Part shown: positions 1 through 30,935 of the stretch, one piece after another | How positions within the stretch are numbered: position 1 is the first letter of the stretch | How the letters are laid out: the number at the start of each line of letters is the position of its first letter | Virus record (IMG/VR): IMGVR_UViG_2802429247_000007 | Coordinates: 1-30,935 of that record | DNA length: 30,935 bases | Origin: a virus | Taxonomy: Duplodnaviria; Heunggongvirae; Uroviricota; Caudoviricetes | Reading direction: 5' to 3' (one strand) | The notes under the pieces: generated by a model | Databases searched by the model: none | Told to the model about the DNA's origin: nothing | What the model saw: only the letters and a program-made list of their open reading frames with translations | Program-made: the position numbers and the translations under genes

Positions 1-1119
1 CTAAATGACCAGCTTTACCCATTCCTGGCCGCGAGTGTCGTTGTATCGATCTGTTGTTGCCTGCACCTTGTGGCCCAGTAACGTTTTAGTGTCGATCCCC
101 TGTGCGCGATATAGCCGTTCGGATAAAGAGCGCTGTTCGTGGAATGTGGTTGGCGTTTTTCCTGCTGGTGGAATTATCCCAGCTAGATCCCGTGCTTTGG
201 CAAAGTAGTCGCTCAGGTTGTCTTTACTCATCGGCTTTGGTTGTTTCTGGTGCCGACTATGGATTAGATATGGACTTAATATTCTGTCTCGGCACCCATC
301 AATAACTTCTTTTAACGTTATCCCAATGGCATCACAGCGTAGTGTAAGCGGTAACGCCAGACGCATTCCGGTTTTTCCCTGGGTGATATGCAAGTGTTCG
401 TTCCACACATCTGAAAAACGCATGTGGCAAATGTCATCACGGCGCTGACCAGTTACAATCGCAAGAAGCATTGCGTTACGGATAAAGTGTTTTTCAGGCG
501 TTGCATTGTAAATTTTTTGCCAGTCTTCCAGGGTGAGTCTGGCTCTGGTTACTTTAGGGATCGGTTTACGGGTAGCCTCCGGAGGATTCCATCCAGGAGG
601 AACTTCCCCTGCATGCTGTGCTTCTTTATAAATATCAACCCATAATCCACGATTTACTCTCGCTGTGCTGACCATGTCTTTATCCAGCCACTCATCCAGT
701 ATTAATGCAAAGTCTCTTACTTCCAGTTCTTTCAATGGGTGGCTTCCCAGACGGGAAACCAGGTATGCAGCCATTCGGGCTTTTTCTTTGTGAGTTGTAG
801 CTGCAATATCTCCATTTTTCAGTCGCGCATCCTGTATTTTCAGATATCGATCAACCCATGCCTTTAATCTGATACCCCGACGTTTTGTTGCTGACGGACT
901 TTCATCAATTTTGCGCATGAAATATTCAGCTTCTGCTGCAGCTATTCGCTGATTGGCTGTGGAAGCGATTTTTTCTGCTTTGCCTTTGTCTGTTCCGAGA
1001 CCGTGAAATTTTCCAGTCACAGGGTTTTTATACTGGTAGTAAACCCTGCCAGTTCTGCGATCAAACTTTTCGTAAAGACCGGTTACGTCAGTGCTGTTTT
1101 TTCGTGGCCTCGGTGACAT
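1..1119 (-). CDS. int: Tyrosine site-specific integrase (lambda Int family)
   Basis: 372-aa ORF; C-terminus ...HEQRSLSERLYRAQG...LLGHKVQATTDRYNDTRGQEWVKLVI closely parallels the lambda Int C-terminal catalytic region (R/H/Y motifs). Stop codon at positions 1-3, so the gene is complete. Confidence 0.93.
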   Translation of the reverse strand: MSPRPRKNSTDVTGLYEKFDRRTGRVYYQYKNPVTGKFHGLGTDKGKAEKIASTANQRIAAAEAEYFMRKIDESPSATKRRGIRLKAWVDRYLKIQDARLKNGDIAATTHKEKARMAAYLVSRLGSHPLKELEVRDFALILDEWLDKDMVSTARVNRGLWVDIYKEAQHAGEVPPGWNPPEATRKPIPKVTRARLTLEDWQKIYNATPEKHFIRNAMLLAIVTGQRRDDICHMRFSDVWNEHLHITQGKTGMRLALPLTLRCDAIGITLKEVIDGCRDRILSPYLIHSRHQKQPKPMSKDNLSDYFAKARDLAGIIPPAGKTPTTFHEQRSLSERLYRAQGIDTKTLLGHKVQATTDRYNDTRGQEWVKLVI

Positions 1120-1366
1120 GAGTTAAAATCTCCTTCAGTGCATCATCATCGCCAGTATGAATTTCCGGCGCAATTCCCGTTTCACCAGGTCCAACAAATA
1201 CTGCCCGGCGATCTATCAGCCAACGCCCACGAATTTTTTGTGGTCTTGGAACGATGTATCCTAGTTTTCCGTATTTCACCAGGGTAGTGTTTGTTATTGG
1301 GAGACTGAACCGTTTTGGTTTCCACTCGTCGAGCGTTATCAGGTACTGTTCGCTCATGGCTATCAC
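1088..1366 (-). CDS. xis: Excisionase (Xis-like)
   Basis: 92-aa ORF immediately upstream of int, overlapping its start as in lambda; basic winged-helix-like sequence (TLDEWKPKRFSLP...RGRWLIDRRAVF). Confidence 0.75.
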   Translation of the reverse strand: MIAMSEQYLITLDEWKPKRFSLPITNTTLVKYGKLGYIVPRPQKIRGRWLIDRRAVFVGPGETGIAPEIHTGDDDALKEILTHVTEATKKQH

Positions 1367-1418
1367 TCCGGAACGCGCCAGTTGCAGAATACCAACGACA
1401 ACTGGCGACGGTTGAACA

Positions 1419-3890
1419 TTAAAAATCAGCCTGGCTCGGGATCAGTTTTTGCCAGATAGCTGAAACGTATTTTGCCTGGTAACGGGCGTCATCAAGTGCA
1501 TTATGGCGCTCACCTTCGAATGGAATAGCCGTTCTGGCATCGAAGTCTATGGCTTTCCCCAGTTCAACGATTGTGCGTACATCGCGATCGTTGCAGTAGC
1601 GCCACGGGCAGGGGATCCCCTGCCGTTCGTATGAACGGCGCAAAATCGTGTTGTCGAAGTTGGCTCCATTTCCCCAGACCTGAACAAAAAACTCACCGGA
1701 GTTTTCGTCGATAAATTCCCGCAATTGTAACAGTGCATCATCTAACGGGATTTCATCGGTCATAATGGCAGATTGCGCTTCGCGTGATTGCTTAAGCCAC
1801 CATTTAATGGTGTCCCGATCAATGACTCCGCCAGCAGTTTCCAGATCGATAGTCTTACTAAATTCCGGTCCCATATCTCCGGTTTGCGGATCGAAAAATA
1901 TTGCACCTATTGAGATAATCGGGGCCTCAGGATTTTTTCCCATGGTTTCAAGGTCGATCATTAGATGGTCACACGTCCTGCTGGTGGATGTGATAAAGTG
2001 ATGACCGTTCATCGTAATTAAGGGATCTGCCGTCTCGCCAGTTTCACTATCGCTGGCGTGGTCCTGAGCGCTGCCAGCATTCTCCTTGTGTGGATGTTCA
2101 GCGCCTTCCATTTTCTCCGAATCGTCTTCCTGAACTTCAACCTGGTTCTTGTCATCGAATGTTTCCTGGTATGTTGCGTCGCCCATCACCGCACCACAAT
2201 CAGGGCAGTTGCCGCCACCGCTCTGACCGCAGGCGGTGCAGATCTTTTCCGGTTCCTGTTGCACTACTGGTTCAGGTTGTTTCGTTTCTGGCTCGTTTTG
2301 TTGCGTATTTGGGCTGTTTTGTTCCGCTTTCTGGTCGTTCTGTTCCGTTTCTTGCTGGTTCTGGTTCACAGAATCGCGGGTTTCAATCCCCTTCACCCAT
2401 TTCGGATCATTCGGATCGCTAATCCCTGCAACAAATTCACCACGTGATACTGCAAGCAGTTCATCGGCGTCAGGCTGGCTGATATTGGCTGCCTGCATAA
2501 TTTTGTTTACTTTGTCAGCGGTAACTTTTACCGGCCCTGGTTGTGCGGTCGTGTCAGATGCACCAGTATTTTGTTGTGAACCTGAGTATGTACCGTTTTT
2601 GCGGGCGAAATATTCTTCTTTCGTGATTTCAGTAGCCCCGGCAGCCAGTGCCTTATCCAGACCAGAAAGTTTGTTTGCGCGACCGTATTTTTCGCCACCC
2701 TTGTCGGTGAAGAGGAAGTAGAACGGCCCCTCACGCTCTACAGATGGTTCGACTTCCACTTTGCATTCGGTTTTTTCGTTGTCCGGAATTGCCGTTTCCA
2801 CTGCATCAGTTTCTGGTACTGGCGACGAGAGAGTATCAGTTGCGCTCTGATTTGTTCCTTCATCTTCAAACACGCCCTTTGTAGTCAGGTATTCAGTAAT
2901 GTATTTGTTCAGTGCCACAGGGTCTTTGTGAATGTCGATCGGACGTTCACGGACAAGGCCAAAAATAGTCTGGCGGTCGTAGCGAAGGGCATCAGGCTGT
3001 TTGCGCATTGATGCCGAGATACGCTTCCAGTCTTCGCGGTCGTTGTCGATAACTTCATTTTTTGCCCAGCGATGGATGCTGCCGTCAATGTTTCCGGCAT
3101 CCACATCACCAGGCCAGAGAGCGTAGGCCAGTTCGTCATCCAGTGTTTTCCATGTCTGCTTGTATTCGCGATGAGTGGCAGCAATGACCGGGTTGATTTT
3201 TCCTGTTGAATTTTCAGTGTGCTGTTGATTGGCTCTGGCGCGGGCGAGATCAACAACAGACGTGTATTTTCCGGTTTCCTTGCGTTCACCTTCGCGACGT
3301 TTTTTCCAGATGCGCATCTCTGCCTGAATTTCGGGCCATTTGGCACCAGGCTTACATTTATGCTTAACCCACCCGATGGCATGCAGCTTAAGCTCCGGAT
3401 ACATGGCGTTAACTTCTGGCATTTTCATCAACGCTTCAACGATATGGCCGTCGAATGTTGCCATGTCTTCCTGCAACAATTCCTGTGCGCTAATCACCAT
3501 ATCAACAGTGATGTTTTCACATGTGTCGAACTTAACCATGACAGCGTTCTGTACTTCAGGGGCTAGGTTGTCAAAAGTGACGTTCATCGGATCGGATTCA
3601 GTCTCGACCGGGACAAAGGAAGCAGACGCCTCATCCCAGCGGTTTTCCTGCATATATTCAGCATCCCAGGAATCGAGGGCAGGGCGGGGTATACCGGGTT
3701 TATCCTCGCAGACAAGAAATTTATAAGCGCAGTCCTGAGCAGCCGGATAATGTTCCAGGAATTGCCAGTGAAATTTTGCGCGTGCGCGACGTTCATCACC
3801 GGCTTCAATGGCAGTGGCTACAGCGACTGCACCTTCTTCCTTTATTGCCTGTTCGTCCGGAATGGCGGCGCAAATAAAGACTTTACTCAT
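1419..3890 (-). CDS. Large early-left exonuclease: C-terminal DnaQ/DEDDh-like 3'-5' exonuclease domain, central Zn-ribbon (CTACG...CPDCG) and Q/E-rich low-complexity linker
   Basis: 823-aa ORF; C-terminal motifs DLETMG...WGNGANFD...HNALDDARY match the Exo I/II/III arrangement of DEDDh exonucleases. Sits where lambda exo / Rac recE lie. Confidence 0.7.
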   Translation of the reverse strand: MSKVFICAAIPDEQAIKEEGAVAVATAIEAGDERRARAKFHWQFLEHYPAAQDCAYKFLVCEDKPGIPRPALDSWDAEYMQENRWDEASASFVPVETESDPMNVTFDNLAPEVQNAVMVKFDTCENITVDMVISAQELLQEDMATFDGHIVEALMKMPEVNAMYPELKLHAIGWVKHKCKPGAKWPEIQAEMRIWKKRREGERKETGKYTSVVDLARARANQQHTENSTGKINPVIAATHREYKQTWKTLDDELAYALWPGDVDAGNIDGSIHRWAKNEVIDNDREDWKRISASMRKQPDALRYDRQTIFGLVRERPIDIHKDPVALNKYITEYLTTKGVFEDEGTNQSATDTLSSPVPETDAVETAIPDNEKTECKVEVEPSVEREGPFYFLFTDKGGEKYGRANKLSGLDKALAAGATEITKEEYFARKNGTYSGSQQNTGASDTTAQPGPVKVTADKVNKIMQAANISQPDADELLAVSRGEFVAGISDPNDPKWVKGIETRDSVNQNQQETEQNDQKAEQNSPNTQQNEPETKQPEPVVQQEPEKICTACGQSGGGNCPDCGAVMGDATYQETFDDKNQVEVQEDDSEKMEGAEHPHKENAGSAQDHASDSETGETADPLITMNGHHFITSTSRTCDHLMIDLETMGKNPEAPIISIGAIFFDPQTGDMGPEFSKTIDLETAGGVIDRDTIKWWLKQSREAQSAIMTDEIPLDDALLQLREFIDENSGEFFVQVWGNGANFDNTILRRSYERQGIPCPWRYCNDRDVRTIVELGKAIDFDARTAIPFEGERHNALDDARYQAKYVSAIWQKLIPSQADF

Positions 3891-3982
3891 TTTGTTTTAC
3901 CTCATTACAGATTTAAGGGTGAACAAATCCCTGCCATTGCTGGCATATAAGAATGAAATCGGATGTTTATTACGGAACTGTT

Positions 3983-4228
3983 TTAAAGACCTGCCGGGAT
4001 TTCGTTATTATCCTGGTGAATAACTTTATCGACCGGGTAACAGTTACCGGGAATTTTCTGTTCGGTTGCTGCAGTCACACACTCCTGCATTGTCCTGTGA
4101 ACACTGACTGCAATATCAACTGGCTCTCCGGAAACAAGAAAAACTGTCAGAACAAGTGCAAATGCTGTATTCATTGCCAGCATCCTTTTTGTATCGGACG
4201 TAAACGAGCCAGCATTGAAAGAATGCAT
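3983..4228 (-). CDS. Hypothetical small secreted or membrane protein (signal-peptide-like N-terminus); alternative start at 4174 (MNTAF...) has a better RBS (aaaggatg)
   Basis: ORF in early-left operon orientation; hydrophobic stretch AFALVLTVFLVSG followed by a Cys-containing mature part. Confidence 0.35.
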   Translation of the reverse strand: MHSFNAGSFTSDTKRMLAMNTAFALVLTVFLVSGEPVDIAVSVHRTMQECVTAATEQKIPGNCYPVDKVIHQDNNEIPAGL

Positions 4229-4464
4229 ATTTTATTTAATAACTCCCGTTCGTGTTTTCTTTTGTTAATGGCATCTTCAGTAAATACAGGGTTACTGATA
4301 GTGACACCAATTTCAAAACAACCTTCAGACGTATTAACGTTTGGTAATAACGTTTCCATTATCGCGTCCTCAACAATGAATTTTGTGATGCAGTGCCTGG
4401 TGCCTCCAGGTGACGTTAACCAGTTAACAATTAACGCCGGATACAGAGAATCCACCCATAACAC
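4171..4464 (-). CDS. Hypothetical protein (GTG start, weak evidence)
   Basis: 97-aa ORF in operon orientation; no recognisable motif; start uncertain. Confidence 0.22.
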   Translation of the reverse strand: MLWVDSLYPALIVNWLTSPGGTRHCITKFIVEDAIMETLLPNVNTSEGCFEIGVTISNPVFTEDAINKRKHERELLNKICILSMLARLRPIQKGCWQ

Positions 4465-4919
4465 TGTTTTTGGTTTTAACTGTTCCGCGTGCGCTCAGCC
4501 GCATTCACCACATCACAAAATTCACTTTAAAAAGGGCGGCAGAGCAGTCACGGAGTAAAACTGATACCGCCAAACGTCACCAGAAAATTGATAACAGAGG
4601 GCGTTGCAGCGGGGTTGTCACTTAAGCGTATGGTCAACCTGACAACCCGGTGTCCTCAACGGGGAAGGAATAACCCCGCCATACTTACCGCCGCGCCATT
4701 TCGCGGAGTGCCACAACCGGAAGCGCACGGTCGACGAAAATTTAACGACAGGCTATCTATGAACCAACTACCTCGCCGTGCGCTTTCGCGTTATGGTCTG
4801 ACTTTTCAGGGAAATATCCTTTCAGTAAACTGTCAGTGCCGGATGTTCACCCGTGTCCGGCGCACGCACTCCACCTCACCCGTGGAGAACTCCTTAATTA
4901 CCAACCCTCAGGAGGGTGA

Positions 4920-5153
4920 ATGTTAAAATCAACTCTTATTGCTAAATGCCTTTATCAAAATCGCATGGTAAGCAGCATTTCAATAGGCGAGTCTGCAGTT
5001 AAAAGTATTTTCGAAGAGTACTTTCCCGGGCATGATTTTAATAAATGGAATACCAAATTACCGCCAGCAGTTTCAACGCGTATTCTGAAAGCAACTGAAA
5101 GAGCAAGTACAATTCGCGTTAACTATTTCATTAAAGATTTGTGGGATCTTTGA
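4920..5153 (+). CDS. Hypothetical 77-aa protein, opposite to operon direction
   Basis: Strong Shine-Dalgarno (aggagggtga) 5 nt upstream of ATG; AT-rich; 3' end overlaps the convergent 135-aa ORF. Confidence 0.3.
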   Translation: MLKSTLIAKCLYQNRMVSSISIGESAVKSIFEEYFPGHDFNKWNTKLPPAVSTRILKATERASTIRVNYFIKDLWDL

Positions 5154-5538
5154 TATCCACCGAGCCTAAAGTATGTGCATATGGATGTGCTATTGTGCGC
5201 CCTCGCAGATTTGCATCATTTTCTAAATTCACTGAACGAAACAGGGCATCAACAAGACTCTGTACAATGCAAAGGCAATCGAAGAGTGTTGCTGTTTCTG
5301 TTTTGATTGATGAAAGAACATGGCCATTCACGCAAACAGAAATTACCCGTTCATTAACGTCGCTTTCCTGCTTTTGATTATCAGAACCATATAGCCCAGA
5401 AAAAGCATTGCGCACATTACGAACCATATTATCGATGGTTTCTTTTTTGGTGTATGCCGGGTCAATTTTCACCAGACTATCACCGAGAGTCGTTGCAGCA
5501 ATTGTCTGGATTTCTTTTGGTAAATCTTTAAATTCCAT
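5131..5538 (-). CDS. Hypothetical early-left protein (135 aa)
   Basis: ORF in operon orientation, tightly packed with neighbours; no recognisable family. Confidence 0.45.
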   Translation of the reverse strand: MEFKDLPKEIQTIAATTLGDSLVKIDPAYTKKETIDNMVRNVRNAFSGLYGSDNQKQESDVNERVISVCVNGHVLSSIKTETATLFDCLCIVQSLVDALFRSVNLENDANLRGRTIAHPYAHTLGSVDIKDPTNL

Positions 5539-5560
5539 TATTAGCCTTGTTGGTTAGCTA

Positions 5561-5779
5561 TTAACGTGGGTATGTAATCATTCTGGCAATGCTTAATGCC
5601 GCTGCTTTTTCCAGATTGGTGATATCCTGCTCCAGAGCGGACAGATTTTCAGCCTGCTTAGCCCTGGCTTCATTGGCCCATTTCAGATCCTGCGCTGCAT
5701 TAATTTTCTGGCGCATCCACTCATAAAGTTCATCATCGGTATAGTCTGGCGCGATGATGACGGGTTCTCGTTTCTGCAT
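5561..5779 (-). CDS. Hypothetical small helical protein (72 aa); possible Kil-like host-interaction protein
   Basis: Good RBS (gaggaa) upstream of ATG; position corresponds to kil/host-interaction genes of Rac/lambda. Assignment is by position only. Confidence 0.45.
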   Translation of the reverse strand: MQKREPVIIAPDYTDDELYEWMRQKINAAQDLKWANEARAKQAENLSALEQDITNLEKAAALSIARMITYPR

Positions 5780-5808
5780 ACTGATTCCTCGCGGTGCTGC
5801 TTCGCTTA

Positions 5809-5937
5809 TCAGCCGTTAGATTTTGCCGAGCTGGAAAGCGCCTGTTTAAACTCACTGAAGCTGAGAGCTTCTTCGCCTTCGGCAAGGCCTTCGAAGTATT
5901 CTTCGTAAGCCTTTTCCATGATTGTGTCGAAATCCAT
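5809..5937 (-). CDS. Small acidic protein (42 aa, MDFDTIMEKAYEEYFEGLAEGEEALSFSEFKQALSSSAKSNG); below the ORF-track size cutoff
   Basis: Hand-translated; start codon 2 nt downstream of the stop of the upstream gene (operon packing); resembles tiny Rac-type prophage proteins from memory. Confidence 0.4.
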   Translation of the reverse strand: MDFDTIMEKAYEEYFEGLAEGEEALSFSEFKQALSSSAKSNG

Positions 5938-5938
5938 A

Positions 5939-6175
5939 TCACTCACCTGAGTTTCTTTCCAGCCAGCGACGGGCACCATTTTCGGTTTTAAACGTTTTGC
6001 TTTTGGTATACGTCATCGCGGTGAATGTGCCGTCCTGGTTGGGAAACACGCCGTACACCAGAGATTCGTTGTTGCCAAGATCGATAGTATCCATGTTGAC
6101 CTCATTTCCCCTTAACGCCGGGGTAGCGGAACAAAAACCTGCTGCATAGTTATTAAAGTTGAACCCTGCCGTCAT
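5939..6175 (-). CDS. DUF1391-like small prophage protein (YdaF-like); likely true start at internal Met, giving 5939..6094 (51 aa)
   Basis: Sequence MDTIDLGNNESLVYGVFPNQDGTFTAMTYTKSKTFKTENGARRWLERNSGE recalled as a Rac-type small protein; RBS (gagg) precedes the internal ATG. Confidence 0.5.
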   Translation of the reverse strand: MTAGFNFNNYAAGFCSATPALRGNEVNMDTIDLGNNESLVYGVFPNQDGTFTAMTYTKSKTFKTENGARRWLERNSGE

Positions 6176-6273
6176 GTTCTTACGCCTCGGGCTGGCTACT
6201 TAACCCCTGACCACTGCCTAGTAACTCGAAGTATTACCCTGCATTCTGTGGGGTGGGGTGAGGGAATGAATGA

Positions 6274-6302
6274 AGTTTAGAAAAATGAACTTTTCAGGTC
6301 AA
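6274..6302 (-). promoter_or_regulatory. Candidate early-left promoter (pL-like): -35 TTGACC, 17-bp spacer, -10 TAAACT on minus strand
   Basis: Hexamers read directly from the reverse complement; lies between cI and the leftward early genes. Confidence 0.45.
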
Positions 6303-6303
6303 T

Positions 6304-6319
6304 GTTTTTTTATCAAAAC
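6304..6319. promoter_or_regulatory. Candidate operator OL: 16-bp inverted repeat GTTTT-TTTATC-AAAAC
   Basis: Same GTTTT-N6-AAAAC architecture as the two sites in the cI-cro intergenic region; abuts the pL -35. Confidence 0.45.
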
Positions 6320-6386
6320 ATTTTAAGCAGGCAGCTGTTAAGCCATCATCACGATGGCATACAGTTAATCAAATAGATGAGGTTGG

Positions 6387-7025
6387 TTAAATATCTTGTT
6401 GAATTTTAAAGCATACGCCCAATATGCAAGATAGATCATCCAGCATAATTGAAGGGTAGCGAGGATTCGTGGGGACTAAAAGAATATCCGGCCCTTCTAT
6501 CTCCAGTTTACGAATGACAGGTGTTGTGGTCCCTTTGGGTAAGGCAAGGACAATATTTCCTGGTTGTACGGTTCGATCGGGATCAACAAAAACTGTTGAA
6601 CCATTTGGGATGGAAACTCCCCCACCAGATGTTGACATACTGTCACTCTCTAGAACAACTGCAAAGGTATTGGCCGGGATTTCTCCGACAAGCTGCACAC
6701 AAGAGGTTATTGAGGAATTTTTCATATAATCACTCCAGCTTGCTGCCTGCTGAAGTGATAGTAGCGGAACCGTTTTTATCGGCGGTAAAGATAGATCAAG
6801 CGAATCACCTGTATTTAACTCTCCTCCATTAAGAAGCCAATTTTCGTTTACTTTCAATATCTTTGCCAGTGAACTTATGTAACGCGAGGACGGCGCTCCT
6901 CCACCGTTCATCCATTGACTTACGGAGCCTTTTGATGCGCCAGTGGCATTGACAAGGTCTTTGCCTTTCAGGTTTAGCGCATGCATACGTTGGGTTATGC
7001 GTTCAGATATTGTTTGCTTGCTCAT
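6387..7025 (-). CDS. cI: cI-like prophage repressor (N-terminal HTH, C-terminal S24/LexA-type autopeptidase domain)
   Basis: 212 aa; HTH region (LKGKDLVNATGASKGSVSQWMNG); C-terminal S24-like region. No leader or SD before the ATG. Confidence 0.92.
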   Translation of the reverse strand: MSKQTISERITQRMHALNLKGKDLVNATGASKGSVSQWMNGGGAPSSRYISSLAKILKVNENWLLNGGELNTGDSLDLSLPPIKTVPLLSLQQAASWSDYMKNSSITSCVQLVGEIPANTFAVVLESDSMSTSGGGVSIPNGSTVFVDPDRTVQPGNIVLALPKGTTTPVIRKLEIEGPDILLVPTNPRYPSIMLDDLSCILGVCFKIQQDI

Positions 7026-7041
7026 GTTTTGATTTTAAAAC
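7026..7041. promoter_or_regulatory. Candidate operator (OR3-like) GTTTT-GATTTT-AAAAC overlapping the pRM-like -10 (TAAAAT, minus strand, 7032-7037); implies leaderless cI mRNA
   Basis: 16-bp inverted repeat directly abutting the cI start codon; -10 hexamer ends 6-7 nt from the ATG. Confidence 0.45.
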
Positions 7042-7058
7042 ACAGATGGTTTTGTTTC

Positions 7059-7088
7059 TTGACTTTCTTTGGTTTTGATTATTAAACT
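7059..7088 (+). promoter_or_regulatory. Candidate pR: -35 TTGACT (7059-7064), -10 TAAACT (7083-7088), with operator GTTTT-GATTAT-TAAAC (7072-7087) over the -10
   Basis: Read directly; same -10 hexamer as the pL candidate; operator copy has one mismatch to the palindrome. Confidence 0.45.
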
Positions 7089-7116
7089 TTTGGCGTTCAG
7101 TTTTATGGAGCGACTC

Positions 7117-7359
7117 ATGAAAAAATCAGAAGTATTAGGCTATTTTGGCGGAGTTGTTAAAACAGCCGCAGCTCTAGGAACGTCAAAAACCACAGTCAGC
7201 ATGTGGGGGGAAGAGGTTCCGTGGAAATGGGCGTTGCTAATTCAGGCAGTCACTGCCGGGGCGCTCAAATATGAGTTACACATACCGACGGTTGTCATTC
7301 CCGGTTCTGATCATAATCCGCCTTCTAACCAAGGGGGGATTCATGAAAATCAAGCATGA
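7117..7359 (+). CDS. Cro-like HTH regulator (YdaS-like)
   Basis: Start at ATG 7117 (MKKSEVLGYFGG...) preceded by ggag; small HTH protein divergent from cI. Confidence 0.75.
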   Translation: MKKSEVLGYFGGVVKTAAALGTSKTTVSMWGEEVPWKWALLIQAVTAGALKYELHIPTVVIPGSDHNPPSNQGGIHENQA

Positions 7360-7768
7360 ACACATCCGCATGGCGATGAATGCCTGGGCGCGTCCTGATG
7401 GCGAAAAAGTTCCAGCAGCTGGAATAACCCAGGCTTATTTTGAGTTGGGTATGACGTTTCCTGAACTGTATGACGACAGCCATCCGGAAGCCTTGGCTCG
7501 CAATACCCAGAAAATTTTCCGCTGGGTAGAGAAAGACACCCCTGATGCAGTTGAAAAAATTCAGGCGTTGTTACCAGCGATCGAAAAGGCAATGCCACCT
7601 TTGCTGGTGGCCAGAATGCGCAGCCACAGTTCAGCTTATTTTCGGGAGCTGGTGGAGACGCGGGAGCGATTGGTGAGAGACGCTGATGATTTTGTCGCAG
7701 TGGCAATCGCCGGTTTCAATCAGATGAACCGTGGTGGCCCGGCAGGAAATGCTGTGGCAGTACATTGA
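7343..7768 (+). CDS. YdaT-like protein (cII-position regulator)
   Basis: ATG at 7343 with RBS aagggggg; overlaps the cro-like gene by 17 nt; sequence resembles Rac YdaT from memory. Confidence 0.55.
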   Translation: MKIKHEHIRMAMNAWARPDGEKVPAAGITQAYFELGMTFPELYDDSHPEALARNTQKIFRWVEKDTPDAVEKIQALLPAIEKAMPPLLVARMRSHSSAYFRELVETRERLVRDADDFVAVAIAGFNQMNRGGPAGNAVAVH

Positions 7769-7839
7769 CTGACAATAGCCATATCGAATCGCTTCCGGCA
7801 ACTCGTGAGTAAAAAGATTCGGTATCAGAAGAGGTGAGT

Positions 7840-8934
7840 ATGGCTAACGCTTGGCTCAGATTATGGCATGACATGCCAAATGACCCTAAGTGGCGAACAA
7901 TTGCCAGGGTGTCAGGGCAGCCAATTGCAACAGTGATGGCAGTGTATATCCACCTCCTGGTGAGCGCGTCACGAAATGTCACGCGAGGTCACATTGATGT
8001 CACGACAGAAGATTTGGCAAGTGCGCTCGACGTGACAGAAGAGGTAATTGATTCAATTTTGCAGACGATGCAGGGGCGGGTACTTGATGGTGATTTAATC
8101 ACTGGATGGGAAAAACGCCAGGTGCTTAAAGAGGACAACGGCAATATTTCGCAAACCGCAAAATCTCCTGCAGAGCGCAAGAGGGCGCAGCGAGAGAGGG
8201 AAAGAAAGCGGGAACAAAATGGCGATTGTCACGGCGCGTCACGAAATGTCACGCACATGTCACGACGAGTCACGACAGATAAAGATACAGATAAAGATAC
8301 AGATAAAGATACAGATAAAGATACAGATCAAGAAGATCAAAACACTATGGTCCATGGCGTAAAAAACGCCACGAACCAGGCAGGGGATGTTCAGACCGTC
8401 AATCTTGGTCAGCCAGCAGGCACGACACCGGAAGCCGATTCAGCGTATGCGCTGAAAGCCGATTCGGGCGCTGTGCAGCAGGTGATGACCGCAAGGCCGG
8501 AGCAATCACACCAACTGCAGCAGCCTGAAGCCGATTCCGCCATTCAGCGGGAAGCCGATCGGGTAGTCCCGGAAAACACCGGGCAGCCTGTGGGACGAGT
8601 AGATTATCCGGATGTGTTCGAACAGGTCTGGCGGGAATACCCGTTGCGTGCTGGGGCAAACCCGAAGAAATCCGCTTTCAGTGCCTGGAAGGCCAGATTA
8701 CGCGAGGGGGTGCCACCAGAGGCCATGCTGGATGGTGTGAGGCGTTACGCAAGATACCTGGCGGCTACCGGGAAAACGGGAACGGAATTTGTTCAGCGAG
8801 CGACGACGTTTTTTGGACCGGACCGGAATTTTGAAAACCCCTGGTTGCTCCCGGTAAGCGGTACGAACAACCAGCGTTGTGTGAATCATATTTCTGAACC
8901 GGATACCGAAATTCCACTGGGCTTCAGGGGGTAA
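7840..8934 (+). CDS. Replication initiator (O-like / YdaU-like) with C-terminal DnaT-like domain; contains internal iterons and a (DKDT)4 repeat
   Basis: RBS agaagagg before ATG 7840; N-terminal region typical of phage replication proteins; C-terminal YPDVFEQVWREYPLRAG...FFGPDRNFENPWLL. Confidence 0.75.
   Translation: MANAWLRLWHDMPNDPKWRTIARVSGQPIATVMAVYIHLLVSASRNVTRGHIDVTTEDLASALDVTEEVIDSILQTMQGRVLDGDLITGWEKRQVLKEDNGNISQTAKSPAERKRAQRERERKREQNGDCHGASRNVTHMSRRVTTDKDTDKDTDKDTDKDTDQEDQNTMVHGVKNATNQAGDVQTVNLGQPAGTTPEADSAYALKADSGAVQQVMTARPEQSHQLQQPEADSAIQREADRVVPENTGQPVGRVDYPDVFEQVWREYPLRAGANPKKSAFSAWKARLREGVPPEAMLDGVRRYARYLAATGKTGTEFVQRATTFFGPDRNFENPWLLPVSGTNNQRCVNHISEPDTEIPLGFRG
7964..8004. repeat. 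Iteron-like cluster 1: four GTCAC(G/A) motifs at about 10-11-bp spacing
   Basis: gcgcGTCACGaaatGTCACGcgagGTCACAttgatGTCACG; 21-bp block gcgcgtcacgaaatgtcacgc recurs in cluster 2. Confidence 0.6.
8228..8275. repeat. Iteron-like cluster 2: five GTCACG motifs at about 10-11-bp spacing
   Basis: GTCACGgcgcGTCACGaaatGTCACGcacatGTCACGacgaGTCACG; helical-phase spacing. Confidence 0.6.
8278..8325. repeat. Perfect 12-bp tandem repeat (GATAAAGATACA)x4, in-frame, encoding (DKDT)4
   Basis: Read directly; A/T-rich and immediately downstream of iteron cluster 2. Confidence 0.9.
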
Positions 8935-8974
8935 GTGTGTATTTCTGGTCATGAGGTAATTTTCAGGAGGGCTT

Positions 8975-9397
8975 GTGGCAAAAGTTTTTACACAAGAAGA
9001 GCGGGAAAAAATTAAAGGGCAGGTTCTTGAACTCGTACGCCAGAGTGGGCGCGAGACGTTACGACAACTGGAAGCTAAAACTGGGGCAACAAGATATCTG
9101 ATGAGCGTTCTGGCCAGAGAGCTGGTTGCCAGTGGCGATGTATACAACTCTGGTTACGGGTTATTCCCGTCTGAACAGGCGCGTAAGGACTGGCAAAATG
9201 CCCGTAAAAAGCTCTCAAGGGCAAAGCTGAAGAAACCATCTGCGGTTGATCCGGACCTTATCTGGTCATTACCTGATGGAGAAATACGTCGTTACGACAG
9301 GCGTCATAATATAATTTGTACTGAGTGTCGTAAAAGCGAAGTTATGCAGCGGATATTGTCGTTTTATCAGGGGGATGTTCGGTATTTTTTGAAGTGA
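8975..9397 (+). CDS. Hypothetical protein (140 aa), GTG start with strong RBS (aggagg)
   Basis: Occupies the position of the helicase loader (P/DnaC) but is too small and shows no such motif. Confidence 0.5.
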   Translation: MAKVFTQEEREKIKGQVLELVRQSGRETLRQLEAKTGATRYLMSVLARELVASGDVYNSGYGLFPSEQARKDWQNARKKLSRAKLKKPSAVDPDLIWSLPDGEIRRYDRRHNIICTECRKSEVMQRILSFYQGDVRYFLK

Positions 9398-9589
9398 CGA
9401 GATTAAAGTGCATTAGTTCAGATGTAAATTGACATTTTGTGGCACAGGGTAGAGCTAGCGTGGTTGTCCGCTTTGTGCCAGAAGCGGAAGTTGCTTACAT
9501 CGTGCTATGTTAGTTTAATGGGAGCAGGTAAAGGGGGGGATTCCCCAGTAATTCCCCATAGCTTCCCTACCAGGAAGGTAGGCATAAAA

Positions 9590-9620
9590 AACCAGCAATA
9601 ACAGGCTGGTTTATATAATC
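9590..9620 (-). terminator. Stem-loop (aaccagc/gctggtt, 7 bp) with flanking A and T runs; functions best as a minus-strand terminator just 3' of the tRNA fragment
   Basis: Hairpin read directly; T-run immediately follows the stem in minus orientation. Confidence 0.5.
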
Positions 9621-9624
9621 TTTT

Positions 9625-9673
9625 TGGTCGGCACGAGAGGATTTGAACTTCCGATCCCCGACACCCCATGACA
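9625..9673 (-). tRNA. Degenerate 3' fragment (about 48 nt) of a tRNA-Pro gene (anticodon loop through CCA); not a complete tRNA; att-site-like remnant
   Basis: Minus-strand sequence gtcatggggtgtcggggatcggaagttcaaatcctctcgtgccgacca matches the 3' half of E. coli tRNA-Pro(GGG) from memory with about 2 mismatches; the 5' half is absent. Confidence 0.6.
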
Positions 9674-9965
9674 CTGCTTGTAAAACGCTGAGAGCCGCGC
9701 TATTGCTGGTTAAAAGCACTATTCATATGTATAAACAAACAGTGCTTTTTCAACAAAATCTGCTCTATATACTTCAATGGCTTAAGTGGTGGTTTCTCCC
9801 CATGCTTGGTAGGTATAATACCTTGATGCTAAAGTAGGTTACTCACTTGAAGAAACAGCTAGTTAGTATCAATTATGTTGCTCCAGCTGACTGAAAAAAG
9901 TTATCAATGATGCATGGAACATACGCCCTTGAATTTTTCATTAGATTTTAGAAAAGGAATTGAGC

Positions 9966-10847
9966 ATGGGTTTAGCTGAGTGGTTTTGCGGATTTTGCTC
10001 CAATCTGACTGTAAAAGATGGTGGAACAATTTCAACTAGATATAGGAATATAACGAAGCGTTTAAATACGGATTTTTGGGATAGCAGTTCTGATACTTCT
10101 CATAGTCTCTACGTTGGATCATATGGTCGGAACACAGCTACGCAAGGCTTGAGCGATCTGGATATGATTTTTCAGCTACCATATTCCGAGTATCAAAAAT
10201 ACAATAGCTACTTAGGAAATGGGCAGTCAGCATTGCTTCAAGCGGTTAAGAGATCTATTGAAAAAACCTATGCTACCACTAGTATTAGAGGTGACGGTCA
10301 AGTGATCCTTGTACCGTTCAATGATGGAATTACATTTGAAGTCGTTCCAGCTTTCCTCAATGTTAGTGATAGTTACACATTTCCTGATGCGAACGGTGGT
10401 GGCCGTTGGAGGATTACAAATCCAAAGCCAGAAATTTCTGCAATGAGGTTAAGAAATAACATTACCAATAACAATTTGGTGCAACTTTGTAGAATGGCAA
10501 GAGCTTGGAAGCGTAAATGGGATGTACCTATAAGTGGTTTACTCATTGATACGCTTGCGTATCAATTCATTGAAAATTGGGCGCATAGAGATAAGTCGTA
10601 TCTTTACTACGATTTCATGAGTCGTGATTTCTTCAAATGGATGGCTGATCAAGATACGAGTAAGGAGTATTGGAAAGCGCCAGGAAGTGGTCAGTATGTC
10701 TATGGTAAAGGGCTTTTCCAATATAAAGCAAAACGGTGCTATAACATTTCACTCGAAGCTATAGAGCATGAAATGGCGACCCCAAAACGCGAATGGTCGG
10801 CTAAGCAAAAATGGCGGGAGATTTATGGATCAACATTTCCAGACTAA
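9966..10847 (+). CDS. SMODS-type (cGAS/DncV-like) nucleotidyltransferase, CBASS cyclase candidate
   Basis: Motif GSYGRNTATQGLSDLDMIF (GS-x9-DxD) plus downstream acidic [DE]hhP-like motif (NDGITFEVVP); RBS aaaaggaa before ATG 9966; AT-rich relative to flanking phage genes. Confidence 0.72.
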   Translation: MGLAEWFCGFCSNLTVKDGGTISTRYRNITKRLNTDFWDSSSDTSHSLYVGSYGRNTATQGLSDLDMIFQLPYSEYQKYNSYLGNGQSALLQAVKRSIEKTYATTSIRGDGQVILVPFNDGITFEVVPAFLNVSDSYTFPDANGGGRWRITNPKPEISAMRLRNNITNNNLVQLCRMARAWKRKWDVPISGLLIDTLAYQFIENWAHRDKSYLYYDFMSRDFFKWMADQDTSKEYWKAPGSGQYVYGKGLFQYKAKRCYNISLEAIEHEMATPKREWSAKQKWREIYGSTFPD

Positions 10848-11406
10848 GGATACACCTGAATCTAGAAGGGTTTTAGAAGGGCAGATCAGAGAGTGTTATG
10901 GTCGGGTCGTTTACTCACATAAGACGCATGAAAAATGCTCAGACATTCTCCTATCTCGACTATCTTCTATAAAGTTTTGGCAAATAATTCTCTCCGCCTT
11001 AACTACTGGAGGCTTTCTAGCAACTTTTTTCGGCGCGGGTGAAGTAGGCACGGGGGTTGGGATTGTTGTTTCAACACTGCTTCTCATTCTTAACGCTTAT
11101 ACCAAAGATTATGACCTTGGTGAGTTGGCGCAAAAACATAAGCAGGCTGCAAATGAGATCTGGTTAATCCGAGAAAAGTATTTATCATTGCTTACAGACT
11201 TAGCAATGGGTGAAAAACCAATCGAGCAATTGCAGTCAGAGCGGGATTCGTTACTCGAGAGTTTACATTCAGTGTATTCAGGCTCTCCTAGTACAACATT
11301 TGAAGCTTATAAAAAAGCACAGGACGCATTAAAAAACAAAGAAGATTTAACATTTTCTGAAGAAGAAATAGATGCTTTTCTTCCCAAGGAACTGAAAAGA
11401 AGATAA
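10825..11406 (+). CDS. SLATT-like two-transmembrane effector
   Basis: Start overlaps the end of the upstream gene by 23 nt; two hydrophobic helices (IKFWQIILSALTTGGFLATFF and GTGVGIVVSTLLLILNAY) followed by a charged helical tail. Confidence 0.7.
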   Translation: MDQHFQTKDTPESRRVLEGQIRECYGRVVYSHKTHEKCSDILLSRLSSIKFWQIILSALTTGGFLATFFGAGEVGTGVGIVVSTLLLILNAYTKDYDLGELAQKHKQAANEIWLIREKYLSLLTDLAMGEKPIEQLQSERDSLLESLHSVYSGSPSTTFEAYKKAQDALKNKEDLTFSEEEIDAFLPKELKRR

Positions 11407-11417
11407 ATATGTTGCGA

Positions 11418-11450
11418 GGGCAAATATAAATATTTGCCCCTATTTTTTTA
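11418..11450 (+). terminator. Intrinsic terminator: perfect 9-bp stem (gggcaaata/tatttgccc) followed by a T-run
   Basis: Read directly; 12 nt after the SLATT stop. Confidence 0.7.
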
Positions 11451-11547
11451 TTTGTTAATATTAATTTTAGCAGGGCTAACTTTCCGGTAAGAATTAATTA
11501 CTGGTCATATGCTCCTTGGTTAATAAAATTCTATGCCTTACTTGGTG

Positions 11548-11931
11548 CTAGCTGGCTTTAATTTCTCCATGTGGAACTACAACCCAGTCGATATGGTTTT
11601 GCGTGTAGATTTTAGTTGATTTCGCATCGCTGTGTGCCATTCGTCCTTGTGGATCGATGCCCTGCTGATCAAAAAGATGTGCTGCTAAGGCGCGAATTTC
11701 GTGAAAGGTTGGCCTTTCATCCATCGGCCGTTTGTCATATAAACCCAGCTTGTCACGCGTAGCTGAAAACGACCGACTCAAATAGTCTGGTGCAACTTGA
11801 GTGGGATGAGAAACTTCTTTGCTGCGTTTAACCTGCCGTTCCGGGATCTGGTGAACGATAAATGGGCTGGCCACGTTATTGCGACTTTCATCAATGATCC
11901 GCTTCAATTCGTCACCAATCGGTGACCGCTA
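11548..11931 (-). pseudogene. Truncated tyrosine integrase (C-terminal catalytic fragment only, about 125 codons; in-frame stop at 11929-11931 upstream)
   Basis: Fragment ...TFHEIRALAAHLFDQQGIDPQGRMAHSDAKSTKIYTQ aligns with the C-terminus of the intact int at 1..1119 and of lambda Int; no N-terminal or core-binding region. Confidence 0.78.
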
Positions 11932-12101
11932 CATGACGGGAACGCTTACAATCTATTAATGTCTACTAAGTGCTAGGAGCGGACATTGGTTAATGGGGAT
12001 ATGTCATTCGCCTGGGGCAGATCAAGAAAGTAAAAATCCCAGCTGTCGATAATTGGAATCCATGATAAGGTTTACGGGTAACTGATTGATAAATAAATTG
12101 A

Positions 12102-12299
12102 ATGGAATATGGAAAAATGACAAAGTCAATAGCGGATAAATCTGTAACTGATTTAACTAAAGAAATCGATAAATTAAAGAAAATTGCCAAAGATCTTGAA
12201 GATGTATTACCAGAAAAAACACCACAAATTAATTCAGCAAAAAAAATCATTGACGATGCAATAAACGAAAGAGAAAAAGAGATAGAAAAGCGTTTCTAA
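12102..12299 (+). CDS. Hypothetical small K/E-rich helical protein (likely start 12117, MTKSIADK...)
   Basis: ORF followed by a terminator-like hairpin; AT-rich tract; the antisense ORF 11990..12250 is judged spurious. Confidence 0.3.
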   Translation: MEYGKMTKSIADKSVTDLTKEIDKLKKIAKDLEDVLPEKTPQINSAKKIIDDAINEREKEIEKRF

Positions 12300-12323
12300 G
12301 CATAACAATAGACTAGTCTCTGG

Positions 12324-12352
12324 GAGGCCGTACCAGCGGCCTTTCTTCTTCC
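12324..12352 (+). terminator. Terminator-like hairpin (ggccg/cggcc) followed by T/C-rich tract
   Basis: Read directly downstream of the small ORF. Confidence 0.4.
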
Positions 12353-12966
12353 CGTAATCTAGTAAAATCGTCGGTTTTTAATCAATTAATTAACTCATCT
12401 ATTACCAACTCCTGGTTGGTTGCTAATGATGTCATAGTGTCGCTAACGGCCTGAATTACTCAGTCCGTTCTTCGCTCAAAGCGGGCTAGAAGGTTAGCTT
12501 GCGTCGGACTTGGCGTATTTAAAGAAGTGCTGGTGGTGACAGGTTATTATGTTCCATTTCTACAGAACAAAATCACAGAAACTATACCCAATAGTTGTAT
12601 TGAATCACTGACGAGACAGCCTCATATTTATCAGGACTGGTGTACGTCCAATACAGGAGGTTGTGGTGCTGGTTCTCAAATGTGCGCTGGCTATTGCTGC
12701 TGTAATGGCAATTTATTGCCTTGCTGTTGTTCTTATGGATCGCCTTTCTGACTGATTTCATATTGGCGAGGTAACGGGAGTTAAGTAGAATGGCTGCGGG
12801 TGCTTGAGGCTATCTGTCTCAGGCATGAACACCAAAGGCAGATAGAGAAAAGCCCCAGTTAACATTACGCGTCCTGCAAGACGCTTAACATTAATCTGAG
12901 GCTCAATCTATGCTGAACACATGTAGGTTAGCCTCTTACGTGCCGAAAGGCAAGGAGAAGCAGGCT

Positions 12967-13122
12967 ATGAAGCAGCAAAAGGCGATGCTAATCGCCCTGA
13001 TCGTCATCTGTTTAACCGTCATAGTGACGGCACTGGTAACGAGGAAAGACCTCTGCGAGGTACGAATCCGAACCGGCCAGACGGAGGTCGCTGTCTTCAC
13101 AGCTTACGAACCTGAGGAGTAA
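12967..13122 (+). CDS. hok: Hok/Gef-family type I toxin (51 aa); in-frame upstream extension from 12910 is Mok-like
   Basis: MKQQKAMLIALIVICLTVIVTALVTRKDLCEVRIRTGQTEVAVFTAYEPEE is a canonical Hok-family sequence (recalled as RelF/HokD-like); upstream leader resembles the hok mRNA 5' elements. Confidence 0.88.
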   Translation: MKQQKAMLIALIVICLTVIVTALVTRKDLCEVRIRTGQTEVAVFTAYEPEE

Positions 13123-13264
13123 GAGACCAGGCGGGGGAGAAATCCCTCGCCACCTCTGATGTGTCAGGCATCCTCAATGCACCCACACTTAACCCGCTTC
13201 GGCGTTTTTCCGTTGATTAACTCTATTATCAGAGAACCGAACTTTTACTGATGGGGGCAGGGAG

Positions 13265-13657
13265 ATGAAGAAACTTGTTTTAGTTGCAGGTGTAATGATT
13301 GCAACAGTAATGTTGGGAGGGTGTGCAGCAAAGATCGATCCTGCGTTGAAAGCAGAAGCAATGAAACCACTAACATGTAAAGATGAAAAGCAATGTGACT
13401 TTTATTGGAAACGAGCGCAATTCTGGTTGGCTAATAATTCCTCATGGAAAATTCAAACGGCGACAGACACGCTAATTTCCACTTATAACCCTTCACCAAA
13501 TAGCCCATTCCTCGCTTATCAAGTGAGTAAAATGCCAAATGAAGATGGATCTGCAAGAATTTTCATCAAGCCTTTTTGCGATAATATGTTTGGCTGTCAA
13601 CCAAACCCCTATCAGGCAATTGTTTCCTTTAAAAACTTCGTTAAAACTGGGCAGTAA
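13265..13657 (+). CDS. Lipoprotein (signal peptide plus lipobox LGGC), function unknown; moron candidate
   Basis: N-terminus MKKLVLVAGVMIATVMLGGCA; mature part with 4 further Cys; own RBS (gggagatg). Confidence 0.7.
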   Translation: MKKLVLVAGVMIATVMLGGCAAKIDPALKAEAMKPLTCKDEKQCDFYWKRAQFWLANNSSWKIQTATDTLISTYNPSPNSPFLAYQVSKMPNEDGSARIFIKPFCDNMFGCQPNPYQAIVSFKNFVKTGQ

Positions 13658-13786
13658 TGTATAGCGGGACGGTAAATTATTAGTGAAAACGCTGTAAACC
13701 CTATGGATTGAGTCAGGATTTAATCCGATAATTATTCTATCGTTCCTTTACAAGTCCGGCATATTACCTTCAGTTTGTTTTAGCAT

Positions 13787-13812
13787 ACCCGCTTCGGCGG
13801 GTTTTGTTTTTT
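13787..13812 (+). terminator. Intrinsic terminator (acccgc-ttcg-gcgggt followed by T-run)
   Basis: Read directly; lies inside the N-terminal extension of ORF 13804..14157, so that gene's real start is downstream. Confidence 0.65.
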
Positions 13813-13884
13813 TCTGGCATTCTGGTTTACAATACGCACGCCAGCCTGAACAACTGGCACCTGCTGCGCCAGCAGAGACAACCG

Positions 13885-14157
13885 ATGGCGCACAATACCA
13901 AACATCACAATTCTGATACCGACCTTGCCAGCAGGCACGGGCTGCGTTCTCACGCATTCAAATATGACTGGTATCAGCACGATCCCTGCACTGAAGAACA
14001 GGCCGAATGGCTGATTCATAACTACCGCAGACGTGGGTATGAGTTTAAGAAAGCCCTTAGCCTCGACTACCGTCACTGGATAATCTACGTCAGGCTCCCT
14101 TATTCCGAACGCCCGCCGCGTCCATCCCGCACATTCCAGCAACGCATCTGGAGGTAA
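13885..14157 (+). CDS. Hypothetical nin-region protein (90 aa from Met at 13885)
   Basis: Stop is 2 nt before the GTG start of the next gene; start chosen downstream of the terminator. Confidence 0.4.
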   Translation: MAHNTKHHNSDTDLASRHGLRSHAFKYDWYQHDPCTEEQAEWLIHNYRRRGYEFKKALSLDYRHWIIYVRLPYSERPPRPSRTFQQRIWR

Positions 14158-14158
14158 C

Positions 14159-15214
14159 GTGCGGGTATTACTTCGACCTGTTCCGGTACCGGAACTTGGG
14201 CTGGTGGTGCTAAAGCCGGGCCGTGAATCCATGCAGGTATTTCATAATCCTCGAGTGCTGGTGGAACCGGAGCCAAAAAGCATGCGTAATCTGCCGTCCG
14301 GGGTCGTTCCTGCCGTTCGCCAGCCGCTGGCGGAGGATAAATCATTACTGCCATTTTTCAGCGACGAACGAGTGATTCGTGCTGCTGGTGGCGCTGGCGC
14401 ATTGTCTGACTGGTTACTGCGCCATGTTAAATCCTGCCAGTGGCCATACGGCGATTATCACCACAGTGAAACCGTCATTCACCGTTATGGCGCTGGCGCG
14501 ATGGTGTTGTGCTGGCACTGCGACAACCAGCTGCGTGACCAGACATCCGAATCACTCGAGCAACTTGCTCATCAAAACCTGTCAGCATGGATGATTGACG
14601 TCATACGCCATGCAATGAATGGCACGCAGGAGCGGGAGTTATCGCTGGCTGAATTATCCTGGTGGGCGGTCTGCAATCAAGTGGCGGACGCGCTTCCGGA
14701 GGCAGTATTACGTCGTTCTTTGGGGTTACGTGCGGAAAAAATCCGCTCCTTGTACCGCGAAAGCGACATCGTACCGGGAGAGCAGACCGCCACCAGCATA
14801 CTGAAGCAGCGCACAAAAAATCTTGCGCCGCTGCCTCACGCCCACCAGCAAAACCCGCCACAGGAAAAGACGGTGGTCAGCATTGCTGTTGATCCGGAGT
14901 CACCGGCTCAGTATCTCCAGCGCCAGAAACCACAACGGGAAGAGATGCCTGTATACACGCGCTGGGTAAAAACGCAGAAATGCATGACGTGCGGTAATCA
15001 GGCAGATGATCCGCATCACATCATTGGTCATGGACTGGGAGGGATGGGAACAAAGGCTGATGATTTGTTTGTTATTCCGCTGTGCCGTAAATGTCATAAC
15101 GAACTGCACGCCGGGGTAAAAGATTTTGAAGAAAAACACGGCAGCCAGCTGTTGTTGCTGATTCGTTTTTTAATGCACGCGAGAAATTCGGGTGTCCTGA
15201 AGTGGAAAGCATAA
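14159..15214 (+). CDS. DUF968/YdfU-like prophage protein with C-terminal Cys/His motif (HHIIGHG...CRKCHNELH)
   Basis: GTG start with RBS ggaggtaac; family assignment from memory of Qin YdfU-like proteins. Confidence 0.55.
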   Translation: MRVLLRPVPVPELGLVVLKPGRESMQVFHNPRVLVEPEPKSMRNLPSGVVPAVRQPLAEDKSLLPFFSDERVIRAAGGAGALSDWLLRHVKSCQWPYGDYHHSETVIHRYGAGAMVLCWHCDNQLRDQTSESLEQLAHQNLSAWMIDVIRHAMNGTQERELSLAELSWWAVCNQVADALPEAVLRRSLGLRAEKIRSLYRESDIVPGEQTATSILKQRTKNLAPLPHAHQQNPPQEKTVVSIAVDPESPAQYLQRQKPQREEMPVYTRWVKTQKCMTCGNQADDPHHIIGHGLGGMGTKADDLFVIPLCRKCHNELHAGVKDFEEKHGSQLLLLIRFLMHARNSGVLKWKA

Positions 15215-15595
15215 ATGACTGAGCGCATAGAATTTGTTTTGCCTTACCCGCCGTCGGTGAACACCTACTGGCGCCGTCGTGGTGGCGTATATTTTGTATC
15301 AAAAGCCGGTGAGCGTTATCGCCGGGATGTGGCGCTTATTGTTCGCCAGCAGCGACTGAAATTAAATCTGTCCGGTAGATTGGCAATCAGGATTATTGCA
15401 GAGCCACCGGATAAGCGCCGCCGCGACCTGGACAATATCCTGAAGGCACCACTGGATGCACTGACACATGCAGGACTGCTTATCGACGATGAGCAGTTTG
15501 ACGAAATCAATATAGTGCGCGGTCAGCTCGTTCCTGGTGGTCGACTGGGCGTGAAAATTTACGAAATAATGCATGACGGGCAGGTCAATAAATGA
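15215..15595 (+). CDS. rusA: RusA Holliday-junction resolvase
   Basis: 126 aa; conserved RusA-family sequence (PPSVNTYWRRRGG...RRDLDNILKAPLDALTHAGLLIDDEQ). Confidence 0.92.
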   Translation: MTERIEFVLPYPPSVNTYWRRRGGVYFVSKAGERYRRDVALIVRQQRLKLNLSGRLAIRIIAEPPDKRRRDLDNILKAPLDALTHAGLLIDDEQFDEINIVRGQLVPGGRLGVKIYEIMHDGQVNK

Positions 15596-16413
15596 AGCTG
15601 GAAGATTTACCGAAATACTACTCCCCAAAATCGCCTGGCCTGACTGATGCATCCGTCTCGACGTCAAAAGATACGCTGAGTATCACTGATGTGATGGCTG
15701 CGCAGGGTATGACACAAAACCGTGCTGAGATGGGATTTTCTGCGTTCCTGGGGAAAATGGGCATTAGTATGAATGACAGGGCGCGGGCAACAGAATTACT
15801 GGCAGATTATGCATTAAGTCAGTGCGATCGCGTGGCGGCGTTGAGAAAACTTCCGGCAGAAATAAAACCGGCAGTGATGCGCATTATGGCTTCGTACGCT
15901 TTTGAGGATTATGCCCGCAGTGCAGCTAGTAAAAAACAGTGCCCTTGTTGCGGCGGGAAAAAATTTATTGAAAGCGTAGTTTTTACAAACAAGGTCCAGT
16001 ATCCGGATGGCAAGCCGCCAGTATGGGCAAAGTGTACAAAAGGCGTGTATCCGTCTTACTGGGAAGAATGGAAAAAAGTCCGGGAAGTGGTAAAAGTTGC
16101 CTGTCCTGAATGCGGGGGAAAGGGTGAGGTCTCCACCGCCTGTAAGGATTGCCGTGGGCGTGGTGTAGCCATTCATCGTGAAGAGTCAGAAAAACGGGGC
16201 ATGCCTTTTATCAGGGACTGCCAGCGTTGTGGCGGTCGTGGCTATGAAAGACTGCCGTCGACGGAGGCATTTAATGCCATATGTGAGGTGACAAATCAGA
16301 TAACACGCGCGTCATGGGAAAAAACGGTTAAGCAATTCTATGACACTCTGGTGGTTCGGTTTGACATTGAAGAGGCATGGGCGGAGCGGCAGTTAAAAAA
16401 GGTAACCAGATAA
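15592..16413 (+). CDS. Q: Late-gene antiterminator Q (lambda Q family, extended zinc-finger region)
   Basis: N-terminus and core align with lambda Q from memory (YSPKSP...TDVMAA...YAFEDYARSAA...C-x2-C ... WEKTVKQFYDTLVV); additional CxxCGG zinc-finger repeats. Confidence 0.85.
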   Translation: MKLEDLPKYYSPKSPGLTDASVSTSKDTLSITDVMAAQGMTQNRAEMGFSAFLGKMGISMNDRARATELLADYALSQCDRVAALRKLPAEIKPAVMRIMASYAFEDYARSAASKKQCPCCGGKKFIESVVFTNKVQYPDGKPPVWAKCTKGVYPSYWEEWKKVREVVKVACPECGGKGEVSTACKDCRGRGVAIHREESEKRGMPFIRDCQRCGGRGYERLPSTEAFNAICEVTNQITRASWEKTVKQFYDTLVVRFDIEEAWAERQLKKVTR

Positions 16414-16418
16414 CAAGG

Positions 16419-16446
16419 TTGATTTTTCCGGAATCTGTGGTAAATT
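16419..16446 (+). promoter_or_regulatory. Candidate late promoter pR' (-35 TTGATT, 16-bp spacer, -10 TAAATT), followed by a pause/qut-like element (aacgatggg)
   Basis: Hexamers read directly just downstream of Q; the aacgatggg element resembles the lambda pR' initial transcribed region from memory. Confidence 0.5.
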
Positions 16447-16495
16447 CGCCCTAACGATGGGCGTTTTATGCCTGACGTTAGAAGAATTTTTACAA

Positions 16496-16518
16496 CCCGC
16501 CGCCGTGCGGGTTTTTTT
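16496..16518 (+). terminator. tR'-like intrinsic terminator (cccgc-cgccgt-gcggg followed by T7)
   Basis: Read directly between pR' and the lysis genes. Confidence 0.75.
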
Positions 16519-16798
16519 GTCTGCACAACAGGTAAGAGCACTGAACCCGCAGACCTCGCGGAATTGGTGAAAGGTGCCGCGCAGTGCTCTTTCCGTTGTG
16601 CTGAATTAAGCGAATGCCGGAAGTAGAACCGGATCAACAAATGCGTACAGGCGTCATCGCCGCCCAGCAACAGCACAACCCAAACTGAGCCGTAGCCACT
16701 GGCTGTCCTGAATTCATCAGTGATAGTTATGCTGCGGCCTTCTTTTTCCCATTCCCAATATAAGAACTACGCAATCCGTTACTTGCGGAGGCGTTGCT

Positions 16799-17014
16799 AT
16801 GAAATCAATGGACAAAATCTCAACTGGCATTGCCTACGGAACATCCGCTGGTAGTGCGGGATACTGGTTTTTGCAGTGGTTGGATCAGGTCAGTCCGTCA
16901 CAGTGGGCTGCAATTGGAGTGCTTGGAAGCCTTGTGTTGGGTTTTCTCACTTATCTGACAAATCTGTATTTCAAAATCAGAGAAGACAGACGAAAGGCTG
17001 CGAGAGGTGAATAA
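16799..17014 (+). CDS. S: Pinholin (phage 21 S-type, class II holin) with dual-start motif MKSM...
   Basis: 71 aa, two TM helices; sequence recalled as near-identical to S21 (antiholin from Met1, holin from Met4). Confidence 0.88.
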
Positions 17015-17511
17015 TGCCTCCATCATTACGAAAAGCCGTTGCTACGGCTATTGGTGGCGGGGCTATTGCTATAGCATCTGTGTTAATCACTGGACCAAGT
17101 GGTAACGATGGTCTGGAAGGTGTCAGTTACATACCATACAAAGATATTGTTGGTGTATGGACTGTATGTCACGGACACACCGGAAAAGACATCATGCTCG
17201 GTAAAACGTATACCGAAGCAGAATGCAAAGCCCTCCTGAATAAAGACCTTGCCACGGTCGCCAGACAAATTAACCCGTACATCAAAGTCGATATACCGGA
17301 AACAATGCGCGGCGCTCTTTACTCGTTCGTCTATAACGTGGGTGCTGGCAATTTCAGAACATCGACGCTTCTTCGCAAAATCAACCAGGGCGATATCAAA
17401 GGTGCATGTGATCAACTACGTCGCTGGACATACGCTGGTGGTAAGCAATGGAAAGGTCTCATGACTCGCCGTGAGATTGAGCGTGAAGTCTGTTTGTGGG
17501 GGCAACAATGA
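17014..17511 (+). CDS. R: SAR endolysin (lysozyme with N-terminal signal-anchor-release domain, phage 21 R-type)
   Basis: N-terminal Gly/Ala-rich weakly hydrophobic SAR segment ([20 protein letters not shown]) followed by a lysozyme catalytic region. Confidence 0.92.
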
Positions 17512-17975
17512 GCAGAGTAACCGCGATTACCTCCGCTCTGGTTATCTGCATCATCGTCTGCCTGTCGTGGGCTGTTAATCATTACCGTGATAACGCCATC
17601 GCTTACAAAGAGCAGCGCGACAAAAACGCCAGAGAGTTGAAGTTGGCGAACGCCACCATCGCTGACATGCAGCAGCGTCAGCGTGATGTTGCTGCGCTCG
17701 ATGCAAAGTACTCGAGAGAATTAGCTAATGCGAAAGCTGAAAATGAAACTCTGCGCGCTGATGTTGCCGCTGGTCGTAAGCGCCTGCGGGTCAATGCCAG
17801 TTGCTACGCAGCCGTGCGTGAATCCACCGGACCCACCAGCGTGGATAATGCAACCATCCCCCGACTGGCAGACACCGCTGAACGGGATTATTTCACCCTC
17901 AGAGAGCGGCTGATGACGATGCAGATGCAACTGGAAGGGGCACAGGAGTATATCCGCACTCAGTGCATTAAGTAG
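17508..17975 (+). CDS. Rz: Rz inner-membrane spanin (i-spanin)
   Basis: Start overlaps the R stop (ATGA); N-terminal TM segment plus coiled coil. Confidence 0.85.
17728..17913 (+). CDS. Rz1: Rz1 outer-membrane lipoprotein spanin (o-spanin), embedded in Rz in the +1 frame
   Basis: Lipobox LVVSAC, proline-rich; close to lambda Rz1 from memory (...PPAWIMQP...[14 protein letters not shown]). Confidence 0.85.
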
Positions 17976-18017
17976 CCTTTTTATCGTGGTAAACATTTCG
18001 CAGGGTATGAGGTATTT

Positions 18018-18368
18018 ATGCCATCACTAATCCCACGTGCCTGCCGTAAGCGTGGATGTGCAGGTACAACCACAGACAGTTCTGGTTACTGCGATAAACA
18101 TCGTGGCGAAGGATGGGTACAGCATCAACGCGGACTGAGTCGCCACCAGCGTGGCTATGGCTCGAAATGGGATGCCATACGTGCGCGCATACTGAAGCGT
18201 GATAATCATCTGTGTCAAAACTGCCTGCGCAATGGGAGAGCCGTTGAAGCCAGAACTGTGGACCACATCATTCCGAAAGCTCATGGTGGCACAGATGCAG
18301 ACAGTAACCTGCAGAGTCTGTGCTGGCCCTGCCATAAAGCAAAAACAGCGCGCGAACGCATCAATTGA
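18018..18368 (+). CDS. HNH endonuclease (terminase-associated)
   Basis: CxxC...HH...N...CxxCH motifs (DHIIPKAHGGTDADSNLQSLCWPCH); directly upstream of the terminase genes. Confidence 0.88.
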   Translation: MPSLIPRACRKRGCAGTTTDSSGYCDKHRGEGWVQHQRGLSRHQRGYGSKWDAIRARILKRDNHLCQNCLRNGRAVEARTVDHIIPKAHGGTDADSNLQSLCWPCHKAKTARERIN

Positions 18369-18515
18369 TAACAGCTCCCATCTGCAGGGGAGGGGCGGGT
18401 CAAATCTCTGCAACCCTGGCTGTTCAGTACCGCCGCCTGACCTTTCCTCGCATCGCCGCAGGTTCGAAAACTTTTTTTTGGAATGTGATTAAATGATTGA
18501 TAGGTAAAACCGATT

Positions 18516-18998
18516 ATGTCAGGACCCCCGAAAACCCCGCCACGCCTGCATTTGATACGAGGCAACCCCTCAAAGCGCCCCGTTAAAGACCCCAAAAAAG
18601 CCGCTAAAAAGGATGAAAAAGGTCTCCCTAAAATTCCGCAACATTTAGGGGCGCAGGGGAAGTACTGGTTCAGGCGAATGGCGGAAGAACTGAATGCGGA
18701 AGGGATCATTTCTCAGCTTGATGCGCGTGCACTCGAGTTACTGGTGGAAGCCTACACCGAATACCGGCATCACTGCGAAACACTCGATGTTGAGGGGTAC
18801 ACCTACCGCACGGAAACGCAGAACGGTGATGTGCTGATTAAGGCACACCCGGCTGCTGCGATGAAAGCGGATGCCTGGAAGCGGATCCGGGCGATGCTTG
18901 CAGAATTTGGTATGTCACCGGCAAGCCGGGCGAAAGTAAATACCGCCGGACCGGATGATGTTGATCCGCTGGCAGAGCTTTTAAAAGCGAGAGACTGA
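18516..18998 (+). CDS. Terminase small subunit (P27 family)
   Basis: 160 aa; sequence typical of P27-family small terminases; translationally coupled to the large subunit. Confidence 0.8.
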   Translation: MSGPPKTPPRLHLIRGNPSKRPVKDPKKAAKKDEKGLPKIPQHLGAQGKYWFRRMAEELNAEGIISQLDARALELLVEAYTEYRHHCETLDVEGYTYRTETQNGDVLIKAHPAAAMKADAWKRIRAMLAEFGMSPASRAKVNTAGPDDVDPLAELLKARD

Positions 18999-20755
18999 TG
19001 GCAAAAGTGGCTGACGGGATCCGCTACGCCGAACGTGTTGTTGCAGGAGAAATAGTCGCTGGCGAATTTGTCCGTCTGGCCTGCCAGCGTTTTCTTGATG
19101 ATCTGAAGTATGGCGAAGAGCGGGGGATTTATTTTAGTGAACCCCGTGCGCAGCACATCCTGAATTTCTACAAATTTGTGCCTCATGTGAAAGGGGCGCT
19201 GGCAGGCCAGCCCATTGAATTGATGGACTGGCATGTATTTATCCTCATTAATATTTTTGGTTTTGTCATTCCGCTGGTGAATGAAGAGACCGGGGAAGTT
19301 GTCATGCGCAGCGATGGCAGCGGACGCCCGGTGATGGTGCGCCGGTTCCGGACGGCGTACAACGAAGTTGCCCGTAAAAACGCAAAATCAACCCTGTCAT
19401 CGGGTATCGGTCTGTATATGACGGGGGCAGATGGTGAAGGCGGGGCTGAGGTGTATTCAGCCGCAACCACGCGTGACCAGGCCAGAATTGTGTTTGAAGA
19501 CGCCAAAAATATGGTCAGAAAAGCCCGGTCGACACTCGGGCGGTTGTTTGATTTCAACAAGCTGGCGATTTACCAGGAGCAGAGCGCATCAAAATTTGAA
19601 CCGCTTTCCTCGGATGCAAACAACCTGGACGGTCTGAACATCCACTGCGCCATTATTGATGAGCTGCATGCTCATAAAACCCGTGACGTGTGGGACGTTC
19701 TGGAAACGGCAACCGGTGCCCGTCTGCAGTCCCTGTTATTTGGTATCACCACGGCGGGCTTTAACAAGGAAGGGATTTGTTACGAGCAACGCGATTACGC
19801 CATCAAGGTATTGCGAGGCTATAACAGTGACGTGGAGGGCGCGGTAAAAGATGACTCCTACTTTGCGATTATTTACACGCTCGATGAGGGAGATGATCCG
19901 TTTGATGAAACGGTCTGGCAGAAAGCGAATCCGGGCCTGGGCATCTGTAAACGCTGGGATGATCTGCGTCGTCTGGCGAAAAAAGCGAAGGAGCAGGTCT
20001 CGGCGCGGGTGAATTTTTTCACCAAACACATGAATGTGTGGGTCACTGCCGAATCGGCCTGGATGGACATGATTAAGTGGGAGAAGTGCGAATATATTGC
20101 TCCACAGCATGAGCTGAAAACGTATCCCATGTGGGTCGGTGTCGACCTTGCTCATAAGATTGATATCTGCGCGGCGGCAAAACTCTGGCGAACCGATAAC
20201 GGGCATGTTCATGCCGATTTTAAATTCTGGCTTCCGGAAGGGCGACTGGATCGGTGTTCACGGCAGCAGGCAGAACTTTACCGGAAGTGGGCGGAGATGG
20301 ATAAGCTCATCCTGACGGATGGTGATGTTATCGATCATGCTCAGATAAAAAGTGACCTACTGGAATGGATTGGCGGTGAAAACCTGAGGGAACTGGGATT
20401 TGACCCGTGGAGCGCAATGCAGTTCAGTCTGGCGCTGGCTGAAGAAGGGATACCGCTGGTGGAAGTTCCGCAGACGGTCCGCAATCTGTCAGAGGCCATG
20501 AAGGAAACGGAATCACTGGTCTATGCCGGGCGTTTCCATCACAGCAATCATCCGGTCATGAACTGGATGATGTCTAACGTTACGGTGAAACCGGACAAAA
20601 ACGACAATATTTTCCCGAATAAATCCACGCCGGAAGCCAAAATCGACGGTCCTGTTGCGATGTTTACAGCAATGAGCCGGATGCTGGTCAATGGCGGTGA
20701 ACCGGAGCCGGATCTGTCTGAACACCTGATTAGTGTTGGTATCCGCTCGCTTTAA
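18998..20755 (+). CDS. Terminase large subunit
   Basis: 585 aa; ATPase and nuclease domains; start overlaps the small-subunit stop. Confidence 0.93.
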
Positions 20756-20766
20756 CCGAGGGCATT

Positions 20767-20949
20767 ATGTTTCTGATAATTCTCACGCCACTGGTGGGTG
20801 TGCTGGGGGCGCTTTTGCTGTCGTATGGTGCCTGGCTGATTTATCCCCCGTCGGGTTTTGTTGTTGCCGGGGCGCTGTGTCTGTGCTGGTCGTGGCTGGT
20901 TGCGCGTTATCTCGATCGCGGTCAGCGGGTCGCCTCCGGAGGTGAGTAA
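20767..20949 (+). CDS. Small predicted membrane protein (60 aa, two hydrophobic segments)
   Basis: ORF fits exactly between terminase and portal; hydrophobic sequence. Confidence 0.4.
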
Positions 20950-22190
20950 TGTTTTTCCAGGGGCTTTTTCAACGCAAAAATAACACTCCCGTTACAACAC
21001 CCGGGATGCTTGCGGAAGAGTTGGGATTGTCATACGACACCTATACCGGAAAGCGGATCAGCAGTCAGCGGGCCATGCGGCTGACGGCGGTGTATTCCTG
21101 CGTCAGAGTGCTGGCGGAGTCTGTTGGTATGCTGCCCTGTAGCCTCTACAAAATCACCGGCACCCTTAAAACACGGGCGGTGGATGAACGACTGCATAAG
21201 CTGATTTCGGCAAAACCCAATGGCTACATGACACCGCAGGAATTCTGGGAACTGGTCATTGTCTGCCTGTGTTTGCGGGGGAATTTTTACGCTTACAAGG
21301 TGAAGGCGCTGGGAGAAGTGGTGGAGCTTCTTCCGATAGATCCGGGTTGTGTGGAGCCGAAGCTGAACTGTCAGTGGCAGCCGGTTTATCAGGTGACGTT
21401 TCCGGATGGTTCCGTGGATGTGCTGACCCAGGATGAAATCTGGCATGTGCGTACTCTGACGCTGGACGGACTGGTCGGGCTGAATCCCATTGCGTATGCG
21501 CGTGAGGCCATTTCACTGGCAGCGGCAACCGAGGAGCACGGCGCCAGGTTGTTTGGTAACGGTGCTGTGACATCCGGTGTGTTGCGTACGGAACAAAAGC
21601 TCACGCCGGATGCTTATGAGCGCATGAAGAGGGATTTTGAGGAGCGTCATCTTGGGCTGGGTAATGCGCACCGTCCGATGATTCTGGAAATGGGGCTGGA
21701 CTGGAAGCCGGTGGCACTGAATGCCGAGGACAGCCAGTTCCTGGAAACCCGCAAGTTTCAGTTGGAAGAAATCTGTCGTCTTTTCCGCGTGCCACTGCAT
21801 ATGGTGCAGAACACTGACCGCGCCACCTTCAACAATATTGAAGAGCTGGGGCTTGGCTTCATTAACTATTCCCTTGTGCCGTATCTGACCCGTATTGAAC
21901 AGCGGATCAATACAGGGCTGGTGAGGGAGAGTAAAAAGGGAAAATTTTACGCCAAATTTAATGCCGGGGCGTTGTTGCGTGGTGACATGAAATCCCGCTT
22001 TGAAGCGTATGCCACGGGGATCAACTGGGGGATTTATTCCCCTAATGACTGCCGTGATCTGGAAGATATGAATCCCCGACCGGGCGGTGATGTGTATCTG
22101 ACACCGATGAACATGACCACCAGTCCCTCTGCTGGCGATGACAACGGTAAGAAAAAGGAGAGTGGAGATGCAGACAAAACAGCGTCTTGA
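20949..22190 (+). CDS. Portal protein (HK97 family)
   Basis: 413 aa; position and sequence typical of HK97-family portals. Confidence 0.92.
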   Translation: MFFQGLFQRKNNTPVTTPGMLAEELGLSYDTYTGKRISSQRAMRLTAVYSCVRVLAESVGMLPCSLYKITGTLKTRAVDERLHKLISAKPNGYMTPQEFWELVIVCLCLRGNFYAYKVKALGEVVELLPIDPGCVEPKLNCQWQPVYQVTFPDGSVDVLTQDEIWHVRTLTLDGLVGLNPIAYAREAISLAAATEEHGARLFGNGAVTSGVLRTEQKLTPDAYERMKRDFEERHLGLGNAHRPMILEMGLDWKPVALNAEDSQFLETRKFQLEEICRLFRVPLHMVQNTDRATFNNIEELGLGFINYSLVPYLTRIEQRINTGLVRESKKGKFYAKFNAGALLRGDMKSRFEAYATGINWGIYSPNDCRDLEDMNPRPGGDVYLTPMNMTTSPSAGDDNGKKKESGDADKTAS

Positions 22191-22818
22191 TATACCGCTG
22201 AACCTGAAATCCGTCAGTGATTCCGGGGAATTTGAAGGTTACGGTTCTGTTTTTGGTGTTAAGGACAGCCACGATGATGTGGTGGTCCCCGGAGCCTTTA
22301 CCACAACACTCCAGAAATGGAGCGAAAAAAAGGCGCTGCCTGCGTTGCTCTGGCAGCACCGCATAGATGAGCCCATCGGTGTGTACACCGAAATGAAAGA
22401 AGATGATGTCGGGCTTTATGTCAGGGGACGATTACTCATTGATGATGATCCCCTGGCAAAACGTGCACATGCCCATATGAAGGCCGGTTCTTTAACCGGC
22501 CTTTCTATTGGCTACATCCTGAAAGACTGGGAGTACGACCGTGAAAAAGGGGTATTCCTGCTGAAAGAGATCGACCTGTGGGAGGTCAGTCTGGTGACGT
22601 TTCCTTCCAATGATGAGGCTCGCATCAGCGATGTGAAAAATGCGCTGGCGCGTGGGGAGATCCCTGATCAGAAAATCATTGAGCGGGTCCTGCGCGATGT
22701 TGGACTTTCGCGAACCCAGGCCAAAGCATTCATGGCCGGGGGATACGGCGCTTTATCCCTGCGTAATGCTGAGGATGTGGATGCCGCACTGAATGCATTG
22801 AAAAATCTTAAATTTTAA
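22168..22818 (+). CDS. Prohead maturation protease (HK97 family)
   Basis: Start at ATG 22168 after RBS aaggagagtggag; overlaps the portal 3' end. Confidence 0.88.
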   Translation: MQTKQRLDIPLNLKSVSDSGEFEGYGSVFGVKDSHDDVVVPGAFTTTLQKWSEKKALPALLWQHRIDEPIGVYTEMKEDDVGLYVRGRLLIDDDPLAKRAHAHMKAGSLTGLSIGYILKDWEYDREKGVFLLKEIDLWEVSLVTFPSNDEARISDVKNALARGEIPDQKIIERVLRDVGLSRTQAKAFMAGGYGALSLRNAEDVDAALNALKNLKF

Positions 22819-22831
22819 CCAGGAGTAAATA

Positions 22832-24058
22832 ATGGCTGTTGATATTAAAGACGTTGAACAGGTCGCGCAGGATTTGCAGCAGAAGTTTGACGATTTTAAG
22901 GCAAAAAACGACAAGCGCATTGACGCGATCGAACAGGAAAAAAGCAAGCTGGCCGAACAGGTGGAAAGCCTGAACGGGCAAATCAGCGAGCTGGAGAACC
23001 TGAAAAGCGACCTGGAAAAAGAGCTGGCAGACATCAAGCGTCCGGCAGGCGGCACGCAAAATAAAGTTGCCGGTGAACACAAAGAAGCGTTTATCGGATT
23101 TATGCGCAAGGGGCGTGAAGACGGTCTGCGTGAACTTGAACGTAAGGCGCTTCAGGTAGGTAATGATGAAGATGGTGGTTATGCCATTCCGGAAGAACTG
23201 GATCGTACCATCCTGACGCTGCTGAAAGATGAGGTGGTGATGCGCCAGGAAGCCACTGTGATCACCCTCGGTGGCTCGGATTATAAAAAACTGGTGAATC
23301 TGGGCGGCACTAAGTCCGGATGGGTGGGGGAAACGGATACGCGTCCGGAAACCGCCACCTCAAAACTGGGGCTGATTGAACCTTTTATGGGGGAAATCTA
23401 CGGCAACCCGCAGGCTACCCAGAAAATGCTCGATGATGCTTTTTTCAATGTGGAAGACTGGATCAACAGTGAACTGGCGCTGGAATTTGCCGAACAGGAA
23501 GAAATTGCCTTTACCAGTGGCGACGGCAGCAAAAAACCAAAAGGTTTTCTGGCTTATGAGTCCACCGATGAAGATGACAAGACCCGTGCGTTTGGCAAAC
23601 TTCAGCACATCGCTTCCGGTTCGGCTTCTGGCGTGACCGCTGATGCGATCATTAAACTGATTTACACCCTGCGCAAGGCGCACCGTAGCGGCGCGAAGTT
23701 CATGATGAATAACAGCAGCCTGTTTGCCATTCGCCTGCTGAAGGATAACGACGGAAATTATCTGTGGCGTCCGGGCATTGAGCTGGGTCAGCCTTCTTCA
23801 CTGGCGGGGTATGGCATCGTTGAGAATGAGCAGATGCCGGATATTGCTGCCGATGCAAAAGCCATTGCGTTTGGTAACTTCAAACGCGGCTATACCATTG
23901 TTGATCGCATCGGTACCCGTATCCTGCGTGACCCGTACACCAACAAACCGTTTGTGGGCTTTTATACCACCAAGCGAACCGGCGGTATGCTGGTGGATTC
24001 TCAGGCGATTAAGCTGATGAAAATTGGGGCCGCAACCCGCCAGAAAGCCGCGGCGTAA
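22832..24058 (+). CDS. Major capsid protein (HK97 fold, N-terminal coiled-coil delta domain)
   Basis: 408 aa; strong RBS aggagtaaataATG; delta domain followed by capsid core. Confidence 0.93.
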   Translation: MAVDIKDVEQVAQDLQQKFDDFKAKNDKRIDAIEQEKSKLAEQVESLNGQISELENLKSDLEKELADIKRPAGGTQNKVAGEHKEAFIGFMRKGREDGLRELERKALQVGNDEDGGYAIPEELDRTILTLLKDEVVMRQEATVITLGGSDYKKLVNLGGTKSGWVGETDTRPETATSKLGLIEPFMGEIYGNPQATQKMLDDAFFNVEDWINSELALEFAEQEEIAFTSGDGSKKPKGFLAYESTDEDDKTRAFGKLQHIASGSASGVTADAIIKLIYTLRKAHRSGAKFMMNNSSLFAIRLLKDNDGNYLWRPGIELGQPSSLAGYGIVENEQMPDIAADAKAIAFGNFKRGYTIVDRIGTRILRDPYTNKPFVGFYTTKRTGGMLVDSQAIKLMKIGAATRQKAAA

Positions 24059-24102
24059 TGCGGTTTTTTATGCCCGCACAGTGTTGCGGGCAGGAGTTTC
24101 TG

Positions 24103-24420
24103 ATGGCAGCAATAGTGGAAAAACTCAGGGCGCAGTGCCGTATTGATACAGATGATGCAACTGATGATGAGTTACTGATGCTGTATTTCCGGGCTGCCTG
24201 CCGCAAGGCAGAAAATTTTATCAACCGTAAGCTTTATGAGGAGACGGTGCCGGAAGGTGATCCTGACGGGGTGCTTATAGCTGATGATGTTTTGCTGGCG
24301 CTCATGTTGCTGGTCGGACACTGGTACGAAAACCGGGAAAATTCCTCAGATGTCAGCAAGGCACCAGTCCCGTTTGGTTTTTCTTCTCTGCTGGAGCCTT
24401 ATCGTTTTATTCCTTTGTAG
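24103..24420 (+). CDS. Head-tail connector (gp6-like)
   Basis: Start chosen at ATG 24103 after RBS caggag; small acidic protein following the capsid gene. Confidence 0.65.
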   Translation: MAAIVEKLRAQCRIDTDDATDDELLMLYFRAACRKAENFINRKLYEETVPEGDPDGVLIADDVLLALMLLVGHWYENRENSSDVSKAPVPFGFSSLLEPYRFIPL

Positions 24421-24428
24421 GAGGAACC

Positions 24429-24767
24429 ATGCAGGCGGGCAGATTACGTGATCGCGTAACTATTCTGAATGTCACCACCGCCCGCTCTCCGTCAGGGCAT
24501 CCGGTGGAGACGGTGACGGAGGGAGCTACCGTATGGGCAGAAGTTAAGGGTATCAGCGGGAGGGAGATAATCTCAGGCGGAGCAGAAACCGCTCAGGCTA
24601 CGGTCAGAGTCTGGATGAGATTCCGGCGCGATGTGACAGCGACTTCACGTCTGAAAGTGCTGACCGGTGCATTTAAAGGGGCCATTCTGGGTATAGAAGG
24701 TCCACCAATACCGGATGCACGCGCCACCCGGCTTGAAATACTCTGCAGCCTGAAGGGGAATGTGTGA
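24429..24767 (+). CDS. Head closure / head-tail adaptor protein
   Basis: 112 aa; position and composition typical of head-tail joining proteins. Confidence 0.65.
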   Translation: MQAGRLRDRVTILNVTTARSPSGHPVETVTEGATVWAEVKGISGREIISGGAETAQATVRVWMRFRRDVTATSRLKVLTGAFKGAILGIEGPPIPDARATRLEILCSLKGNV

Positions 24768-25213
24768 TGGATTTCAGTCTTGATTTTTCCGGCCTGGCGG
24801 ATATTGCACGGGATCTGGAGACGCTCAGCAGGGCAGAAAACAATAAGGTTCTGCGCGATGCCACCCGTGCCGGTGCTGAAGTTATGCGGGATGCAGTTGT
24901 TGAACGTGCGCCGGAGCGAACCGGGAAACTGAAGAAAAATGTGGTTGTTCTCACTCAGCGTTCAAAGCGTCGGGGGGAAATTATCTCGGGTGTCCACATT
25001 CGCGGACGGAACCTGCGAACCGGAAACAGTGATGACAGCATGAAAGCCAGCGATCCCCGAAATGCGTTTTACTGGCGCTTTGTGGAGCTGGGAACGATAA
25101 ACATGCCCGCGCATCCATTCATTCGCCCGGCTTTCGATACGACAGAGGAGCTGGCGGCGCAGGTTGCCATACAGCGAATGAATCAGGCTATTGATGAGGT
25201 CTTAAGTAAATGA
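24764..25213 (+). CDS. HK97 gp10-like neck/tail component
   Basis: 149 aa; conserved region ...PERTGKLKKN...FVELGT...HPFIRPAFD typical of this family. Confidence 0.65.
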   Translation: MMDFSLDFSGLADIARDLETLSRAENNKVLRDATRAGAEVMRDAVVERAPERTGKLKKNVVVLTQRSKRRGEIISGVHIRGRNLRTGNSDDSMKASDPRNAFYWRFVELGTINMPAHPFIRPAFDTTEELAAQVAIQRMNQAIDEVLSK

Positions 25214-25554
25214 GGGAGGCCACACTGTATTCCCTGCTGTCTCAGCTGGCCGGAGGACAGGTATATCCTTATGTGGTCCCGCTGACGGAGGGAAAGCCTG
25301 CGGTATCTCCGCCGTGGCTGGTGTTTTCTGTGGTGTCTGACACGGCGTCTGATGTGCTTGATGGTCAGGCTGAATCCAGAATTGTCGTGCAGATCGATGT
25401 CTGGGCGACGGTACCTGATGACGCAGATGATATTCGTGAGCAGGCGCTTGATGCAGTAAGGAAACTGGCACCTTCCGTTATTTCTAAAACGCAGGGTTAT
25501 GATCCTGACTCCCGTCTGAGCAGAGCCACGCTTGAATTTCAGGTAATAGCCTGA
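25210..25554 (+). CDS. Tail completion / terminator protein (DUF3168-like)
   Basis: 114 aa; position before the major tail gene. Confidence 0.55.
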   Translation: MREATLYSLLSQLAGGQVYPYVVPLTEGKPAVSPPWLVFSVVSDTASDVLDGQAESRIVVQIDVWATVPDDADDIREQALDAVRKLAPSVISKTQGYDPDSRLSRATLEFQVIA

Positions 25555-25574
25555 GGTCGTTAATGATTTTACCC

Positions 25575-25598
25575 ACCCGCCGCTGGCGGGTTTTTTAT
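25575..25598 (+). terminator. Intrinsic terminator (cccgcc-gct-ggcggg followed by T6)
   Basis: Read directly between the tail terminator gene and the major tail gene. Confidence 0.6.
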
Positions 25599-25613
25599 TT
25601 TCAGGAGACGAGT

Positions 25614-26318
25614 ATGTCCTCTAATTTTGAGCGTTCGCAACTGACGAAAATTATGATTTCGTCTGCACCGGTAACAGCAGAAACCCTGGATTCTGCCAGC
25701 TATCTTGGCCTGAGCTGTACAATCAAAGAGGTGCAGTTTACCGCAGGACAAAAGCAGGATATTGATGTCACCACGCTGTGTTCTGTTGAGCAGGAAAATA
25801 TTAACGGTCTTGGTGCCGCGTCAGAGATTTCCATGTCAGGCAACTTTTACCTCAATGCTGCCCAGAACGCGTTGCGCAGTGCCTATGACAATGACACCAC
25901 GTATGGCTTTAAAGTTATTTTTCCGTCAGGAAACGGATTTACCTTTATGGCAGAGGTGCGTCAGCATACCTGGTCTGCAGGAACCAATGGTGTTGTGGCT
26001 GCAACGTTTTCCCTGCGCCTGAAAGGTAAACCTGTGCTGACGACAGAGCCGCTGAAAGTGAAGGTCGATTTAAACAGCACGCTGCAGGTTTCTGCCGGAG
26101 CGAAACTCGAAATGGTGGTTGAGGCTGCCGGTGGTGTGCCGCCTTATTCTTATGTCTGGAAGAAAGGTAGTTCTCCTGTTTCCGGACAGACGGCGGCAAC
26201 GTTCAGTAAGGCATCAGCAGCATCTGGTGATGCCGGTGCGTATACCTGCGAGATTTCTGATTCAGCAAGCCCGGTTAACAAAGTGACCTCCACTTCCTGC
26301 ACTGTAACCGTCAGTTAA
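25614..26318 (+). CDS. Major tail protein with C-terminal Ig-like domain
   Basis: Start ATG 25614 after RBS caggag; C-terminal about 90 aa has Ig-like character (PPYSYVWKKGSSPVSGQTAATF...GAYTCEISD). Confidence 0.8.
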   Translation: MSSNFERSQLTKIMISSAPVTAETLDSASYLGLSCTIKEVQFTAGQKQDIDVTTLCSVEQENINGLGAASEISMSGNFYLNAAQNALRSAYDNDTTYGFKVIFPSGNGFTFMAEVRQHTWSAGTNGVVAATFSLRLKGKPVLTTEPLKVKVDLNSTLQVSAGAKLEMVVEAAGGVPPYSYVWKKGSSPVSGQTAATFSKASAASGDAGAYTCEISDSASPVNKVTSTSCTVTVS

Positions 26319-26704
26319 TGAGGATGGATGTGATGACTAAAAATATCCGTAATCTGGCACTGGCAACGATGTCGGGGTTTCGCCATAAAACCGTTGATGT
26401 GCCTGAATGGGAGGGAGCAACGGTTGTATTACGGGAACCTTCTGCAGAAGCCTGGTTGCGCTGGCAGGAGATCGTTAAAGCCAGGGAAGATGATACATCG
26501 CCATCTGTTGCAGAGCGTGCCCGCCGAAATCTGGAGGCGGACGTTGAACTGTTCATTGATGTTCTGTGTGATACCGGACTGCAACCTGTATTTTCAGAGG
26601 ATGATCGTGAACAGGTGATTGCCGTGTATGGCCCGGTGCATGCGCGGCTTCTTCGGCAGTCTCTGGAACTGATCAGTGATGCCGGAGAGGTTAAAAAAAA
26701 GTAG
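26318..26704 (+). CDS. Tail assembly chaperone G-like (start could also be 26324 or 26333)
   Basis: Acidic 128-aa protein ending at a slippery A-run; lambda G position. Confidence 0.7.
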   Translation: MRMDVMTKNIRNLALATMSGFRHKTVDVPEWEGATVVLREPSAEAWLRWQEIVKAREDDTSPSVAERARRNLEADVELFIDVLCDTGLQPVFSEDDREQVIAVYGPVHARLLRQSLELISDAGEVKKK

Positions 26705-27006
26705 CGCTTCCGGGGATGCGTTTTCTGATGATGCTGGCGCTCAGGATGGGGCGCACATTGTCAGAGTTACGCCGGGAAATGTCCGCATCAGAAATCATGA
26801 TGTGGGCAGAATTTGACAGGTTCAGCCCGCTGGGAGACGAACGGGCTGATATCCGGGCTGCCCAGATTGTTTCAGCTGTTTACGGTGCGCAGGGGGTCAA
26901 AGTGCCACTGAATGATGCGCTTCTTCAGTGGGAGAAGGAGCAGACAGAAGGCGTATCAGATCCATTTGCCGGACTGGAAAACGCGCTTTTAATAGTGTCT
27001 CAGTGA
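26318..27006 (+). CDS. Tail assembly chaperone GT-like fusion produced by programmed -1 frameshift at A_AAA_AAG (26695-26701)
   Basis: The -1 frame is open from 26695 and continues into ORF 26716..27006; conserved G/GT arrangement upstream of the tape measure gene. Confidence 0.6.
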
Positions 27007-27014
27007 GTCAACAT

Positions 27015-27038
27015 AACCGCTTCGGCGGTTTTTTTTTC
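27015..27038 (+). terminator. Terminator-like hairpin (aaccgc-ttcg-gcggtt followed by T9) between GT and the tape measure gene
   Basis: Read directly. Confidence 0.55.
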
Positions 27039-27047
27039 GTCCGGAGA

Positions 27048-30000
27048 ATGAGTGTGGCGACATTACGTGAACTGATTATTAAAATCTCGGCAAATTCCCG
27101 GTCATTCCAGTCAGAGATCTCCCGGGCTTCGCGTATGGGGCAGGATTACTACCGTACCATGCAGAACGGAGGCCGGCAGTCCGCTGCTGCATCCCGTGAA
27201 ATGCGGCGTGCACTGGCAGAAGTGACGGATCAGATAAATACAGCTAAATCTTCGGCACTGAATATGGCGGGGGCATTTGCCGGGGCTTTTGCTACCGGTC
27301 ATCTTATTTCTCTCGCCGATGAGTGGAATTCAGTAAATGCCCGTCTGAAGCAGGCCTCACAGTCCAGTGATGATTTTCAGGCATCACAGCGTGAATTAAT
27401 GGCGATCAGCCAGAGAACGGGGACGGCGTTTTCTGATAACGCCAGCCTTTTTGCCCGTTCTGCAGCTTCCATGCGGGAGTATGGTTACAGTTCTGAGGAG
27501 GTACTGAAAGTCACCGAGGCGATCTCCACGGGCCTGAAATTATCCGGTGCCAGTACAGCAGAAGCCAGTTCGGTGATCACGCAGTTCAGTCAGGCACTGG
27601 CGCAGGGAGTGCTGCGCGGTGAAGAGTTTAACTCGGTGAATGAGAACGGCGATCGTGTTATTCGTGCGCTGGCTGCGGGAATGGGGGTTGCCCGTAAGGA
27701 TCTGAAGGCCATGGCGGATAACGGAAAGTTGACCGCCGATAAGGTTGTTCCTGCACTGATTAGTCAGCTTGGGGCATTACGTGATGAATATGCGGCAATG
27801 CCTGATACGGTTTCATCCTCTGCAACCAAAGTTGAAAACGCCTTTATGGCCTGGGTTGGTGGTGCGAACGAGGCAAGCGGAGTGACGAAGACGCTCTCCG
27901 GTGTGCTGAATGGTATTGCAGGCAATATTGACACTGTGGCAACCGCTGCCGGTGCTCTGGTTGCCGTCGGGGTAGCCCGATATTTTGGCAATATGGCGTC
28001 TTCTGCTGGATCTGCAACTGCCGGATTAATTACTGCAGCCAGAAACGAAGTGGCTCTTGCGGAAGCGCAGCTCCGGGGGACACAGATAGCAACAGCCAGG
28101 GCGCGTGCGGCGGTTTATCGTGCGCAACAGGCGGTTGTTGCTGCTCGCGGTACCGAAAGGCAGGCAGCCGCAGAAGCGAAACTGGCTGCTGCCCAGGCAT
28201 CACTTACCCGTAATATTGCGGCCAGAACAGCAGCACAGACAACGCTGAATACTGTCACGTCAGTGGGAAGTCGTCTGTTAAGTGGAGCACTGGGACTGGT
28301 TGGTGGGGTGCCGGGGCTTGTCATGCTGGGGGCCGCGGCCTGGTACACGATGTATCAGAATCAGGAGCAGGCCAGAGAATCTGCACGCCAGTATGCCGCA
28401 ACAATCGACGAAATTCGCCAGAAAACGTCGGCAATGTCGCTTCCTGAAGCGTCAGATAATGAGGAAAAGACGCGGCAGGCACTGGAGGAACAAAATCGCC
28501 TGATTAGCGAACAGGAAGGAAAAATTCGCGGACTGAAAAATCAAATTGCTGATTATCAACGTTGGCTTGATGAAAGTTCGCAGAGTGGTTCGGGTGCTGA
28601 AATCATCCTTAAAGGGCTTGCCGAAGCAACAAATCAACTGGCAGTTGAACAATCCCGTCTCACTCAAATGCAGGGCAAAGCGCAATCTATTCAGGATGTG
28701 CTTGCCGGGCTGGAGGAGCGACGGGTGGCGTTGATCCGTCAACAGGCGGCGGAACAAAACAAAGCGTATCAGTCCCTGTTGATCATGAATGGGCAGCATA
28801 CCGAGTTTAATCGCCTTCTTGGGCTTGGTAATGAATTACTTCAGCAGCGACAGGGGCTGGTGAATGTACCGTTACGGCTACCACAGGCAACCCTGGATGA
28901 TAAACAGCAGACCGCACTGAATAACAGCAAGCGCGAACTGGCTCTGTCCCGCCTTAAGGGGGAAGCGCGTGAGCGTGCCCGACTGGGCTATGCTGCGGAT
29001 GATCTCGGCTTTGTGGGAGAGGCGTATCAGACAGCCAGACAGAATTATATCAATAACTCACTGGATGCCTGGCGAAATAACCAGGCAAATAAACCCAAAA
29101 CGCATAAAAAGACCGAAGCGGAAAAAACAGAAGATATTTATAAACGGCTGATTAAACAGCAAAAAGAACAGATAGCACTGGCAGGGCAGAATACTGAACT
29201 GGCTAAGATGAAATATCAGGTCAGTCAGGGCGAATTATCAACCTTATCAGAAGCGCAGAAACAAACCCTTTTACAGAATGCAGCACTCATCGACCAGAAA
29301 AAAATTCGTGAGCAAATTGCTGCTTATGAAAGCAGCCTGGCGGACAGTAACGCCAGTGTCAGGGCATCAAATGAGGCTCAGTTGTTAGGGTATGGAGACG
29401 GAACACGAATACGTGAGCGGCTTCAGGAAATGTGGAACATCCGACAGGAGTTTGAGCAGAAAAATAATGAGTTGCTGAGACAGTACCAGACCGGAGAAAT
29501 CGAAGAAGCCCTGTGGAAACAGGAAAAAACGCTGAATGAAAAATATCTGGAGGAGCGTCTCAACGATCAGCAGGATTATTATGCAAAGGCCGATGCTTTA
29601 CGCAGTAACTGGAATGCCGGGCTCAAAGAGGGGCTGACGAACTGGGCAGACAGTGCCACTGATTATGCTTCACAAGCGGCAGATGCGGTCGTTTCCACTA
29701 TGGATGGTCTGGTTTCAAATATTTCTGAGGCACTGGCCGGAAACGTTGTGGACTGGAGAAACTGGGGGAGTTCGATCCTTCAGGAAGTTTCAAAAATCCT
29801 GATGAACGCGGCAATTGTTAACGGGCTGAAATCACTCTCCGGGACAATGTCGGGAGCGGGGGGATGGATTGGTAGTGTTGGCGACTGGCTTTCCGGTGCA
29901 GTGGCAAACGCAAAAGGTGGTGTTTATACATCGGCAAATCTGAGTGCTTACAGTAACACCATTGTGGATACCCCGACGTATTTTGCTTTTGCGAAAGGTG

Positions 30001-30266
30001 CCGGGCTGATGGGCGAGGCCGGGCCTGAAGCTATCATGCCACTGACCCGGGCAGCGGACGGCTCTCTTGGAGTCAGAGCCATTGGCAATGTGAATGGTGG
30101 CGGGGGATTTGTTTATTCTCCCGTGTATCACATCAGTATTCAGAATAAAGGGAGCAATGGCGAGATAGATACACAGTCAGCCAGGGGGCTGGTGGATCTG
30201 ATCGACAGCAGGGTTGTGTCAATTATGCAGTCATCACGTCGGGACGGAGGATTATACAGTGCCTGA
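27048..30266 (+). CDS. Tail tape measure protein (lambda H-like)
   Basis: 1072 aa from ATG 27048 (RBS ggagaatg); long alpha-helical Ala/Gln-rich protein with C-terminal Gly-rich segment. Confidence 0.93.
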   Translation: MSVATLRELIIKISANSRSFQSEISRASRMGQDYYRTMQNGGRQSAAASREMRRALAEVTDQINTAKSSALNMAGAFAGAFATGHLISLADEWNSVNARLKQASQSSDDFQASQRELMAISQRTGTAFSDNASLFARSAASMREYGYSSEEVLKVTEAISTGLKLSGASTAEASSVITQFSQALAQGVLRGEEFNSVNENGDRVIRALAAGMGVARKDLKAMADNGKLTADKVVPALISQLGALRDEYAAMPDTVSSSATKVENAFMAWVGGANEASGVTKTLSGVLNGIAGNIDTVATAAGALVAVGVARYFGNMASSAGSATAGLITAARNEVALAEAQLRGTQIATARARAAVYRAQQAVVAARGTERQAAAEAKLAAAQASLTRNIAARTAAQTTLNTVTSVGSRLLSGALGLVGGVPGLVMLGAAAWYTMYQNQEQARESARQYAATIDEIRQKTSAMSLPEASDNEEKTRQALEEQNRLISEQEGKIRGLKNQIADYQRWLDESSQSGSGAEIILKGLAEATNQLAVEQSRLTQMQGKAQSIQDVLAGLEERRVALIRQQAAEQNKAYQSLLIMNGQHTEFNRLLGLGNELLQQRQGLVNVPLRLPQATLDDKQQTALNNSKRELALSRLKGEARERARLGYAADDLGFVGEAYQTARQNYINNSLDAWRNNQANKPKTHKKTEAEKTEDIYKRLIKQQKEQIALAGQNTELAKMKYQVSQGELSTLSEAQKQTLLQNAALIDQKKIREQIAAYESSLADSNASVRASNEAQLLGYGDGTRIRERLQEMWNIRQEFEQKNNELLRQYQTGEIEEALWKQEKTLNEKYLEERLNDQQDYYAKADALRSNWNAGLKEGLTNWADSATDYASQAADAVVSTMDGLVSNISEALAGNVVDWRNWGSSILQEVSKILMNAAIVNGLKSLSGTMSGAGGWIGSVGDWLSGAVANAKGGVYTSANLSAYSNTIVDTPTYFAFAKGAGLMGEAGPEAIMPLTRAADGSLGVRAIGNVNGGGGFVYSPVYHISIQNKGSNGEIDTQSARGLVDLIDSRVVSIMQSSRRDGGLYSA

Positions 30267-30600
30267 GCCTGAAGTTTTTAACTGGATCCCCCGCGAGGGG
30301 ATGGAGACGACACGAAAGCCATCTGTTATTACGGTAAAGTTCGGTGACGGATATGAACAGCGGCGGGCTGGTGGTCTGAATGCGGATCTGAAAACGTTTA
30401 AACCGGTGTTTCGTGTCACAGATGAATATTCCCGTGCTGCGCTGGACAGTTTTTTATCCCGTCATGCCGGGATACGTGCTTTTTTGTGGCGCCCGCCAAA
30501 ACACAACAGGACTGTCAGGGTTGTCTGCAGGGAGTGGAGTACTTCGGATAATGCCATGTATACCGATTTTAACTGTACCTTTGAAGAGGTCACTCACTGA
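30259..30600 (+). CDS. M: Minor tail protein M (GTG start)
   Basis: Aligns with lambda gpM from memory (FGDGYEQRRAGGLNADLKTF...FLWRPP...). Confidence 0.88.
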   Translation: MPEPEVFNWIPREGMETTRKPSVITVKFGDGYEQRRAGGLNADLKTFKPVFRVTDEYSRAALDSFLSRHAGIRAFLWRPPKHNRTVRVVCREWSTSDNAMYTDFNCTFEEVTH

Positions 30601-30935
30601 TGCAGGATATACAACAGGAAACACTGAATGAATGTATCCGTGCGGAGCAGTCGGCCAGCGTGGTGCTCTGGGAAATTGATCTGACAGAGGTCGGTGGGGA
30701 GCGTTACTTTTTCTGCAATGAGCAGAACGAAAAAGGTGAACCGGTTACCTGGCAGGGGCGAAAGTATCAGGCGTACCCCATTCAGGGAAGCGGCTTTGAG
30801 ATGAACGGTAAGGGCAGCAGCGCACGTCCCACACTTAAGGTATCAAACCTGCACGGCATGGTCACCGGGATGGCGGAAGATCTGCAGAGTCTGGTCGGCG
30901 GAACGGTGGTCCGGCGTAAGGTTTACGCCCGTTTT
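30600..30935 (+). CDS. L: Minor tail protein L, N-terminal 112 codons (truncated by window end)
   Basis: MQDIQQETLNECIRAEQSASVVLWEIDLTEVGGERYFFCNEQNEKGEPVTWQG... is near-identical to lambda gpL from memory; start overlaps the M stop. Confidence 0.93.
   Translation, partial: MQDIQQETLNECIRAEQSASVVLWEIDLTEVGGERYFFCNEQNEKGEPVTWQGRKYQAYPIQGSGFEMNGKGSSARPTLKVSNLHGMVTGMAEDLQSLVGGTVVRRKVYARF

Follow-up and report, generated by a model that had tools for sequence, protein, structure and literature searches.

The window analysed here, by which we mean the whole stretch of 30,935 nucleotides of IMG/VR record IMGVR_UViG_2802429247_000007, carries at its left end a series of leftward genes that runs from a CI-type repressor to an integrase in the order DUF1391 (ydfA-like), ydfC, a 135-aa protein, the DicF small RNA, DicB, DUF1482 (ydfD-like), an exonuclease, xis and int. 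The features relevant to this analysis are as follows:

1..1119, minus strand: tyrosine integrase, 372 aa (Arm-DNA-bind_1 and Phage_integrase)
1088..1366, minus strand: excisionase (Pfam Exc, E=8e-5), directly downstream of the exonuclease gene
1419..3890, minus strand: exonuclease gene, 823 aa
3983..4174, minus strand: ydfD-like DUF1482 protein, upstream neighbour (Pfam/annotation)
4171..4359, minus strand: dicB, cell-division inhibitor, upstream neighbour (Pfam DicB, E=6e-37)
4534..4585, minus strand: DicF sRNA (Rfam RF00039, 76.7 bits against a gathering score of 48)
5131..5538, minus strand: 135-aa protein of PHROG 1363, in the same operon, with no significant Pfam match
6387..7025, minus strand: CI-type repressor (HTH and S24 peptidase), immediately upstream of the leftward early genes

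The exonuclease gene is of the ydfE type and is the last large gene of a leftward early operon of the dicBF kind, in a lambdoid prophage resembling Qin, mEp460 and Tritos. The same prophage also carries a CBASS pair and, at 15215-15595, a RusA resolvase gene. A scan of positions 900-7400 for promoters and terminators gave counts no higher than those in shuffled sequence, and we have therefore drawn no transcription-unit boundary from it.

The frame at 1419..3890 is an intact ORF of 823 aa with an ATG start, and PHROG 2082 matches it from residue 1 to residue 823 of 823 (E=0). With this match and with dN/dS values of 0.03-0.22 in the folded domains, wherever dS could be measured, the gene is far beyond chance. 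Exactly the same protein is present in GCA_002965185.1, where the precomputed Pfam annotation comprises YdfE_N (PF27430), YdfE_C (PF27432) and Rv2179c-like, and over residues 1-256 the protein is 96% identical to K-12 YdfE. Judged by these sequence comparisons, the 823-aa protein is the intact form of the ydfE pseudogene of the K-12 Qin prophage; as a sequence it was already known, being a member of the long-catalogued ydfE family, and our search of the literature returned neither a functional study of YdfE nor an experiment on any full-length relative. Of 5426 complete E. coli genomes, 3532 (~65%) have a ydfE-type gene, often in at least two copies, which places it among the commonest prophage genes of this species and makes it about twice as widespread as RecET (1728 of the 5426). 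It is also carried by phage Tritos (46.4 kb), which has no annotated annealase, indicating that the gene works in viable phages. A pseudogene remnant was considered as well and rejected: E. coli, E. albertii, E. ruysiae and phage Tritos all have an unbroken frame, and the domains are under purifying selection.

Within the protein, the following segments can be distinguished, from the N-terminus to the C-terminus:

3201..3890, minus strand: head, aa 1-230, an alpha/beta domain (~aa 1-95) and a helical domain (~105-227), YdfE-specific
2856..3173, minus strand: helical module, aa 240-345, common to RecE (RecE aa ~278-360; BLASTP, domain mapping, pLDDT >92)
2586..2738, minus strand: small beta-hairpin/helix domain, aa 385-435, with disordered linkers on either side (pLDDT 90-96)
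2017..2466, minus strand: RecE-like segment, aa 475-624, 76% DNA identity to K-12 recE (RecE aa 455-590; blastn)
2250..2390, minus strand: Q/E/N-rich low-complexity linker, aa 501-547 (composition; pLDDT <50; dN/dS 0.34-0.40)
2193..2240, minus strand: CxxC-x7-CxxC putative zinc ribbon, aa 551-566, followed by an acidic linker to aa ~636
1452..1967, minus strand: DEDDh exonuclease domain of the DexA/Rv2179c family, aa 642-813, predicted 3'-5' (Pfam PF16473, E=4e-67)

The folded domains are under purifying selection, with dN/dS ranging from 0.03 to 0.22, against 0.34-0.77 in the linkers, wherever dS is measurable. Outside the catalytic domain, conservation across the family is highest in the helical module at aa 240-345, which includes the invariant residues A257, P260, D262, R274, K277, S292, R296, L302, I309, F310 and R314. 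The small domain at aa 385-435 is present in several relatives and absent from K-12 RecE, and its dN/dS varies between 0.03 and 0.28 across comparisons, being lowest where dS is largest. Structure was predicted for the full-length protein and, separately, for the N-terminus by itself. The N-terminal domains model confidently, and the DEDDh domain is poorly modelled in the full-length prediction (pLDDT about 40-70) because the alignment is dominated by RecE-type relatives. The same circumstance accounts for the outcome of the Foldseek search of the full-length model against the PDB, which gave nothing below E=0.9 and missed even the DEDDh domain, and the fold assignment of this domain consequently relies on sequence evidence.

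The PF16473 (Rv2179c-like) profile matches aa 642-813 over nearly its whole length (positions 2-177 of 177), scoring 225.8 bits where the cutoff is 27, and the RNase_T profile matches the same C-terminal domain weakly. Among solved structures, T4 DexA (PDB 8KEL, E=1.7e-6) is the closest in sequence, and in the alignment the catalytic pentad is complete, D646, E648, D746, H796 and D801 corresponding to DexA D7, E9, D119, H186 and D191. The residues of the Exo I D-x-E, Exo II D and Exo III H-x4-D motifs are thus all present, D646 and E648 in DLETMG, D746 in NGANFD, and H796 and D801 in HNALDD. The 3'-5' polarity of the domain would follow by analogy from its family membership. An earlier note made from the DNA alone had described a single 823-aa protein ending in a DnaQ-like DEDDh exonuclease domain, preceded by a Zn-ribbon and a Q/E/N-rich linker, and in this the single ORF and its full-length PHROG match, the PF16473 match with the quoted motifs and the intact pentad, and the composition of the linker (24% Q, 16% E and 13% N over aa 501-545) all bear it out. 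The Zn-ribbon stands in part: the motif C551-x2-C554...C562-x2-C565 is real and is conserved in K-12 RecE, and the ribbon itself is no more than plausible, as Pfam DZR remains below threshold (E=0.11) and the pLDDT is low. It lies, together with the disordered Q-rich and acidic linkers around it, in a stretch homologous to RecE (aa 455-636). Most DEDDh-type relatives lack the CxxC-x7-CxxC motif.

Homology to RecE over aa 262-626 did not figure in the earlier description. By BLASTP this region aligns to RecE 278-592 (E=2e-60), with 38% identity overall and ~75% over the last 150 aa, and the similarity stops at RecE aa 592, where the RecE nuclease domain begins. At the DNA level, the 76% identity to recE over the aa 475-624 segment likewise ends just before the nuclease domain, which marks a mosaic junction. 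In agreement, the RecE equivalog model NCBIfam PRK09709 covers aa 445-626 only, with 278.4 bits against a cutoff of 1269, and Pfam Exonuc_VIII (PF06630) has no match in the 823-aa protein. As far as sequence goes, the scaffold of the protein is that of RecE and the nuclease has been exchanged. Among 63 long relatives of the N-terminal region, 23 carry Exonuc_VIII, 14 the PDDEXK-like DUF3799 (two counts that may overlap) and nine Rv2179c-like, and all four combinations of head and nuclease are found. The genes that combine YdfE_N with a RecE-type nuclease are directly followed by RecT at loci L118 (Pfam 1e-39) and L119 (9e-30), so that, with Rac included, recT adjoins the RecE-type cassette in three of three loci checked.

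A distinct situation resulted from the analysis of the loci in which the scaffold is fused to the DEDDh domain. We have scanned with Pfam the neighbours of 23 such loci, drawn from different Enterobacterales species, and RecT, ERF and Rad52 are absent from all 23 (118 same-strand neighbours), whereas an integrase lies downstream in every one of them. One scaffold thus carries two interchangeable nuclease cassettes, the RecE type with recT (three loci) and the DEDDh type without an annealase and followed by xis/int (23 loci), and the lack of an annealase characterises the gene family as a whole and is not peculiar to the window. When 80 related loci were searched by phmmer, the E. coli RecT and lambda Bet queries also returned nothing; this null is weak, since phmmer with RecT/Bet missed two divergent RecT genes later detected by Pfam, and we have relied on the Pfam scans.

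In the window itself, Pfam and PHROG identify no annealase in the early-left operon or in the early-right region at 7834-16413. Searches of all window ORFs of at least 40 aa by phmmer with RecT, Bet, lambda Exo, Gam, Abc2, a Rad52-like annealase and SSB gave no match, a search that is weak for divergent annealases. The N-terminal part of the protein matched no RecT/Redbeta, Rad52, ERF or RecA-core fold or profile, and no structural or sequence likeness of the N-terminal scaffold to any characterised protein was found. These results agree with the proposal that no Bet/RecT/Erf annealase is recognisable at this locus. Of the two findings that the earlier note would have counted as its refutation neither has emerged: the N-terminal domains, which might have concealed an annealase, match no annealase fold, and the DEDDh residues are all in place in the alignment. 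The suggestion that the small ORFs at 3983-5538 be checked for annealases has been followed to the level of Pfam and PHROG, which find none, the neighbours being DUF1482, DicB, DicF and the 135-aa protein. As a hidden annealase the latter is unsupported: it has no significant Pfam match, PHROG 1363 has no assigned function, and the PDB gives no sequence match. The further suggestion that this may not be a classical Red-type module is thereby strengthened, there being no annealase and the nuclease being DEDDh and not PD-(D/E)XK.

Not being a classical Red-type module does not, however, equal being unrelated to recombination, since free-standing DEDDh homologues occur inside annealase-containing modules of P22-like phages. 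Indeed, gp34 of epsilon34, whose identity to the C-terminal domain is 56%, is flanked by SSB and Abc2 and lies downstream of a Rad52-family annealase, in a Rad52-SSB-exo-Abc2 module. The neighbours of other free-standing copies include SSB (4), AAA_24 (3), ERF (2) and Rad52 (2), AAA_24 being a Pfam family which we take to cover the Sak4-type recombinases. For T4 DexA, in turn, a part in intron homing is described, a process that depends on phage DNA being cut (PMC12153337).

The reading that we favour, and to which we would give about an even chance, is that the YdfE-type protein acts as a 3'-5' DNA exonuclease at DNA ends during lytic growth, with no annealase of its own. Like T4 DexA, the DEDDh domain would use two-metal hydrolysis to remove nucleotides from DNA at 3'-OH ends, and the scaffold would bring it to the substrate or partner of RecE, namely linear duplex DNA ends in lytic growth. 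Since no annealase is encoded, YdfE alone should be unable to perform single-strand annealing of the Red/RecET type; most likely it would trim 3' tails or flaps, either at the ends of phage DNA or on recombination intermediates, which may then be handled by host recombination and the phage RusA resolvase. Several points weigh against this reading. The polarity and the preference for DNA over RNA are assigned from family membership only, and the Pfam family takes its name from an exoribonuclease of mycobacteria; the 3' tails on which RecA and annealases work would be degraded by a 3'-5' exonuclease, so that a pro-recombination role is not obvious; a review lists the N-terminal domain of RecE itself as functionally unexplained (PMC11611040); and a role in defence has experimental precedent in the family.

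This precedent is EcD, a free-standing E. coli homologue of DexA which, according to Kang et al. 2025 (PMC12153337), cuts the T4 genome and DNA that carries 5hmC, leaves unmodified dsDNA uncut at 25 °C, and shields E. coli from T4 even when its expression is only leaky. The YdfE-type protein could by extension be a nuclease like HREX/EcD that serves in defence or superinfection exclusion, degrading incoming modified DNA (e.g. T-even 5hmC) and protecting the lysogen, and the prophage context offers some support, as DicB of the same operon is reported to be protective against phage infection and a CBASS pair is present on the same prophage. We have recovered the EcD gene from IMG/VR via the published forward primer (with one mismatch to the printed reverse primer); the product is 189 aa long and its A78 aligns with DexA D90, as published (PMC12153337). 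However, EcD is only 37% identical to the window domain, and the residues reported as required for cleaving modified T4 DNA (W152 and D169 in DexA, W132 and E145 in EcD; PMC12153337) correspond to C766 and K779 here, while the Asp whose loss reportedly makes EcD dimer-only (DexA D90, A78 in EcD) is kept as D718. Moreover, the early-left operon lies beside the CI-type repressor gene, so that the gene would presumably be repressed in the lysogen, and PADLOC matched no defence model apart from a generic DEDDh profile (E=1e-5). A defence role thus appears unlikely.

We would assign a similarly low probability to the scaffold being the main actor, through end binding, host-factor binding or an anti-RecBCD activity, with the nuclease as an exchangeable accessory. 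By dN/dS, constraint on the head and shared module is no weaker than on the nuclease (0.07-0.19 vs 0.11-0.22), both combine with either nuclease type, one relative (P0231) has two catalytic-site substitutions, E to K and D to A, and the window has no Gam or Abc2 homologue by phmmer. Full-length RecE is reported to outperform its nuclease domain in linear-linear recombination (review PMC11611040). Nevertheless, nearly all relatives retain an intact nuclease, the scaffold resembles none of the characterised proteins searched in structure or sequence, and on the available data this proposal is speculation. Less probable still is an RNA exonuclease that trims or degrades the 3' ends of the dicBF transcript, DicF or host RNAs instead of DNA, for although the best Pfam family is named for the M. 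tuberculosis 3'-5' exoribonuclease Rv2179c and the DicF sRNA is apparently encoded in the same operon, in an arrangement matching the K-12 dicBF operon, the closest characterised relatives by sequence, T4 DexA and EcD, are DNA exonucleases, the DEDDh domain is interchangeable with the RecE DNA nuclease on one scaffold, and free-standing copies adjoin SSB, annealases and Abc2.

Returning to a 3'-5' DNA exonuclease at phage DNA ends, a bolder extension, which we offer as a long shot, is that YdfE-type proteins define an annealase-independent, 3'-5' DNA-end pathway in lambdoid phages, the RecE-like scaffold targeting a host factor or DNA ends. The scaffold might then tether ends, neutralise RecBCD or block defence, and the DEDDh nuclease would remodel the 3' ends. 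If true, this would give a role to the N-terminal part of RecE (~560 residues before the nuclease) and would explain why YdfE is about twice as common as RecET. The scaffold is common to RecE, the basis of RecET recombineering, and the comparison of the cassettes poses an experimental question, namely what the scaffold does and what use a 3'-5' exonuclease has at phage ends. The practical stakes are modest and concern recombineering tools, prophage DNA exchange and the reach of DexA-family defence to prophage proteins.

In respect to known systems, the two-component recombinases Red and RecET combine an annealase with a 5'-3' PD-(D/E)XK nuclease, and neither an adjacent annealase nor such a nuclease is found here. 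Lambda Red sits at the equivalent genomic position, flanked by the early regulators and xis/int. By phmmer the window lacks homologues of Exo, Bet and Gam, and it has a single protein of predicted opposite polarity. RecE of Rac shares more: the early-left position just before xis/int, a large multi-domain architecture with the nuclease at the C-terminus, and the CxxC...CxxC motif with its acidic linker. It differs in the head, the first 230-270 aa being unrelated to those of the YdfE type, and in the C-terminal domain, which is a PD-(D/E)XK 5'-3' dsDNA exonuclease (Exonuc_VIII) as opposed to the predicted 3'-5' DEDDh domain of YdfE. In Rac, furthermore, recT follows recE in the slot where the window has the excisionase, and nothing comparable follows the window gene.

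Among the free-standing relatives, gp34 of epsilon34 also belongs to an early-left operon, but is a protein of 182 aa with no scaffold, whereas the window protein is without the SSB, Abc2 and Rad52 partners (phmmer). T4 DexA, a phage-encoded 3'-5' DNA exonuclease, has the DEDDh pentad in common with the window domain, to which it is ~28-33% identical, and differs in being free-standing (227 aa) and in having extra loops. EcD/HREX belongs to the same domain family and has the same catalytic residues, but it is free-standing (189 aa) where the window domain is fused to a 640-aa scaffold, and it keeps W132 and E145 and has an Ala at the DexA D90 position, where the window protein has C766, K779 and D718. 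The ydfE pseudogene of K-12 Qin (b1577) has the operon order ydfA, ydfB, ydfC, dicF, dicB, ydfD, ydfE, int in common with the window; an IS2 element cuts the K-12 copy, so that everything past aa 256 is missing, the nuclease included, whereas the window copy is complete.

The operon that holds the 823-aa gene is arranged, leftwards from the CI-type repressor, as follows.

6387-7025: CI-type repressor
further leftward: DUF1391 (ydfA-like) gene, then ydfC homologue
further leftward, before DicF: 135-aa gene, function not assigned
4534-4585, minus strand: DicF sRNA, full length (Rfam, 76.7 bits; gathering score 48)
between DicF and the 823-aa gene: dicB, then DUF1482 (ydfD-like) gene
1419-3890, minus strand: 823-aa gene, a single ORF with an ATG start
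leftward, after the 823-aa gene: excisionase, then integrase

Since a full-length DicF lies between the 135-aa ORF and dicB, this operon is the intact version of the dicBF operon of K-12 Qin, whose equivalent slot is occupied by the pseudogene ydfE, interrupted by an IS2 element. The 256 aa that survive of K-12 YdfE are 96% identical to the 823-aa protein, and in the prophage region around the operon the early, lysis and structural genes still look intact. PHROG 2082 ('exonuclease') covers the protein end to end, and an identical protein is already present in assembly GCA_002965185.1, labelled there with a newer Pfam release as YdfE_N, YdfE_C and Rv2179c-like. Of 5426 complete E. coli genomes, 3532 carry the gene (coverage of at least 80%), the median number of places being two; by the same measure the K-12-type segment of recE nuclease plus recT occurs in 1728. 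The gene's annotations read '3'-5' exonuclease', 'exonuclease' or, wrongly, 'exodeoxyribonuclease VIII'. It is thus a catalogued and extremely common prophage gene and not a new kind of system.

The single ORF and the DEDDh motifs described in the earlier note are confirmed. In Pfam, aa 642-813 score 225.8 bits (cutoff 27; E=4e-67) as an Rv2179c-like 3'-5' exonuclease domain, the RNase_T match being weak, and the five residues of the three Exo motifs, DLETMG (D646, E648), NGANFD (D746) and HNALDD (H796, D801), align column by column with D7, E9, D119, H186 and D191 of T4 DexA, the sole match in a sequence search of solved structures (8KEL, E=1.7e-6). The Q/E/N-rich linker is likewise evident at aa 501-545 (Q 24%, E 16%, N 13%). 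As for the proposed Zn-ribbon, a CxxC-x7-CxxC motif is indeed seen at C551...C565, but the double-zinc-ribbon match of Pfam (aa 548-569) falls below threshold and the segment is modelled with low confidence.

Upstream of the nuclease, aa 262-626 align with RecE 278-592 (BLASTP, E=2e-60), the identity climbing to about 75% in the last 150 aligned residues, a stretch with both the zinc-ribbon motif and the acidic linker. DNA identity to recE is 76% across aa 475-624 and ends there; RecE residue 606, which we take from the 3H4R crystal construct to be the start of the nuclease domain, lies some 15 residues further downstream. The match to the NCBIfam RecE equivalog is limited to aa 445-626 and, at 278 bits, falls short of the cutoff (1269), so the protein is not RecE; judging from these alignments, a RecE scaffold here carries another nuclease.

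The AlphaFold2 model of the N-terminal region, built on an 80-sequence alignment, has a mean pLDDT of 87.6, with disordered linkers between the confidently modelled domains (aa 1-210, 241-345 and 385-435). It has no significant Foldseek match in PDB or BFVD, and a profile search of PDB sequences yields only a weak match to the RecE nuclease, owed to RecE-type rows of the alignment; no Redbeta/RecT, Rad52 or RecA-like fold, such as would have refuted the reading of the earlier note, is found in the scaffold by these searches. In comparisons with homologues from E. ruysiae, E. albertii, another E. coli and phage Tritos, restricted to those with sufficiently large dS, dN/dS is 0.03-0.22 in the folded domains and 0.34-0.77 in the linkers: the scaffold is constrained at least as strongly as the nuclease. 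Against a single homologue (compared with loci L006, L007 and L089), dS differs about tenfold between parts of the gene, from 0.05 for the DEDDh domain to 0.5 for aa 346-435, a sign that alleles have recombined repeatedly within it.

An annealase is also missing from the surroundings, as the earlier note had it. None is detected with Pfam among the ten early-left ORFs from xis to the cII-like gene, nor with PHROGs in the early-right region (7834-16413), which encodes a replication initiator, a Ren-like protein, a DUF968/HNH protein, RusA and Q; with phmmer, a search weak for divergent annealases, no window ORF is matched by RecT, Bet, lambda Exo, Gam, Abc2, a Rad52-like annealase or SSB. The viable phage Tritos, whose genome is complete, likewise has this gene and no annotated annealase. 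The cautious view that this may not be a classical Red-type module stands.

The early-right region also holds the following.

9960-11406, plus strand: two-gene CBASS system, composed of
a 295-aa product that matches an oligonucleotide cyclase over its full length (PADLOC PDLC00786, E=5e-144) and
an overlapping 212-aa product that matches a 2TM effector (PDLC00696, E=1e-84)
12798-12972, plus strand: sok antitoxin RNA (Rfam RF01794, 115.6 bits)

The sok match implies a hok/sok-type toxin-antitoxin locus. The CBASS pair, between the replication genes and hok/sok, lies where GC drops to 0.40-0.42 and looks like a moron insertion.

Among relatives, the nuclease type carried by the scaffold (the cassette) is exchanged. 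With aa 1-345 as query, 1.84 billion representative proteins yielded only 176 clusters, and among the 63 long members there are matches to Exonuc_VIII (23), to DUF3799, PDDEXK-like (14; these two counts may overlap), and to Rv2179c-like (9). Domain-by-domain mapping reveals all four combinations of YdfE-type or RecE-type head with PD-(D/E)XK or DEDDh nuclease, the helical module (aa 240-345) being common to all. In a collection with one genome per species, 80 loci have the DEDDh domain, 23 as fusions (640-850 aa) and about 50 free-standing (180-200 aa). The 118 same-strand neighbours of the fused loci include 23 integrases and 23 HTH regulators and no RecT, ERF or Rad52 (Pfam). In L118 and L119, where a YdfE head is joined to a RecE-type nuclease, a RecT-family gene lies directly downstream (E=1e-39 and 9e-30), the arrangement of Rac. 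In the three loci that make up this side of the contrast (L118, L119 and Rac), the annealase thus accompanies the PD-(D/E)XK cassette; it is absent from 23/23 fused DEDDh loci. One relative with a RecE-type head and DEDDh domain (P0231, 752 aa) has Lys for the Exo I Glu (MVDLKTMG) and Ala for the Exo II Asp (SFANV); by its sequence it is probably catalytically dead, a hint that the scaffold may act independently of the nuclease.

Free-standing homologues do occur in recombination modules, as in Salmonella phage epsilon34, whose gp34 (182 aa) is 56% identical to the window DEDDh domain.

L090 3775-5855: epsilon34 recombination module, with gp36 Rad52-family annealase (Pfam E=5e-25), gp35 SSB, gp34 exonuclease and gp33 Abc2

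P22-like phages have the free-standing gene between ssb and abc2, downstream of the Rad52-family annealase (also L039 168-1029, L037, L057 and L060). SSB, AAA_24-family, ERF, Rad52 and RdgC genes adjoin other free-standing copies in a minority of loci. The commonest neighbour is DUF2303 (6/51 loci; upstream ORFs of about 275 aa in L020, L025, L033, L034, L038 and others), and YfbR-like 5'-deoxynucleotidases adjoin 4/51; these form a recurring, uncharacterised gene set.

Of the domain's relatives, two that have been characterised, T4 DexA and EcD, a free-standing E. coli DexA homologue, are DNA exonucleases, DexA being described as acting in the scavenging of host DNA and in the homing of introns (PMC12153337). 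Taken with the epsilon34-type neighbours, the genomic slot and the scaffold shared with RecE, they point to a part in 3'-5' processing of DNA ends in lytic growth. Having no annealase of its own, the protein would pass its products to host recombination and the phage RusA, a reading to which we give about even chances. Less probably, it might serve in defence, by means other than the EcD-type (HREX) activity. EcD itself was shown to cut 5hmC-modified DNA as well as the T4 genome and to give protection from T4 (Kang et al. 2025, PMC12153337); its sequence, retrieved from IMG/VR via the paper's forward primer (189 aa, A78 aligning with DexA D90, as published), is 37% identical to the window domain. 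An action on RNA is suggested mainly by the Pfam family name. An HREX enzyme proper is rejected on the criteria of PMC12153337: DexA W152 and D169, required to cleave T4 DNA and dispensable for unmodified DNA, correspond to W132 and E145 in EcD but to C766 and K779 in the window protein, which also keeps an Asp (D718) that EcD has lost, a loss said to leave EcD able to form dimers only.

What is added here is the identification of the gene as intact YdfE, the exact RecE mosaic junction, the occurrence of RecT with the RecE-type nuclease where checked and its absence from all 23 fused DEDDh-type loci, and a scaffold with no annealase fold joined to a nuclease missing the reported 5hmC-recognition residues. 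For P22-like phages, we found no experimental work on the DEDDh exonuclease as a fourth module component; epsilon34 differs in having it from HK620, whose recombination module was studied by Hutinet et al.

Follow-up and report, generated by a model that had tools for sequence, protein, structure and literature searches.

Does the DNA between the early-left genes and the rightward cro-like gene of this prophage form a genetic switch of its own, and if so, which sequences would its repressor recognise and where would the repressor message begin? We addressed this question computationally in a 30,935-nt stretch of Caudoviricetes DNA (IMG/VR record IMGVR_UViG_2802429247_000007; hereafter the window), for which a preliminary description had proposed a lambda-like arrangement with three copies of a palindrome and a leaderless cI. 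Taking the model as a whole, we hold with good confidence that the region is the lysis/lysogeny immunity switch of a lambdoid prophage of E. coli that appears to be complete. On computational grounds this switch is a well-supported, ordinary example of a known design; its operator sequence, GTTT-N8-AAAC, appears to have been studied by no one.

Boundaries, candidate operators and constraint of the immunity cassette

Alignment with the heteroimmune prophage CP-933P delimits the cassette: ~96% identity stops near 6262 and restarts at 7338, nothing between these points can be aligned, and the proteins enclosed are unrelated, so that the block from pL through cro is exactly the one exchanged. The earlier suggestion that this segment would define an immunity specificity fits such an exchange. 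The region is present in 1042 of 5426 complete E. coli genomes. Within it, cI and cro diverge from a 91-bp intergenic region, shorter than 100 bp as in lambdoid switches. The features on which the analysis rests, by position in the window, are as follows.

~6263..7337, no strand: heteroimmune "imm" cassette (pL/OL, cI, OR with pRM and pR, cro), delimited by the CP-933P alignment
6274..6302, minus strand: pL, -35 TTGACC (6302..6297), 17-bp spacer, -10 TAAACT (6279..6274), called by promoter scan
6275..6290, no strand: OL-b, weak candidate operator GTTTAGAAAAATGAAC over the pL -10, 7/8 core matches
6304..6319, no strand: OL-a, strong candidate operator GTTTTTTTATCAAAAC, exact motif (minus-strand halves GTTTTGAT and AAAAAAAC)
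6387..7025, minus strand: cI gene, 212 aa, start ATG 7025..7023, Peptidase_S24 and HTH_3 domains
7025..7060, minus strand: candidate pRM from sequence reading, -35 AAGAAA (7060..7055), 17-bp spacer, -10 TAAAAT (7037..7032), 6 nt, +1 A7025
7026..7041, no strand: OR-a (OR3-like), candidate operator GTTTTGATTTTAAAAC, exact motif
7049..7064, no strand: OR-b (OR2-like), half-symmetric candidate with halves GTTTTGTT and TCTTGACT, over back-to-back -35 hexamers
7059..7088, plus strand: pR, TTGACT-18-TAAACT, called by promoter scan, predicted to drive cro-ydaT and the early-right genes
7072..7087, no strand: OR-c (OR1-like), candidate operator GTTTTGATTATTAAAC, core exact with one motif mismatch, over the pR spacer and -10
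7117..7359, plus strand: cro-like gene, 80 aa, P22_Cro (E 1e-15), Shine-Dalgarno GGAG at 7107-7110
7336..7353, no strand: candidate YdaT site GGGATTCATGAAAATCAA at the cro/ydaT junction, two mismatches to TTGATT-N6-AATCAA
7343..7768, plus strand: ydaT, putative CII-equivalent gene, YdaT_toxin Pfam family, 84% identical to CP-933P YdaT

The palindrome GTTTT-N6-AAAAC occurs where it had been reported, exactly at 6304-6319 and 7026-7041 and with one mismatch at 7072-7087. Its two exact copies compare with 0.04 expected in the window from dinucleotide shuffles, a count of two being reached in no shuffle, and shuffling the two AT-rich intergenic regions 200,000 times never produced more than one copy. 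A shorter core, GTTT-N8-AAAC, is exact at these same three sites only across 30.9 kb, all of them in the two regions flanking cI. The three copies are thus real, but the list was incomplete, since it lacked a further OR site (7049-7064) and a weak OL site (6275-6290). In our refined model the constrained core would be GTTT-N8-AAAC, with GTTTTGAT as the preferred half-site.

At OR, two full sites and one half-symmetric site lie over the pRM -10, both -35 hexamers and the pR -10. OR-a covers the pRM -10, ends one base upstream of the predicted +1 and directly adjoins CAT 7023-7025 (the minus-strand ATG), and OR-c overlaps the pR TAAACT; the coordinates therefore bear out the abutment to the cI start and the two hexamer overlaps that had been described. 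OR-b has one good half only, its right half being without match, and GTTTTG recurs at 7026, 7049 and 7072 in an exact 23-bp phase (~3e-6 in shuffles). A possible fourth phased site at 7095-7110 (GTTCAGTT...) shares GTT only and runs into the cro 5′ UTR with its Shine-Dalgarno sequence, and was left uncounted.

Matching sites are found at pL, one exact (6304-6319) and one weak (6275-6290), the latter standing in the same register to the pL -10 as OR-c to the pR -10. They are spaced 29 bp apart, versus 23 at OR, and the position in 23-bp phase (6281-6296) holds no match. An operator had been placed over pL; it does adjoin the TTGACC-17-TAAACT promoter, but it lies 1 bp upstream of the -35, centred at ~-44.5, so that repression of pL by simple occlusion would depend on the weak OL-b.

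Constraint was assessed in three independent lineages in which cI differs at 48-51%, and cro at 33-56%, of four-fold degenerate sites. In these lineages the 43-bp block 7048-7090, which contains OR-b, carries 0, 1 and 0 changes and the block 7026-7043 carries 1, 0 and 1, the sole changed position there being position 5 of OR-a, and the spacer patches at 7044-47, 7091-94 and 7114-16 are near-saturated with changes. OR-c is invariant across lineages, as is pR in diverged loci, and pL keeps its -35 as TTGAC(C/T) with the 17-bp spacer. Within sites, positions 5 and 12 are the ones that change, and GTTT/AAAC stays unaltered. Furthermore, among 53 haplotypes OL-a varies at positions 6 and 12 only, with invariant GTTT/AAAC arms between two hypervariable flanks. 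OL-b retains GTTT and AAC in the same haplotypes, and its core is exact (GTTTAGAAAAACAAAC) in lineage L003-L005; its left half and the right half of OR-c coincide with -10 hexamers, by which conservation is confounded there. The same three lineages show no variation in the recognition-helix region of either protein (cI SKGSVSQW, Cro TSKTTVSMW). Selective constraint acts on the sites, and the analysis likewise establishes the sequence anatomy, the protein families and the cassette boundaries. No cI relative was confirmed in species-representative genomes, the protein search returned none between 30% and 84% identity, and the 80 loci on viral contigs, all at 99-100% protein identity, are informative for polymorphism only.

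The repressor, its candidate promoter and the predicted start of its message

The cI product matches lambda cI at E 4e-10, and among its nearest characterised repressors are P22 c2 (~28% identity) and the mEp460 and mEp390 cI proteins (30%). It combines a helix-turn-helix with a LexA-like S24 domain whose Ser/Lys dyad, S129 of the DSM motif and K173, is shared unchanged with the P22, mEp460 and mEp390 repressors. Downstream of an in-frame stop codon, the ATG at 7025..7023 comes first among the possible starts, with none upstream of it. The N-terminal domains of lambda cI, 434 and P22 c2 align to the protein from residues 1-6, and helix 1 of the 434 and P22 DNA-binding domains is matched by its residues 1-14, so that this helix requires initiation at M1. 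The N-terminus MxKQTISERITQRM is conserved, and dN/dS for cI is 0.06-0.11.

As had been noted, no Shine-Dalgarno sequence precedes this start, the 20 bases upstream (CTGTGTTTTAAAATCAAAAC) being free of any purine-rich element of that type, and the TAAAAT at 7037..7032 is followed by six bases and then A7025, a spacing that implies a transcript starting at the cI AUG. This TAAAAT-6 nt-A arrangement is invariant across lineages, and its geometry, matching that of lambda cI and of CP-933P paaR2, fits a leaderless cI mRNA. The first 50 nt of the message are weakly structured, yet no less so than shuffles, and count as compatible evidence only. The candidate pRM -35 (AAGAAA) matches 3/6 positions, and because of this weak hexamer pRM falls below the threshold of the promoter scan and receives no call. 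OR-b would cover that -35, centred at ~-31.5, whereas lambda OR2 lies at -42; lambda-style activation of pRM is thus not supported by the predicted geometry.

At the aligned cleavage position cI reads QQA-ASW, that is, Ala-Ala in place of the canonical Ala-Gly or Cys-Gly, where the P22, mEp460, mEp390 and lambda repressors all have Ala-Gly. The Ala-Ala pair is kept in every cI variant that retains the linker, and a literature search turned up no relevant case of a natural Ala-Ala cleavage site. It is conceivable, at rather long odds, that activated RecA brings about little or no cleavage of cI, leaving immunity uncoupled from, or weakly coupled to, the SOS response. If so, the DicB/DicF division inhibitors and the prophage would be kept under a lock opened by a non-SOS route; translation from the internal GGAG-7 nt-ATG at M101, giving a protein with the C-terminal domain alone, would be one candidate.

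For the rightward gene, annotated DicC-like, the cro start agrees with RefSeq, and an upstream ATG at 7105 is missing in loci L006 and L007. In the candidate YdaT site (7336-7353) the right half is exact and the left half reads GGGATT. It is the sole match in the window to TTGATT-N6-AATCAA with at most two mismatches; by itself insignificant, it stands where, by homology, CP-933P has its footprinted O_M.

Together, the protein families, the intergenic blocks that stay invariant against ~50% four-fold divergence and the CP-933P layout support, computationally, the coherent lambda-like switch first proposed. Briefly, the operators bound by cI-like and Cro-like dimers would be two-fold-symmetric 16-bp sites, built on the core GTTT-N8-AAAC with the best half-site given above, and arranged as three sites in 23-bp phase at OR (OR-a, OR-b, OR-c) and as a strong (6304-6319) and a weak (6275-6290) site at OL. 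In a lysogen, cI on OR-c, OR-b and OL would close pR and pL and thereby silence cro-ydaT and the early-left operon that pL drives (ydfA-ydfB-ydfC-dicF-dicB). Once Cro or surplus cI occupied OR-a, pRM would be turned off; when active, it (weak -35, TAAAAT, 6 nt, A of the AUG) would yield the leaderless cI mRNA. YdaT, in the manner of CII, probably activates a leftward establishment promoter at the cro/ydaT junction. It is by analogy with lambda, P22 and CP-933P that we infer which partner binds each site, in what order the sites fill, where transcription starts and how far, if at all, pRM is activated.

Alternative readings of the sites and of the cI start

The palindromes might not be repressor operators at all, arising instead as by-products of AT-rich promoters (UP elements, -10 hexamers) or as YdaT-type sites. 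Two of their arms do overlap -10 hexamers, a TTGATT half-site lies in both OR-a (7029-7034) and OR-c (7075-7080), and the closely related YdaT of CP-933P recognises TTGATT-N6-AATCAA. OR and OL, however, contain isolated TTGATT half-sites and no full YdaT site, so this motif was rejected as the explanation of the palindromes. The 8-mer GTTTTGAT, moreover, is found with an inverted GTTT partner at OL and OR alike, and the arms outside hexamers (7026-7029, 7072-7076, 6304-6308 and 6315-6319) are invariant at ~50% neutral divergence, except for OL-a position 12 (6315). We regard a non-operator origin as highly improbable. A different reading accepts a real switch but assigns it LexA-like simple negative autoregulation, OR-a being the highest-affinity site over the repressor's own -10/+1, positive autoregulation being absent and OR-b being mere promoter sequence. 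It would account for OR-a and OL-a being the only exact 5+5 palindromes, for OR-b having no right half and coinciding with two -35 hexamers, and for a site centred -31.5 from pRM, which cannot activate as lambda OR2 does. Against it, chance is unlikely to have produced the 23-bp phasing of GTTTTG, a palindrome match gives no prediction of the order of cI versus Cro affinity, and in CP-933P, with an equal layout, pRM is activated when repressor is scarce and is the first place occupied by the Cro analogue (PMC8630535). This leaves simple negative autoregulation distinctly improbable.

Translation of cI might begin at a downstream ATG (M14 or M101, as in several annotations), or the transcript might be leadered, arising mainly from an upstream promoter such as the AATAAT at 7083..7078 or a YdaT-dependent pRE. 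Databases carry 199-, 174- and 112-aa forms of cI, a good GGAG-7 nt-ATG stands ahead of M101, pRM has its weak -35 and no scan call, and a pRE-type transcript would necessarily be leadered. M14, on the other hand, has no Shine-Dalgarno sequence, the alignment of residues 1-14 with helix 1 of 434 and P22 is accompanied by protein-level conservation despite near-saturated synonymous divergence, and the invariant TAAAAT-6 nt-A matches the mapped leaderless paaR2. Lambda, furthermore, has leadered pRE and leaderless pRM transcripts together, so the options are not exclusive. A cI that is not leaderless is therefore unlikely, though it deserves real consideration, and a leaderless pRM message remains our preferred reading.

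Relation to known switches

Lambda likewise has divergent cI and cro genes, a repressor with helix-turn-helix and S24 domains, three OR sites ~23 bp apart across pR and pRM, and operators at pL; its pRM also has a weak -35, and its -10 is followed after 6 nt by the AUG with which the lambda message opens (PMC8630535 and established knowledge). Its operators are 17 bp, versus 16 bp with the GTTT-N8-AAAC core here, and its pR and pRM starts are ~82 bp apart; the shorter distance here (~70 bp) is what would bring the middle site over the pRM -35. Further differences from lambda lie in OL, where a strong and a weak candidate site are spaced by 29 bp, in the absence of rex genes, in a Cro of the P22_Cro family, in a CII role apparently held by the unrelated YdaT, and in the Ala-Ala rather than Ala-Gly cleavage position.

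A mapped comparison is the PaaR2/YdaS/YdaT switch of CP-933P in E. coli O157:H7 (PMC8630535, PMC9986795), for which 5′ RACE placed the pRM start at a leaderless paaR2 and footprints are available (PMC8630535). The two prophages share a common backbone, with the pL leader ~96% identical up to 6262 and the similar YdaT already noted, and pR has identical hexamers and spacing in both (TTGACT-18-TAAACT). The CP-933P pRM reads GATAAT-6 nt-ATG, a spacing equal to that of TAAAAT-6 nt-ATG here. CP-933P likewise has equally spaced repeats in which full palindromes alternate with half-conserved sites, and an outer half-site GTTT, and it has a YdaT site at the cro/ydaT junction, where a candidate lies here; its operator sites are 18 bp long (half-site GTTTAGTAA) at ~19-20 bp spacing, compared with 16 bp at 23 bp. 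By BLASTP, cI shows no similarity to PaaR2, nor Cro to YdaS, no paaA2-parE2 toxin-antitoxin genes lie between cI and pL, setting the locus apart from the PaaR2/YdaS module, and the repressor here bears an S24 self-cleavage domain, unlike that of CP-933P.

P22 immC supplies, in c2, one of the nearest characterised repressors, aligning from residue 1, and shares a Cro of the P22_Cro family; its pRM transcript starts only 4 nt before c2. It differs in that c2 retains Ala-Gly, and identity is only 28-30%. Phage 434 likewise has short outer operator arms contacted across a non-conserved centre, as is well established. The P22 operator is 18 bp and that of 434 is 14 bp (ACAA-N6-TTGT), and both differ from the sequence here. 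The Qin prophage of E. coli K-12 (dicA-dicC-dicB) carries the same early-left operon (ydfA/DUF1391, ydfB, ydfC, DicF RNA and dicB), under the DicA repressor rather than an S24-type cI.

This immunity type occurs in about one-fifth of complete E. coli genomes, yet its repressor carries generic names only and is at most ~30% identical to any studied phage repressor. The predicted operators, promoters and true start would correct the frequent mis-annotation of cI as 112-, 174- or 199-aa forms, and knowing the operators would allow co-immune prophages to be predicted. In strains that carry it, the switch would also account for the silence of the DicB/DicF division inhibitors. It may add one more case of a lambdoid maintenance repressor made from a leaderless mRNA, and leaves the general understanding of such switches unchanged.

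A few minor features of the region were also recorded. A 32-nt direct repeat (7010-7041 / 7056-7087, 72%) was judged a by-product of two operator copies and T-rich sequence. Rfam gave no match within the region, and the predicted fold of the pL leader RNA is no more stable than those of shuffled sequences (z 0.05). The minus strand carries a conserved hairpin in the interval from the cI stop to OL.

6342..6358, minus strand: conserved hairpin GCCATC-ATCAC-GATGGC

No T-run follows this hairpin and the terminator scan made no call there; among 53 haplotypes its stems are invariant and its loop is hypervariable, and it is a possible candidate for a transcript-end element.

Gene content and candidate operators

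The product of the open reading frame at 6387..7025 (minus strand) is 212 aa long, combines HTH_3 and Peptidase_S24 domains, and matches full-length lambda cI (E 4e-10); its N-terminal domain is alignable to the 434 and P22 repressors starting at residues 1–6. Facing this cI gene is a P22_Cro family gene (7117..7359, plus strand), followed by a YdaT family gene (7343..7768) 84% identical to the YdaT of CP-933P, an E. coli O157:H7 prophage in which YdaT was shown to function as a CII equivalent (PMC9986795). Given that DUF1391/ydfA, ydfC, DicF RNA, dicB, and then exonuclease and integrase lie left of the early-left promoter pL, with replication genes, hok/sok, RusA, a Q-type antiterminator, lysis genes, terminase, and head and tail genes to the right, the window is apparently a complete lambdoid prophage and the motif region its immunity region. 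The DicF antisense RNA (4534–4585, minus strand) and the hok/sok module (sok RNA; 12798–12972, plus strand) occur as in Qin-type prophages, and transcription of DicF and dicB would be expected to start from pL. An N-like gene is not apparent beside pL. The ~170-nt pL–ydfA leader (6095–6262), ~96% identical to that of heteroimmune CP-933P, matches nothing in Rfam, and its folding is no better than that of shuffled sequences. Frame translations of 9505–9669 look like a tRNA-like 3′ end; ARAGORN detected neither a tRNA nor a tmRNA anywhere in the window.

A promoter scan performed independently of the motif recovered both previously noted promoters, pL (TTGACC-17-TAAACT, 6302..6274, minus strand) and the cro promoter pR (TTGACT-18-TAAACT, 7059–7088, plus strand). 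In a few natural variants, the last T of a −10 is altered (TAAACT to TAAACC), for pR in one IMG/VR contig (L021, equivalent of 7088) and for pL in several loci (6274); such changes may weaken the promoter in prophages that are decaying or have been tamed.

The preliminary description had placed 16-bp GTTTT-N6-AAAAC palindromes over pL, pR, and the candidate cI promoter pRM. Upon re-reading the sequence, all three copies were found, two exact (6304–6319 and 7026–7041) and one with a single mismatch (7072–7087). The copy at 7026–7041 directly adjoins the cI start (CAT 7023–7025, minus strand), as described, but the pL copy, while exact, does not overlie its promoter, sitting 1 bp upstream of the −35.

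Candidate operators between cI and cro (OR) and at pL (OL)
7026–7041, OR-a: GTTTTGATTTTAAAAC; over the pRM −10, abutting +1
7049–7064, OR-b: GTTTTGTT / TCTTGACT; over both −35 hexamers, with a single good half
7072–7087, OR-c: GTTTTGATTATTAAAC; over the pR spacer and −10
6304–6319, OL-a: GTTTTTTTATCAAAAC; 1 bp upstream of the pL −35, centred at about −44.5
6275–6290, OL-b: GTTTAGAAAAATGAAC; over the pL −10, weak

The 30.9 kb contain two exact motif copies, where dinucleotide shuffling predicts 0.04. Shuffling the two AT-rich intergenic regions 200,000 times never produced two exact copies. Allowing one mismatch gains the third site together with two unrelated matches, while the core GTTT-N8-AAAC occurs exactly only at the three full sites. 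All three pair the 8-mer GTTTTGAT with a weaker GTTT(T/A)WWW in the opposite half. Within OR, GTTTTG recurs at 7026, 7049, and 7072 in an exact 23-bp phase (~3 per million shuffles), which argues for a third, half-symmetric site at 7049–7064. OL-b is placed relative to the pL −10 just as OR-c is relative to the pR −10, and its core matches at 7/8 positions in the window and exactly (GTTTAGAAAAACAAAC) in one related lineage (L003–L005); the OL-a to OL-b distance is 29 bp, not 23.

Conservation of the candidate operators among diverged lineages

The region was compared in three independent lineages (L003–L005, L006, and L007) whose cI proteins are 84–90% identical to that of the window (dS 0.73–0.97, dN/dS 0.06–0.11) and in which 48–51% of four-fold degenerate sites in cI, and 33–56% in cro, differ from it. 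Although both flanking genes diverged, the 91-bp OR region is nearly unchanged, with 0, 1, and 0 differences in block 7048–7090 (P ~1e-10 or less under neutrality) and 1, 0, and 1 in block 7026–7043. Differences concentrate, near saturation, in patches 7044–7047, 7091–7094, and 7114–7116; recent recombination as the source of OR conservation is ruled out, because these unconstrained internal patches have diverged.

The sole within-site change at OR is T7030C (position 5) and the sole OL-a change in these lineages A6315T (position 12), both leaving the GTTT/AAAC arms intact. Across 53 haplotypes (87 loci), the arms showed zero variation and flanks 6291–6297 and 6322–6326 were hypervariable. Since the cI and Cro recognition-helix regions are likewise invariant in the three lineages, all should have one operator specificity in common. 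Between the cI stop and OL, a further block (6327–6366) is strongly conserved, including a hairpin, GCCATC-ATCAC-GATGGC (6342–6358), with invariant stems and a hypervariable loop among the 53 haplotypes. Neither strand carries a T-run after it. A possible role is to end or stabilise the cI transcript ahead of pL and the dicB operon.

An exchangeable cassette and its proposed switch

Aligned with CP-933P, the window is ~96% identical from at least 6121 to ~6262 (pL leader and early-left genes), whereupon homology is lost until 7338, within a candidate YdaT site where cro and ydaT meet; inside, similarity is undetectable between cI and PaaR2 and between Cro and YdaS. Judged by this alignment, 6263–7337 (pL/OL, cI, OR, and cro) is therefore an exchangeable immunity cassette, which fits the immunity specificity proposed earlier. 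The junction sequence 7336–7353 (GGGATTCATGAAAATCAA) is positionally homologous to the footprinted CP-933P YdaT site O_M (TTGATTCATGAAAATCAA), and its right half alone is conserved because the breakpoint between cassette and shared ydaT falls within this candidate site.

The 1.2-kb region occurs at ≥80% coverage in 1042/5426 complete E. coli genomes, and only three phage records contain it. In another ~2000 E. coli genomes the query matches at its ends alone, which the exchangeability of the cassette explains. At least 1000 contigs carry the exact repressor, always under a generic name; its nearest characterised relatives (P22 c2, mEp460 cI, and mEp390 cI) are 28–30% identical, and our literature search found no paper on it or its operators. 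The immunity element is a widespread, uncharacterised new member of a well-known kind.

Repressor and Cro families, promoters, conserved sites, and cassette limits together support the lambda-like genetic switch first suggested, and the mechanism is most likely classical. cI and Cro would compete for common operators, with cI shutting pR and pL and limiting its own pRM, Cro shutting pRM first, and YdaT serving establishment. The OR3-like, OR2-like, and OR1-like layout fits lambda spacing, but the arrangement differs from lambda in three ways: the middle OR site would overlie the pRM −35, a position that does not support lambda OR2-style activation; the strongest palindrome overlies the repressor's own promoter; and the strong OL site falls outside the pL core.

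Predicted leaderless start and cleavage site of cI

Sequence anatomy and precedent both speak well for the previously predicted leaderless cI mRNA. No Shine-Dalgarno precedes the ATG at 7025, as noted, or M14. This ATG is the earliest possible start in frame. Alignments with 434, P22, and mEp repressors assign the residues gained by starting here to helix 1 of the DNA-binding domain, and diverged lineages conserve these residues at the protein level. On the minus strand, AAGAAA (−35, 3/6), 17 bp, TAAAAT, and CAAAAC lead directly into ATG, a spacing that places the canonical +1 at the A of AUG; in every lineage the −10-to-ATG distance is unchanged. The arrangement recurs in CP-933P (GATAAT, 6 nt, ATG), whose leaderless repressor mRNA was proved by 5′ RACE and N-terminal sequencing (PMC8630535); the annotated P22 pRM start lies 4 nt ahead of c2. 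The predicted cI mRNA 5′ end is weakly structured with the AUG unpaired, which is not unusual compared to shuffles.

The predicted self-cleavage site (6739–6750, codons 92–95, minus strand) reads Gln-Gln-Ala-Ala-Ser-Trp, with Ala-Ala, conserved in every cI variant retaining the linker, where P22 c2, mEp460, mEp390, and lambda cI have Ala-Gly. Both catalytic residues, Ser and Lys, are present; induction through RecA may be weak or lacking. Because cI contains an internal GGAG-7 nt-ATG (6725–6739, minus strand) ahead of codon M101, annotation by RefSeq and other pipelines is often confined to a 112-aa "LexA family protein" (S24 domain alone); elsewhere the start is placed at M14 (199 aa) or a length of 174 aa is recorded, so that annotated lengths vary among 212, 199, 174, and 112 aa.

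Follow-up and report, generated by a model that had tools for sequence, protein, structure and literature searches.

A replication origin that lies within the gene of its own initiator protein is an arrangement already known. In phage lambda, ori-lambda is part of gene O, where the initiator binds repeats, iterons of ~19 bp that have an internal dyad symmetry, with an AT-rich tract after them in the domain-joining part of the gene; cro and cII precede the gene in its rightward early operon. Among lambda and Stx phages the repeat number varies, with four repeats in lambda and six in Stx phages (PMC7466680), and the modules for N-terminal specificity and for the C-terminus recombine independently. 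In SPP1, with oriL inside gene 38, the origin-binding protein G38P binds direct repeats inside its own gene beside an AT-rich unwinding element (PMC6316719). Iteron plasmids such as P1 (incC/incA), pPS10 and RK2 differ in that their iterons are 17-22 bp long and located outside the rep gene.

Here, a locus of comparable design is described from a 30,935-nucleotide stretch of phage DNA (Caudoviricetes; IMG/VR record IMGVR_UViG_2802429247_000007), the whole of which is referred to as the window. Its replication initiator gene carries two arrays of short direct repeats and an A-rich repeat, and since these are conserved as DNA across many bacteria, the segment is very probably a phage replication origin located inside the gene for its initiator, for which we infer binding of the arrays and unwinding of the A-rich tract.

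The locus shares with lambda the presence of repeats and a following AT-rich tract in the domain-joining part of the initiator's own gene (array 2 and the A-rich tract lie in the linker between the coding parts of the N- and C-terminal domains, array 1 additionally in the N-domain part), the position behind cro and cII in a rightward early operon, and the variable repeat number with independently recombining N-terminal and C-terminal modules. In contrast to the dyad iterons of lambda, the repeats are asymmetric 6-bp direct cores with a 10-11-bp period, they form two arrays ~260 bp apart, of which one is within the coding sequence of the DNA-binding domain, and they are accompanied by an inverted copy; moreover, the C-terminal domain is DnaT-like, and the next gene is not a P gene but a DUF977/Ren-like gene. 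The parallel with lambda, drawn by a sequence-only reading of this DNA that preceded the present analysis, thus holds for the logic of iterons and an adjoining AT-rich tract in an initiator gene but not for the protein, which has no match in Pfam and hence none to the lambda O family model, and is no lambda O homologue. With SPP1, the locus has direct repeats as well as an AT-rich element inside the gene of the organizer itself in common, whereas the second SPP1 origin is 13 kb away instead of forming a second array in the same gene, and SPP1 brings its own loader and helicase. No sequence-level relationship to iteron plasmid replicons was found, and the locus is not counted among them, as such a replicon combines a Rep-type winged-helix initiator with 17-22-bp iterons upstream of rep. 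As judged from its sequence, the locus is of the lambda type or SPP1 type in logic and stands outside the lambda O family.

Initiator gene and protein

The initiator gene occupies positions 7840-8934 on the plus strand and encodes, by its open reading frame and translation, a protein of 364 aa, with the ATG at 7840 assigned as start because homologues begin with MANAW. The protein belongs to PHROG 3729 'replication initiation protein' (E 1e-253), its homologues are named 'phage replisome organizer' by NCBI, and remote PHROG matches to replisome organizers are found at E 1e-8 to 5e-7. Besides this name, a predicted N-terminal fold resembling the DnaD N-terminal domain makes the initiator a possible relative of the replisome organizers of Gram-positive phages; no Pfam family matched at E <= 0.01, and therefore none of Pfam's replisome-organizer models did. 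NCBIfam gave no more than a sub-threshold DnaT match in the tail, and, at 15.8 bits against a cut-off of 201 for the DnaT equivalog, identity of the initiator as a DnaT orthologue is ruled out.

In an AlphaFold2 model, a confident N-terminal domain (aa 1-95) and a basic helix (aa 110-129) are followed by a disordered linker (aa 127-252, pLDDT < 30) and a folded C-terminal domain (~aa 255-340, pLDDT 72-90). The N-terminal domain (7840-8124, plus strand), presumed to bind the origin, is predicted to be a winged-helix fold like the DnaD N-terminal domain. The C-terminal ~85 residues match the single-stranded DNA-binding C-terminal domain of E. coli DnaT (primosomal protein I) in a profile search of PDB sequences (6AEP, E 2e-6; 2RU8, 1.6e-5; 9ZBT, 1.5e-4), and some records annotate initiator homologues as 'Primosomal protein I'. 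Unlike in DnaT, this domain (8602-8859, plus strand), which presumably binds single-stranded DNA or recruits a helicase, is fused to the presumed origin-binding domain.

The gene lies in a lambdoid early-right operon, with a cI-like repressor gene (6387-7025, minus strand), a cro or cro-like gene (7069-7359) and a cII/YdaT-like gene (7271-7768) upstream and the DUF977/Ren-like gene downstream. Neither a helicase-loader gene nor a P gene was found in the window. An ARAGORN search of the window found no tRNA, and a permissive Rfam scan of 9380-9980 gave nothing credible.

Core arrays and A-rich tract

Array 1 (7968-8004, plus strand) consists of four direct GTCAC(G/A) cores, GTCACG at 7968, 7978 and 7999 and GTCACA at 7988, with a spacing of 10, 10 and 11 bp. 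It encodes aa 43-55 (ASRNVTRGHIDVT), placed by the AlphaFold2 model in a loop between two helices of the N-terminal domain. An inverted GTCACG core follows on the minus strand at 8031-8036, 32 nt past the last direct core. Array 2 (8228-8274, plus strand), which encodes aa 130-146, holds five direct GTCACG cores at 8228, 8238, 8248, 8259 and 8269 (spacing 10, 10, 11 and 10 bp), and its cores are read in all three codon phases. The two clusters of four and five copies at 10-11-bp spacing were thus found where the sequence-only reading had placed them, as was the 21-nt block common to both, gcgcgtcacgaaatgtcacgc, which is identical at 7964-7984 and 8234-8254, shares the reading frame and yields the peptide ASRNVT both times. 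The window contains 18 copies of GTCACG against 12.2 expected, and 9 of the 18 are inside 311 nt; the Poisson probability of at least eight plus-strand copies in 311 nt is 4.6e-15, and no further GTCACG cluster exists elsewhere in the window. A DnaA-box-like word left of array 1, TATATCCAC at 7947-7955, was dropped as a candidate element because the corresponding DNA of locus L010 (GTATCTGCAC) does not keep the match.

Array 2 is directly adjoined by an A-rich and purine-rich tract (8275-8340, GC 26-30%), the presumed DNA-unwinding element, which comprises (GATAAAGATACA)x4 followed by GATCAAGAAGATCAA. The four exact copies at 8278-8325 are in frame and encode (DKDT)4, as had been read from the letters alone; at 8275-8333, Tandem Repeats Finder reports a 12-nt period with 97% matches over 4.9 copies. 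Array 2 and the 12-mer repeat together encode aa 130-162, inside the disordered linker. The tract is the GC minimum of the initiator gene (26% at 8275-8324 versus 44-66% elsewhere), its plus (coding) strand is strongly A-rich, and two GATC sites are located in GATCAAGAAGATCAA, at 8326 and 8335. Its bottom strand (GATCTGTATCTTT) may resemble the 13-mers of oriC.

The suspicion that the perfect repeat varies in copy number was borne out among E. coli genomes, where the 241-nt segment around the 12-mer occurs in length classes of 217, 229, 235, 241 and 253 nt, corresponding to 2, 3, 3.5, 4 and 5 copies. The four-copy allele of the window is rare among E. coli; just two copies of the 12-mer are found, with the same arrays, in six sequenced phages of E. 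coli that are 94-97% identical (Tritos, Evi, 204576 and three more).

Spread and modular structure

Of 5426 complete E. coli genomes, 1647 (about 30%) contain at least 80% of the initiator gene. The break point of partial matches falls within the A-rich tract (query positions 458-500); the N-terminal domain with both arrays is also found joined to other C-termini (a DnaT-like domain, then a lambda-P-like gene), and the C-module of the window to an unrelated N-terminal domain. The tract with its 12-mer is hence the recombination joint between an N-module and a C-module. In E. coli variants with an N-terminal part 84-87% identical to that of the window, array 1 is longer by 21 nt, that is by two extra cores in frame, and the five cores of array 2 are unchanged while its spacers differ.

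For more distant relatives, four metagenomic or genomic loci were obtained via protein homologues (46-58% identity), and scanning species-representative genomes added another 40, which come from Enterobacterales, Pseudomonas, Bordetella, Aquitalea, Chromobacterium, Stenotrophomonas, Acidovorax, Gilvimarinus and others. GTCACG is the commonest 6-mer of the gene in ~30 of these divergent loci, and in these ~30 the cores recur at gene positions 129, 139, 149 and 160, with the second array at ~387-430; the inverted core at gene position 192 (minus strand) is kept in most GTCACG-type homologues. With one 5-mer core required in at least three copies in each of two windows of the gene, the layout of two arrays ~260 bp apart, the second adjoining a purine-rich (GATAAA)n, was recognised in 39 of 46 loci, from Enterobacterales, Pseudomonas, Bordetella, Aeromonas and others, and no recognisable two-array pattern in the other seven. 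Two separate clusters in one gene, which had been considered unusual, are therefore the norm of the family. The isolated phages Pseudomonas P7869 and Aeromonas pAEv1818, which match the layout of the window, are among the 39.

With the last core as anchor of the alignment, the family has the consensus GTCACG-N4-GTCACG-N4-GTCACG-N2-AGATAAAGATAAAGA, in which conservation is at least 90% for the cores and 40-60% for the spacers. A (GATAAA/GATACA)n tract directly adjoins array 2 in nearly all members, and in most loci the AT-richest 30-mer (searched in gene nt 321-650) comes directly after array 2, with a purine fraction of mostly 0.73-0.90. Within this tract the word GATAAAGAT is near-invariant, which suggests, on the grounds of its conservation, a role beyond simple AT-richness that an unwinding model leaves unexplained.

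Other members use other core types, GTAACG(C) or CGAACGC, but only one per member and the same one in both arrays. Spacers are common to both arrays within a genome and different between genomes. O157-type initiators, in which an unrelated N-terminal domain is combined with the same C-module, carry two arrays of AAGGGGCTT that repeat every 11 nt and lie 256 bp from each other, and a purine tract (AAGAACAGGA...) comes after the second array. A plan with two arrays is therefore general and not an oddity of the gene in the window. Relatives with the same N-module carry a lambda-P-like, a DnaC/IstB-like or a primase-helicase gene, so that the putative origin-recognition module is portable across helicase-recruitment strategies.

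Selection at synonymous sites

Codon usage was compared in 21 GTCACG-type homologues which have no indels in the first 100 codons, are 63-73% identical to the window there at the nucleotide level and range in GC3 from 0.36 to 0.76. Invariant residues outside the cores use three to six codons each with a mean major-codon share of 0.52 (six codons each for L6 and R7, four each for P13 and T20). Within the cores, in contrast, V47 is GTC, T48 ACG, G50 GGT, H51 CAC and V54 GTC in 100%, S44 is TCA and T55 ACG in 95% and A43 is GCG in 90% of the homologues, whereas R49 in a spacer uses four codons (Mann-Whitney p = 1.6e-6). The inverted core behaves in the same way, with V65 encoded by GTG in 17 of 17 (100%). 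In array 2, cores conserved to at least 90% alternate with spacers conserved to 40-60% amid an otherwise unconserved linker.

A switch between core types can be synonymous, as Val-Thr is encoded by GTC ACG in GTCACG-type and by GTA ACG in GTAACG-type members, in both arrays together. Between core types the array peptides differ fully (ASRNVTRGH, ETQGNAGVTQSNA, SNATERGRTQN) and the 10-11-bp periodicity of the DNA persists. The frozen core codons, the reading in three phases and the differing peptides together argue that selection acts on the DNA. The alignments show the cores, their helical spacing, the inverted copy and the adjoining (GATAAA/GATACA)n to be selected as DNA independently of the encoded protein, and all of these to be co-inherited with the putative N-terminal winged-helix domain. 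A conserved protein with a synonymously disrupted GTCACG periodicity, which would have spoken against the candidate origin, was thus not encountered; the 21 divergent homologues show the opposite.

Discussion

The candidate origin proposed earlier, iterons and an AT-rich unwinding tract in an initiator gene, is strengthened by the frozen cores and by the co-variation of core type between the two arrays. How the elements could act together can be outlined from their arrangement. Once the phage is induced, transcription would run rightward through cro and the cII-like gene and lead to synthesis of the initiator, whose N-terminal domains would bind to the 6-bp cores in head-to-tail order along a single helix face, as the 10-11-bp period suggests, occupying the five sites of array 2 and, ~260 bp upstream, the four direct and one inverted site of array 1. 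Both arrays and the inverted copy would probably join in a single wrapped or looped complex, and stress from this complex would melt the adjacent purine-rich (GATAAAGATACA)n tract of 26% GC, where the DnaT-like C-terminal domain may hold single-stranded DNA and/or recruit host DnaB-DnaC. In the structural model, both arrays sit where the protein appears to tolerate them, in a surface loop and in a disordered linker, and units may therefore be gained or lost in frame.

An unlikely alternative to this origin is that the initiator uses the arrays mainly for autoregulation or copy control by roadblock or handcuffing, comparable to incA of plasmid P1, with unwinding elsewhere. In plasmid P1, origin and control arrays are separate, and two separate arrays plus an inverted copy exceed the needs of a minimal origin. 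For lambda in vitro, only the two iterons beside the AT-rich region are required (PMC7466680). In nearly all members, however, array 2 adjoins the stretch of lowest stability in the gene, which is the classic arrangement of an origin, and the window offers no second GTCACG cluster outside the gene. The explanation could also apply to array 1 alone, and a control role for array 1 is compatible with the origin; array 1 could then serve control and not initiation.

There is little to recommend a second alternative, in which a different regulator, most plausibly the cII/YdaT-like activator encoded next to the gene, binds the arrays and drives or controls a leftward antisense promoter inside the gene, with no origin at all. 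The direct repeats recognised by lambda CII are TTGC-N6-TTGC, and CII-type activators use a 10-bp spacing like that of the arrays; a YdaT-family gene is immediately 5' in most loci examined, and a weak promoter-like match on the minus strand from 8252 to 8225 (-35 GTGACA) overlaps array 2, although the total of such matches is not above shuffled expectation. What decides the matter is that similarity of YdaT does not track the repeat type. In one O157-type locus the YdaT C-terminus is 86% identical to that of the window and yet the repeats (AAGGGGCTT) are entirely different, while in the Salmonella locus L013 GTCACG arrays like those of the window stand beside a YdaT of 42% identity, GTAACG-type loci have a YdaT of 53-54% identity, and Pseudomonas phage P7869 possesses the arrays with no annotated YdaT- or cII-like gene upstream of the initiator. 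Repressor types also vary among loci with the same arrays, whereas the repeats follow the type of the initiator N-terminal domain and always adjoin the A-rich tract. Binding by cII/YdaT is rejected on the grounds of this independence.

It is scarcely credible that the repeats reflect the protein level only, as an S-R-x-V-T-like motif and a low-complexity DKDT linker which arose by slippage and have no function as DNA. Both arrays and the 12-mer are indeed in frame, the 21-nt block encodes the same peptide twice and the linker is predicted to be disordered, but the synonymous sites of the cores are frozen across hosts of very different GC3, the array 2 core is read in three phases, and the helical periodicity of the DNA outlasts the change of peptide between core types. 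Equally far-fetched is a packaging (pac) recognition or partition site, since, although pac and centromere sites are also short-repeat arrays at helical spacing and sometimes within genes, the arrays here lie in an early replication gene, co-vary with its N-terminal domain and occur beside differing neighbour genes (different repressors and helicase partners), and no partition genes are nearby.

A more detailed version of the origin reading is speculative and on balance doubtful. It holds that the gene carries a dual code of fixed three-dimensional geometry, in which loop and linker would be 'translated iterons' with a sequence dictated by the binding sites, and in which specificity switches (GTCACG, GTAACG, CGAACG and, in another N-domain type, AAGGGGCTT) would spread to both arrays by gene conversion. 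The arrays and the inverted copy, always ~260 bp apart, would loop and melt (GATAAA)n, the tract would be read sequence-specifically as single-stranded DNA by the DnaT-like domain, in a manner comparable to DnaA-trios, and host DnaB-DnaC would be recruited without a phage loader.

While the placement of an origin inside an initiator gene is established, this layout and protein family were not found described in the open-access literature. This applies to the bipartite layout with one array in the part that codes for the DNA-binding domain, to the conservation of the inverted copy, to the near-invariant GATAAAGAT tract and to the fusion with a DnaT-like domain, and, in open-access text, to the origin and GTCACG iterons of this family as such and to binding, unwinding or replication assays for its initiators. 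The paper on Pseudomonas phage MD8 just mentions 'repeats within the gene', for a different O-like protein.

Phages and prophages from other genera, among them Pseudomonas, Aeromonas, Bordetella and Serratia, also have the replication module. The signature (GTCACG-N4) x3-5, N2, (AGATAA)n with a second array ~260 bp upstream can be used for annotation, and the core type would predict specificity groups. The gene represents a natural case of overlapping protein and DNA codes with traceable changes of specificity, and codon recoding or synonymous engineering of the initiator gene would be expected to destroy the origin. The natural series of two to five copies of the 12-mer is a ready-made test of the length of the unwinding element against initiation.

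DNA to the right of the A-rich tract

Just beyond the tract, at 8348-8378, is an imperfect palindrome, TGGTCCATGGCG-TAAAAAA-CGCCACGAACCA, with 13 pairs on the minus strand and DNA folding z values of -2.6 (plus) and -4.5 (minus). Homologues with the same C-module have it as well, even when their N-terminal domain is unrelated; covariation was not informative, as informative substitutions are too few. The palindrome is possibly a third element of the origin.

Further to the right, four AAGCCGAT repeats at 8433-8560 constitute another conserved feature of the DNA.

Iteron arrays and other putative origin types

The two iteron arrays in the initiator gene of the prophage resemble each other to an extent that is found within, not between, genomes. 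In the window, a block of 21 nt is identical between the arrays (7964-7984 and 8234-8254), while in L010, a homologous locus, a block of 39 nt is 97% identical (2287-2325 and 2569-2607). Because spacers as well as cores are common to the two arrays of one genome, whereas the spacers differ between genomes, comparison of the sequences suggests that the two arrays are under concerted evolution by gene conversion.

In the Escherichia coli O157-type prophages L054 and L055, the initiators have a different N-terminal domain fused to the C-module of the window, and there are two arrays of AAGGGGCTT with 11-nt spacing (1166-1207 and 1422-1474 in L054; 1160-1201 and 1416-1468 in L055). The distance between the arrays is 256 bp, and a (AAGAACAGGA)n tract rich in purines comes after them. 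As a putative origin, this is the same plan as in the window with another specificity. The homologues L049, from a Serratia metagenome-assembled genome, and L052, from Pantoea, keep the conserved N-terminus, while their middle region (gene nt about 340-520) is longer and different and lacks GTCACG-type arrays, in place of which CTACG/GTAGTA words are repeated in L052. These loci may have an origin of a further type, or the gene may be degenerate.

Just beyond the right-hand end of the A-rich tract lies an imperfect palindrome, TGGTCCATGGCG-TAAAAAA-CGCCACGAACCA (8348-8378), which folds more strongly than shuffled sequences, with z scores of -2.6 for the + strand and -4.5 for the - strand. Homologues with the same C-module retain it, even where the initiator has an unrelated N-domain, and it may act as an additional element of the putative origin or as a terminator of antisense transcription. 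Further downstream, (G/A)AAGCCGAT occurs four times at 8433-8560 (copy starts 8433, 8457, 8529 and 8553, thus spaced by 24, 72 and 24 nt) in constant codon phase, encoding [E/K]-A-D-x within the disordered linker of the initiator, with two to four copies among homologues that have the C-module of the window. In all 18 instances the alanine of these repeats is encoded by GCC, a codon that accounts for only 29-42% of the alanine codons in the same genes. The repeat may be a motif of the peptide or a site in the DNA.

Genes and RNAs around the replication module

No phage-encoded helicase loader comes after the initiator (8975-9397 and downstream). The position is occupied by a DUF977/Ren-like (LygF) gene, where relatives that share the N-module carry a lambda-P-like, DnaC/IstB-like or primase-helicase gene.

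Shortly after the replication module, the prophage carries a two-gene CBASS-like cargo (9960-11406), in which an SMODS oligonucleotide cyclase (PADLOC Cyclase, E 5e-144) is paired with a two-transmembrane SLATT_4 effector (E 1e-84); their open reading frames overlap by 80 nt. In related phages this position is taken by other genes: in E. coli XDL by one with an FRG domain, and in the E. coli phage Tritos by one of equal size that is unannotated. As a tyrosine integrase fragment of 119 aa, comprising the C-terminal part only (11548-11907, - strand), adjoins the pair, the arrangement suggests that a small integrating element within the prophage brought the cargo in.

The window also encodes the DicF antisense RNA (4534-4585, - strand, 76.7 bits) and the sok antitoxin RNA (12798-12972, + strand, 115.6 bits), which are typical of Qin-like prophages; related records show dicB/hokD as neighbours.

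Follow-up and report, generated by a model that had tools for sequence, protein, structure and literature searches.

A CBASS operon between a tRNA-Pro fragment and an integrase stub in an Escherichia coli prophage: probable int-attP fragment of a second, proL-targeting lambdoid phage

A lambdoid prophage of E. coli (IMG/VR record IMGVR_UViG_2802429247_000007; the whole stretch of 30,935 nucleotides that was analysed is referred to here as the window) carries a two-gene defence cassette bracketed by the 3' half of a tRNA-Pro on one side and by the C-terminal part of an integrase on the other. This arrangement raises the question of whether the two brackets are the ends of a small integrative element that inserted into, or recombined with, the prophage and decayed while its cargo was kept, as a preliminary description of the sequence had proposed, or whether they have a common source in another phage.

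The tract and the slot that contains it

The recipient is a lambdoid E. coli prophage at the Qin site, adjoining rspB. Its interval between lygF (Ren-like) and hokD is a variable slot, which in the window contains a P' arm-core-P arm array, a CBASS operon, and an integrase stub (Table 1). The relatives Evi, Tritos, and HannyBb lack this segment and have other cargo in the equivalent slot; the backbone that they have in common with the window extends to 9498-9534 and resumes at 12463. Comparison with relatives, which had been recommended for defining insertion boundaries and direct repeats, yielded boundaries, and the window holds a single att copy. The cargo (9806-11547) has a GC content of 38.9% versus 49.1% for the whole window, consistent with its earlier description as AT-rich. 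Of 5426 complete E. coli genomes, 48 encode the attP-CBASS-int module, in two prophage contexts.

Table 1. Features of the tract, as assigned by sequence comparison (positions are those of the window).
Feature	Position	Strand	Remarks
Left boundary hairpin of lygF-hokD slot	9466..9489	+	GTCCGCTT-TGTGCCAG-AAGCGGAA
attP P' arm	9534..9624	-	Aligns with the attP P' arms of Eeyore, Flotzy, and Phi06_2987S, unlike the proL host flank
attP core	9625..9673	-	3' 49 nt of tRNA-Pro(GGG) proL, 2 decay mutations
attP P arm	9674..9805	-	No similarity to host attB
CBASS type I cassette	9899..11448	+	SMODS cyclase, SLATT_4 2TM effector, intrinsic terminator
SMODS cyclase	9960/9966-10847	+	Pfam PF18144 2e-50; PADLOC PDLC00786 4.7e-144
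SLATT_4 2TM effector	10768/10825-11406	+	Pfam PF18186 6e-74; PADLOC PDLC00696 1.4e-84
Intrinsic terminator of CBASS cassette	11418-11448	+	
Integrase stub	11548..11931	-	C-terminal ~125 codons; TAG 11929-11931 at 5' edge
0.5-kb AT-rich unit	11960..12484	+	60/65-aa ORF 12102/12117-12299
Right boundary hairpin of slot	12463..12486	+	Degenerate: GTCCGTTCTTCGCTCAAAGCGGGC; backbone shared with Evi/Tritos restarts here

The attP site and its integrase

The preliminary description had noted a tRNA-Pro 3' half with about two mismatches, and this was borne out: from the anticodon loop through CCA, the piece is identical to E. coli proL tRNA-Pro(GGG) at 47 of 49 positions. In a BLAST search of the 5426 complete E. 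coli genomes, an annotated tRNA-Pro was matched in every genome (96.2% over 52 nt, E=6e-14). The match exceeds chance, since the T-arm/acceptor-end 25-mer (up to three mismatches allowed) occurs once in the window and in none of 100 shuffles. Nothing resembling the 5' half lies upstream of the core, again as described earlier, and ARAGORN called no tRNA in the window, the piece falling short of the complete cloverleaf of a tRNA gene. The two mismatches read GGGGATCGGAAG in the window and GGGGGTCGGAGG in proL; by our reading of the cloverleaf, one of them disrupts a T-stem pair. The mutated core variant occurs in none of 185,579 species-representative genomes and is therefore attributed to decay rather than to a foreign tRNA.

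A hairpin (9589-9612; -10.2 kcal/mol, z=-2.75) and a T-run follow the tRNA piece, as had been reported, but their interpretation as a native tRNA terminator did not hold. The hairpin is closer to virion P' arms (z=12-15) than to the host proL flank (z=4.5-6.6), and the distal 70 nt of the P' arm resemble the former only (z=6-9 versus z<=0). It is thus read as a replacement terminator within the P' arm, which also contains two ATTCCCC/GGGGAAT repeats (9540-9546, 9551-9557). On the other side of the core, shuffle-controlled comparison of the P arm gave z=22-28 against phage attP and z<=1.4 against host attB; this arm is 76-86% identical to DNA beside the int stop codon or the cargo in Eeyore, Flotzy, Phi06, LD91-1, L017, L022, L153, and L158. 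P arm, core, and P' arm are contiguous and align over about 270 nt with the attP of three sequenced phages (Eeyore, Flotzy, and Phi06_2987S). With a core that all but reproduces the 3' part of the targeted tRNA gene and with both arms of phage origin, the piece that had been called a partial att end is the core of a complete, unrecombined attP rather than an attL or attR end with host flank. A true attL is seen in LD91-1, where a prophage with an 86% nucleotide-identical integrase sits at proL beside yejO and where the tRNA 3' piece carries a host-type flank on the yejO side.

The adjacent integrase stub (11548-11928, minus strand) aligns with residues 268-390 of the 392-aa LD91-1 prophage integrase at 89.6% amino acid identity, and it represents the C-terminal third (residues ~268-392) of a lambda-family integrase. 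The earlier identification of the C-terminal part was therefore correct, except that the in-frame stop is not internal and lies at the extreme 5' edge; about 15 nt upstream of this TAG, faint integrase similarity goes on in a different frame. The stub retains H342-x-x-R345, H365, and Y374 and lacks the arm-binding and core-binding domains as well as the first catalytic Arg (R217). It is thereby short of a functional lambda-family tyrosine integrase (both binding domains and R..K..HxxR..H..Y), and its match to Pfam Phage_integrase, at 21 bits, is under the cut-off of that model. Intact integrases of 395 aa are encoded by Eeyore, Flotzy, and Phi06_2987S (73-74% identical across the catalytic part by tblastn), and in Eeyore, 3 nt after the int stop codon, 218 bp are 76% identical to window 9586-9803. 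The cognate integrase of the window, although truncated and separated from attP by cargo, is transcribed toward attP, and this order and orientation are the same in Eeyore, Flotzy, Phi06, LD91-1, and L158. Since attP directly follows an intact integrase of the same family in Eeyore, Flotzy, and Phi06_2987S, the two brackets most plausibly belong to one int-attP locus of a proL-targeting lambdoid phage. The likeness to the lambda-type module comprises the tRNA-3' core, the P and P' arms, the direction of int, and a P' arm that supplies a replacement terminator; the differences are that int is cut to its last third, that the core has two mutations, and that the whole is placed in another prophage without a role in integration. 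Stub and core would seem to be dead relics, because the former is without DNA-binding domains and one catalytic Arg and the latter is mutated.

Searched against proteins, the stub matched nothing longer than 221 aa. A stand-alone 'mini-integrase' family was rejected as an explanation, as tblastn retrieved full-length genes; the short calls are due to contig ends, frameshifts (one at an A8 run; A7 in L153), and internal start codons. Also rejected was homology with 'intK', presumably the old name (ydfW/ydfX) of a remnant in the K-12 Qin prophage, to which tblastn gave no match. The full-length relatives reside in lambdoid phages and prophages of 42-45 kb with xis and exonuclease neighbours, among them Eeyore (45 kb), Flotzy (42.7 kb), the LD91-1 prophage at proL, and an Enterobacter prophage. 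They possess the lambda arm-binding domain, for which L017 gave a weak match to PF09003.

Cargo between int and attP

Members of this family differ in their int-attP spacer. It is empty in Eeyore and Flotzy, and it is occupied by a pair of HTH and M78 peptidase genes in Phi06, by a 289-aa protein in LD91-1, by HEC-08 in Klebsiella quasipneumoniae L022, by two proteins without known function in L017, and by two proteins in L153 that differ from those of the other relatives; in a contig, L154, one of the two L017 proteins has a related counterpart that is split. Seven spacer states were recorded among about ten relatives. Closest in content to the window is Enterobacter sp. RIT637 (L158), in which an MFS gene is followed by a tRNA-Pro 3' piece, SMODS, SLATT, an intact 392-aa integrase (90.6% identical to that of LD91), and an exonuclease gene, and which aligns with window 9929-11922 uninterrupted at 78% nucleotide identity. 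A donor with the exact CBASS allele of the window beside an intact integrase was not found in E. coli, the Enterobacter relative being only 78% identical.

The cargo of the window has the gene content of type I CBASS, a classification that reportedly goes back to Burroughs et al. in 2015 and Millman et al. in 2020: two overlapping genes encode a cyclase and an adjacent effector, both matching their PADLOC models over the full length, without ancillary Cap genes such as Cap2/Cap3 and without HORMA/TRIP13 genes, and no notable difference from known operons was seen. PF18144 was likewise matched over its full length, and the GS...DLD motif is visible in GSYGRNTATQGLSDLDM. The only further ORF near these genes encodes 60 aa, and no convincing sigma-70 promoter was detected upstream of SMODS. 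The cassette alone (window 9899-11406) recurs in Pectobacterium jejuense at 83% nucleotide identity, and the cyclase is 60-86% identical to homologues from many phyla. With its own terminator, the operon is probably the live part of the block, and its expression and defence activity are predicted: by analogy with known systems, infection would lead the cyclase to make a nucleotide signal that activates the membrane effector, resulting in cell death before phage maturation.

Anti-phage hotspots adjacent to integrases have been described in prophages and satellites, including P4 psu-int, P2 hotspots, and Vibrio cI-int (Rousset et al., 2022; PMC9122126). The present case is similar in that one conserved position beside int holds a different system in each relative, and the cargoes include recognised or candidate defence systems (CBASS, HEC-08, and a CapH/CapP-like pair). 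It differs in its location, for which no description as a hotspot was found in the literature: the stretch separating int from attP in a lambdoid integrase family specific for proL. It also differs in that, in the window, a second hotspot has taken up the first one together with its flanks. A slot for accessory and defence cargo between int and attP of proL-targeting lambdoid phages is thereby documented. Such a slot, together with its flanking sequence, would be able to travel to a different slot in a second prophage and from there reach a third context, and the conserved int and attP remnants could act as homology arms for further cargo swaps with related phages.

Entry of the block into the lygF-hokD slot

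It is quite probable that ~9534-11931 is an int-attP fragment of a second, proL-targeting lambdoid phage with CBASS in its spacer, which recombined into the slot of the prophage. The homologies, architecture, and distribution described above are observed, and a direction and mode of transfer can be proposed from them. The two-gene type I CBASS operon would have been inserted into the int-attP spacer of the donor lineage; recombination among phage genomes, homologous or illegitimate, would have joined a block consisting of P' arm, core, P arm, CBASS, and the last third of int into the lygF-hokD slot; and the 0.5-kb small-ORF unit would have been joined to the block in this slot. As attP is not split, the donor DNA would have been excised, vegetative, or tandem at the time of transfer. 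The unsplit attP and the single att copy in the window argue for entry by general or illegitimate recombination, without use of the integrase of the block, and not for the insertion by integration that had been among the earlier suggestions. No diagnostic homology is left at the int-side junction. The same int truncation point recurs in two further contexts (L022 and L154), which hints less at a single deletion at this locus than at a hotspot or at a mobile block that had been truncated earlier.

The block appears to be an ordinary kind of phage mosaic and not a satellite or island. For the joints of lambdoid mosaics, short conserved boundary sequences are a long-proposed model of recombination points (cited in PMC3029335). 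The window resembles such joints, and lambdoid morons, in having AT-rich cargo with its own terminator in a variable slot and short conserved edges in several phages. Here, however, the boundaries are 24-nt hairpins with conserved arms that occur also in non-phage islands and high-GC contigs, a distribution on which the classical model is silent. For the transfer step only, a site-specific cassette exchange at these 8-8-8 hairpins could have brought the block into or out of the slot, and the GTCCGCTT-N8-AAGCGGAC sites, whose arm-spacer-arm layout resembles lox/FRT and the pdif modules of Acinetobacter plasmids, would then be recombination sites of an unrecognised system; we regard this as unlikely. 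It would accommodate the copy in AR435, whose shared segment coincides exactly with window 9474-12478, with one end in the loop of the left hairpin and the other in that of the right one; its left junction is at the stem/loop border. It would also accommodate the 0.5-kb unit, which begins with a half hairpin (11970-11984), ends with the right boundary hairpin, and recurs at 84% nucleotide identity in unrelated genomic islands, where hairpins of the same types lie on either side, and the conservation of the arms GTCCGCTT/AAGCGGAC across contigs of 33-61% GC. Comparable units in unrelated islands and in phage contigs are likewise delimited by such sites. The left hairpin is present in Evi and Tritos with other cargo. 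Against such a system, no consistent recombinase emerged when ORFs up to 4 kb from the hairpins were clustered for 120 viral contigs, which yielded just DUF977/lygF for the E. coli group and, for a high-GC group, an HNH protein; many copies of loop and right arm have no left arm; and no genome has the two flanks of the AR435 copy adjacent, as an empty site would. Short-homology recombination at conserved boundary sequences, as in the model cited in PMC3029335, would look alike. The AR435 copy does not indicate a direction of transfer, as the 64 nt that it has in common with the Tritos backbone fit backbone or cassette alike. A full-text literature search with the hairpin arms matched only unrelated primer lists. 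If the system is real, defence and other cargo, the attP-CBASS-int block among it, would pass through it from prophage slots to genomic islands and back. The hairpins are also unmatched in Rfam, whose sole match in the window is sok at 12798-12972.

Very improbable is the origin from a small island or satellite that entered the prophage through its own integrase at a tRNA-like site and then decayed, leaving the tRNA fragment and int as its two ends. A cognate att core and int stub do bracket AT-rich cargo, and in K. quasipneumoniae L022 a P4-like integrase island directly follows the homologous tRNA-Pro core, so such cores can attract integrative elements. Integration would, however, have split the attP arms, which are contiguous, and the window holds no second copy of the core. 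The intact integrase, attL/attR repeats, and replication or helper genes of P4-like elements or PICIs are missing, with no replication or hijacking gene within 9534-12462, and the full-length integrase kin belong to full-size lambdoid phages and not to satellites. What endures of the preliminary description is that att and int belong together and are foreign to the prophage, as decayed pieces of a different integrative element that left its cargo behind.

There is equally little to recommend a prophage end (attL or attR) that left proL together with adjacent host chromosome through faulty excision, in the manner of specialised transduction, and entered this phage by a later recombination: the hairpin and T-run beyond CCA do look like the native proL terminator, and about half of E. 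coli genomes match window 9586-9672 at 83-88%, but the terminator scores 39-45 against phage P' arms and 22-27 against E. coli attB, and the following 70 nt match only phage P' arms, with no similarity to the yejO-side flank of the LD91-1 attL.

An int-attP fragment transferred from a second phage leaves current concepts unchanged, and it accounts for the 'recombinase pseudogene' flagged by PGAP and for the unannotated tRNA-like piece in these prophages. For annotation, it cautions that a tRNA fragment and an integrase stub need not be the ends of a nested element.

The tRNA-Pro piece and phage attachment sites

Judged by comparison with its relatives, the block described here appears to come from another lambdoid phage, as a transplanted int-attP module, now decayed, whose spacer holds a CBASS operon. 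The processes behind it, phage mosaicism and defence hotspots next to integrases (PMC9122126), are already known, and the block is a new instance of them. The preliminary description had regarded the tRNA-Pro fragment and the broken integrase as the brackets of a nested island remnant; its observation is confirmed and its interpretation is supported in part.

The tRNA-Pro 3' half, described as carrying about two mismatches, agrees at 47 of 49 positions with the 3' end of proL, the E. coli tRNA-Pro(GGG) gene. BLAST matched it to annotated tRNA-Pro in 5,426 of 5,426 complete E. coli genomes (96.2% over 52 nt, E=6e-14), a match with nil chance expectation. As had been stated, no 5' half was found beside it, and a tRNA finder called no tRNA gene in the window. 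The mutated core variant was found in none of the representative genomes of 185,579 species and, in our reading of the cloverleaf, one of its two changes unpairs the T stem; for these reasons both changes are read as decay.

Queried with a longer relative of the integrase stub, tblastn showed that the sequenced phages Eeyore, Flotzy, and Phi06_2987S carry intact integrases of 73-74% identity. Beginning 3 nt past the integrase stop codon of Eeyore and Flotzy, 218 bp align to window 9586-9803 at 76%. This sequence is the phage attachment site and, because both records are complete genomes of isolated phages, an unrecombined attP. In a multiple alignment with phage attP sites, the P arm, core, and P' arm of the window all match. 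When each part was scored, with shuffle controls, against phage attP and against host sites (E. coli proL attB), the P arm gave z=22-28 versus about 1, the distal P' arm z=6-9 versus z<=0, and the terminator scores of 39-45 (z=12-15) versus 22-27 (z=4.5-6.6). The hairpin and T-run once likened to a native tRNA terminator are thus present but are closer to phage attP than to the host. The prophage that sits at proL in strain LD91-1, adjoining yejO, encodes an integrase with 86% nt identity, and its true attL has a host-type terminator and the yejO flank behind the tRNA 3' piece. With phage-type arms on both sides, unlike that attL, the window therefore has a whole attP and not a hybrid end, in place of the partial att-like end first proposed. 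This attP is probably inert.

In E. coli ST80 (locus L007, 5967-6048) and N21 (locus L006, ~19965-20048), sequences that resemble a full-length but degenerate tRNA-Pro and carry a P' arm of phage type adjoin a DinI-like pseudogene and tail-fibre genes; one is a tRNA-Pro (82 nt) according to PGAP, without an ARAGORN call.

Features of the cargo slot and its surroundings (window coordinates)
Feature	Position	Remarks
Replication initiator	7834-8934	
DUF977/Ren-like LygF	8975-9397	followed by the segment under study
Left hairpin	9466-9489	loop TGTGCCAG
Two GGGGAAT repeats	9540-9557	plus strand; in the distal part of the attP P' arm
attP P' arm, terminator	9589-9612	hairpin and T-run after the core
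attP core (tRNA-Pro 3' half)	9625-9673	minus strand
attP P arm	9674-9805	
SMODS cyclase	9960-10847	
SLATT_4 2TM effector	10768-11406	
Intrinsic terminator	11418-11448	behind the CBASS pair
Integrase stub	11548-11928	minus strand
TAG	11929-11931	
0.5-kb AT-rich unit	11960-12484	
Further hairpin-type site	11970-11984	
Lysine-rich 60-aa ORF	12117-12299	within the 0.5-kb unit
Right hairpin	12463-12486	loop TTCGCTCA, degenerate
sok RNA	12798-12972	Rfam RF01794, 115.6 bits; directly 3' of the slot
hokD/mokD toxin locus with sok	12798-13121	directly 3' of the slot
DUF968/HNH protein, then Q-like antiterminator		beyond sok/hokD

Integrase stub and CBASS cargo

The C-terminal piece of a lambda-family integrase was present as described. 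It comprises residues 268-390 of a 392-aa protein and is 89.6% identical to the LD91-1 prophage integrase, versus only 29% to the prophage's own integrase (1-1119). The stub keeps the catalytic HxxR, H, and Y, has lost both DNA-binding domains along with the first Arg, and is presumably inert. The stop codon said to interrupt it in frame exists, but it marks the upstream edge of the remaining integrase. Integrases of the proL type end near residue ~266-270, at almost the same nucleotide, in the window (~11929-11945), a Klebsiella quasipneumoniae locus (L022, 5975-5998), and contig L154 (~1990); these three contexts are unrelated, and the cut gene abuts different DNA in each. Where the cut falls, intact genes carry a run of eight A (A8); in locus L153 the run is A7, a frameshift.

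The cargo, AT-rich as previously noted (38.9% GC versus 49.1% for the window), is a type I CBASS pair that is intact in every copy examined and is likely the part under selection. In the CBASS family, the cyclase signal switches on a membrane effector, leading to abortive infection, and by analogy the pair in the window would work in this way. The cyclase has 60-86% protein identity to homologues in phyla as remote as Planctomycetota, Chloroflexota, Cyanobacteria, and Nitrospirota, unusually high conservation for a defence gene spread horizontally. Without its flanks, the cassette (9899-11406) recurs at 83% identity at a Pectobacterium jejuense chromosomal locus (L157, 7869-9856), there adjoining a second CBASS-like pair (SMODS with AGS-C sensor domain, and SLATT_6).

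Among relatives, the spacer from integrase stop codon to P arm is empty in Eeyore and Flotzy and holds an HTH and M78-peptidase pair (CapH/CapP-like) in Phi06_2987S, one 289-aa protein in LD91-1, HEC-08 in K. quasipneumoniae L022, two proteins in L017 (a related split copy of one is on contig L154), and two others in L153; the window's defence operon occupies this int-attP spacer. A cyclase-protein scan of representative genomes found the relative that decides the matter, Enterobacter sp. RIT637 (L158), where mqo and an MFS transporter gene are followed by a tRNA-Pro 3' piece with host-type flank, SMODS and SLATT genes, an intact 392-aa integrase with 90.6% identity to that of LD91, and finally a small ORF resembling xis and an exonuclease of the Rv2179c type. 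Because window 9929-11922 matches this locus unbroken (78% nt identity) and the integrase there is intact, the order att, CBASS, integrase is taken as ancestral; in the window, two-thirds of the integrase, from its start, and all that lay beyond have been lost. The proposed decayed element with retained cargo therefore holds as a decayed int-attP module with intact CBASS, but one derived, it seems, from another lambdoid phage.

In L022, a P4-like integrase island (7806-9437; Arm-DNA-bind_3, AlpA, Toprim, DUF927) starts right past an orphan tRNA-Pro CCA end that belongs to a similar int-stub/HEC-08/attP remnant, with an icd 3' fragment just upstream; it looks as if the island used this relic core as its integration site.

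Cargo slot, boundary hairpins, and transfer

The window is an E. coli lambdoid prophage. Strain C5 and ten further complete genomes match it at 99.6% across 9000-13000, and in all of them it adjoins rspB-rspA-ynfA, where K-12 has its cryptic prophage Qin. Relatives lacking the segment, with which the preliminary description proposed a comparison, are the phages Evi, Tritos, and HannyBb; they share the backbone until 9498-9534 and again from 12463, with unrelated genes between, which places the block in a variable cargo slot.

Two 24-nt hairpins with identical 8-bp arms (GTCCGCTT-N8-AAGCGGAC) bound the slot, the right and left types being near reverse complements, and in Evi and Tritos both flank other cargo. 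The exact arms occur in >120 viral contigs (33-61% GC), in some as arrays; right-left junctions, 18-22 nt apart, also occur in viral contigs, and the hairpins bound other cassettes as well. Further sites lie in other loci (L003, 3468/4886; L004, 3467/5268; L241, 4845; L075, 1795/1835). When loop and right arm served as search anchor, 96 sites were obtained, roughly half of them with no complementary arm on the left. An Rfam search of the hairpins gave no family, and searches for an associated recombinase and for literature on such sites found none. A long-standing proposal holds that phage mosaics recombine at short conserved sequences on their boundaries (PMC3029335); the hairpins may be such points or something more specific.

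The module occurs in 48 of 5,426 complete E. coli genomes in two contexts, the Qin-site prophage (about 12 genomes and IS-disrupted derivatives) and, in AR435-type strains, the right end of a lambdoid prophage integrated at thrW, past the tail-fibre assembly gene. The exact stretch common to both is window 9474-12478 (99.7% identity), and the AR435 junctions are the stem/loop borders of both hairpins. Insertion as an integrative element, as first suggested, is contradicted by the attP, which is intact and single, no second core copy being found in the window; the block therefore did not enter via its own site. Its arrival is best read as recombination between two phage genomes sharing one cell, and the donor DNA would have been excised, replicating, or in a tandem lysogen at the time.

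On its integrase side, the block is fused to the 0.5-kb unit, which carries a 60/65-aa ORF, is also present in unrelated islands (84% nt identity), and in other genomes ends in the same two hairpin types as the slot. These islands are defence-island-like, with a 2137-aa NACHT-like protein, a HEPN_LA2681 protein, and DUF2971; one adjoins mutS and has a P4-type integrase.

Follow-up and report, generated by a model that had tools for sequence, protein, structure and literature searches.

SLATT4 and SLATT6 are both listed among the membrane effectors of CBASS (PMC12480259). Against phages from five viral families, the operon EcCdnF04-SLATT6 gave restriction of at least 10,000-fold, and activity against phages was also seen for its relative EcCdnF05-SLATT6 (Richmond-Buccola et al., bioRxiv 10.1101/2023.05.21.541620). 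In a Type I CBASS encoded on a lactococcal plasmid (pUCCL631_167/168), the SLATT effector is listed as PF18186 (PMC11381338).

The window, that is, the whole 30,935-nt stretch of DNA analysed here, carries a cassette of two genes with the following features.

9954-9959, plus strand: ribosome-binding site AAGGAA of the cyclase gene, read from the sequence, 6 nt before the ATG at 9966
9966..10847, plus strand: CD-NTase (SMODS) signalling nucleotidyltransferase gene, 293 aa, ATG at 9966, stop at 10847
10816-10820, plus strand: ribosome-binding site GGGAG of the effector gene, read from the sequence, 4 nt before the ATG at 10825
10825..11406, plus strand: SLATT_4 two-transmembrane effector gene, 193 aa, ATG at 10825, stop at 11406
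11418..11449, plus strand: intrinsic terminator closing the two-gene operon, a GC-containing hairpin with a T-run, found by the terminator scan

We consider it very probable that this cassette is a minimal Type I CBASS, a moron in the tRNA-Pro att/integrase cargo slot of a temperate phage, which now lies as a remnant in a Qin-like E. coli prophage. Like the EcCdnF04- and EcCdnF05-SLATT6 operons, it lacks ancillary Cap genes and consists of two genes, for a small CD-NTase and a SLATT 2TM protein, in an E. coli host. Compared by description rather than by sequence, those operons carry SLATT_6 (PF18169), whereas the window carries SLATT_4 (PF18186), encoded downstream rather than upstream of the cyclase. 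The lactococcal system likewise has a PF18186 (SLATT_4) effector beside its CD-NTase, of 190 aa against 193 aa here, but its cyclase is a 408-aa AGS-C fusion with CdnB (7LJO) as the top HHpred structure, whereas the cyclase of the window is a bare 293 aa and has CdnD as its nearest solved relative. The cassette is thus an already catalogued Type I CBASS subtype with a SLATT4-class effector and not a new one, because the pair is annotated in public genomes, SLATT4 and SLATT6 are recognised CBASS classes, and cyclase-SLATT6 operons defend E. coli. Both proteins are annotated by NCBI, and both are matched end to end by standard defence-finder HMMs. A literature search by accession found no paper naming the two RefSeq accessions of the pair, nor any experiment on precisely these two genes. 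With the subtype in the literature, the discovery value is small; the locus offers a neat, small E. coli case in which to ask how SLATT effectors, for which neither a known ligand-binding domain nor a solved structure exists, receive the CBASS signal.

The cyclase matched Pfam SMODS (PF18144) over profile positions 1-164 of 164 (E 2.1e-50, 171.6 bits, cut-off 26.5), and its best PADLOC model was the CBASS cyclase PDLC00786, matched over 1-292 of 293 (E 4.6e-144, 477 bits). Its catalytic motif, GSYGRNTATQGLSDLDMIF, contains G51-S52 and D64-x-D66, and these residues (G51, S52, D64 and D66) were invariant in an alignment of 53 cyclase homologues. The third acidic residue is E125, within ITFEVVPAF; in alignment it lies opposite the third catalytic Asp of Pseudomonas aeruginosa CdnD. 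Position 125 was Gln in three homologues and Asp in one; the catalytic role of E125 is not certain, because Gln stands there in those three. Conservation extended over the whole length of the protein. The original prediction of a SMODS-type nucleotidyltransferase with GS...DxD and a downstream acidic motif agrees with the profile matches and with E125. Judged from its sequence, ORF 9966-10847 is a full-length SMODS/CD-NTase with intact catalytic residues and is predicted to synthesise a nucleotide.

An identity as an antibiotic-resistance or MNT-type nucleotidyltransferase was rejected, as its sole trace was a negligible match to Pfam NTP_transf_2 (E 0.007), and profile searches of Pfam and NCBIfam returned no antibiotic-resistance nucleotidyltransferase family at the reporting threshold. 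The cyclase did not reach the cut-offs of the NCBIfam equivalogs for 'CBASS oligonucleotide cyclase', scoring 116.9 bits against 200 for NF041117 and 28.6 bits against 200 for NF041116, and for this reason the PGAP label is merely 'SMODS domain-containing nucleotidyltransferase'. Being equivalog-type models, these two presumably cover other cyclase subfamilies.

When the PDB was searched with the profile of the cyclase family, only CD-NTases were returned, namely CdnD, the E. cloacae cAAG synthase and CdnE; the top match was P. aeruginosa CdnD (6p8u, E 1.5e-15). By sequence, no solved structure is closer than CdnD (PDB 6P82/6P8U), which aligned end to end (profile 3-292, chain residues 4-298) and kept GS, DxD and the third acid in register, at a low similarity: the single-sequence E-value was only 7e-9, and the profile alignment contained several gaps. 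It belongs to Type III (HORMA/Trip13) CBASS and differs in having HORMA and Trip13 partners as regulators, which the cassette lacks, and in having Asp as the third catalytic residue, where the cyclase of the window has Glu. The AF2 model of the cyclase, made from a shallow alignment, was poor (pLDDT 63) and confident in the N-lobe only. Foldseek with this weak model ranked CdnD, CdnC, CdnE, CdnG and CdnB first, with TM scores of only 0.35-0.40. The full-length profile alignment to CdnD supports a bilobed cGAS/DncV-like fold indirectly. With regard to the clade, the solved neighbours are of clade D, and relatives of the cyclase pair with SLATT6, like the published clade F operons of E. coli. 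A protease-cleaved activation loop (cf. PMC12991175) is unlikely, as the family alignment has 294 columns per 293 residues and contains no indel-rich loop.

The effector matched Pfam SLATT_4 (PF18186) over profile positions 1-165 of 165 (E 4.4e-74, 248.1 bits, cut-off 27), NCBIfam SLATT_4 (NF033632) with 150.7 bits against a cut-off of 55, and the PADLOC model CBASS Effector 2TM (PDLC00696) with E 9.9e-85. Since both proteins were matched along their entire length, with profile E-values between 1e-50 and 1e-144, the matches of the cassette are not due to chance. Hydropathy showed two hydrophobic helices at about residues 50-70 and 74-94 with a loop of 3-6 residues between them, and the AF2 model (pLDDT 94.3) was all-helical with a transmembrane hairpin (helices 11-68 and 72-95 at pLDDT above 90) and, after it, a C-terminal part made of charged helices. 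The SLATT-like protein with two transmembrane helices and a charged helical tail that had been proposed from the letters was therefore recovered by hydropathy, by structure prediction and by the PF18186 and PDLC00696 matches. By the positive-inside rule, both termini would be cytoplasmic. Conservation was concentrated in the cytoplasmic helical bundle, which consists of the N-terminal helix 11-49 and helices 98-185, where H105, R116, E117, D125, R140, P155 and Y162 were near-invariant. The earlier view that the effector contains no nucleotide-sensing domain holds for known domains, among which no nucleotide-binding domain was recognisable; it overlooks this conserved bundle, the obvious candidate sensor. 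Taken together, the Pfam searches gave the SMODS and SLATT assignments expected from the outset, and neither a non-signalling nucleotidyltransferase family for the first protein nor an unrelated membrane family for the second. These end-to-end matches to a CBASS cyclase and a 2TM effector also support the cyclase-plus-membrane-effector module of the original prediction.

The effector ORF overlaps the cyclase ORF by 23 nt, an overlap that had been noticed before, and each gene has its own ribosome-binding site. The terminator reads GGGCAAATAT-AA-ATATTTGCCC, which by eye is a stem of 10 bp, perfect as described earlier; the terminator scan gave it 9 pairs around a 4-nt loop (11418-11439) with CTATTTTTTT behind, and found it to be the sole such site on both strands between 9300 and 12000. 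Rfam assigned nothing to the cassette; a weak match to the L20 leader at 11354-11451 (E 0.74) was rejected as being the terminator hairpin. GC content was 0.37-0.41 across 9500-11500 and 0.45-0.54 on either side, in line with the AT-richness claimed for the pair. No CBASS-model match to Cap2/Cap3 (E1/E2/JAB), HORMA/TRIP13 or other signature Cap genes was found in the flanking ORFs (the DUF977 protein, replication protein, integrase fragment, 65-aa ORF and HokD), and we classify the cassette as a minimal Type I CBASS because its flanks contain no ancillary Cap genes.

The mechanism that we propose for this Type I CBASS takes the defence phenotype, the nucleotide, its binding by the bundle and pore formation from the CBASS literature. 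The 293-aa CD-NTase would be made constitutively and kept inactive until infection by another phage provides some cue that switches it on. Its active site (GS, D64xD66 and E125) would then produce a cyclic di- or oligonucleotide, which may act on the cytoplasmic bundle, formed by the N-terminal and C-terminal helices, of the co-translated SLATT_4 effector. This step from signal to effector is purely what we infer, because the effector has no recognisable nucleotide-binding domain or solved structural relative. The transmembrane hairpin would oligomerise and breach the inner membrane, and the infected cell would die or arrest before phage progeny are released, that is, abortive infection.

A predicted nucleotide signal leading to disruption of the inner membrane is also what likens the cassette to the Cap15 beta-barrel TM protein, the Cap14 SAVED-TM channel and S-4TM (Duncan-Lowey et al. 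2021; Tak et al. 2023, PMC10402079). Cap14 and Cap15 reportedly have recognisable soluble ligand-binding domains (SAVED and beta-barrel, respectively), whereas SLATT_4 consists of helices only and no solved structural relative of it was found. RT-SLATT systems (retron or DRT-type) share the effector superfamily, and the effector of the window gave a weak match to PADLOC RTasSLATT (E 0.008) and a weak match to Pfam SLATT_5; they differ in their SLATT subfamily and in having a reverse transcriptase take the place of the nucleotide cyclase as upstream sensor. It is possible, although we hold this only tentatively, that the SLATT_4 bundle represents a new class of cyclic-oligonucleotide receptor and that the compact cyclase senses infection by an undescribed mechanism. 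Such a bundle would be unrelated to SAVED, STING, CARF or the Cap15 beta-barrel, and the 293-aa cyclase would operate with no protease-sensitive activation loop. If this were true, the identity of 59-86% at which the pair occurs across many phyla would reflect an unusually constrained, universally portable pair of sensor and receptor.

Of 80 related loci from many phyla, 70 had a SLATT_4 gene immediately downstream of the cyclase, a SLATT_4 homologue was detectable in 73, and most repeated the short overlap between cyclase and effector. This conserved translational coupling would also fit a physical complex, in which the nucleotidyltransferase gates or releases the SLATT_4 pore by contact or nucleotidylylation in the manner of a toxin-antitoxin pair, with no diffusible nucleotide, and so would the effector's lack of a known nucleotide-binding domain and the unusual whole-length conservation of both proteins (79% mean column identity for the cyclase), as expected of an extensive interaction surface. 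Partner choice is difficult to reconcile with such a complex. Cyclases about 75% identical to that of the window are paired instead with a SLATT_6 effector encoded upstream, on the opposite side of the gene, and at loci L013-L016 the cyclases stand beside SLATT_4 proteins only 38% identical to the effector of the window, which is hard to square with a tightly co-evolved contact. Effector swapping is a hallmark of CBASS and argues for a transferable signal. The invariance of the catalytic GS and DxD residues also speaks against a purely physical role, and all characterised CBASS systems are known to signal via nucleotides. We therefore regard the complex as quite unlikely. A distant BLASTN search of 5,426 complete E. 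coli genomes for a close SLATT6-paired relative found none at the DNA level and returned only the same 47 genomes that carry the pair itself.

Those 47 of 5,426 complete E. coli genomes have the same gene pair annotated; strain 2013C-4991 is one natural carrier. The cassette was absent from cultured phage genomes (INPHARED), save for two Listeria phages with a cyclase of 44% identity. In the E. coli prophage, its neighbours are replication-region genes on one side (the DUF977 gene, 8975-9397) and a block of hok/sok, DUF968, RusA and the Q antiterminator on the other, which corresponds to the nin region of a lambdoid prophage. The proximity of hok/sok, another post-segregational killer, and the possibility of holin-like action by a membrane-active two-TM protein could suggest that the pair serves mainly as an addiction or stabilisation module of the prophage, or as a device for lysis or the timing of superinfection, rather than as defence against unrelated phages. 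This seems extremely unlikely to us: outside prophages, the same pair is found in many chromosomal settings across phyla, it has no antitoxin-like component, and the family has been catalogued and tested as anti-phage defence.

The original prediction of a moron in the nin region was correct in its position, which is only a part of the story, since the att-int end of a different, tRNA-Pro-integrating prophage brought the pair in as its cargo. The remains of that end are the following.

9584..9620, no strand assigned: short flank with a hairpin (stem 9589-9595 / 9604-9610), read from the sequence
9621..9672, minus strand: the 3' 52 nt of a tRNA-Pro, with no 5' half, 96.2% identical by BLAST to the annotated chromosomal tRNA-Pro of thousands of E. 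coli genomes
9673..9807, no strand assigned: conserved phage arm next to att, common to tRNA-Pro-integrating prophages whatever their cargo
11548..11922, minus strand: last 124 codons (C-terminal) of a tyrosine integrase that has lost its N-terminal ~268 codons, marking the other end of the remnant

ARAGORN found no complete tRNA in the window, and only BLAST against E. coli genomes revealed the tRNA-Pro piece, which is thus a fragment and not a gene. The segment 9621-9672 is the remnant of an att site and not a functional tRNA; the tRNA-Pro gene is probably proL, going by the proL sequence and by the narP-yejO neighbourhood, not by annotation. The block of hairpin flank, tRNA-Pro fragment and phage arm was 82% identical to the locus of E. 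coli LD91-1 (L003) over window positions 9586-9803 and 78% identical to that of Enterobacter RIT637 (L005) over 9584-9807, and the alignment to another locus (L089) was 92% identical from 9624 onwards. At the other end, residues 269-392 of the LD91-1 integrase matched window positions 11922-11551 at 89.5% (tblastn). The fragment gave a partial match to Pfam Phage_integrase and is annotated by PGAP as 'recombinase, incomplete, missing N-terminus'. It was found at a coverage of at least 80% in 47 E. coli genomes, a number equal to that of the cassette carriers, and adjoined the cassette in every full-length match among those listed. The intK pseudogene of K-12 Qin was considered as its counterpart and rejected, as there was no DNA or protein similarity. 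We conclude that a different prophage, one that integrates at tRNA-Pro, left its att-int end as the remnant 9584-11947 within a Qin-like E. coli prophage.

In such a setting, with the integrase cut to its last 124 codons and the tRNA reduced to 52 nt, the cassette could be a silent or decaying passenger of a dead prophage end, contributing nothing to the present host or prophage. A consensus scan of the plus strand directly upstream of the cassette found no convincing sigma-70 site that would serve as a dedicated promoter, and IS1203 was inserted in the cyclase gene of one of the 47 E. coli carriers. The ORFs themselves speak against decay: of the 30 carriers listed (47 in total), all but 2 had both of them intact, with an identity of at least 99.8%. 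The intact ribosome-binding sites and terminator speak against it too. The dN/dS values were 0.07-0.10 for the cyclase and lay within 0.055-0.097 for both genes, indicating that both are under strong purifying selection in the family. About 65 bp upstream of the cassette were also conserved with the Pectobacterium copy, the alignment of the window starting at 9899. We thus consider a silent passenger very unlikely, and the preferred reading remains a Type I CBASS carried as cargo.

Enterobacter RIT637 and a viral contig apparently from Citrobacter had the same cassette between att (tRNA-Pro) and a full-length integrase, and in a sister prophage the att-int slot held an unrelated, uncharacterised gene. 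In E. coli LD91-1 this slot is occupied by a gene for 289 aa. The locus illustrates how temperate phages that integrate at tRNA-Pro carry a defence cassette about as the cargo of their att-int slot, and how the end of one prophage, defence system included, was captured inside another. The hairpin flank at 9584-9620 occupies the place of the chromosomal terminator found downstream of tRNA-Pro in intact loci, and an analogous hairpin adjoins the tRNA-Pro fragment in both LD91-1 and RIT637.

The cassette consists of two overlapping genes, which the original prediction had read as a SMODS nucleotidyltransferase and a SLATT effector with their own translation signals and terminator. Its ORF positions, ribosome-binding sites and hairpin were all recovered, as follows.

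9966–10847, plus strand: ORF1, the cyclase, from ATG to stop (293 aa, read from the sequence)
10825–11406, plus strand: ORF2, the effector, from ATG to stop (193 aa; 23 nt shared with ORF1)
9954–9959, plus strand: ribosome-binding site of ORF1, AAGGAA, visible in the sequence
10816–10820, plus strand: ribosome-binding site of ORF2, GGGAG, visible in the sequence
11418–11439, plus strand: terminator hairpin, followed by CTATTTTTTT (terminator scan)

The hairpin was the sole terminator-like site on both strands between 9300 and 12000, and a consensus scan found no convincing sigma-70 promoter directly upstream of the cassette. The GC content was 0.37–0.41 over 9500–11500, compared with 0.45–0.54 in both flanks, in line with the AT-richness originally claimed. 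None of the ORFs flanking the cassette matched CBASS (cyclic-oligonucleotide-based anti-phage signalling system) ancillary proteins; thus, lacking Cap genes, the cassette is a Type I system.

ORF1 matched the whole Pfam SMODS model (PF18144; E 2.1e-50, 171.6 bits against a cut-off of 26.5) and, end to end, the PADLOC CBASS oligonucleotide-cyclase model PDLC00786 (E 4.6e-144); its match to the generic NTP_transf_2 was negligible (E 0.007). It stayed below the cut-offs of the NCBIfam 'CBASS oligonucleotide cyclase' equivalogs (116.9 bits versus 200), which is why its PGAP name is merely 'SMODS domain-containing nucleotidyltransferase'. ORF2 covered 165 of 165 positions of Pfam SLATT_4 (PF18186; E 4.4e-74) and also matched NCBIfam SLATT_4 (150.7 bits, cut-off 55) and the PADLOC CBASS '2TM' effector model PDLC00696 (E 9.9e-85). 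Profile searches had been proposed as the refutation test for both proteins, and these matches therefore favour the original interpretation: the SMODS plus SLATT reading as CBASS was real and correct.

The active site was assessed in an alignment of 53 cyclase homologues from many phyla (59–86% identity to the window protein; mean column identity 79%). G51, S52, D64 and D66 were invariant in all 53. E125 (ITFEVVPAF) aligned with the third catalytic Asp of Pseudomonas aeruginosa CdnD (VSVDAVPAF); this position was mostly Glu, with Gln in three comparison loci (L057, L060, L063) and Asp in one (L076). The Gln-125 subclade is small, comprising a Planctomycetota MAG, a Cyanobium genome and a Synechococcaceae MAG; its members otherwise kept the GS/DxD motif along with the effector gene. 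Either the site may be dispensable or those copies may be catalytically altered.

When the 53-homologue profile was searched against the PDB, only CD-NTases were retrieved: P. aeruginosa CdnD was best (6p8u/6p82; E 1.5e-15, end to end), and the others were Cap10-associated CdnD, the E. cloacae cAAG synthase and CdnE enzymes. With a shallow alignment as its input, AlphaFold2 modelled the cyclase poorly (pLDDT 63); a Foldseek search with this model still placed CdnD, CdnC, CdnE, CdnG and CdnB on top, with low TM scores. Support for the fold thus comes from sequence and not from the model. At 294 columns for 293 residues, the family alignment shows no indel-rich surface loop like the one found to serve as a protease tripwire in clades A and G and in part of clade D (PMC12991175). 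As to clade, the nearest solved enzymes belong to clade D, and close relatives pair with SLATT6, like the published clade F operons of E. coli.

AlphaFold2 gave a confident, all-helical effector model (pLDDT 94.3, pTM 0.88) from an alignment of 83 sequences with representatives at 34–61% identity. A long helix (11–68), hydrophobic in its last third (about 50–70), is followed by a tight turn (GAGEVG), a second hydrophobic helix (72–95) and four more helices reaching residue 185. Both soluble parts are predicted to be cytoplasmic by the positive-inside rule. In the 83-sequence alignment the membrane hairpin was poorly conserved; the N-terminal helix was highly conserved (R22, YGRVVY, HEK), and H105, R116, E117, D125, R140, P155, Y162, E181 and L186-P187 in the C-terminal helices were at least 90% conserved. 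The earlier remark that the effector has no recognisable nucleotide-sensing domain holds for known domains; the conserved cytoplasmic helical bundle would be the natural candidate receptor for the signal. Our literature search found no paper explaining the activation of any SLATT effector, and this unsolved question of the signal receptor is one part of the remaining interest of the cassette.

In public data, at least 1,000 contigs carry the exact cyclase protein and at least 1,000 the exact effector protein. In a one-genome-per-species scan, 80 loci encoded a cyclase at 59–86% identity; they span Enterobacterales, other Proteobacteria, Planctomycetota, Chloroflexota, Bacteroidota, Nitrospirota, Cyanobacteria, Poribacteria, Gemmatimonadota, Actinomycetota and others. 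A SLATT_4 gene lay directly 3' of the cyclase in 70 of the 80, mostly with the same short overlap; three more had a SLATT_4 homologue on the upstream side or at a distance above 1 kb (73/80 altogether). The pairing is also swappable. In L013–L016, the cyclase was 77% identical and the neighbouring SLATT_4 protein just 38%; in two loci from Limnohabitans and betaproteobacterial relatives, a SLATT_6 effector (PF18169; PADLOC 2TM PDLC00695; L026 5304–5909, L028 5255–5884) lay upstream of a 75%-identical cyclase in place of the downstream SLATT_4, a clear effector swap. Such shuffling is typical of CBASS. It speaks for a transferable signal rather than for fixed contact between the proteins; gating of the effector by contact, without a diffusible signal, accordingly has a low probability.

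The dN/dS values of the window genes against the Pectobacterium and Enterobacter copies were 0.055–0.097, indicating purifying selection; in more distant pairs, synonymous sites were saturated. It is improbable that the cassette is a silent passenger, and an addiction or lysis role is likewise of low probability. With synonymous sites saturated, the pair in L004–L083 keeps 59–86% amino acid identity over many bacterial phyla. For a defence module, its conservation is unusually strong and its horizontal spread wide.

Among the explanations, a Type I CBASS abortive-infection module has the best support. An infection cue would switch on the cyclase, which would make a cyclic oligonucleotide; this signal would be sensed, probably by the cytoplasmic helical bundle of the effector, whose transmembrane hairpins would then assemble, presumably as a pore, and cause membrane failure, thereby conferring defence. 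Membrane proteins, 'SLATT4' and 'SLATT6' among them, are listed as the commonest class of CBASS effector (PMC12480259), and the most frequent pairing in Type I operons is that of a cyclase from clade D, E or F with a 2- or 4-TM effector (10.1101/2023.05.21.541620). In E. coli, EcCdnF04-SLATT6 gave at least 10,000-fold restriction of phages from five viral families, and the related operon EcCdnF05-SLATT6 was likewise active (10.1101/2023.05.21.541620). The effector of a lactococcal plasmid Type I CBASS is a PF18186 SLATT (PMC11381338), the same family as the window effector. We found no literature mention of the accession numbers of the pair.

The cassette was present in 47 of 5,426 complete E. 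coli genomes (0.9%), always chromosomal, and the copies were almost always at least 99.8% identical among the matches listed. Seven IMG/VR prophage contigs carried it, and no cultured phage genome in INPHARED did. In one of the 47 carriers (NZ_CP045827.1, E. coli AUSMDU00014361), IS1203 lies within the cyclase gene and the effector gene is intact, making this copy a natural cyclase knockout. The locus is annotated in E. coli as 'SMODS domain-containing nucleotidyltransferase | SLATT domain-containing protein | recombinase'. The cassette thus belongs to a kind already known and annotated, and its interest is therefore low. The other part of the remaining interest is its setting in an att-int cargo slot, the position between a tRNA-Pro att fragment and the integrase.

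The window is a Qin-like lambdoid prophage, with the following landmarks.

about 16–1119: the prophage's own integrase
4534–4585, minus strand: DicF sRNA, a Qin/Kim-family marker
9621–9672, minus strand: tRNA-Pro 3' fragment (52 nt); thousands of E. coli genomes have the chromosomal gene at 96% identity
11548–11922, minus strand: C-terminus of a tyrosine integrase (last 124 of 392 aa, encoded by 11551–11922), the other flank of the cassette
12798–12972, plus strand: sok antisense RNA, type I toxin-antitoxin with hokD
12910–13122, plus strand: hokD toxin gene, a Qin/Kim-family marker

DicF and sok/hokD mark the element as a Qin/Kim-family prophage. Upstream of the cassette are cro/YdaT, the replication protein and a DUF977 gene, and downstream are DUF968, RusA and the Q antiterminator. 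The cassette itself is bracketed by the tRNA-Pro fragment, whose chromosomal counterpart we take to be proL from its sequence and the observed narP-yejO neighbourhood, and by the integrase end. In E. coli LD91-1, a prophage beside yejO and narP, presumably inserted at proL, has the order chromosomal terminator, tRNA-Pro 3' fragment, conserved arm of about 130 bp, cargo and full integrase; its cargo is an unrelated 289-aa gene. Enterobacter sp. RIT637 and the viral contig L089 showed the same order with the CBASS pair as cargo (78% and 92% nucleotide identity, respectively). L089 begins precisely at the att fragment and appears to derive from Citrobacter braakii (cyclase identity 96%). The flanking fragments and these three intact loci together identify 9584–11947 as the att-int end of a temperate phage that integrates at tRNA-Pro; it has CBASS in its cargo slot, and has been truncated and embedded in the Qin-like prophage. 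The 'nin-like region' of the original prediction was therefore right by position, but the close flanks are the att-int end of another prophage. The integrase fragment was matched at full coverage in as many E. coli genomes as carry the cassette (47), and it adjoined the cassette in every full-length match listed.

The K-12 Qin intK pseudogene was considered as the counterpart of this fragment and rejected by comparison with K-12 Qin. The LD91-1 slot gene (L003 7915–8784, WP_024242783.1) is AT-rich and matched nothing in Pfam or PADLOC; this makes it a candidate for an uncharacterised defence moron, which could be more novel than the cassette. The sok/hokD system lies about 1.4 kb downstream of the cassette. 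Within the replication-protein ORF (7834–8934), tandem repeats at 8227–8333 (ACAGATAAAGAT x 4.9), preceded by 10–11-nt repeats, encode DKDT repeats and resemble an iteron/origin array within a lambda O-like gene.

Follow-up and report, generated by a model that had tools for sequence, protein, structure and literature searches.

A predicted hok/mok/sok type I toxin–antitoxin module of the hokD/hokW subtype in a lambda-like prophage

Toxin gene and mok frame

The window analyzed here, a 30,935-nucleotide stretch of a Caudoviricetes virus (IMG/VR record IMGVR_UViG_2802429247_000007), carries a hok toxin gene on the plus strand at positions 12967–13122. Its 51-amino-acid product, MKQQKAMLIALIVICLTVIVTALVTRKDLCEVRIRTGQTEVAVFTAYEPEE, is a full-length match to PF01848 (HOK_GEF; 82.9 bits, 1e-23, cut-off 22), which bears out its first-pass annotation as a Hok/Gef toxin, and is identical to E. 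coli K-12 HokD/RelF at 51 of 51 positions. The NCBIfam Hok subfamily model was matched at 48.5, under its strict cut-off of 73, and the PADLOC library contains no hok model. HokD, which is toxic when overexpressed, has served as a toxic positive control, and A-to-I editing that converts Tyr to Cys has been reported for hokD (2025–26 preprint, 10.1101/2025.08.07.668861). In the window, the Tyr47 codon UAC of hok is found in a UACG context (13105–13108).

The hok Shine–Dalgarno (SD) region, AAGGAGAAG (12952–12960, plus strand), overlaps the −35 element of the Sok promoter on the opposite strand. The gcaaggagaag sequence that had been recognized before the hok ATG is located at 12950–12960, and its CAAGGAG core is invariant through the whole family alignment (diversity 0.009). 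The mok frame (12910–13122, plus strand) comprises 70 codons, is in frame with hok and reads through the hok start. As had been suspected, the in-frame start at 12910 opens a 70-residue Mok, and its position is the same as that of mokW in the 933W record. The mok SD is the GAGG at 12898–12901. Over the 57 nt specific to mok, the window agrees with 933W at every position (57/57), and the mok ATG is invariant among 66 distinct relatives despite hypervariable flanks.

Promoter, leader and switch elements of the hok mRNA

A consensus scan placed the hok/mok promoter on the plus strand, with TTGGCG as the −35 element (12763–12768), a 17-nt spacer and TAGAAT as the −10 element (12786–12791), matching the consensus at 9 of 12 positions. 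933W, Rac-442 and UMNF18 conserve both TAGAAT and the GCTGCGGGTGC after it. The hok transcript is predicted to start at about 12798, where the Rfam leader model begins. A leader resembling those of hok mRNAs had been proposed at roughly 12790–12966, and a covariance-model search recovered RF01794 from end to end (1–157 of 157) at 12798–12972, with 115.6 bits and an E value of 6.5e-26 (gathering score 59), well outside the range of chance matches. This score is comparable to those of annotated hokC and hokB. With the start of the Rfam model as its 5′ end and a terminator remnant as its 3′ end, the full-length mok–hok mRNA would comprise about 412 nt of the plus strand (12798–13209). The minimum free energy (MFE) fold of a 415-nt transcript (12798–13212) has a z score of −6.5 relative to shuffled sequences, and its 5′ end is closed on its 3′ end.

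The translational activator element tac, GGGUGCUUGAGG (12798–12809, plus strand), was located from the folds and is invariant in 77 of 77 related loci. Its predicted partners are fbi in the full-length mRNA, ucb in the 3′-trimmed mRNA and positions 12817–12826 in a metastable hairpin of the nascent mRNA; this last, 5′ hairpin is formed in the MFE of 12798–12972, a thermodynamic prediction. The GC-rich 5′ fold-back element noted previously corresponds to tac, but the sequence on which it folds back is in the 3′ untranslated region, outside the interval 12752–13122. The ucb or anti-SD element, AAGCCCCAG (12850–12858, plus strand; diversity 0.013 per site), was likewise located from the folds. 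It covers SDmok in the closed fold (12798–13212) and pairs with tac instead in the trimmed fold (12798–13168). The trimmed-mRNA fold and the Rfam consensus structure place the Sok-target hairpin of the open mRNA at 12898–12935 (plus strand), with the GAGG of SDmok at its base, the mok AUG in its 5′ arm and a CUGAACA loop. A YUNR-type CUGA (12913–12916) forms part of a 7-nt loop in the 933W variant, the MFE of the window closes two extra pairs over it, and the motif is absent from the target loops of several sister alleles.

Past position 13122, a 9-bp GC-rich stem-loop, GGCGGGGGAGAAAUCCCUCGCC (13130–13151, plus strand), is formed in all folds. In R1, the mRNA depends on the equivalent stem-loop for its stability (Le Rhun 2022, PMC9841398), and by analogy the hairpin is predicted to be the protective 3′ end of the trimmed mRNA. 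It is followed by the fold-back inhibitory element fbi, CCUCAAUGCACCC (13172–13184, plus strand), which is complementary to tac with one bulged U. In the 415-nt MFE, 12 of the 13 fbi nucleotides are paired with tac, and the duplex has a predicted energy of −25.8 kcal/mol; the bulge is U in 5 and C in 66 of 77 relatives. A weakened terminator, CCCGCUUCGGCG followed by UUUUU (13193–13209, plus strand), has a stem of 3 bp and contains a mosaic junction at 13204/13205: homology of at least 99% to LR-24-type genomes stops at 13204. The predicted stability of the terminator hairpin is −3.1 kcal/mol here versus −11.8 kcal/mol for the CCCGCUUCGGCGGGUUUU form of K-12, LR-24, DEC9B and Rac-442, which is also present in most relatives. 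Because the terminator is cut to 3 bp, the 3′ end of the primary hok transcript may fall further downstream than in R1. The interval 12752–13122, initially taken as the full locus, is thus too short, and the unit runs about 90 nt further, to approximately 13209. The predicted folds reproduce the published three-state pathway of a metastable hairpin, a closed full-length mRNA and an open trimmed mRNA (model and element definitions, PMC9841398).

Antisense Sok RNA and its promoter

A Sok-like RNA had been expected on the minus strand around 12840–12920. Colinear transfer of the 933W sokW annotation yields a 71-nt Sok antisense RNA on this strand, running from 12918 to 12848 and identical to sokW at 69 of 71 positions. 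It is predicted to fold into a long hairpin that is preceded by about 9 nt of single-stranded 5′ tail and followed by a U-run (−31.5 kcal/mol, z = −5.6). The RNA is antisense to SDmok and to the opening 9 nt of mok, the AUG included, and this 9-nt overlap with the mok start equals that of annotated sokC and mokC in K-12.

A search for a minus-strand promoter upstream of mok, which had been suggested as a check, found TTGCCT-17-TAACCT, with the −35 element at 12953–12948 and the −10 element at 12930–12925. The promoter is identical to that of 933W/Sp5 sokW at 29 of 29 positions. Among 77 related loci, the −35 element is invariant, and 56 share both hexamers and their spacing. Primer YO-421 of Takada et al. 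mutates exactly this −10, upon which the antitoxin effect is lost in Sp5, and sokW RNA has been detected by northern blot in Sp5 (PMC8621323). As judged from its sequence, the window contains a putative antisense gene for Sok, equipped with a promoter and a predicted terminator, opposite the translation-initiation region of mok.

A generic sigma-70 and terminator scan of 12600–13300 found the hok promoter and missed the Sok promoter and both terminators. The Sok promoter escapes the scan because its −10, TAACCT, matches only three of six consensus positions. Given that TAACCT is an experimentally validated −10, we discarded the scan as negative evidence on the Sok promoter. The RF01794 match was also rejected as the location of Sok: the model extends no further than the hok AUG, and its matches in K-12 lie opposite annotated sokC and sokB. 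The Rfam ‘sok’ model has the same orientation as hok; it marks the leader and does not itself delimit Sok.

Conservation and covariation of the RNA helices

Eight independent family members have tac–fbi duplexes, and compensatory changes maintain the pairing in hokB, the R1-type locus and three other loci; none was found in IS186-truncated K-12 hokC. The R1-type plasmid loci L007 and L008, which are IS-truncated upstream and have no leader match, were replaced by intact ones in this comparison. The tac–ucb helix is 96–100% paired family-wide and shows one compensatory change, U–A to C–G in hokB. Overall, 81% of helix cells are paired across the family versus 37–49% with slid partners, and in the hokD group the values are 93% versus 32–49%. 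Covariation across the family supports the predicted helices. For the target hairpin, the column-wise signal is weak (64–81% paired) because alleles use different pairing registers; folded sequence by sequence, all allelic variants form a comparable target hairpin, with z scores of only −0.3 to −2.3 relative to shuffles. Among the 66 distinct relatives, tac, ucb, both SDs, the Sok −35 and fbi are nearly invariant compared with neighboring sites. Such strong conservation of the regulatory elements argues for ongoing selection on the circuit.

Comparison with known hok systems

The hokW–mokW–sokW locus of 933W/Sp5 (AF125520; PMC8621323) is colinear with that of the window, with no indels between the hok −10 and fbi, and about 94.5% identical over 12778–13194. 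Both reside in lambdoid prophages. The C-terminus of the toxin reads FTAYEPEE here and FVDYESEK in HokW (four residues differ), and the hok promoter region differs at six positions. Whereas the 933W locus is found near the right genome end beside L0139/L0136, that of the window is flanked by DUF977 and a cargo slot on one side and by a lipoprotein-like open reading frame (ORF) and then DUF968 on the other. The 933W locus has no terminator hairpin after fbi, yet works.

The hokD (relF) gene of the K-12 Qin prophage encodes the identical 51-residue peptide, with one synonymous difference in the coding sequence, and shares the 3′ untranslated region, fbi and prophage backbone (dicB-dicF-ydfABC ... 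ydfU-ydfT) with the window, in which the terminator is weaker. In contrast, everything upstream of the hok SD in K-12, including the promoter, tac, ucb, Sok and mok, is replaced by relBE, and there is no RF01794 match.

The archetypal R1 hok/sok (parB) has the same element order, and either locus can be drawn in the three-state RNA scheme: tac–fbi, tac–ucb, the Sok −35 embedded in SDhok and the 17-nt spacing are positionally equivalent. R1 differs in its protein (about 44% identity, a figure reported for HokW; PMC8621323), in its diverged leader with a longer 5′ stem-loop and in being plasmid-borne with a demonstrated role in PSK. The R1-type mok is out of frame with hok, as read from the sequence, whereas that of the window is in frame. 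The closest chromosomal paralog with an annotated Sok is K-12 hokC (gef)/mokC/sokC, which has a similar RF01794 score (118 bits). There, IS186 cuts 20 nt after the stop codon, fbi is missing and the sokC body is shorter (59 nt).

On the basis of the sequence and the predicted structures, the region 12763–13209 very probably constitutes a structurally complete hok/mok/sok type I toxin–antitoxin module of the hokD/hokW subtype. The first-pass annotation had proposed a hok-family locus with a hok-mRNA-like leader, an in-frame mok and an antisense Sok, and each of these features was found at or close to its anticipated position. To our knowledge, hok/sok modules are present in essentially all E. 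coli genomes. The present copy, in a lambda-like prophage, is of an ordinary, already known kind; prophages are enriched in hok (preprint 10.1101/2025.08.07.668861).

Proposed mechanism and physiological role

Combining the sequence and folds with what has been established for experimentally characterized relatives, we propose that a weak promoter would give rise to a stable mok–hok mRNA of about 410 nt. At the nascent stage, the 5′ tac would be held in the metastable hairpin. In the finished transcript, tac would pair with fbi, some 50 nt past the hok stop, and ucb would cover the mok SD, so that the closed mRNA could be neither translated nor bound by Sok. Slow 3′ trimming to the 13130–13151 hairpin would strip fbi, upon which tac would move to ucb and the mok SD and target hairpin would become exposed. 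Constitutive 71-nt Sok (12918 to 12848) would pair there, block translation of mok and the coupled translation of hok, and trigger degradation of the duplex. If Sok synthesis stopped, be it through prophage induction, loss of the element or shut-off of transcription by an infecting phage, the short-lived Sok would decay. The stored hok mRNA would then be translated, and the 51-residue Hok would depolarize the inner membrane. We infer transcription of both strands, 3′ processing and toxicity in this host from the sequence, the models and analogy to these relatives.

In Sp5, hokW–sokW is a working type I toxin–antitoxin system whose −10 mutant loses antitoxin activity. Upon induction, sokW is removed and HokW is found in the inner membrane; loss of the locus cuts phage yield by half (PMC8621323). 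By analogy to this 94.5%-identical locus, the pay-off here is most likely that induction damages the membrane sooner and releases phage more effectively, a physiological role drawn from one study of a related, non-identical locus. Prophage addiction and abortive infection are possible as secondary roles.

The module might instead be intact but phenotypically quiet, as are hokA, hokB and hokC: tightly repressed, causing no killing on loss or transcription arrest and hitch-hiking in the prophage. We consider this unlikely, though it deserves some weight. The chromosomal hokA, hokB and hokC loci were reported to show neither PSK nor rifampicin-induced killing (Pedersen and Gerdes, as cited in preprint 10.1101/2025.08.07.668861), and structural completeness is therefore no guarantee of a killing phenotype. 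Deletion of hokW–sokW had no growth phenotype unless phage was induced, the effect on phage yield was just two-fold (PMC8621323), and the weak terminator of the window could perturb maturation. However, the regulatory elements are very strongly conserved, and the nearest characterized relative is demonstrably active on induction.

The damaged 3′ end raises the improbable alternative that the hok transcript reads through into the lipoprotein-like ORF at 13265–13657, the module doubling as its promoter or leader. The hairpin is down to 3 bp at the mosaic junction, the ORF, which has a GGGAG SD, lies 55 nt further along the same strand, and UMNF18-type genomes keep the same junction. Nevertheless, the five-U run and the UUCG-loop hairpin persist, and the tac–fbi helix provides a strong structure immediately upstream.

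Genomic context

The toxin–antitoxin module occupies its customary site in a Qin/Rac-like lambdoid prophage, flanked by a DUF977 replication-module gene and the DUF968-RusA-Q genes. DUF977 and DUF968 are constant neighbors of hok, found in 55 and 56, respectively, of 80 related viral contigs. The small ORFs at 12527–12755, considered as possible further parts of the module, gave no family matches in a profile search and are unannotated in relatives.

The neighboring cassette consists of a SMODS cyclase (CD-NTase; 9960–10847; PF18144, 2e-50; PADLOC Cyclase, 5e-144) and a SLATT 2TM effector (10768–11406; PF18186, 6e-74; PADLOC 2TM effector, 1e-84). A cyclase with an adjacent 2TM effector is a type I CBASS, and this one is separate from the hok locus. 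The CBASS-like cassette that had been noticed beside hok is hence real, but its functional clustering with hok as a group of defense or addiction genes is not supported: SMODS or SLATT occurs within 4 kb of hok in 0 of the 80 related viral contigs. It is accordingly very improbable that hok/sok and CBASS form a co-selected defense island acting jointly in abortive infection, even though the cyclase and effector lie 1.4 kb upstream of hok, the CBASS–recombinase–hok segment recurs at ≥99% identity in about ten E. coli genomes, and R1 hok/sok lowers T4 plating (Pecota and Wood, as described in citing papers). The arrangement is present in only about 10 of 5,426 complete E. coli genomes, and the segment is nearly identical in all of these, suggesting that it was acquired once. 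Moreover, a recombinase pseudogene separates CBASS from hok, and a 2025–26 survey found that hok is not enriched near defense systems (12% versus 9.4% expected; 10.1101/2025.08.07.668861). The CBASS neighbor is independent cargo in a variable slot and incidental to hok.

The notion of a decayed hokD-like remnant as in K-12 Qin, a toxin ORF lacking working mok/Sok control and transcribed, if at all, from its neighbors, is already refuted at the sequence level and retains next to no probability: the peptide equals K-12 HokD, PGAP calls relatives ‘HokD’ and the terminator is damaged, but homology to K-12 begins only at the hok SD (~12950), the window keeps the complete leader, mok, tac, fbi and an antisense promoter that is the sokW promoter base for base, and the full leader occurs in 77 of 80 contigs encoding exactly the same peptide, with the relE type in 2 of 80 and no RelE near hok in the window.

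A variable Sok-recognition cassette

For annotators, the pipeline label ‘hokD’ usually stands for a complete hok/mok/sok unit with an unannotated Sok RNA rather than for the crippled K-12 form. Beyond correct annotation, the importance of the locus is slight, the subtype having already been characterized experimentally.

The lead of some general interest concerns the 22 nt around the mok start (12903–12924, minus the invariant ATG), which we tentatively suggest could be a hypervariable specificity cassette. These nucleotides specify the 5′ tail of Sok as well as the loop and upper stem of the Sok target. At least 14 cassettes are found among loci with the same toxin and invariant tac, ucb, SDs and Sok −35, and their per-site diversity is 0.3–0.67 versus 0.011 at hok third-codon positions. 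In the window, the Sp5/933W cassette, CUGAACACAUG, sits in an otherwise LR-24-type backbone. We found no description of such a cassette in the literature covered, a body that does not extend to older work on hok-family covariation. The pattern would be compatible with co-resident hok/sok copies being kept orthogonal, either through diversifying selection or through gene conversion that exchanges cassettes. Co-resident copies were found in two same-genome contig pairs only; the cassettes differ in one pair and are identical in the other. If the suggestion is true, the Sok of one prophage would be unable to disarm the toxin of another. The cassette is the sole such lead to emerge from the locus, and through it antitoxin specificity and cross-talk among the many hok copies of a single cell could become directly testable.

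An intact hok/mok/sok module rather than a K-12-type remnant

The ORF at 12967-13122 (+ strand; product MKQQKAMLIALIVICLTVIVTALVTRKDLCEVRIRTGQTEVAVFTAYEPEE) matches the whole PF01848 profile (Pfam Hok/Gef; 82.9 bits, E 1.2e-23), and its product is identical to E. coli K-12 HokD (RelF) at 51/51 residues, which bears out its first-pass annotation as a hok-family toxin. The mok frame (+ strand, 70 codons, in frame with hok) begins at ATG 12910, where a Mok-like start had been proposed and where coordinate transfer from mokW of bacteriophage 933W also places it. An Rfam scan of the whole window gave two matches above the gathering score, RF01794 (‘sok’) and DicF. The former covers 12798-12972 on the + strand, with 157/157 model positions and 115.6 bits against a gathering score of 59 (E 6.5e-26), in agreement with the suspected hok-mRNA-like leader. 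Although RF01794 carries the antitoxin's name, its model terminates in the hok Shine-Dalgarno (SD) sequence and AUG, and it is the hok strand that is matched. In the K-12 comparison loci (L005, 902-1054; L006, 1267-1418), it likewise matches the strand of hokC and hokB; the annotated ncRNAs sokC and sokB lie on the other one. The match therefore certifies the hok leader, not the coordinates or strand of Sok.

The alternative of a decayed hokD-like remnant can be dismissed at the sequence level, as leader, mok, Sok promoter, tac and fbi are all present. The specific precedent is the K-12 Qin prophage, whose backbone is of the same kind: exonuclease, dicB/DicF, ydfABC, cI/cro-like genes, YdaT, replisome organiser, DUF977, then DUF968, RusA and Q. 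There, homology to the window begins only at the hok SD (~12950), everything before it belongs to the relE 3' end, and RF01794 has no match at hokD; we rejected a K-12-type remnant because the window carries the complete module, including the leader that Qin is without. Among 80 IMG/VR contigs with the exact Hok peptide, 77 have a full leader with invariant tac, two are of the relE type and one is of another type, so the K-12 hokD form is the exception among loci with this peptide. The locus is real, far beyond chance, and both the earlier observation and its interpretation are correct: this is a new copy of a known, experimentally characterised system.

Damaged loci were also seen on plasmids. 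In contrast to the window, L011 (607-780 of the E. albertii plasmid NZ_CP030784.2) is a truly decayed hok locus, with a recognisable leader (RF01794, 68 bits) after which both an intact Hok ORF and a hok SD are missing. In L007 and L008 (IncF plasmids, R1-type hok), IS150 or ISKpn28 within the leader region has removed tac and the promoter, in line with the recurrent IS inactivation seen in K-12 hokA/C/E.

The predicted Sok antisense RNA and its promoter

The region is colinear with 933W, with zero indels. The 933W record carries annotations of sokW, mokW and hokW, from which Sok and mok were placed by coordinate transfer (offset 11277). The expected minus-strand Sok-like RNA thereby runs from 12918 to 12848. 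Its predicted promoter lies upstream on the minus strand (TTGCCT, 12953-12948; 17-nt spacer; TAACCT, 12930-12925), the 29 nt of which are identical in the window and 933W/Sp5. A generic promoter scan did not report this site, because its -10 fits the consensus at T1, A2 and T6 only. In Sp5, sokW RNA is seen on northern blots, and rewriting the AGGTTA/TAACCT hexamer with primer YO-421 abolishes the sokW antitoxin effect (Takada et al., PMC8621323). In its predicted fold (-31.5 kcal/mol, z = -5.6), the putative 71-74-nt Sok RNA begins with ~9 unpaired nucleotides at the 5' end, followed by a long hairpin and a U-run. As in the annotated sokC/mokC pair, the Sok 5' end and the mok start share a 9-nt overlap.

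A predicted conformational switch in the hok mRNA

A hok promoter-like site (TTGGCG-17-TAGAAT, 12763-12791, + strand) has a -10 that is kept in relatives; transcription would start near 12798. Three predicted folds reproduce the pathway by which R1 hok is regulated, in the summary of Le Rhun et al. (PMC9841398). In the nascent leader (12798-12972), tac is tied up in a 5' hairpin. In the full-length fold (12798-13212), tac GGGUGCUUGAGG (12798-12809) pairs with fbi CCUCAAUGCACCC (13172-13184), and the mok SD is covered by the ucb box (12850-12858). When the transcript is trimmed to 13168, tac moves to ucb and the Sok-target hairpin (12898-12935) appears, while a strong 3' stem-loop (13130-13151) is kept.

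The tac-fbi duplex also forms in 933W, phage-plasmid hokD, K-12 hokB, R1-type hok and three further plasmid homologues, with compensatory changes (GGGUGC/GCACCC, GGCGC/GCGCC, GCCUGAGA/UCUCAUGGC); it is absent from K-12 hokC, which is truncated by IS186 20 nt past the stop. The fbi bulge is U in the window and, among 77 relatives, C in 66 and U in 5, with no predicted effect on pairing. For the open form, with the structure taken from the window sequence itself, 81% of cells are paired across 11 diverse family members against 37-49% when slid by 1-3 columns (covariation score 0.156 against 0.05-0.09), and 93% across 44 distinct hokD-type leaders against 32-49% (0.057 against 0.016-0.030).

A mosaic junction in the terminator

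In most relatives the mRNA ends in CCCGCUUCGGCGGG and a U-run (-11.8 kcal/mol); in the window and UMNF18-type genomes the hairpin is shortened from 5 bp to 3 bp (CCCGCUUCGGCG/UUUUU, 13193-13209, -3.1 kcal/mol). Homology of >=99% to LR-24-type genomes ends within this hairpin, at 13204, and marks a mosaic junction with a module bringing a lipoprotein-like ORF (13265-13657, + strand; 130 aa, signal …LGGC), 55 nt downstream of hok. The junction is common to UMNF18-type prophages and occurs in 2/77 viral contigs. The ORF has no family matches and adjoins hok in only 2/80 viral contigs; read-through from hok into it is possible. Since 933W is without a terminator hairpin after fbi, yet functional, we do not regard the weak terminator as disabling.

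A hypervariable cassette around the mok start

Per-site diversity over 66 distinct relatives is minimal in tac (0.000), ucb (0.013), the Sok -35 (0.000), the hok SD region (0.009) and the hok CDS (0.006; third positions 0.011). At variable sites it reaches ~0.3-0.57 in 12903-12909 (12907 invariant) and ~0.24-0.67 in 12913-12924 (12918, 12919 and 12921 invariant). These two stretches flank the invariant mok ATG and give rise to the 5' tail of Sok and, in the target, to the loop and upper stem. Loci encoding an identical toxin carry at least 14 different cassettes, each of which still yields a hairpin (-8 to -14 kcal/mol) whose 5' arm holds the mok AUG. In the window the cassette is of the Sp5/933W type (CTGAACACATG); LR-24, DEC9B and UMNF18, otherwise the window's closest chromosomal relatives, have AACGGCAAATC. 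A 933W/Sp5 cassette in an LR-24-type backbone points to gene conversion or to selection on the specificity of Sok, and the variability would likewise fit such selection or cassette exchange. The only two same-genome pairs of co-resident cassettes gave opposite results.

A fixed hok position beside variable cargo

The CBASS-like cassette reported next to hok is real and of type I, comprising a SMODS cyclase (9960-10847) and a SLATT_4 2TM effector (10768-11406). The proposed functional cluster with hok is not supported: CBASS lies within 4 kb of hok in 0/80 related viral contigs, in which the constant neighbours are DUF977 (55/80) and DUF968 (56/80). In a recent survey, prophages were enriched for hok (23% against an expected 5%), but the neighbourhoods of defence systems were not (12% against 9.4%; preprint 10.1101/2025.08.07.668861). 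Together these results indicate that the hok position is fixed and that CBASS is adjacent variable cargo, in a slot between DUF977 and hok. CBASS is followed by a tyrosine recombinase/integrase fragment (11548-11907, - strand; weak Pfam match), whose counterpart in LR-24 and DEC9B is annotated as a recombinase pseudogene with a frameshift and a truncated N-terminus; it is probably the scar of the insertion that brought CBASS. The whole segment 9400-13204 occurs at >=99% identity in ~10/5426 complete E. coli genomes. The smallest block common to the window and Stx phages (12778-13194) begins at the hok -10 and stops a few nucleotides beyond fbi; the mosaic exchange unit thus coincides with the functional hok RNA unit.

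Two overlapping small ORFs (12527-12755, + strand) lie directly upstream of the hok promoter, unannotated also in relatives: one of 74 aa with a Cys-rich C-terminus (…CAGYCCCNGNLLPCCCSYGSPF) and one of 30 hydrophobic aa (MVLVLKCALAIAAVMAIYCLAVVLMDRLSD). Searches of Pfam, NCBIfam and PADLOC gave no match for either. Elsewhere, a full-length DicF sRNA (4534-4585, - strand; 76.7 bits), which has dicB-ydfABC-type neighbours in relatives, marks the prophage as Qin/Rac-like.

Proposed mechanism and role

From the anatomy of the locus and the R1 and Sp5 experiments, we infer that a closed, stable hok mRNA would build up and be opened through 3' trimming. Sok, abundant but unstable, would then bind the mok initiation region and block translation of mok and the coupled hok, and the duplex would be cleaved. 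Once Sok transcription stops, Hok would be made and depolarise the inner membrane. An additional layer may lie in the hok Tyr47 codon in CUUACGAA (13103-13110), whose UACG context (13105-13108; also in R1 hok) resembles the TadA sites reported in hokB/C/D/E, where A-to-I editing changes Tyr to Cys (preprint 10.1101/2025.08.07.668861).

In Sp5, RecA-dependent induction by mitomycin C leads to loss of sokW and the appearance of HokW ~1 h before endolysin; hokW-sokW brings growth arrest ~40 minutes earlier and doubles phage release (PMC8621323). By analogy, the most likely role of the locus would be a similar effect on induction. Prophage addiction and abortive infection are possible roles as well, T4 exclusion by R1 hok/sok being described in the literature.
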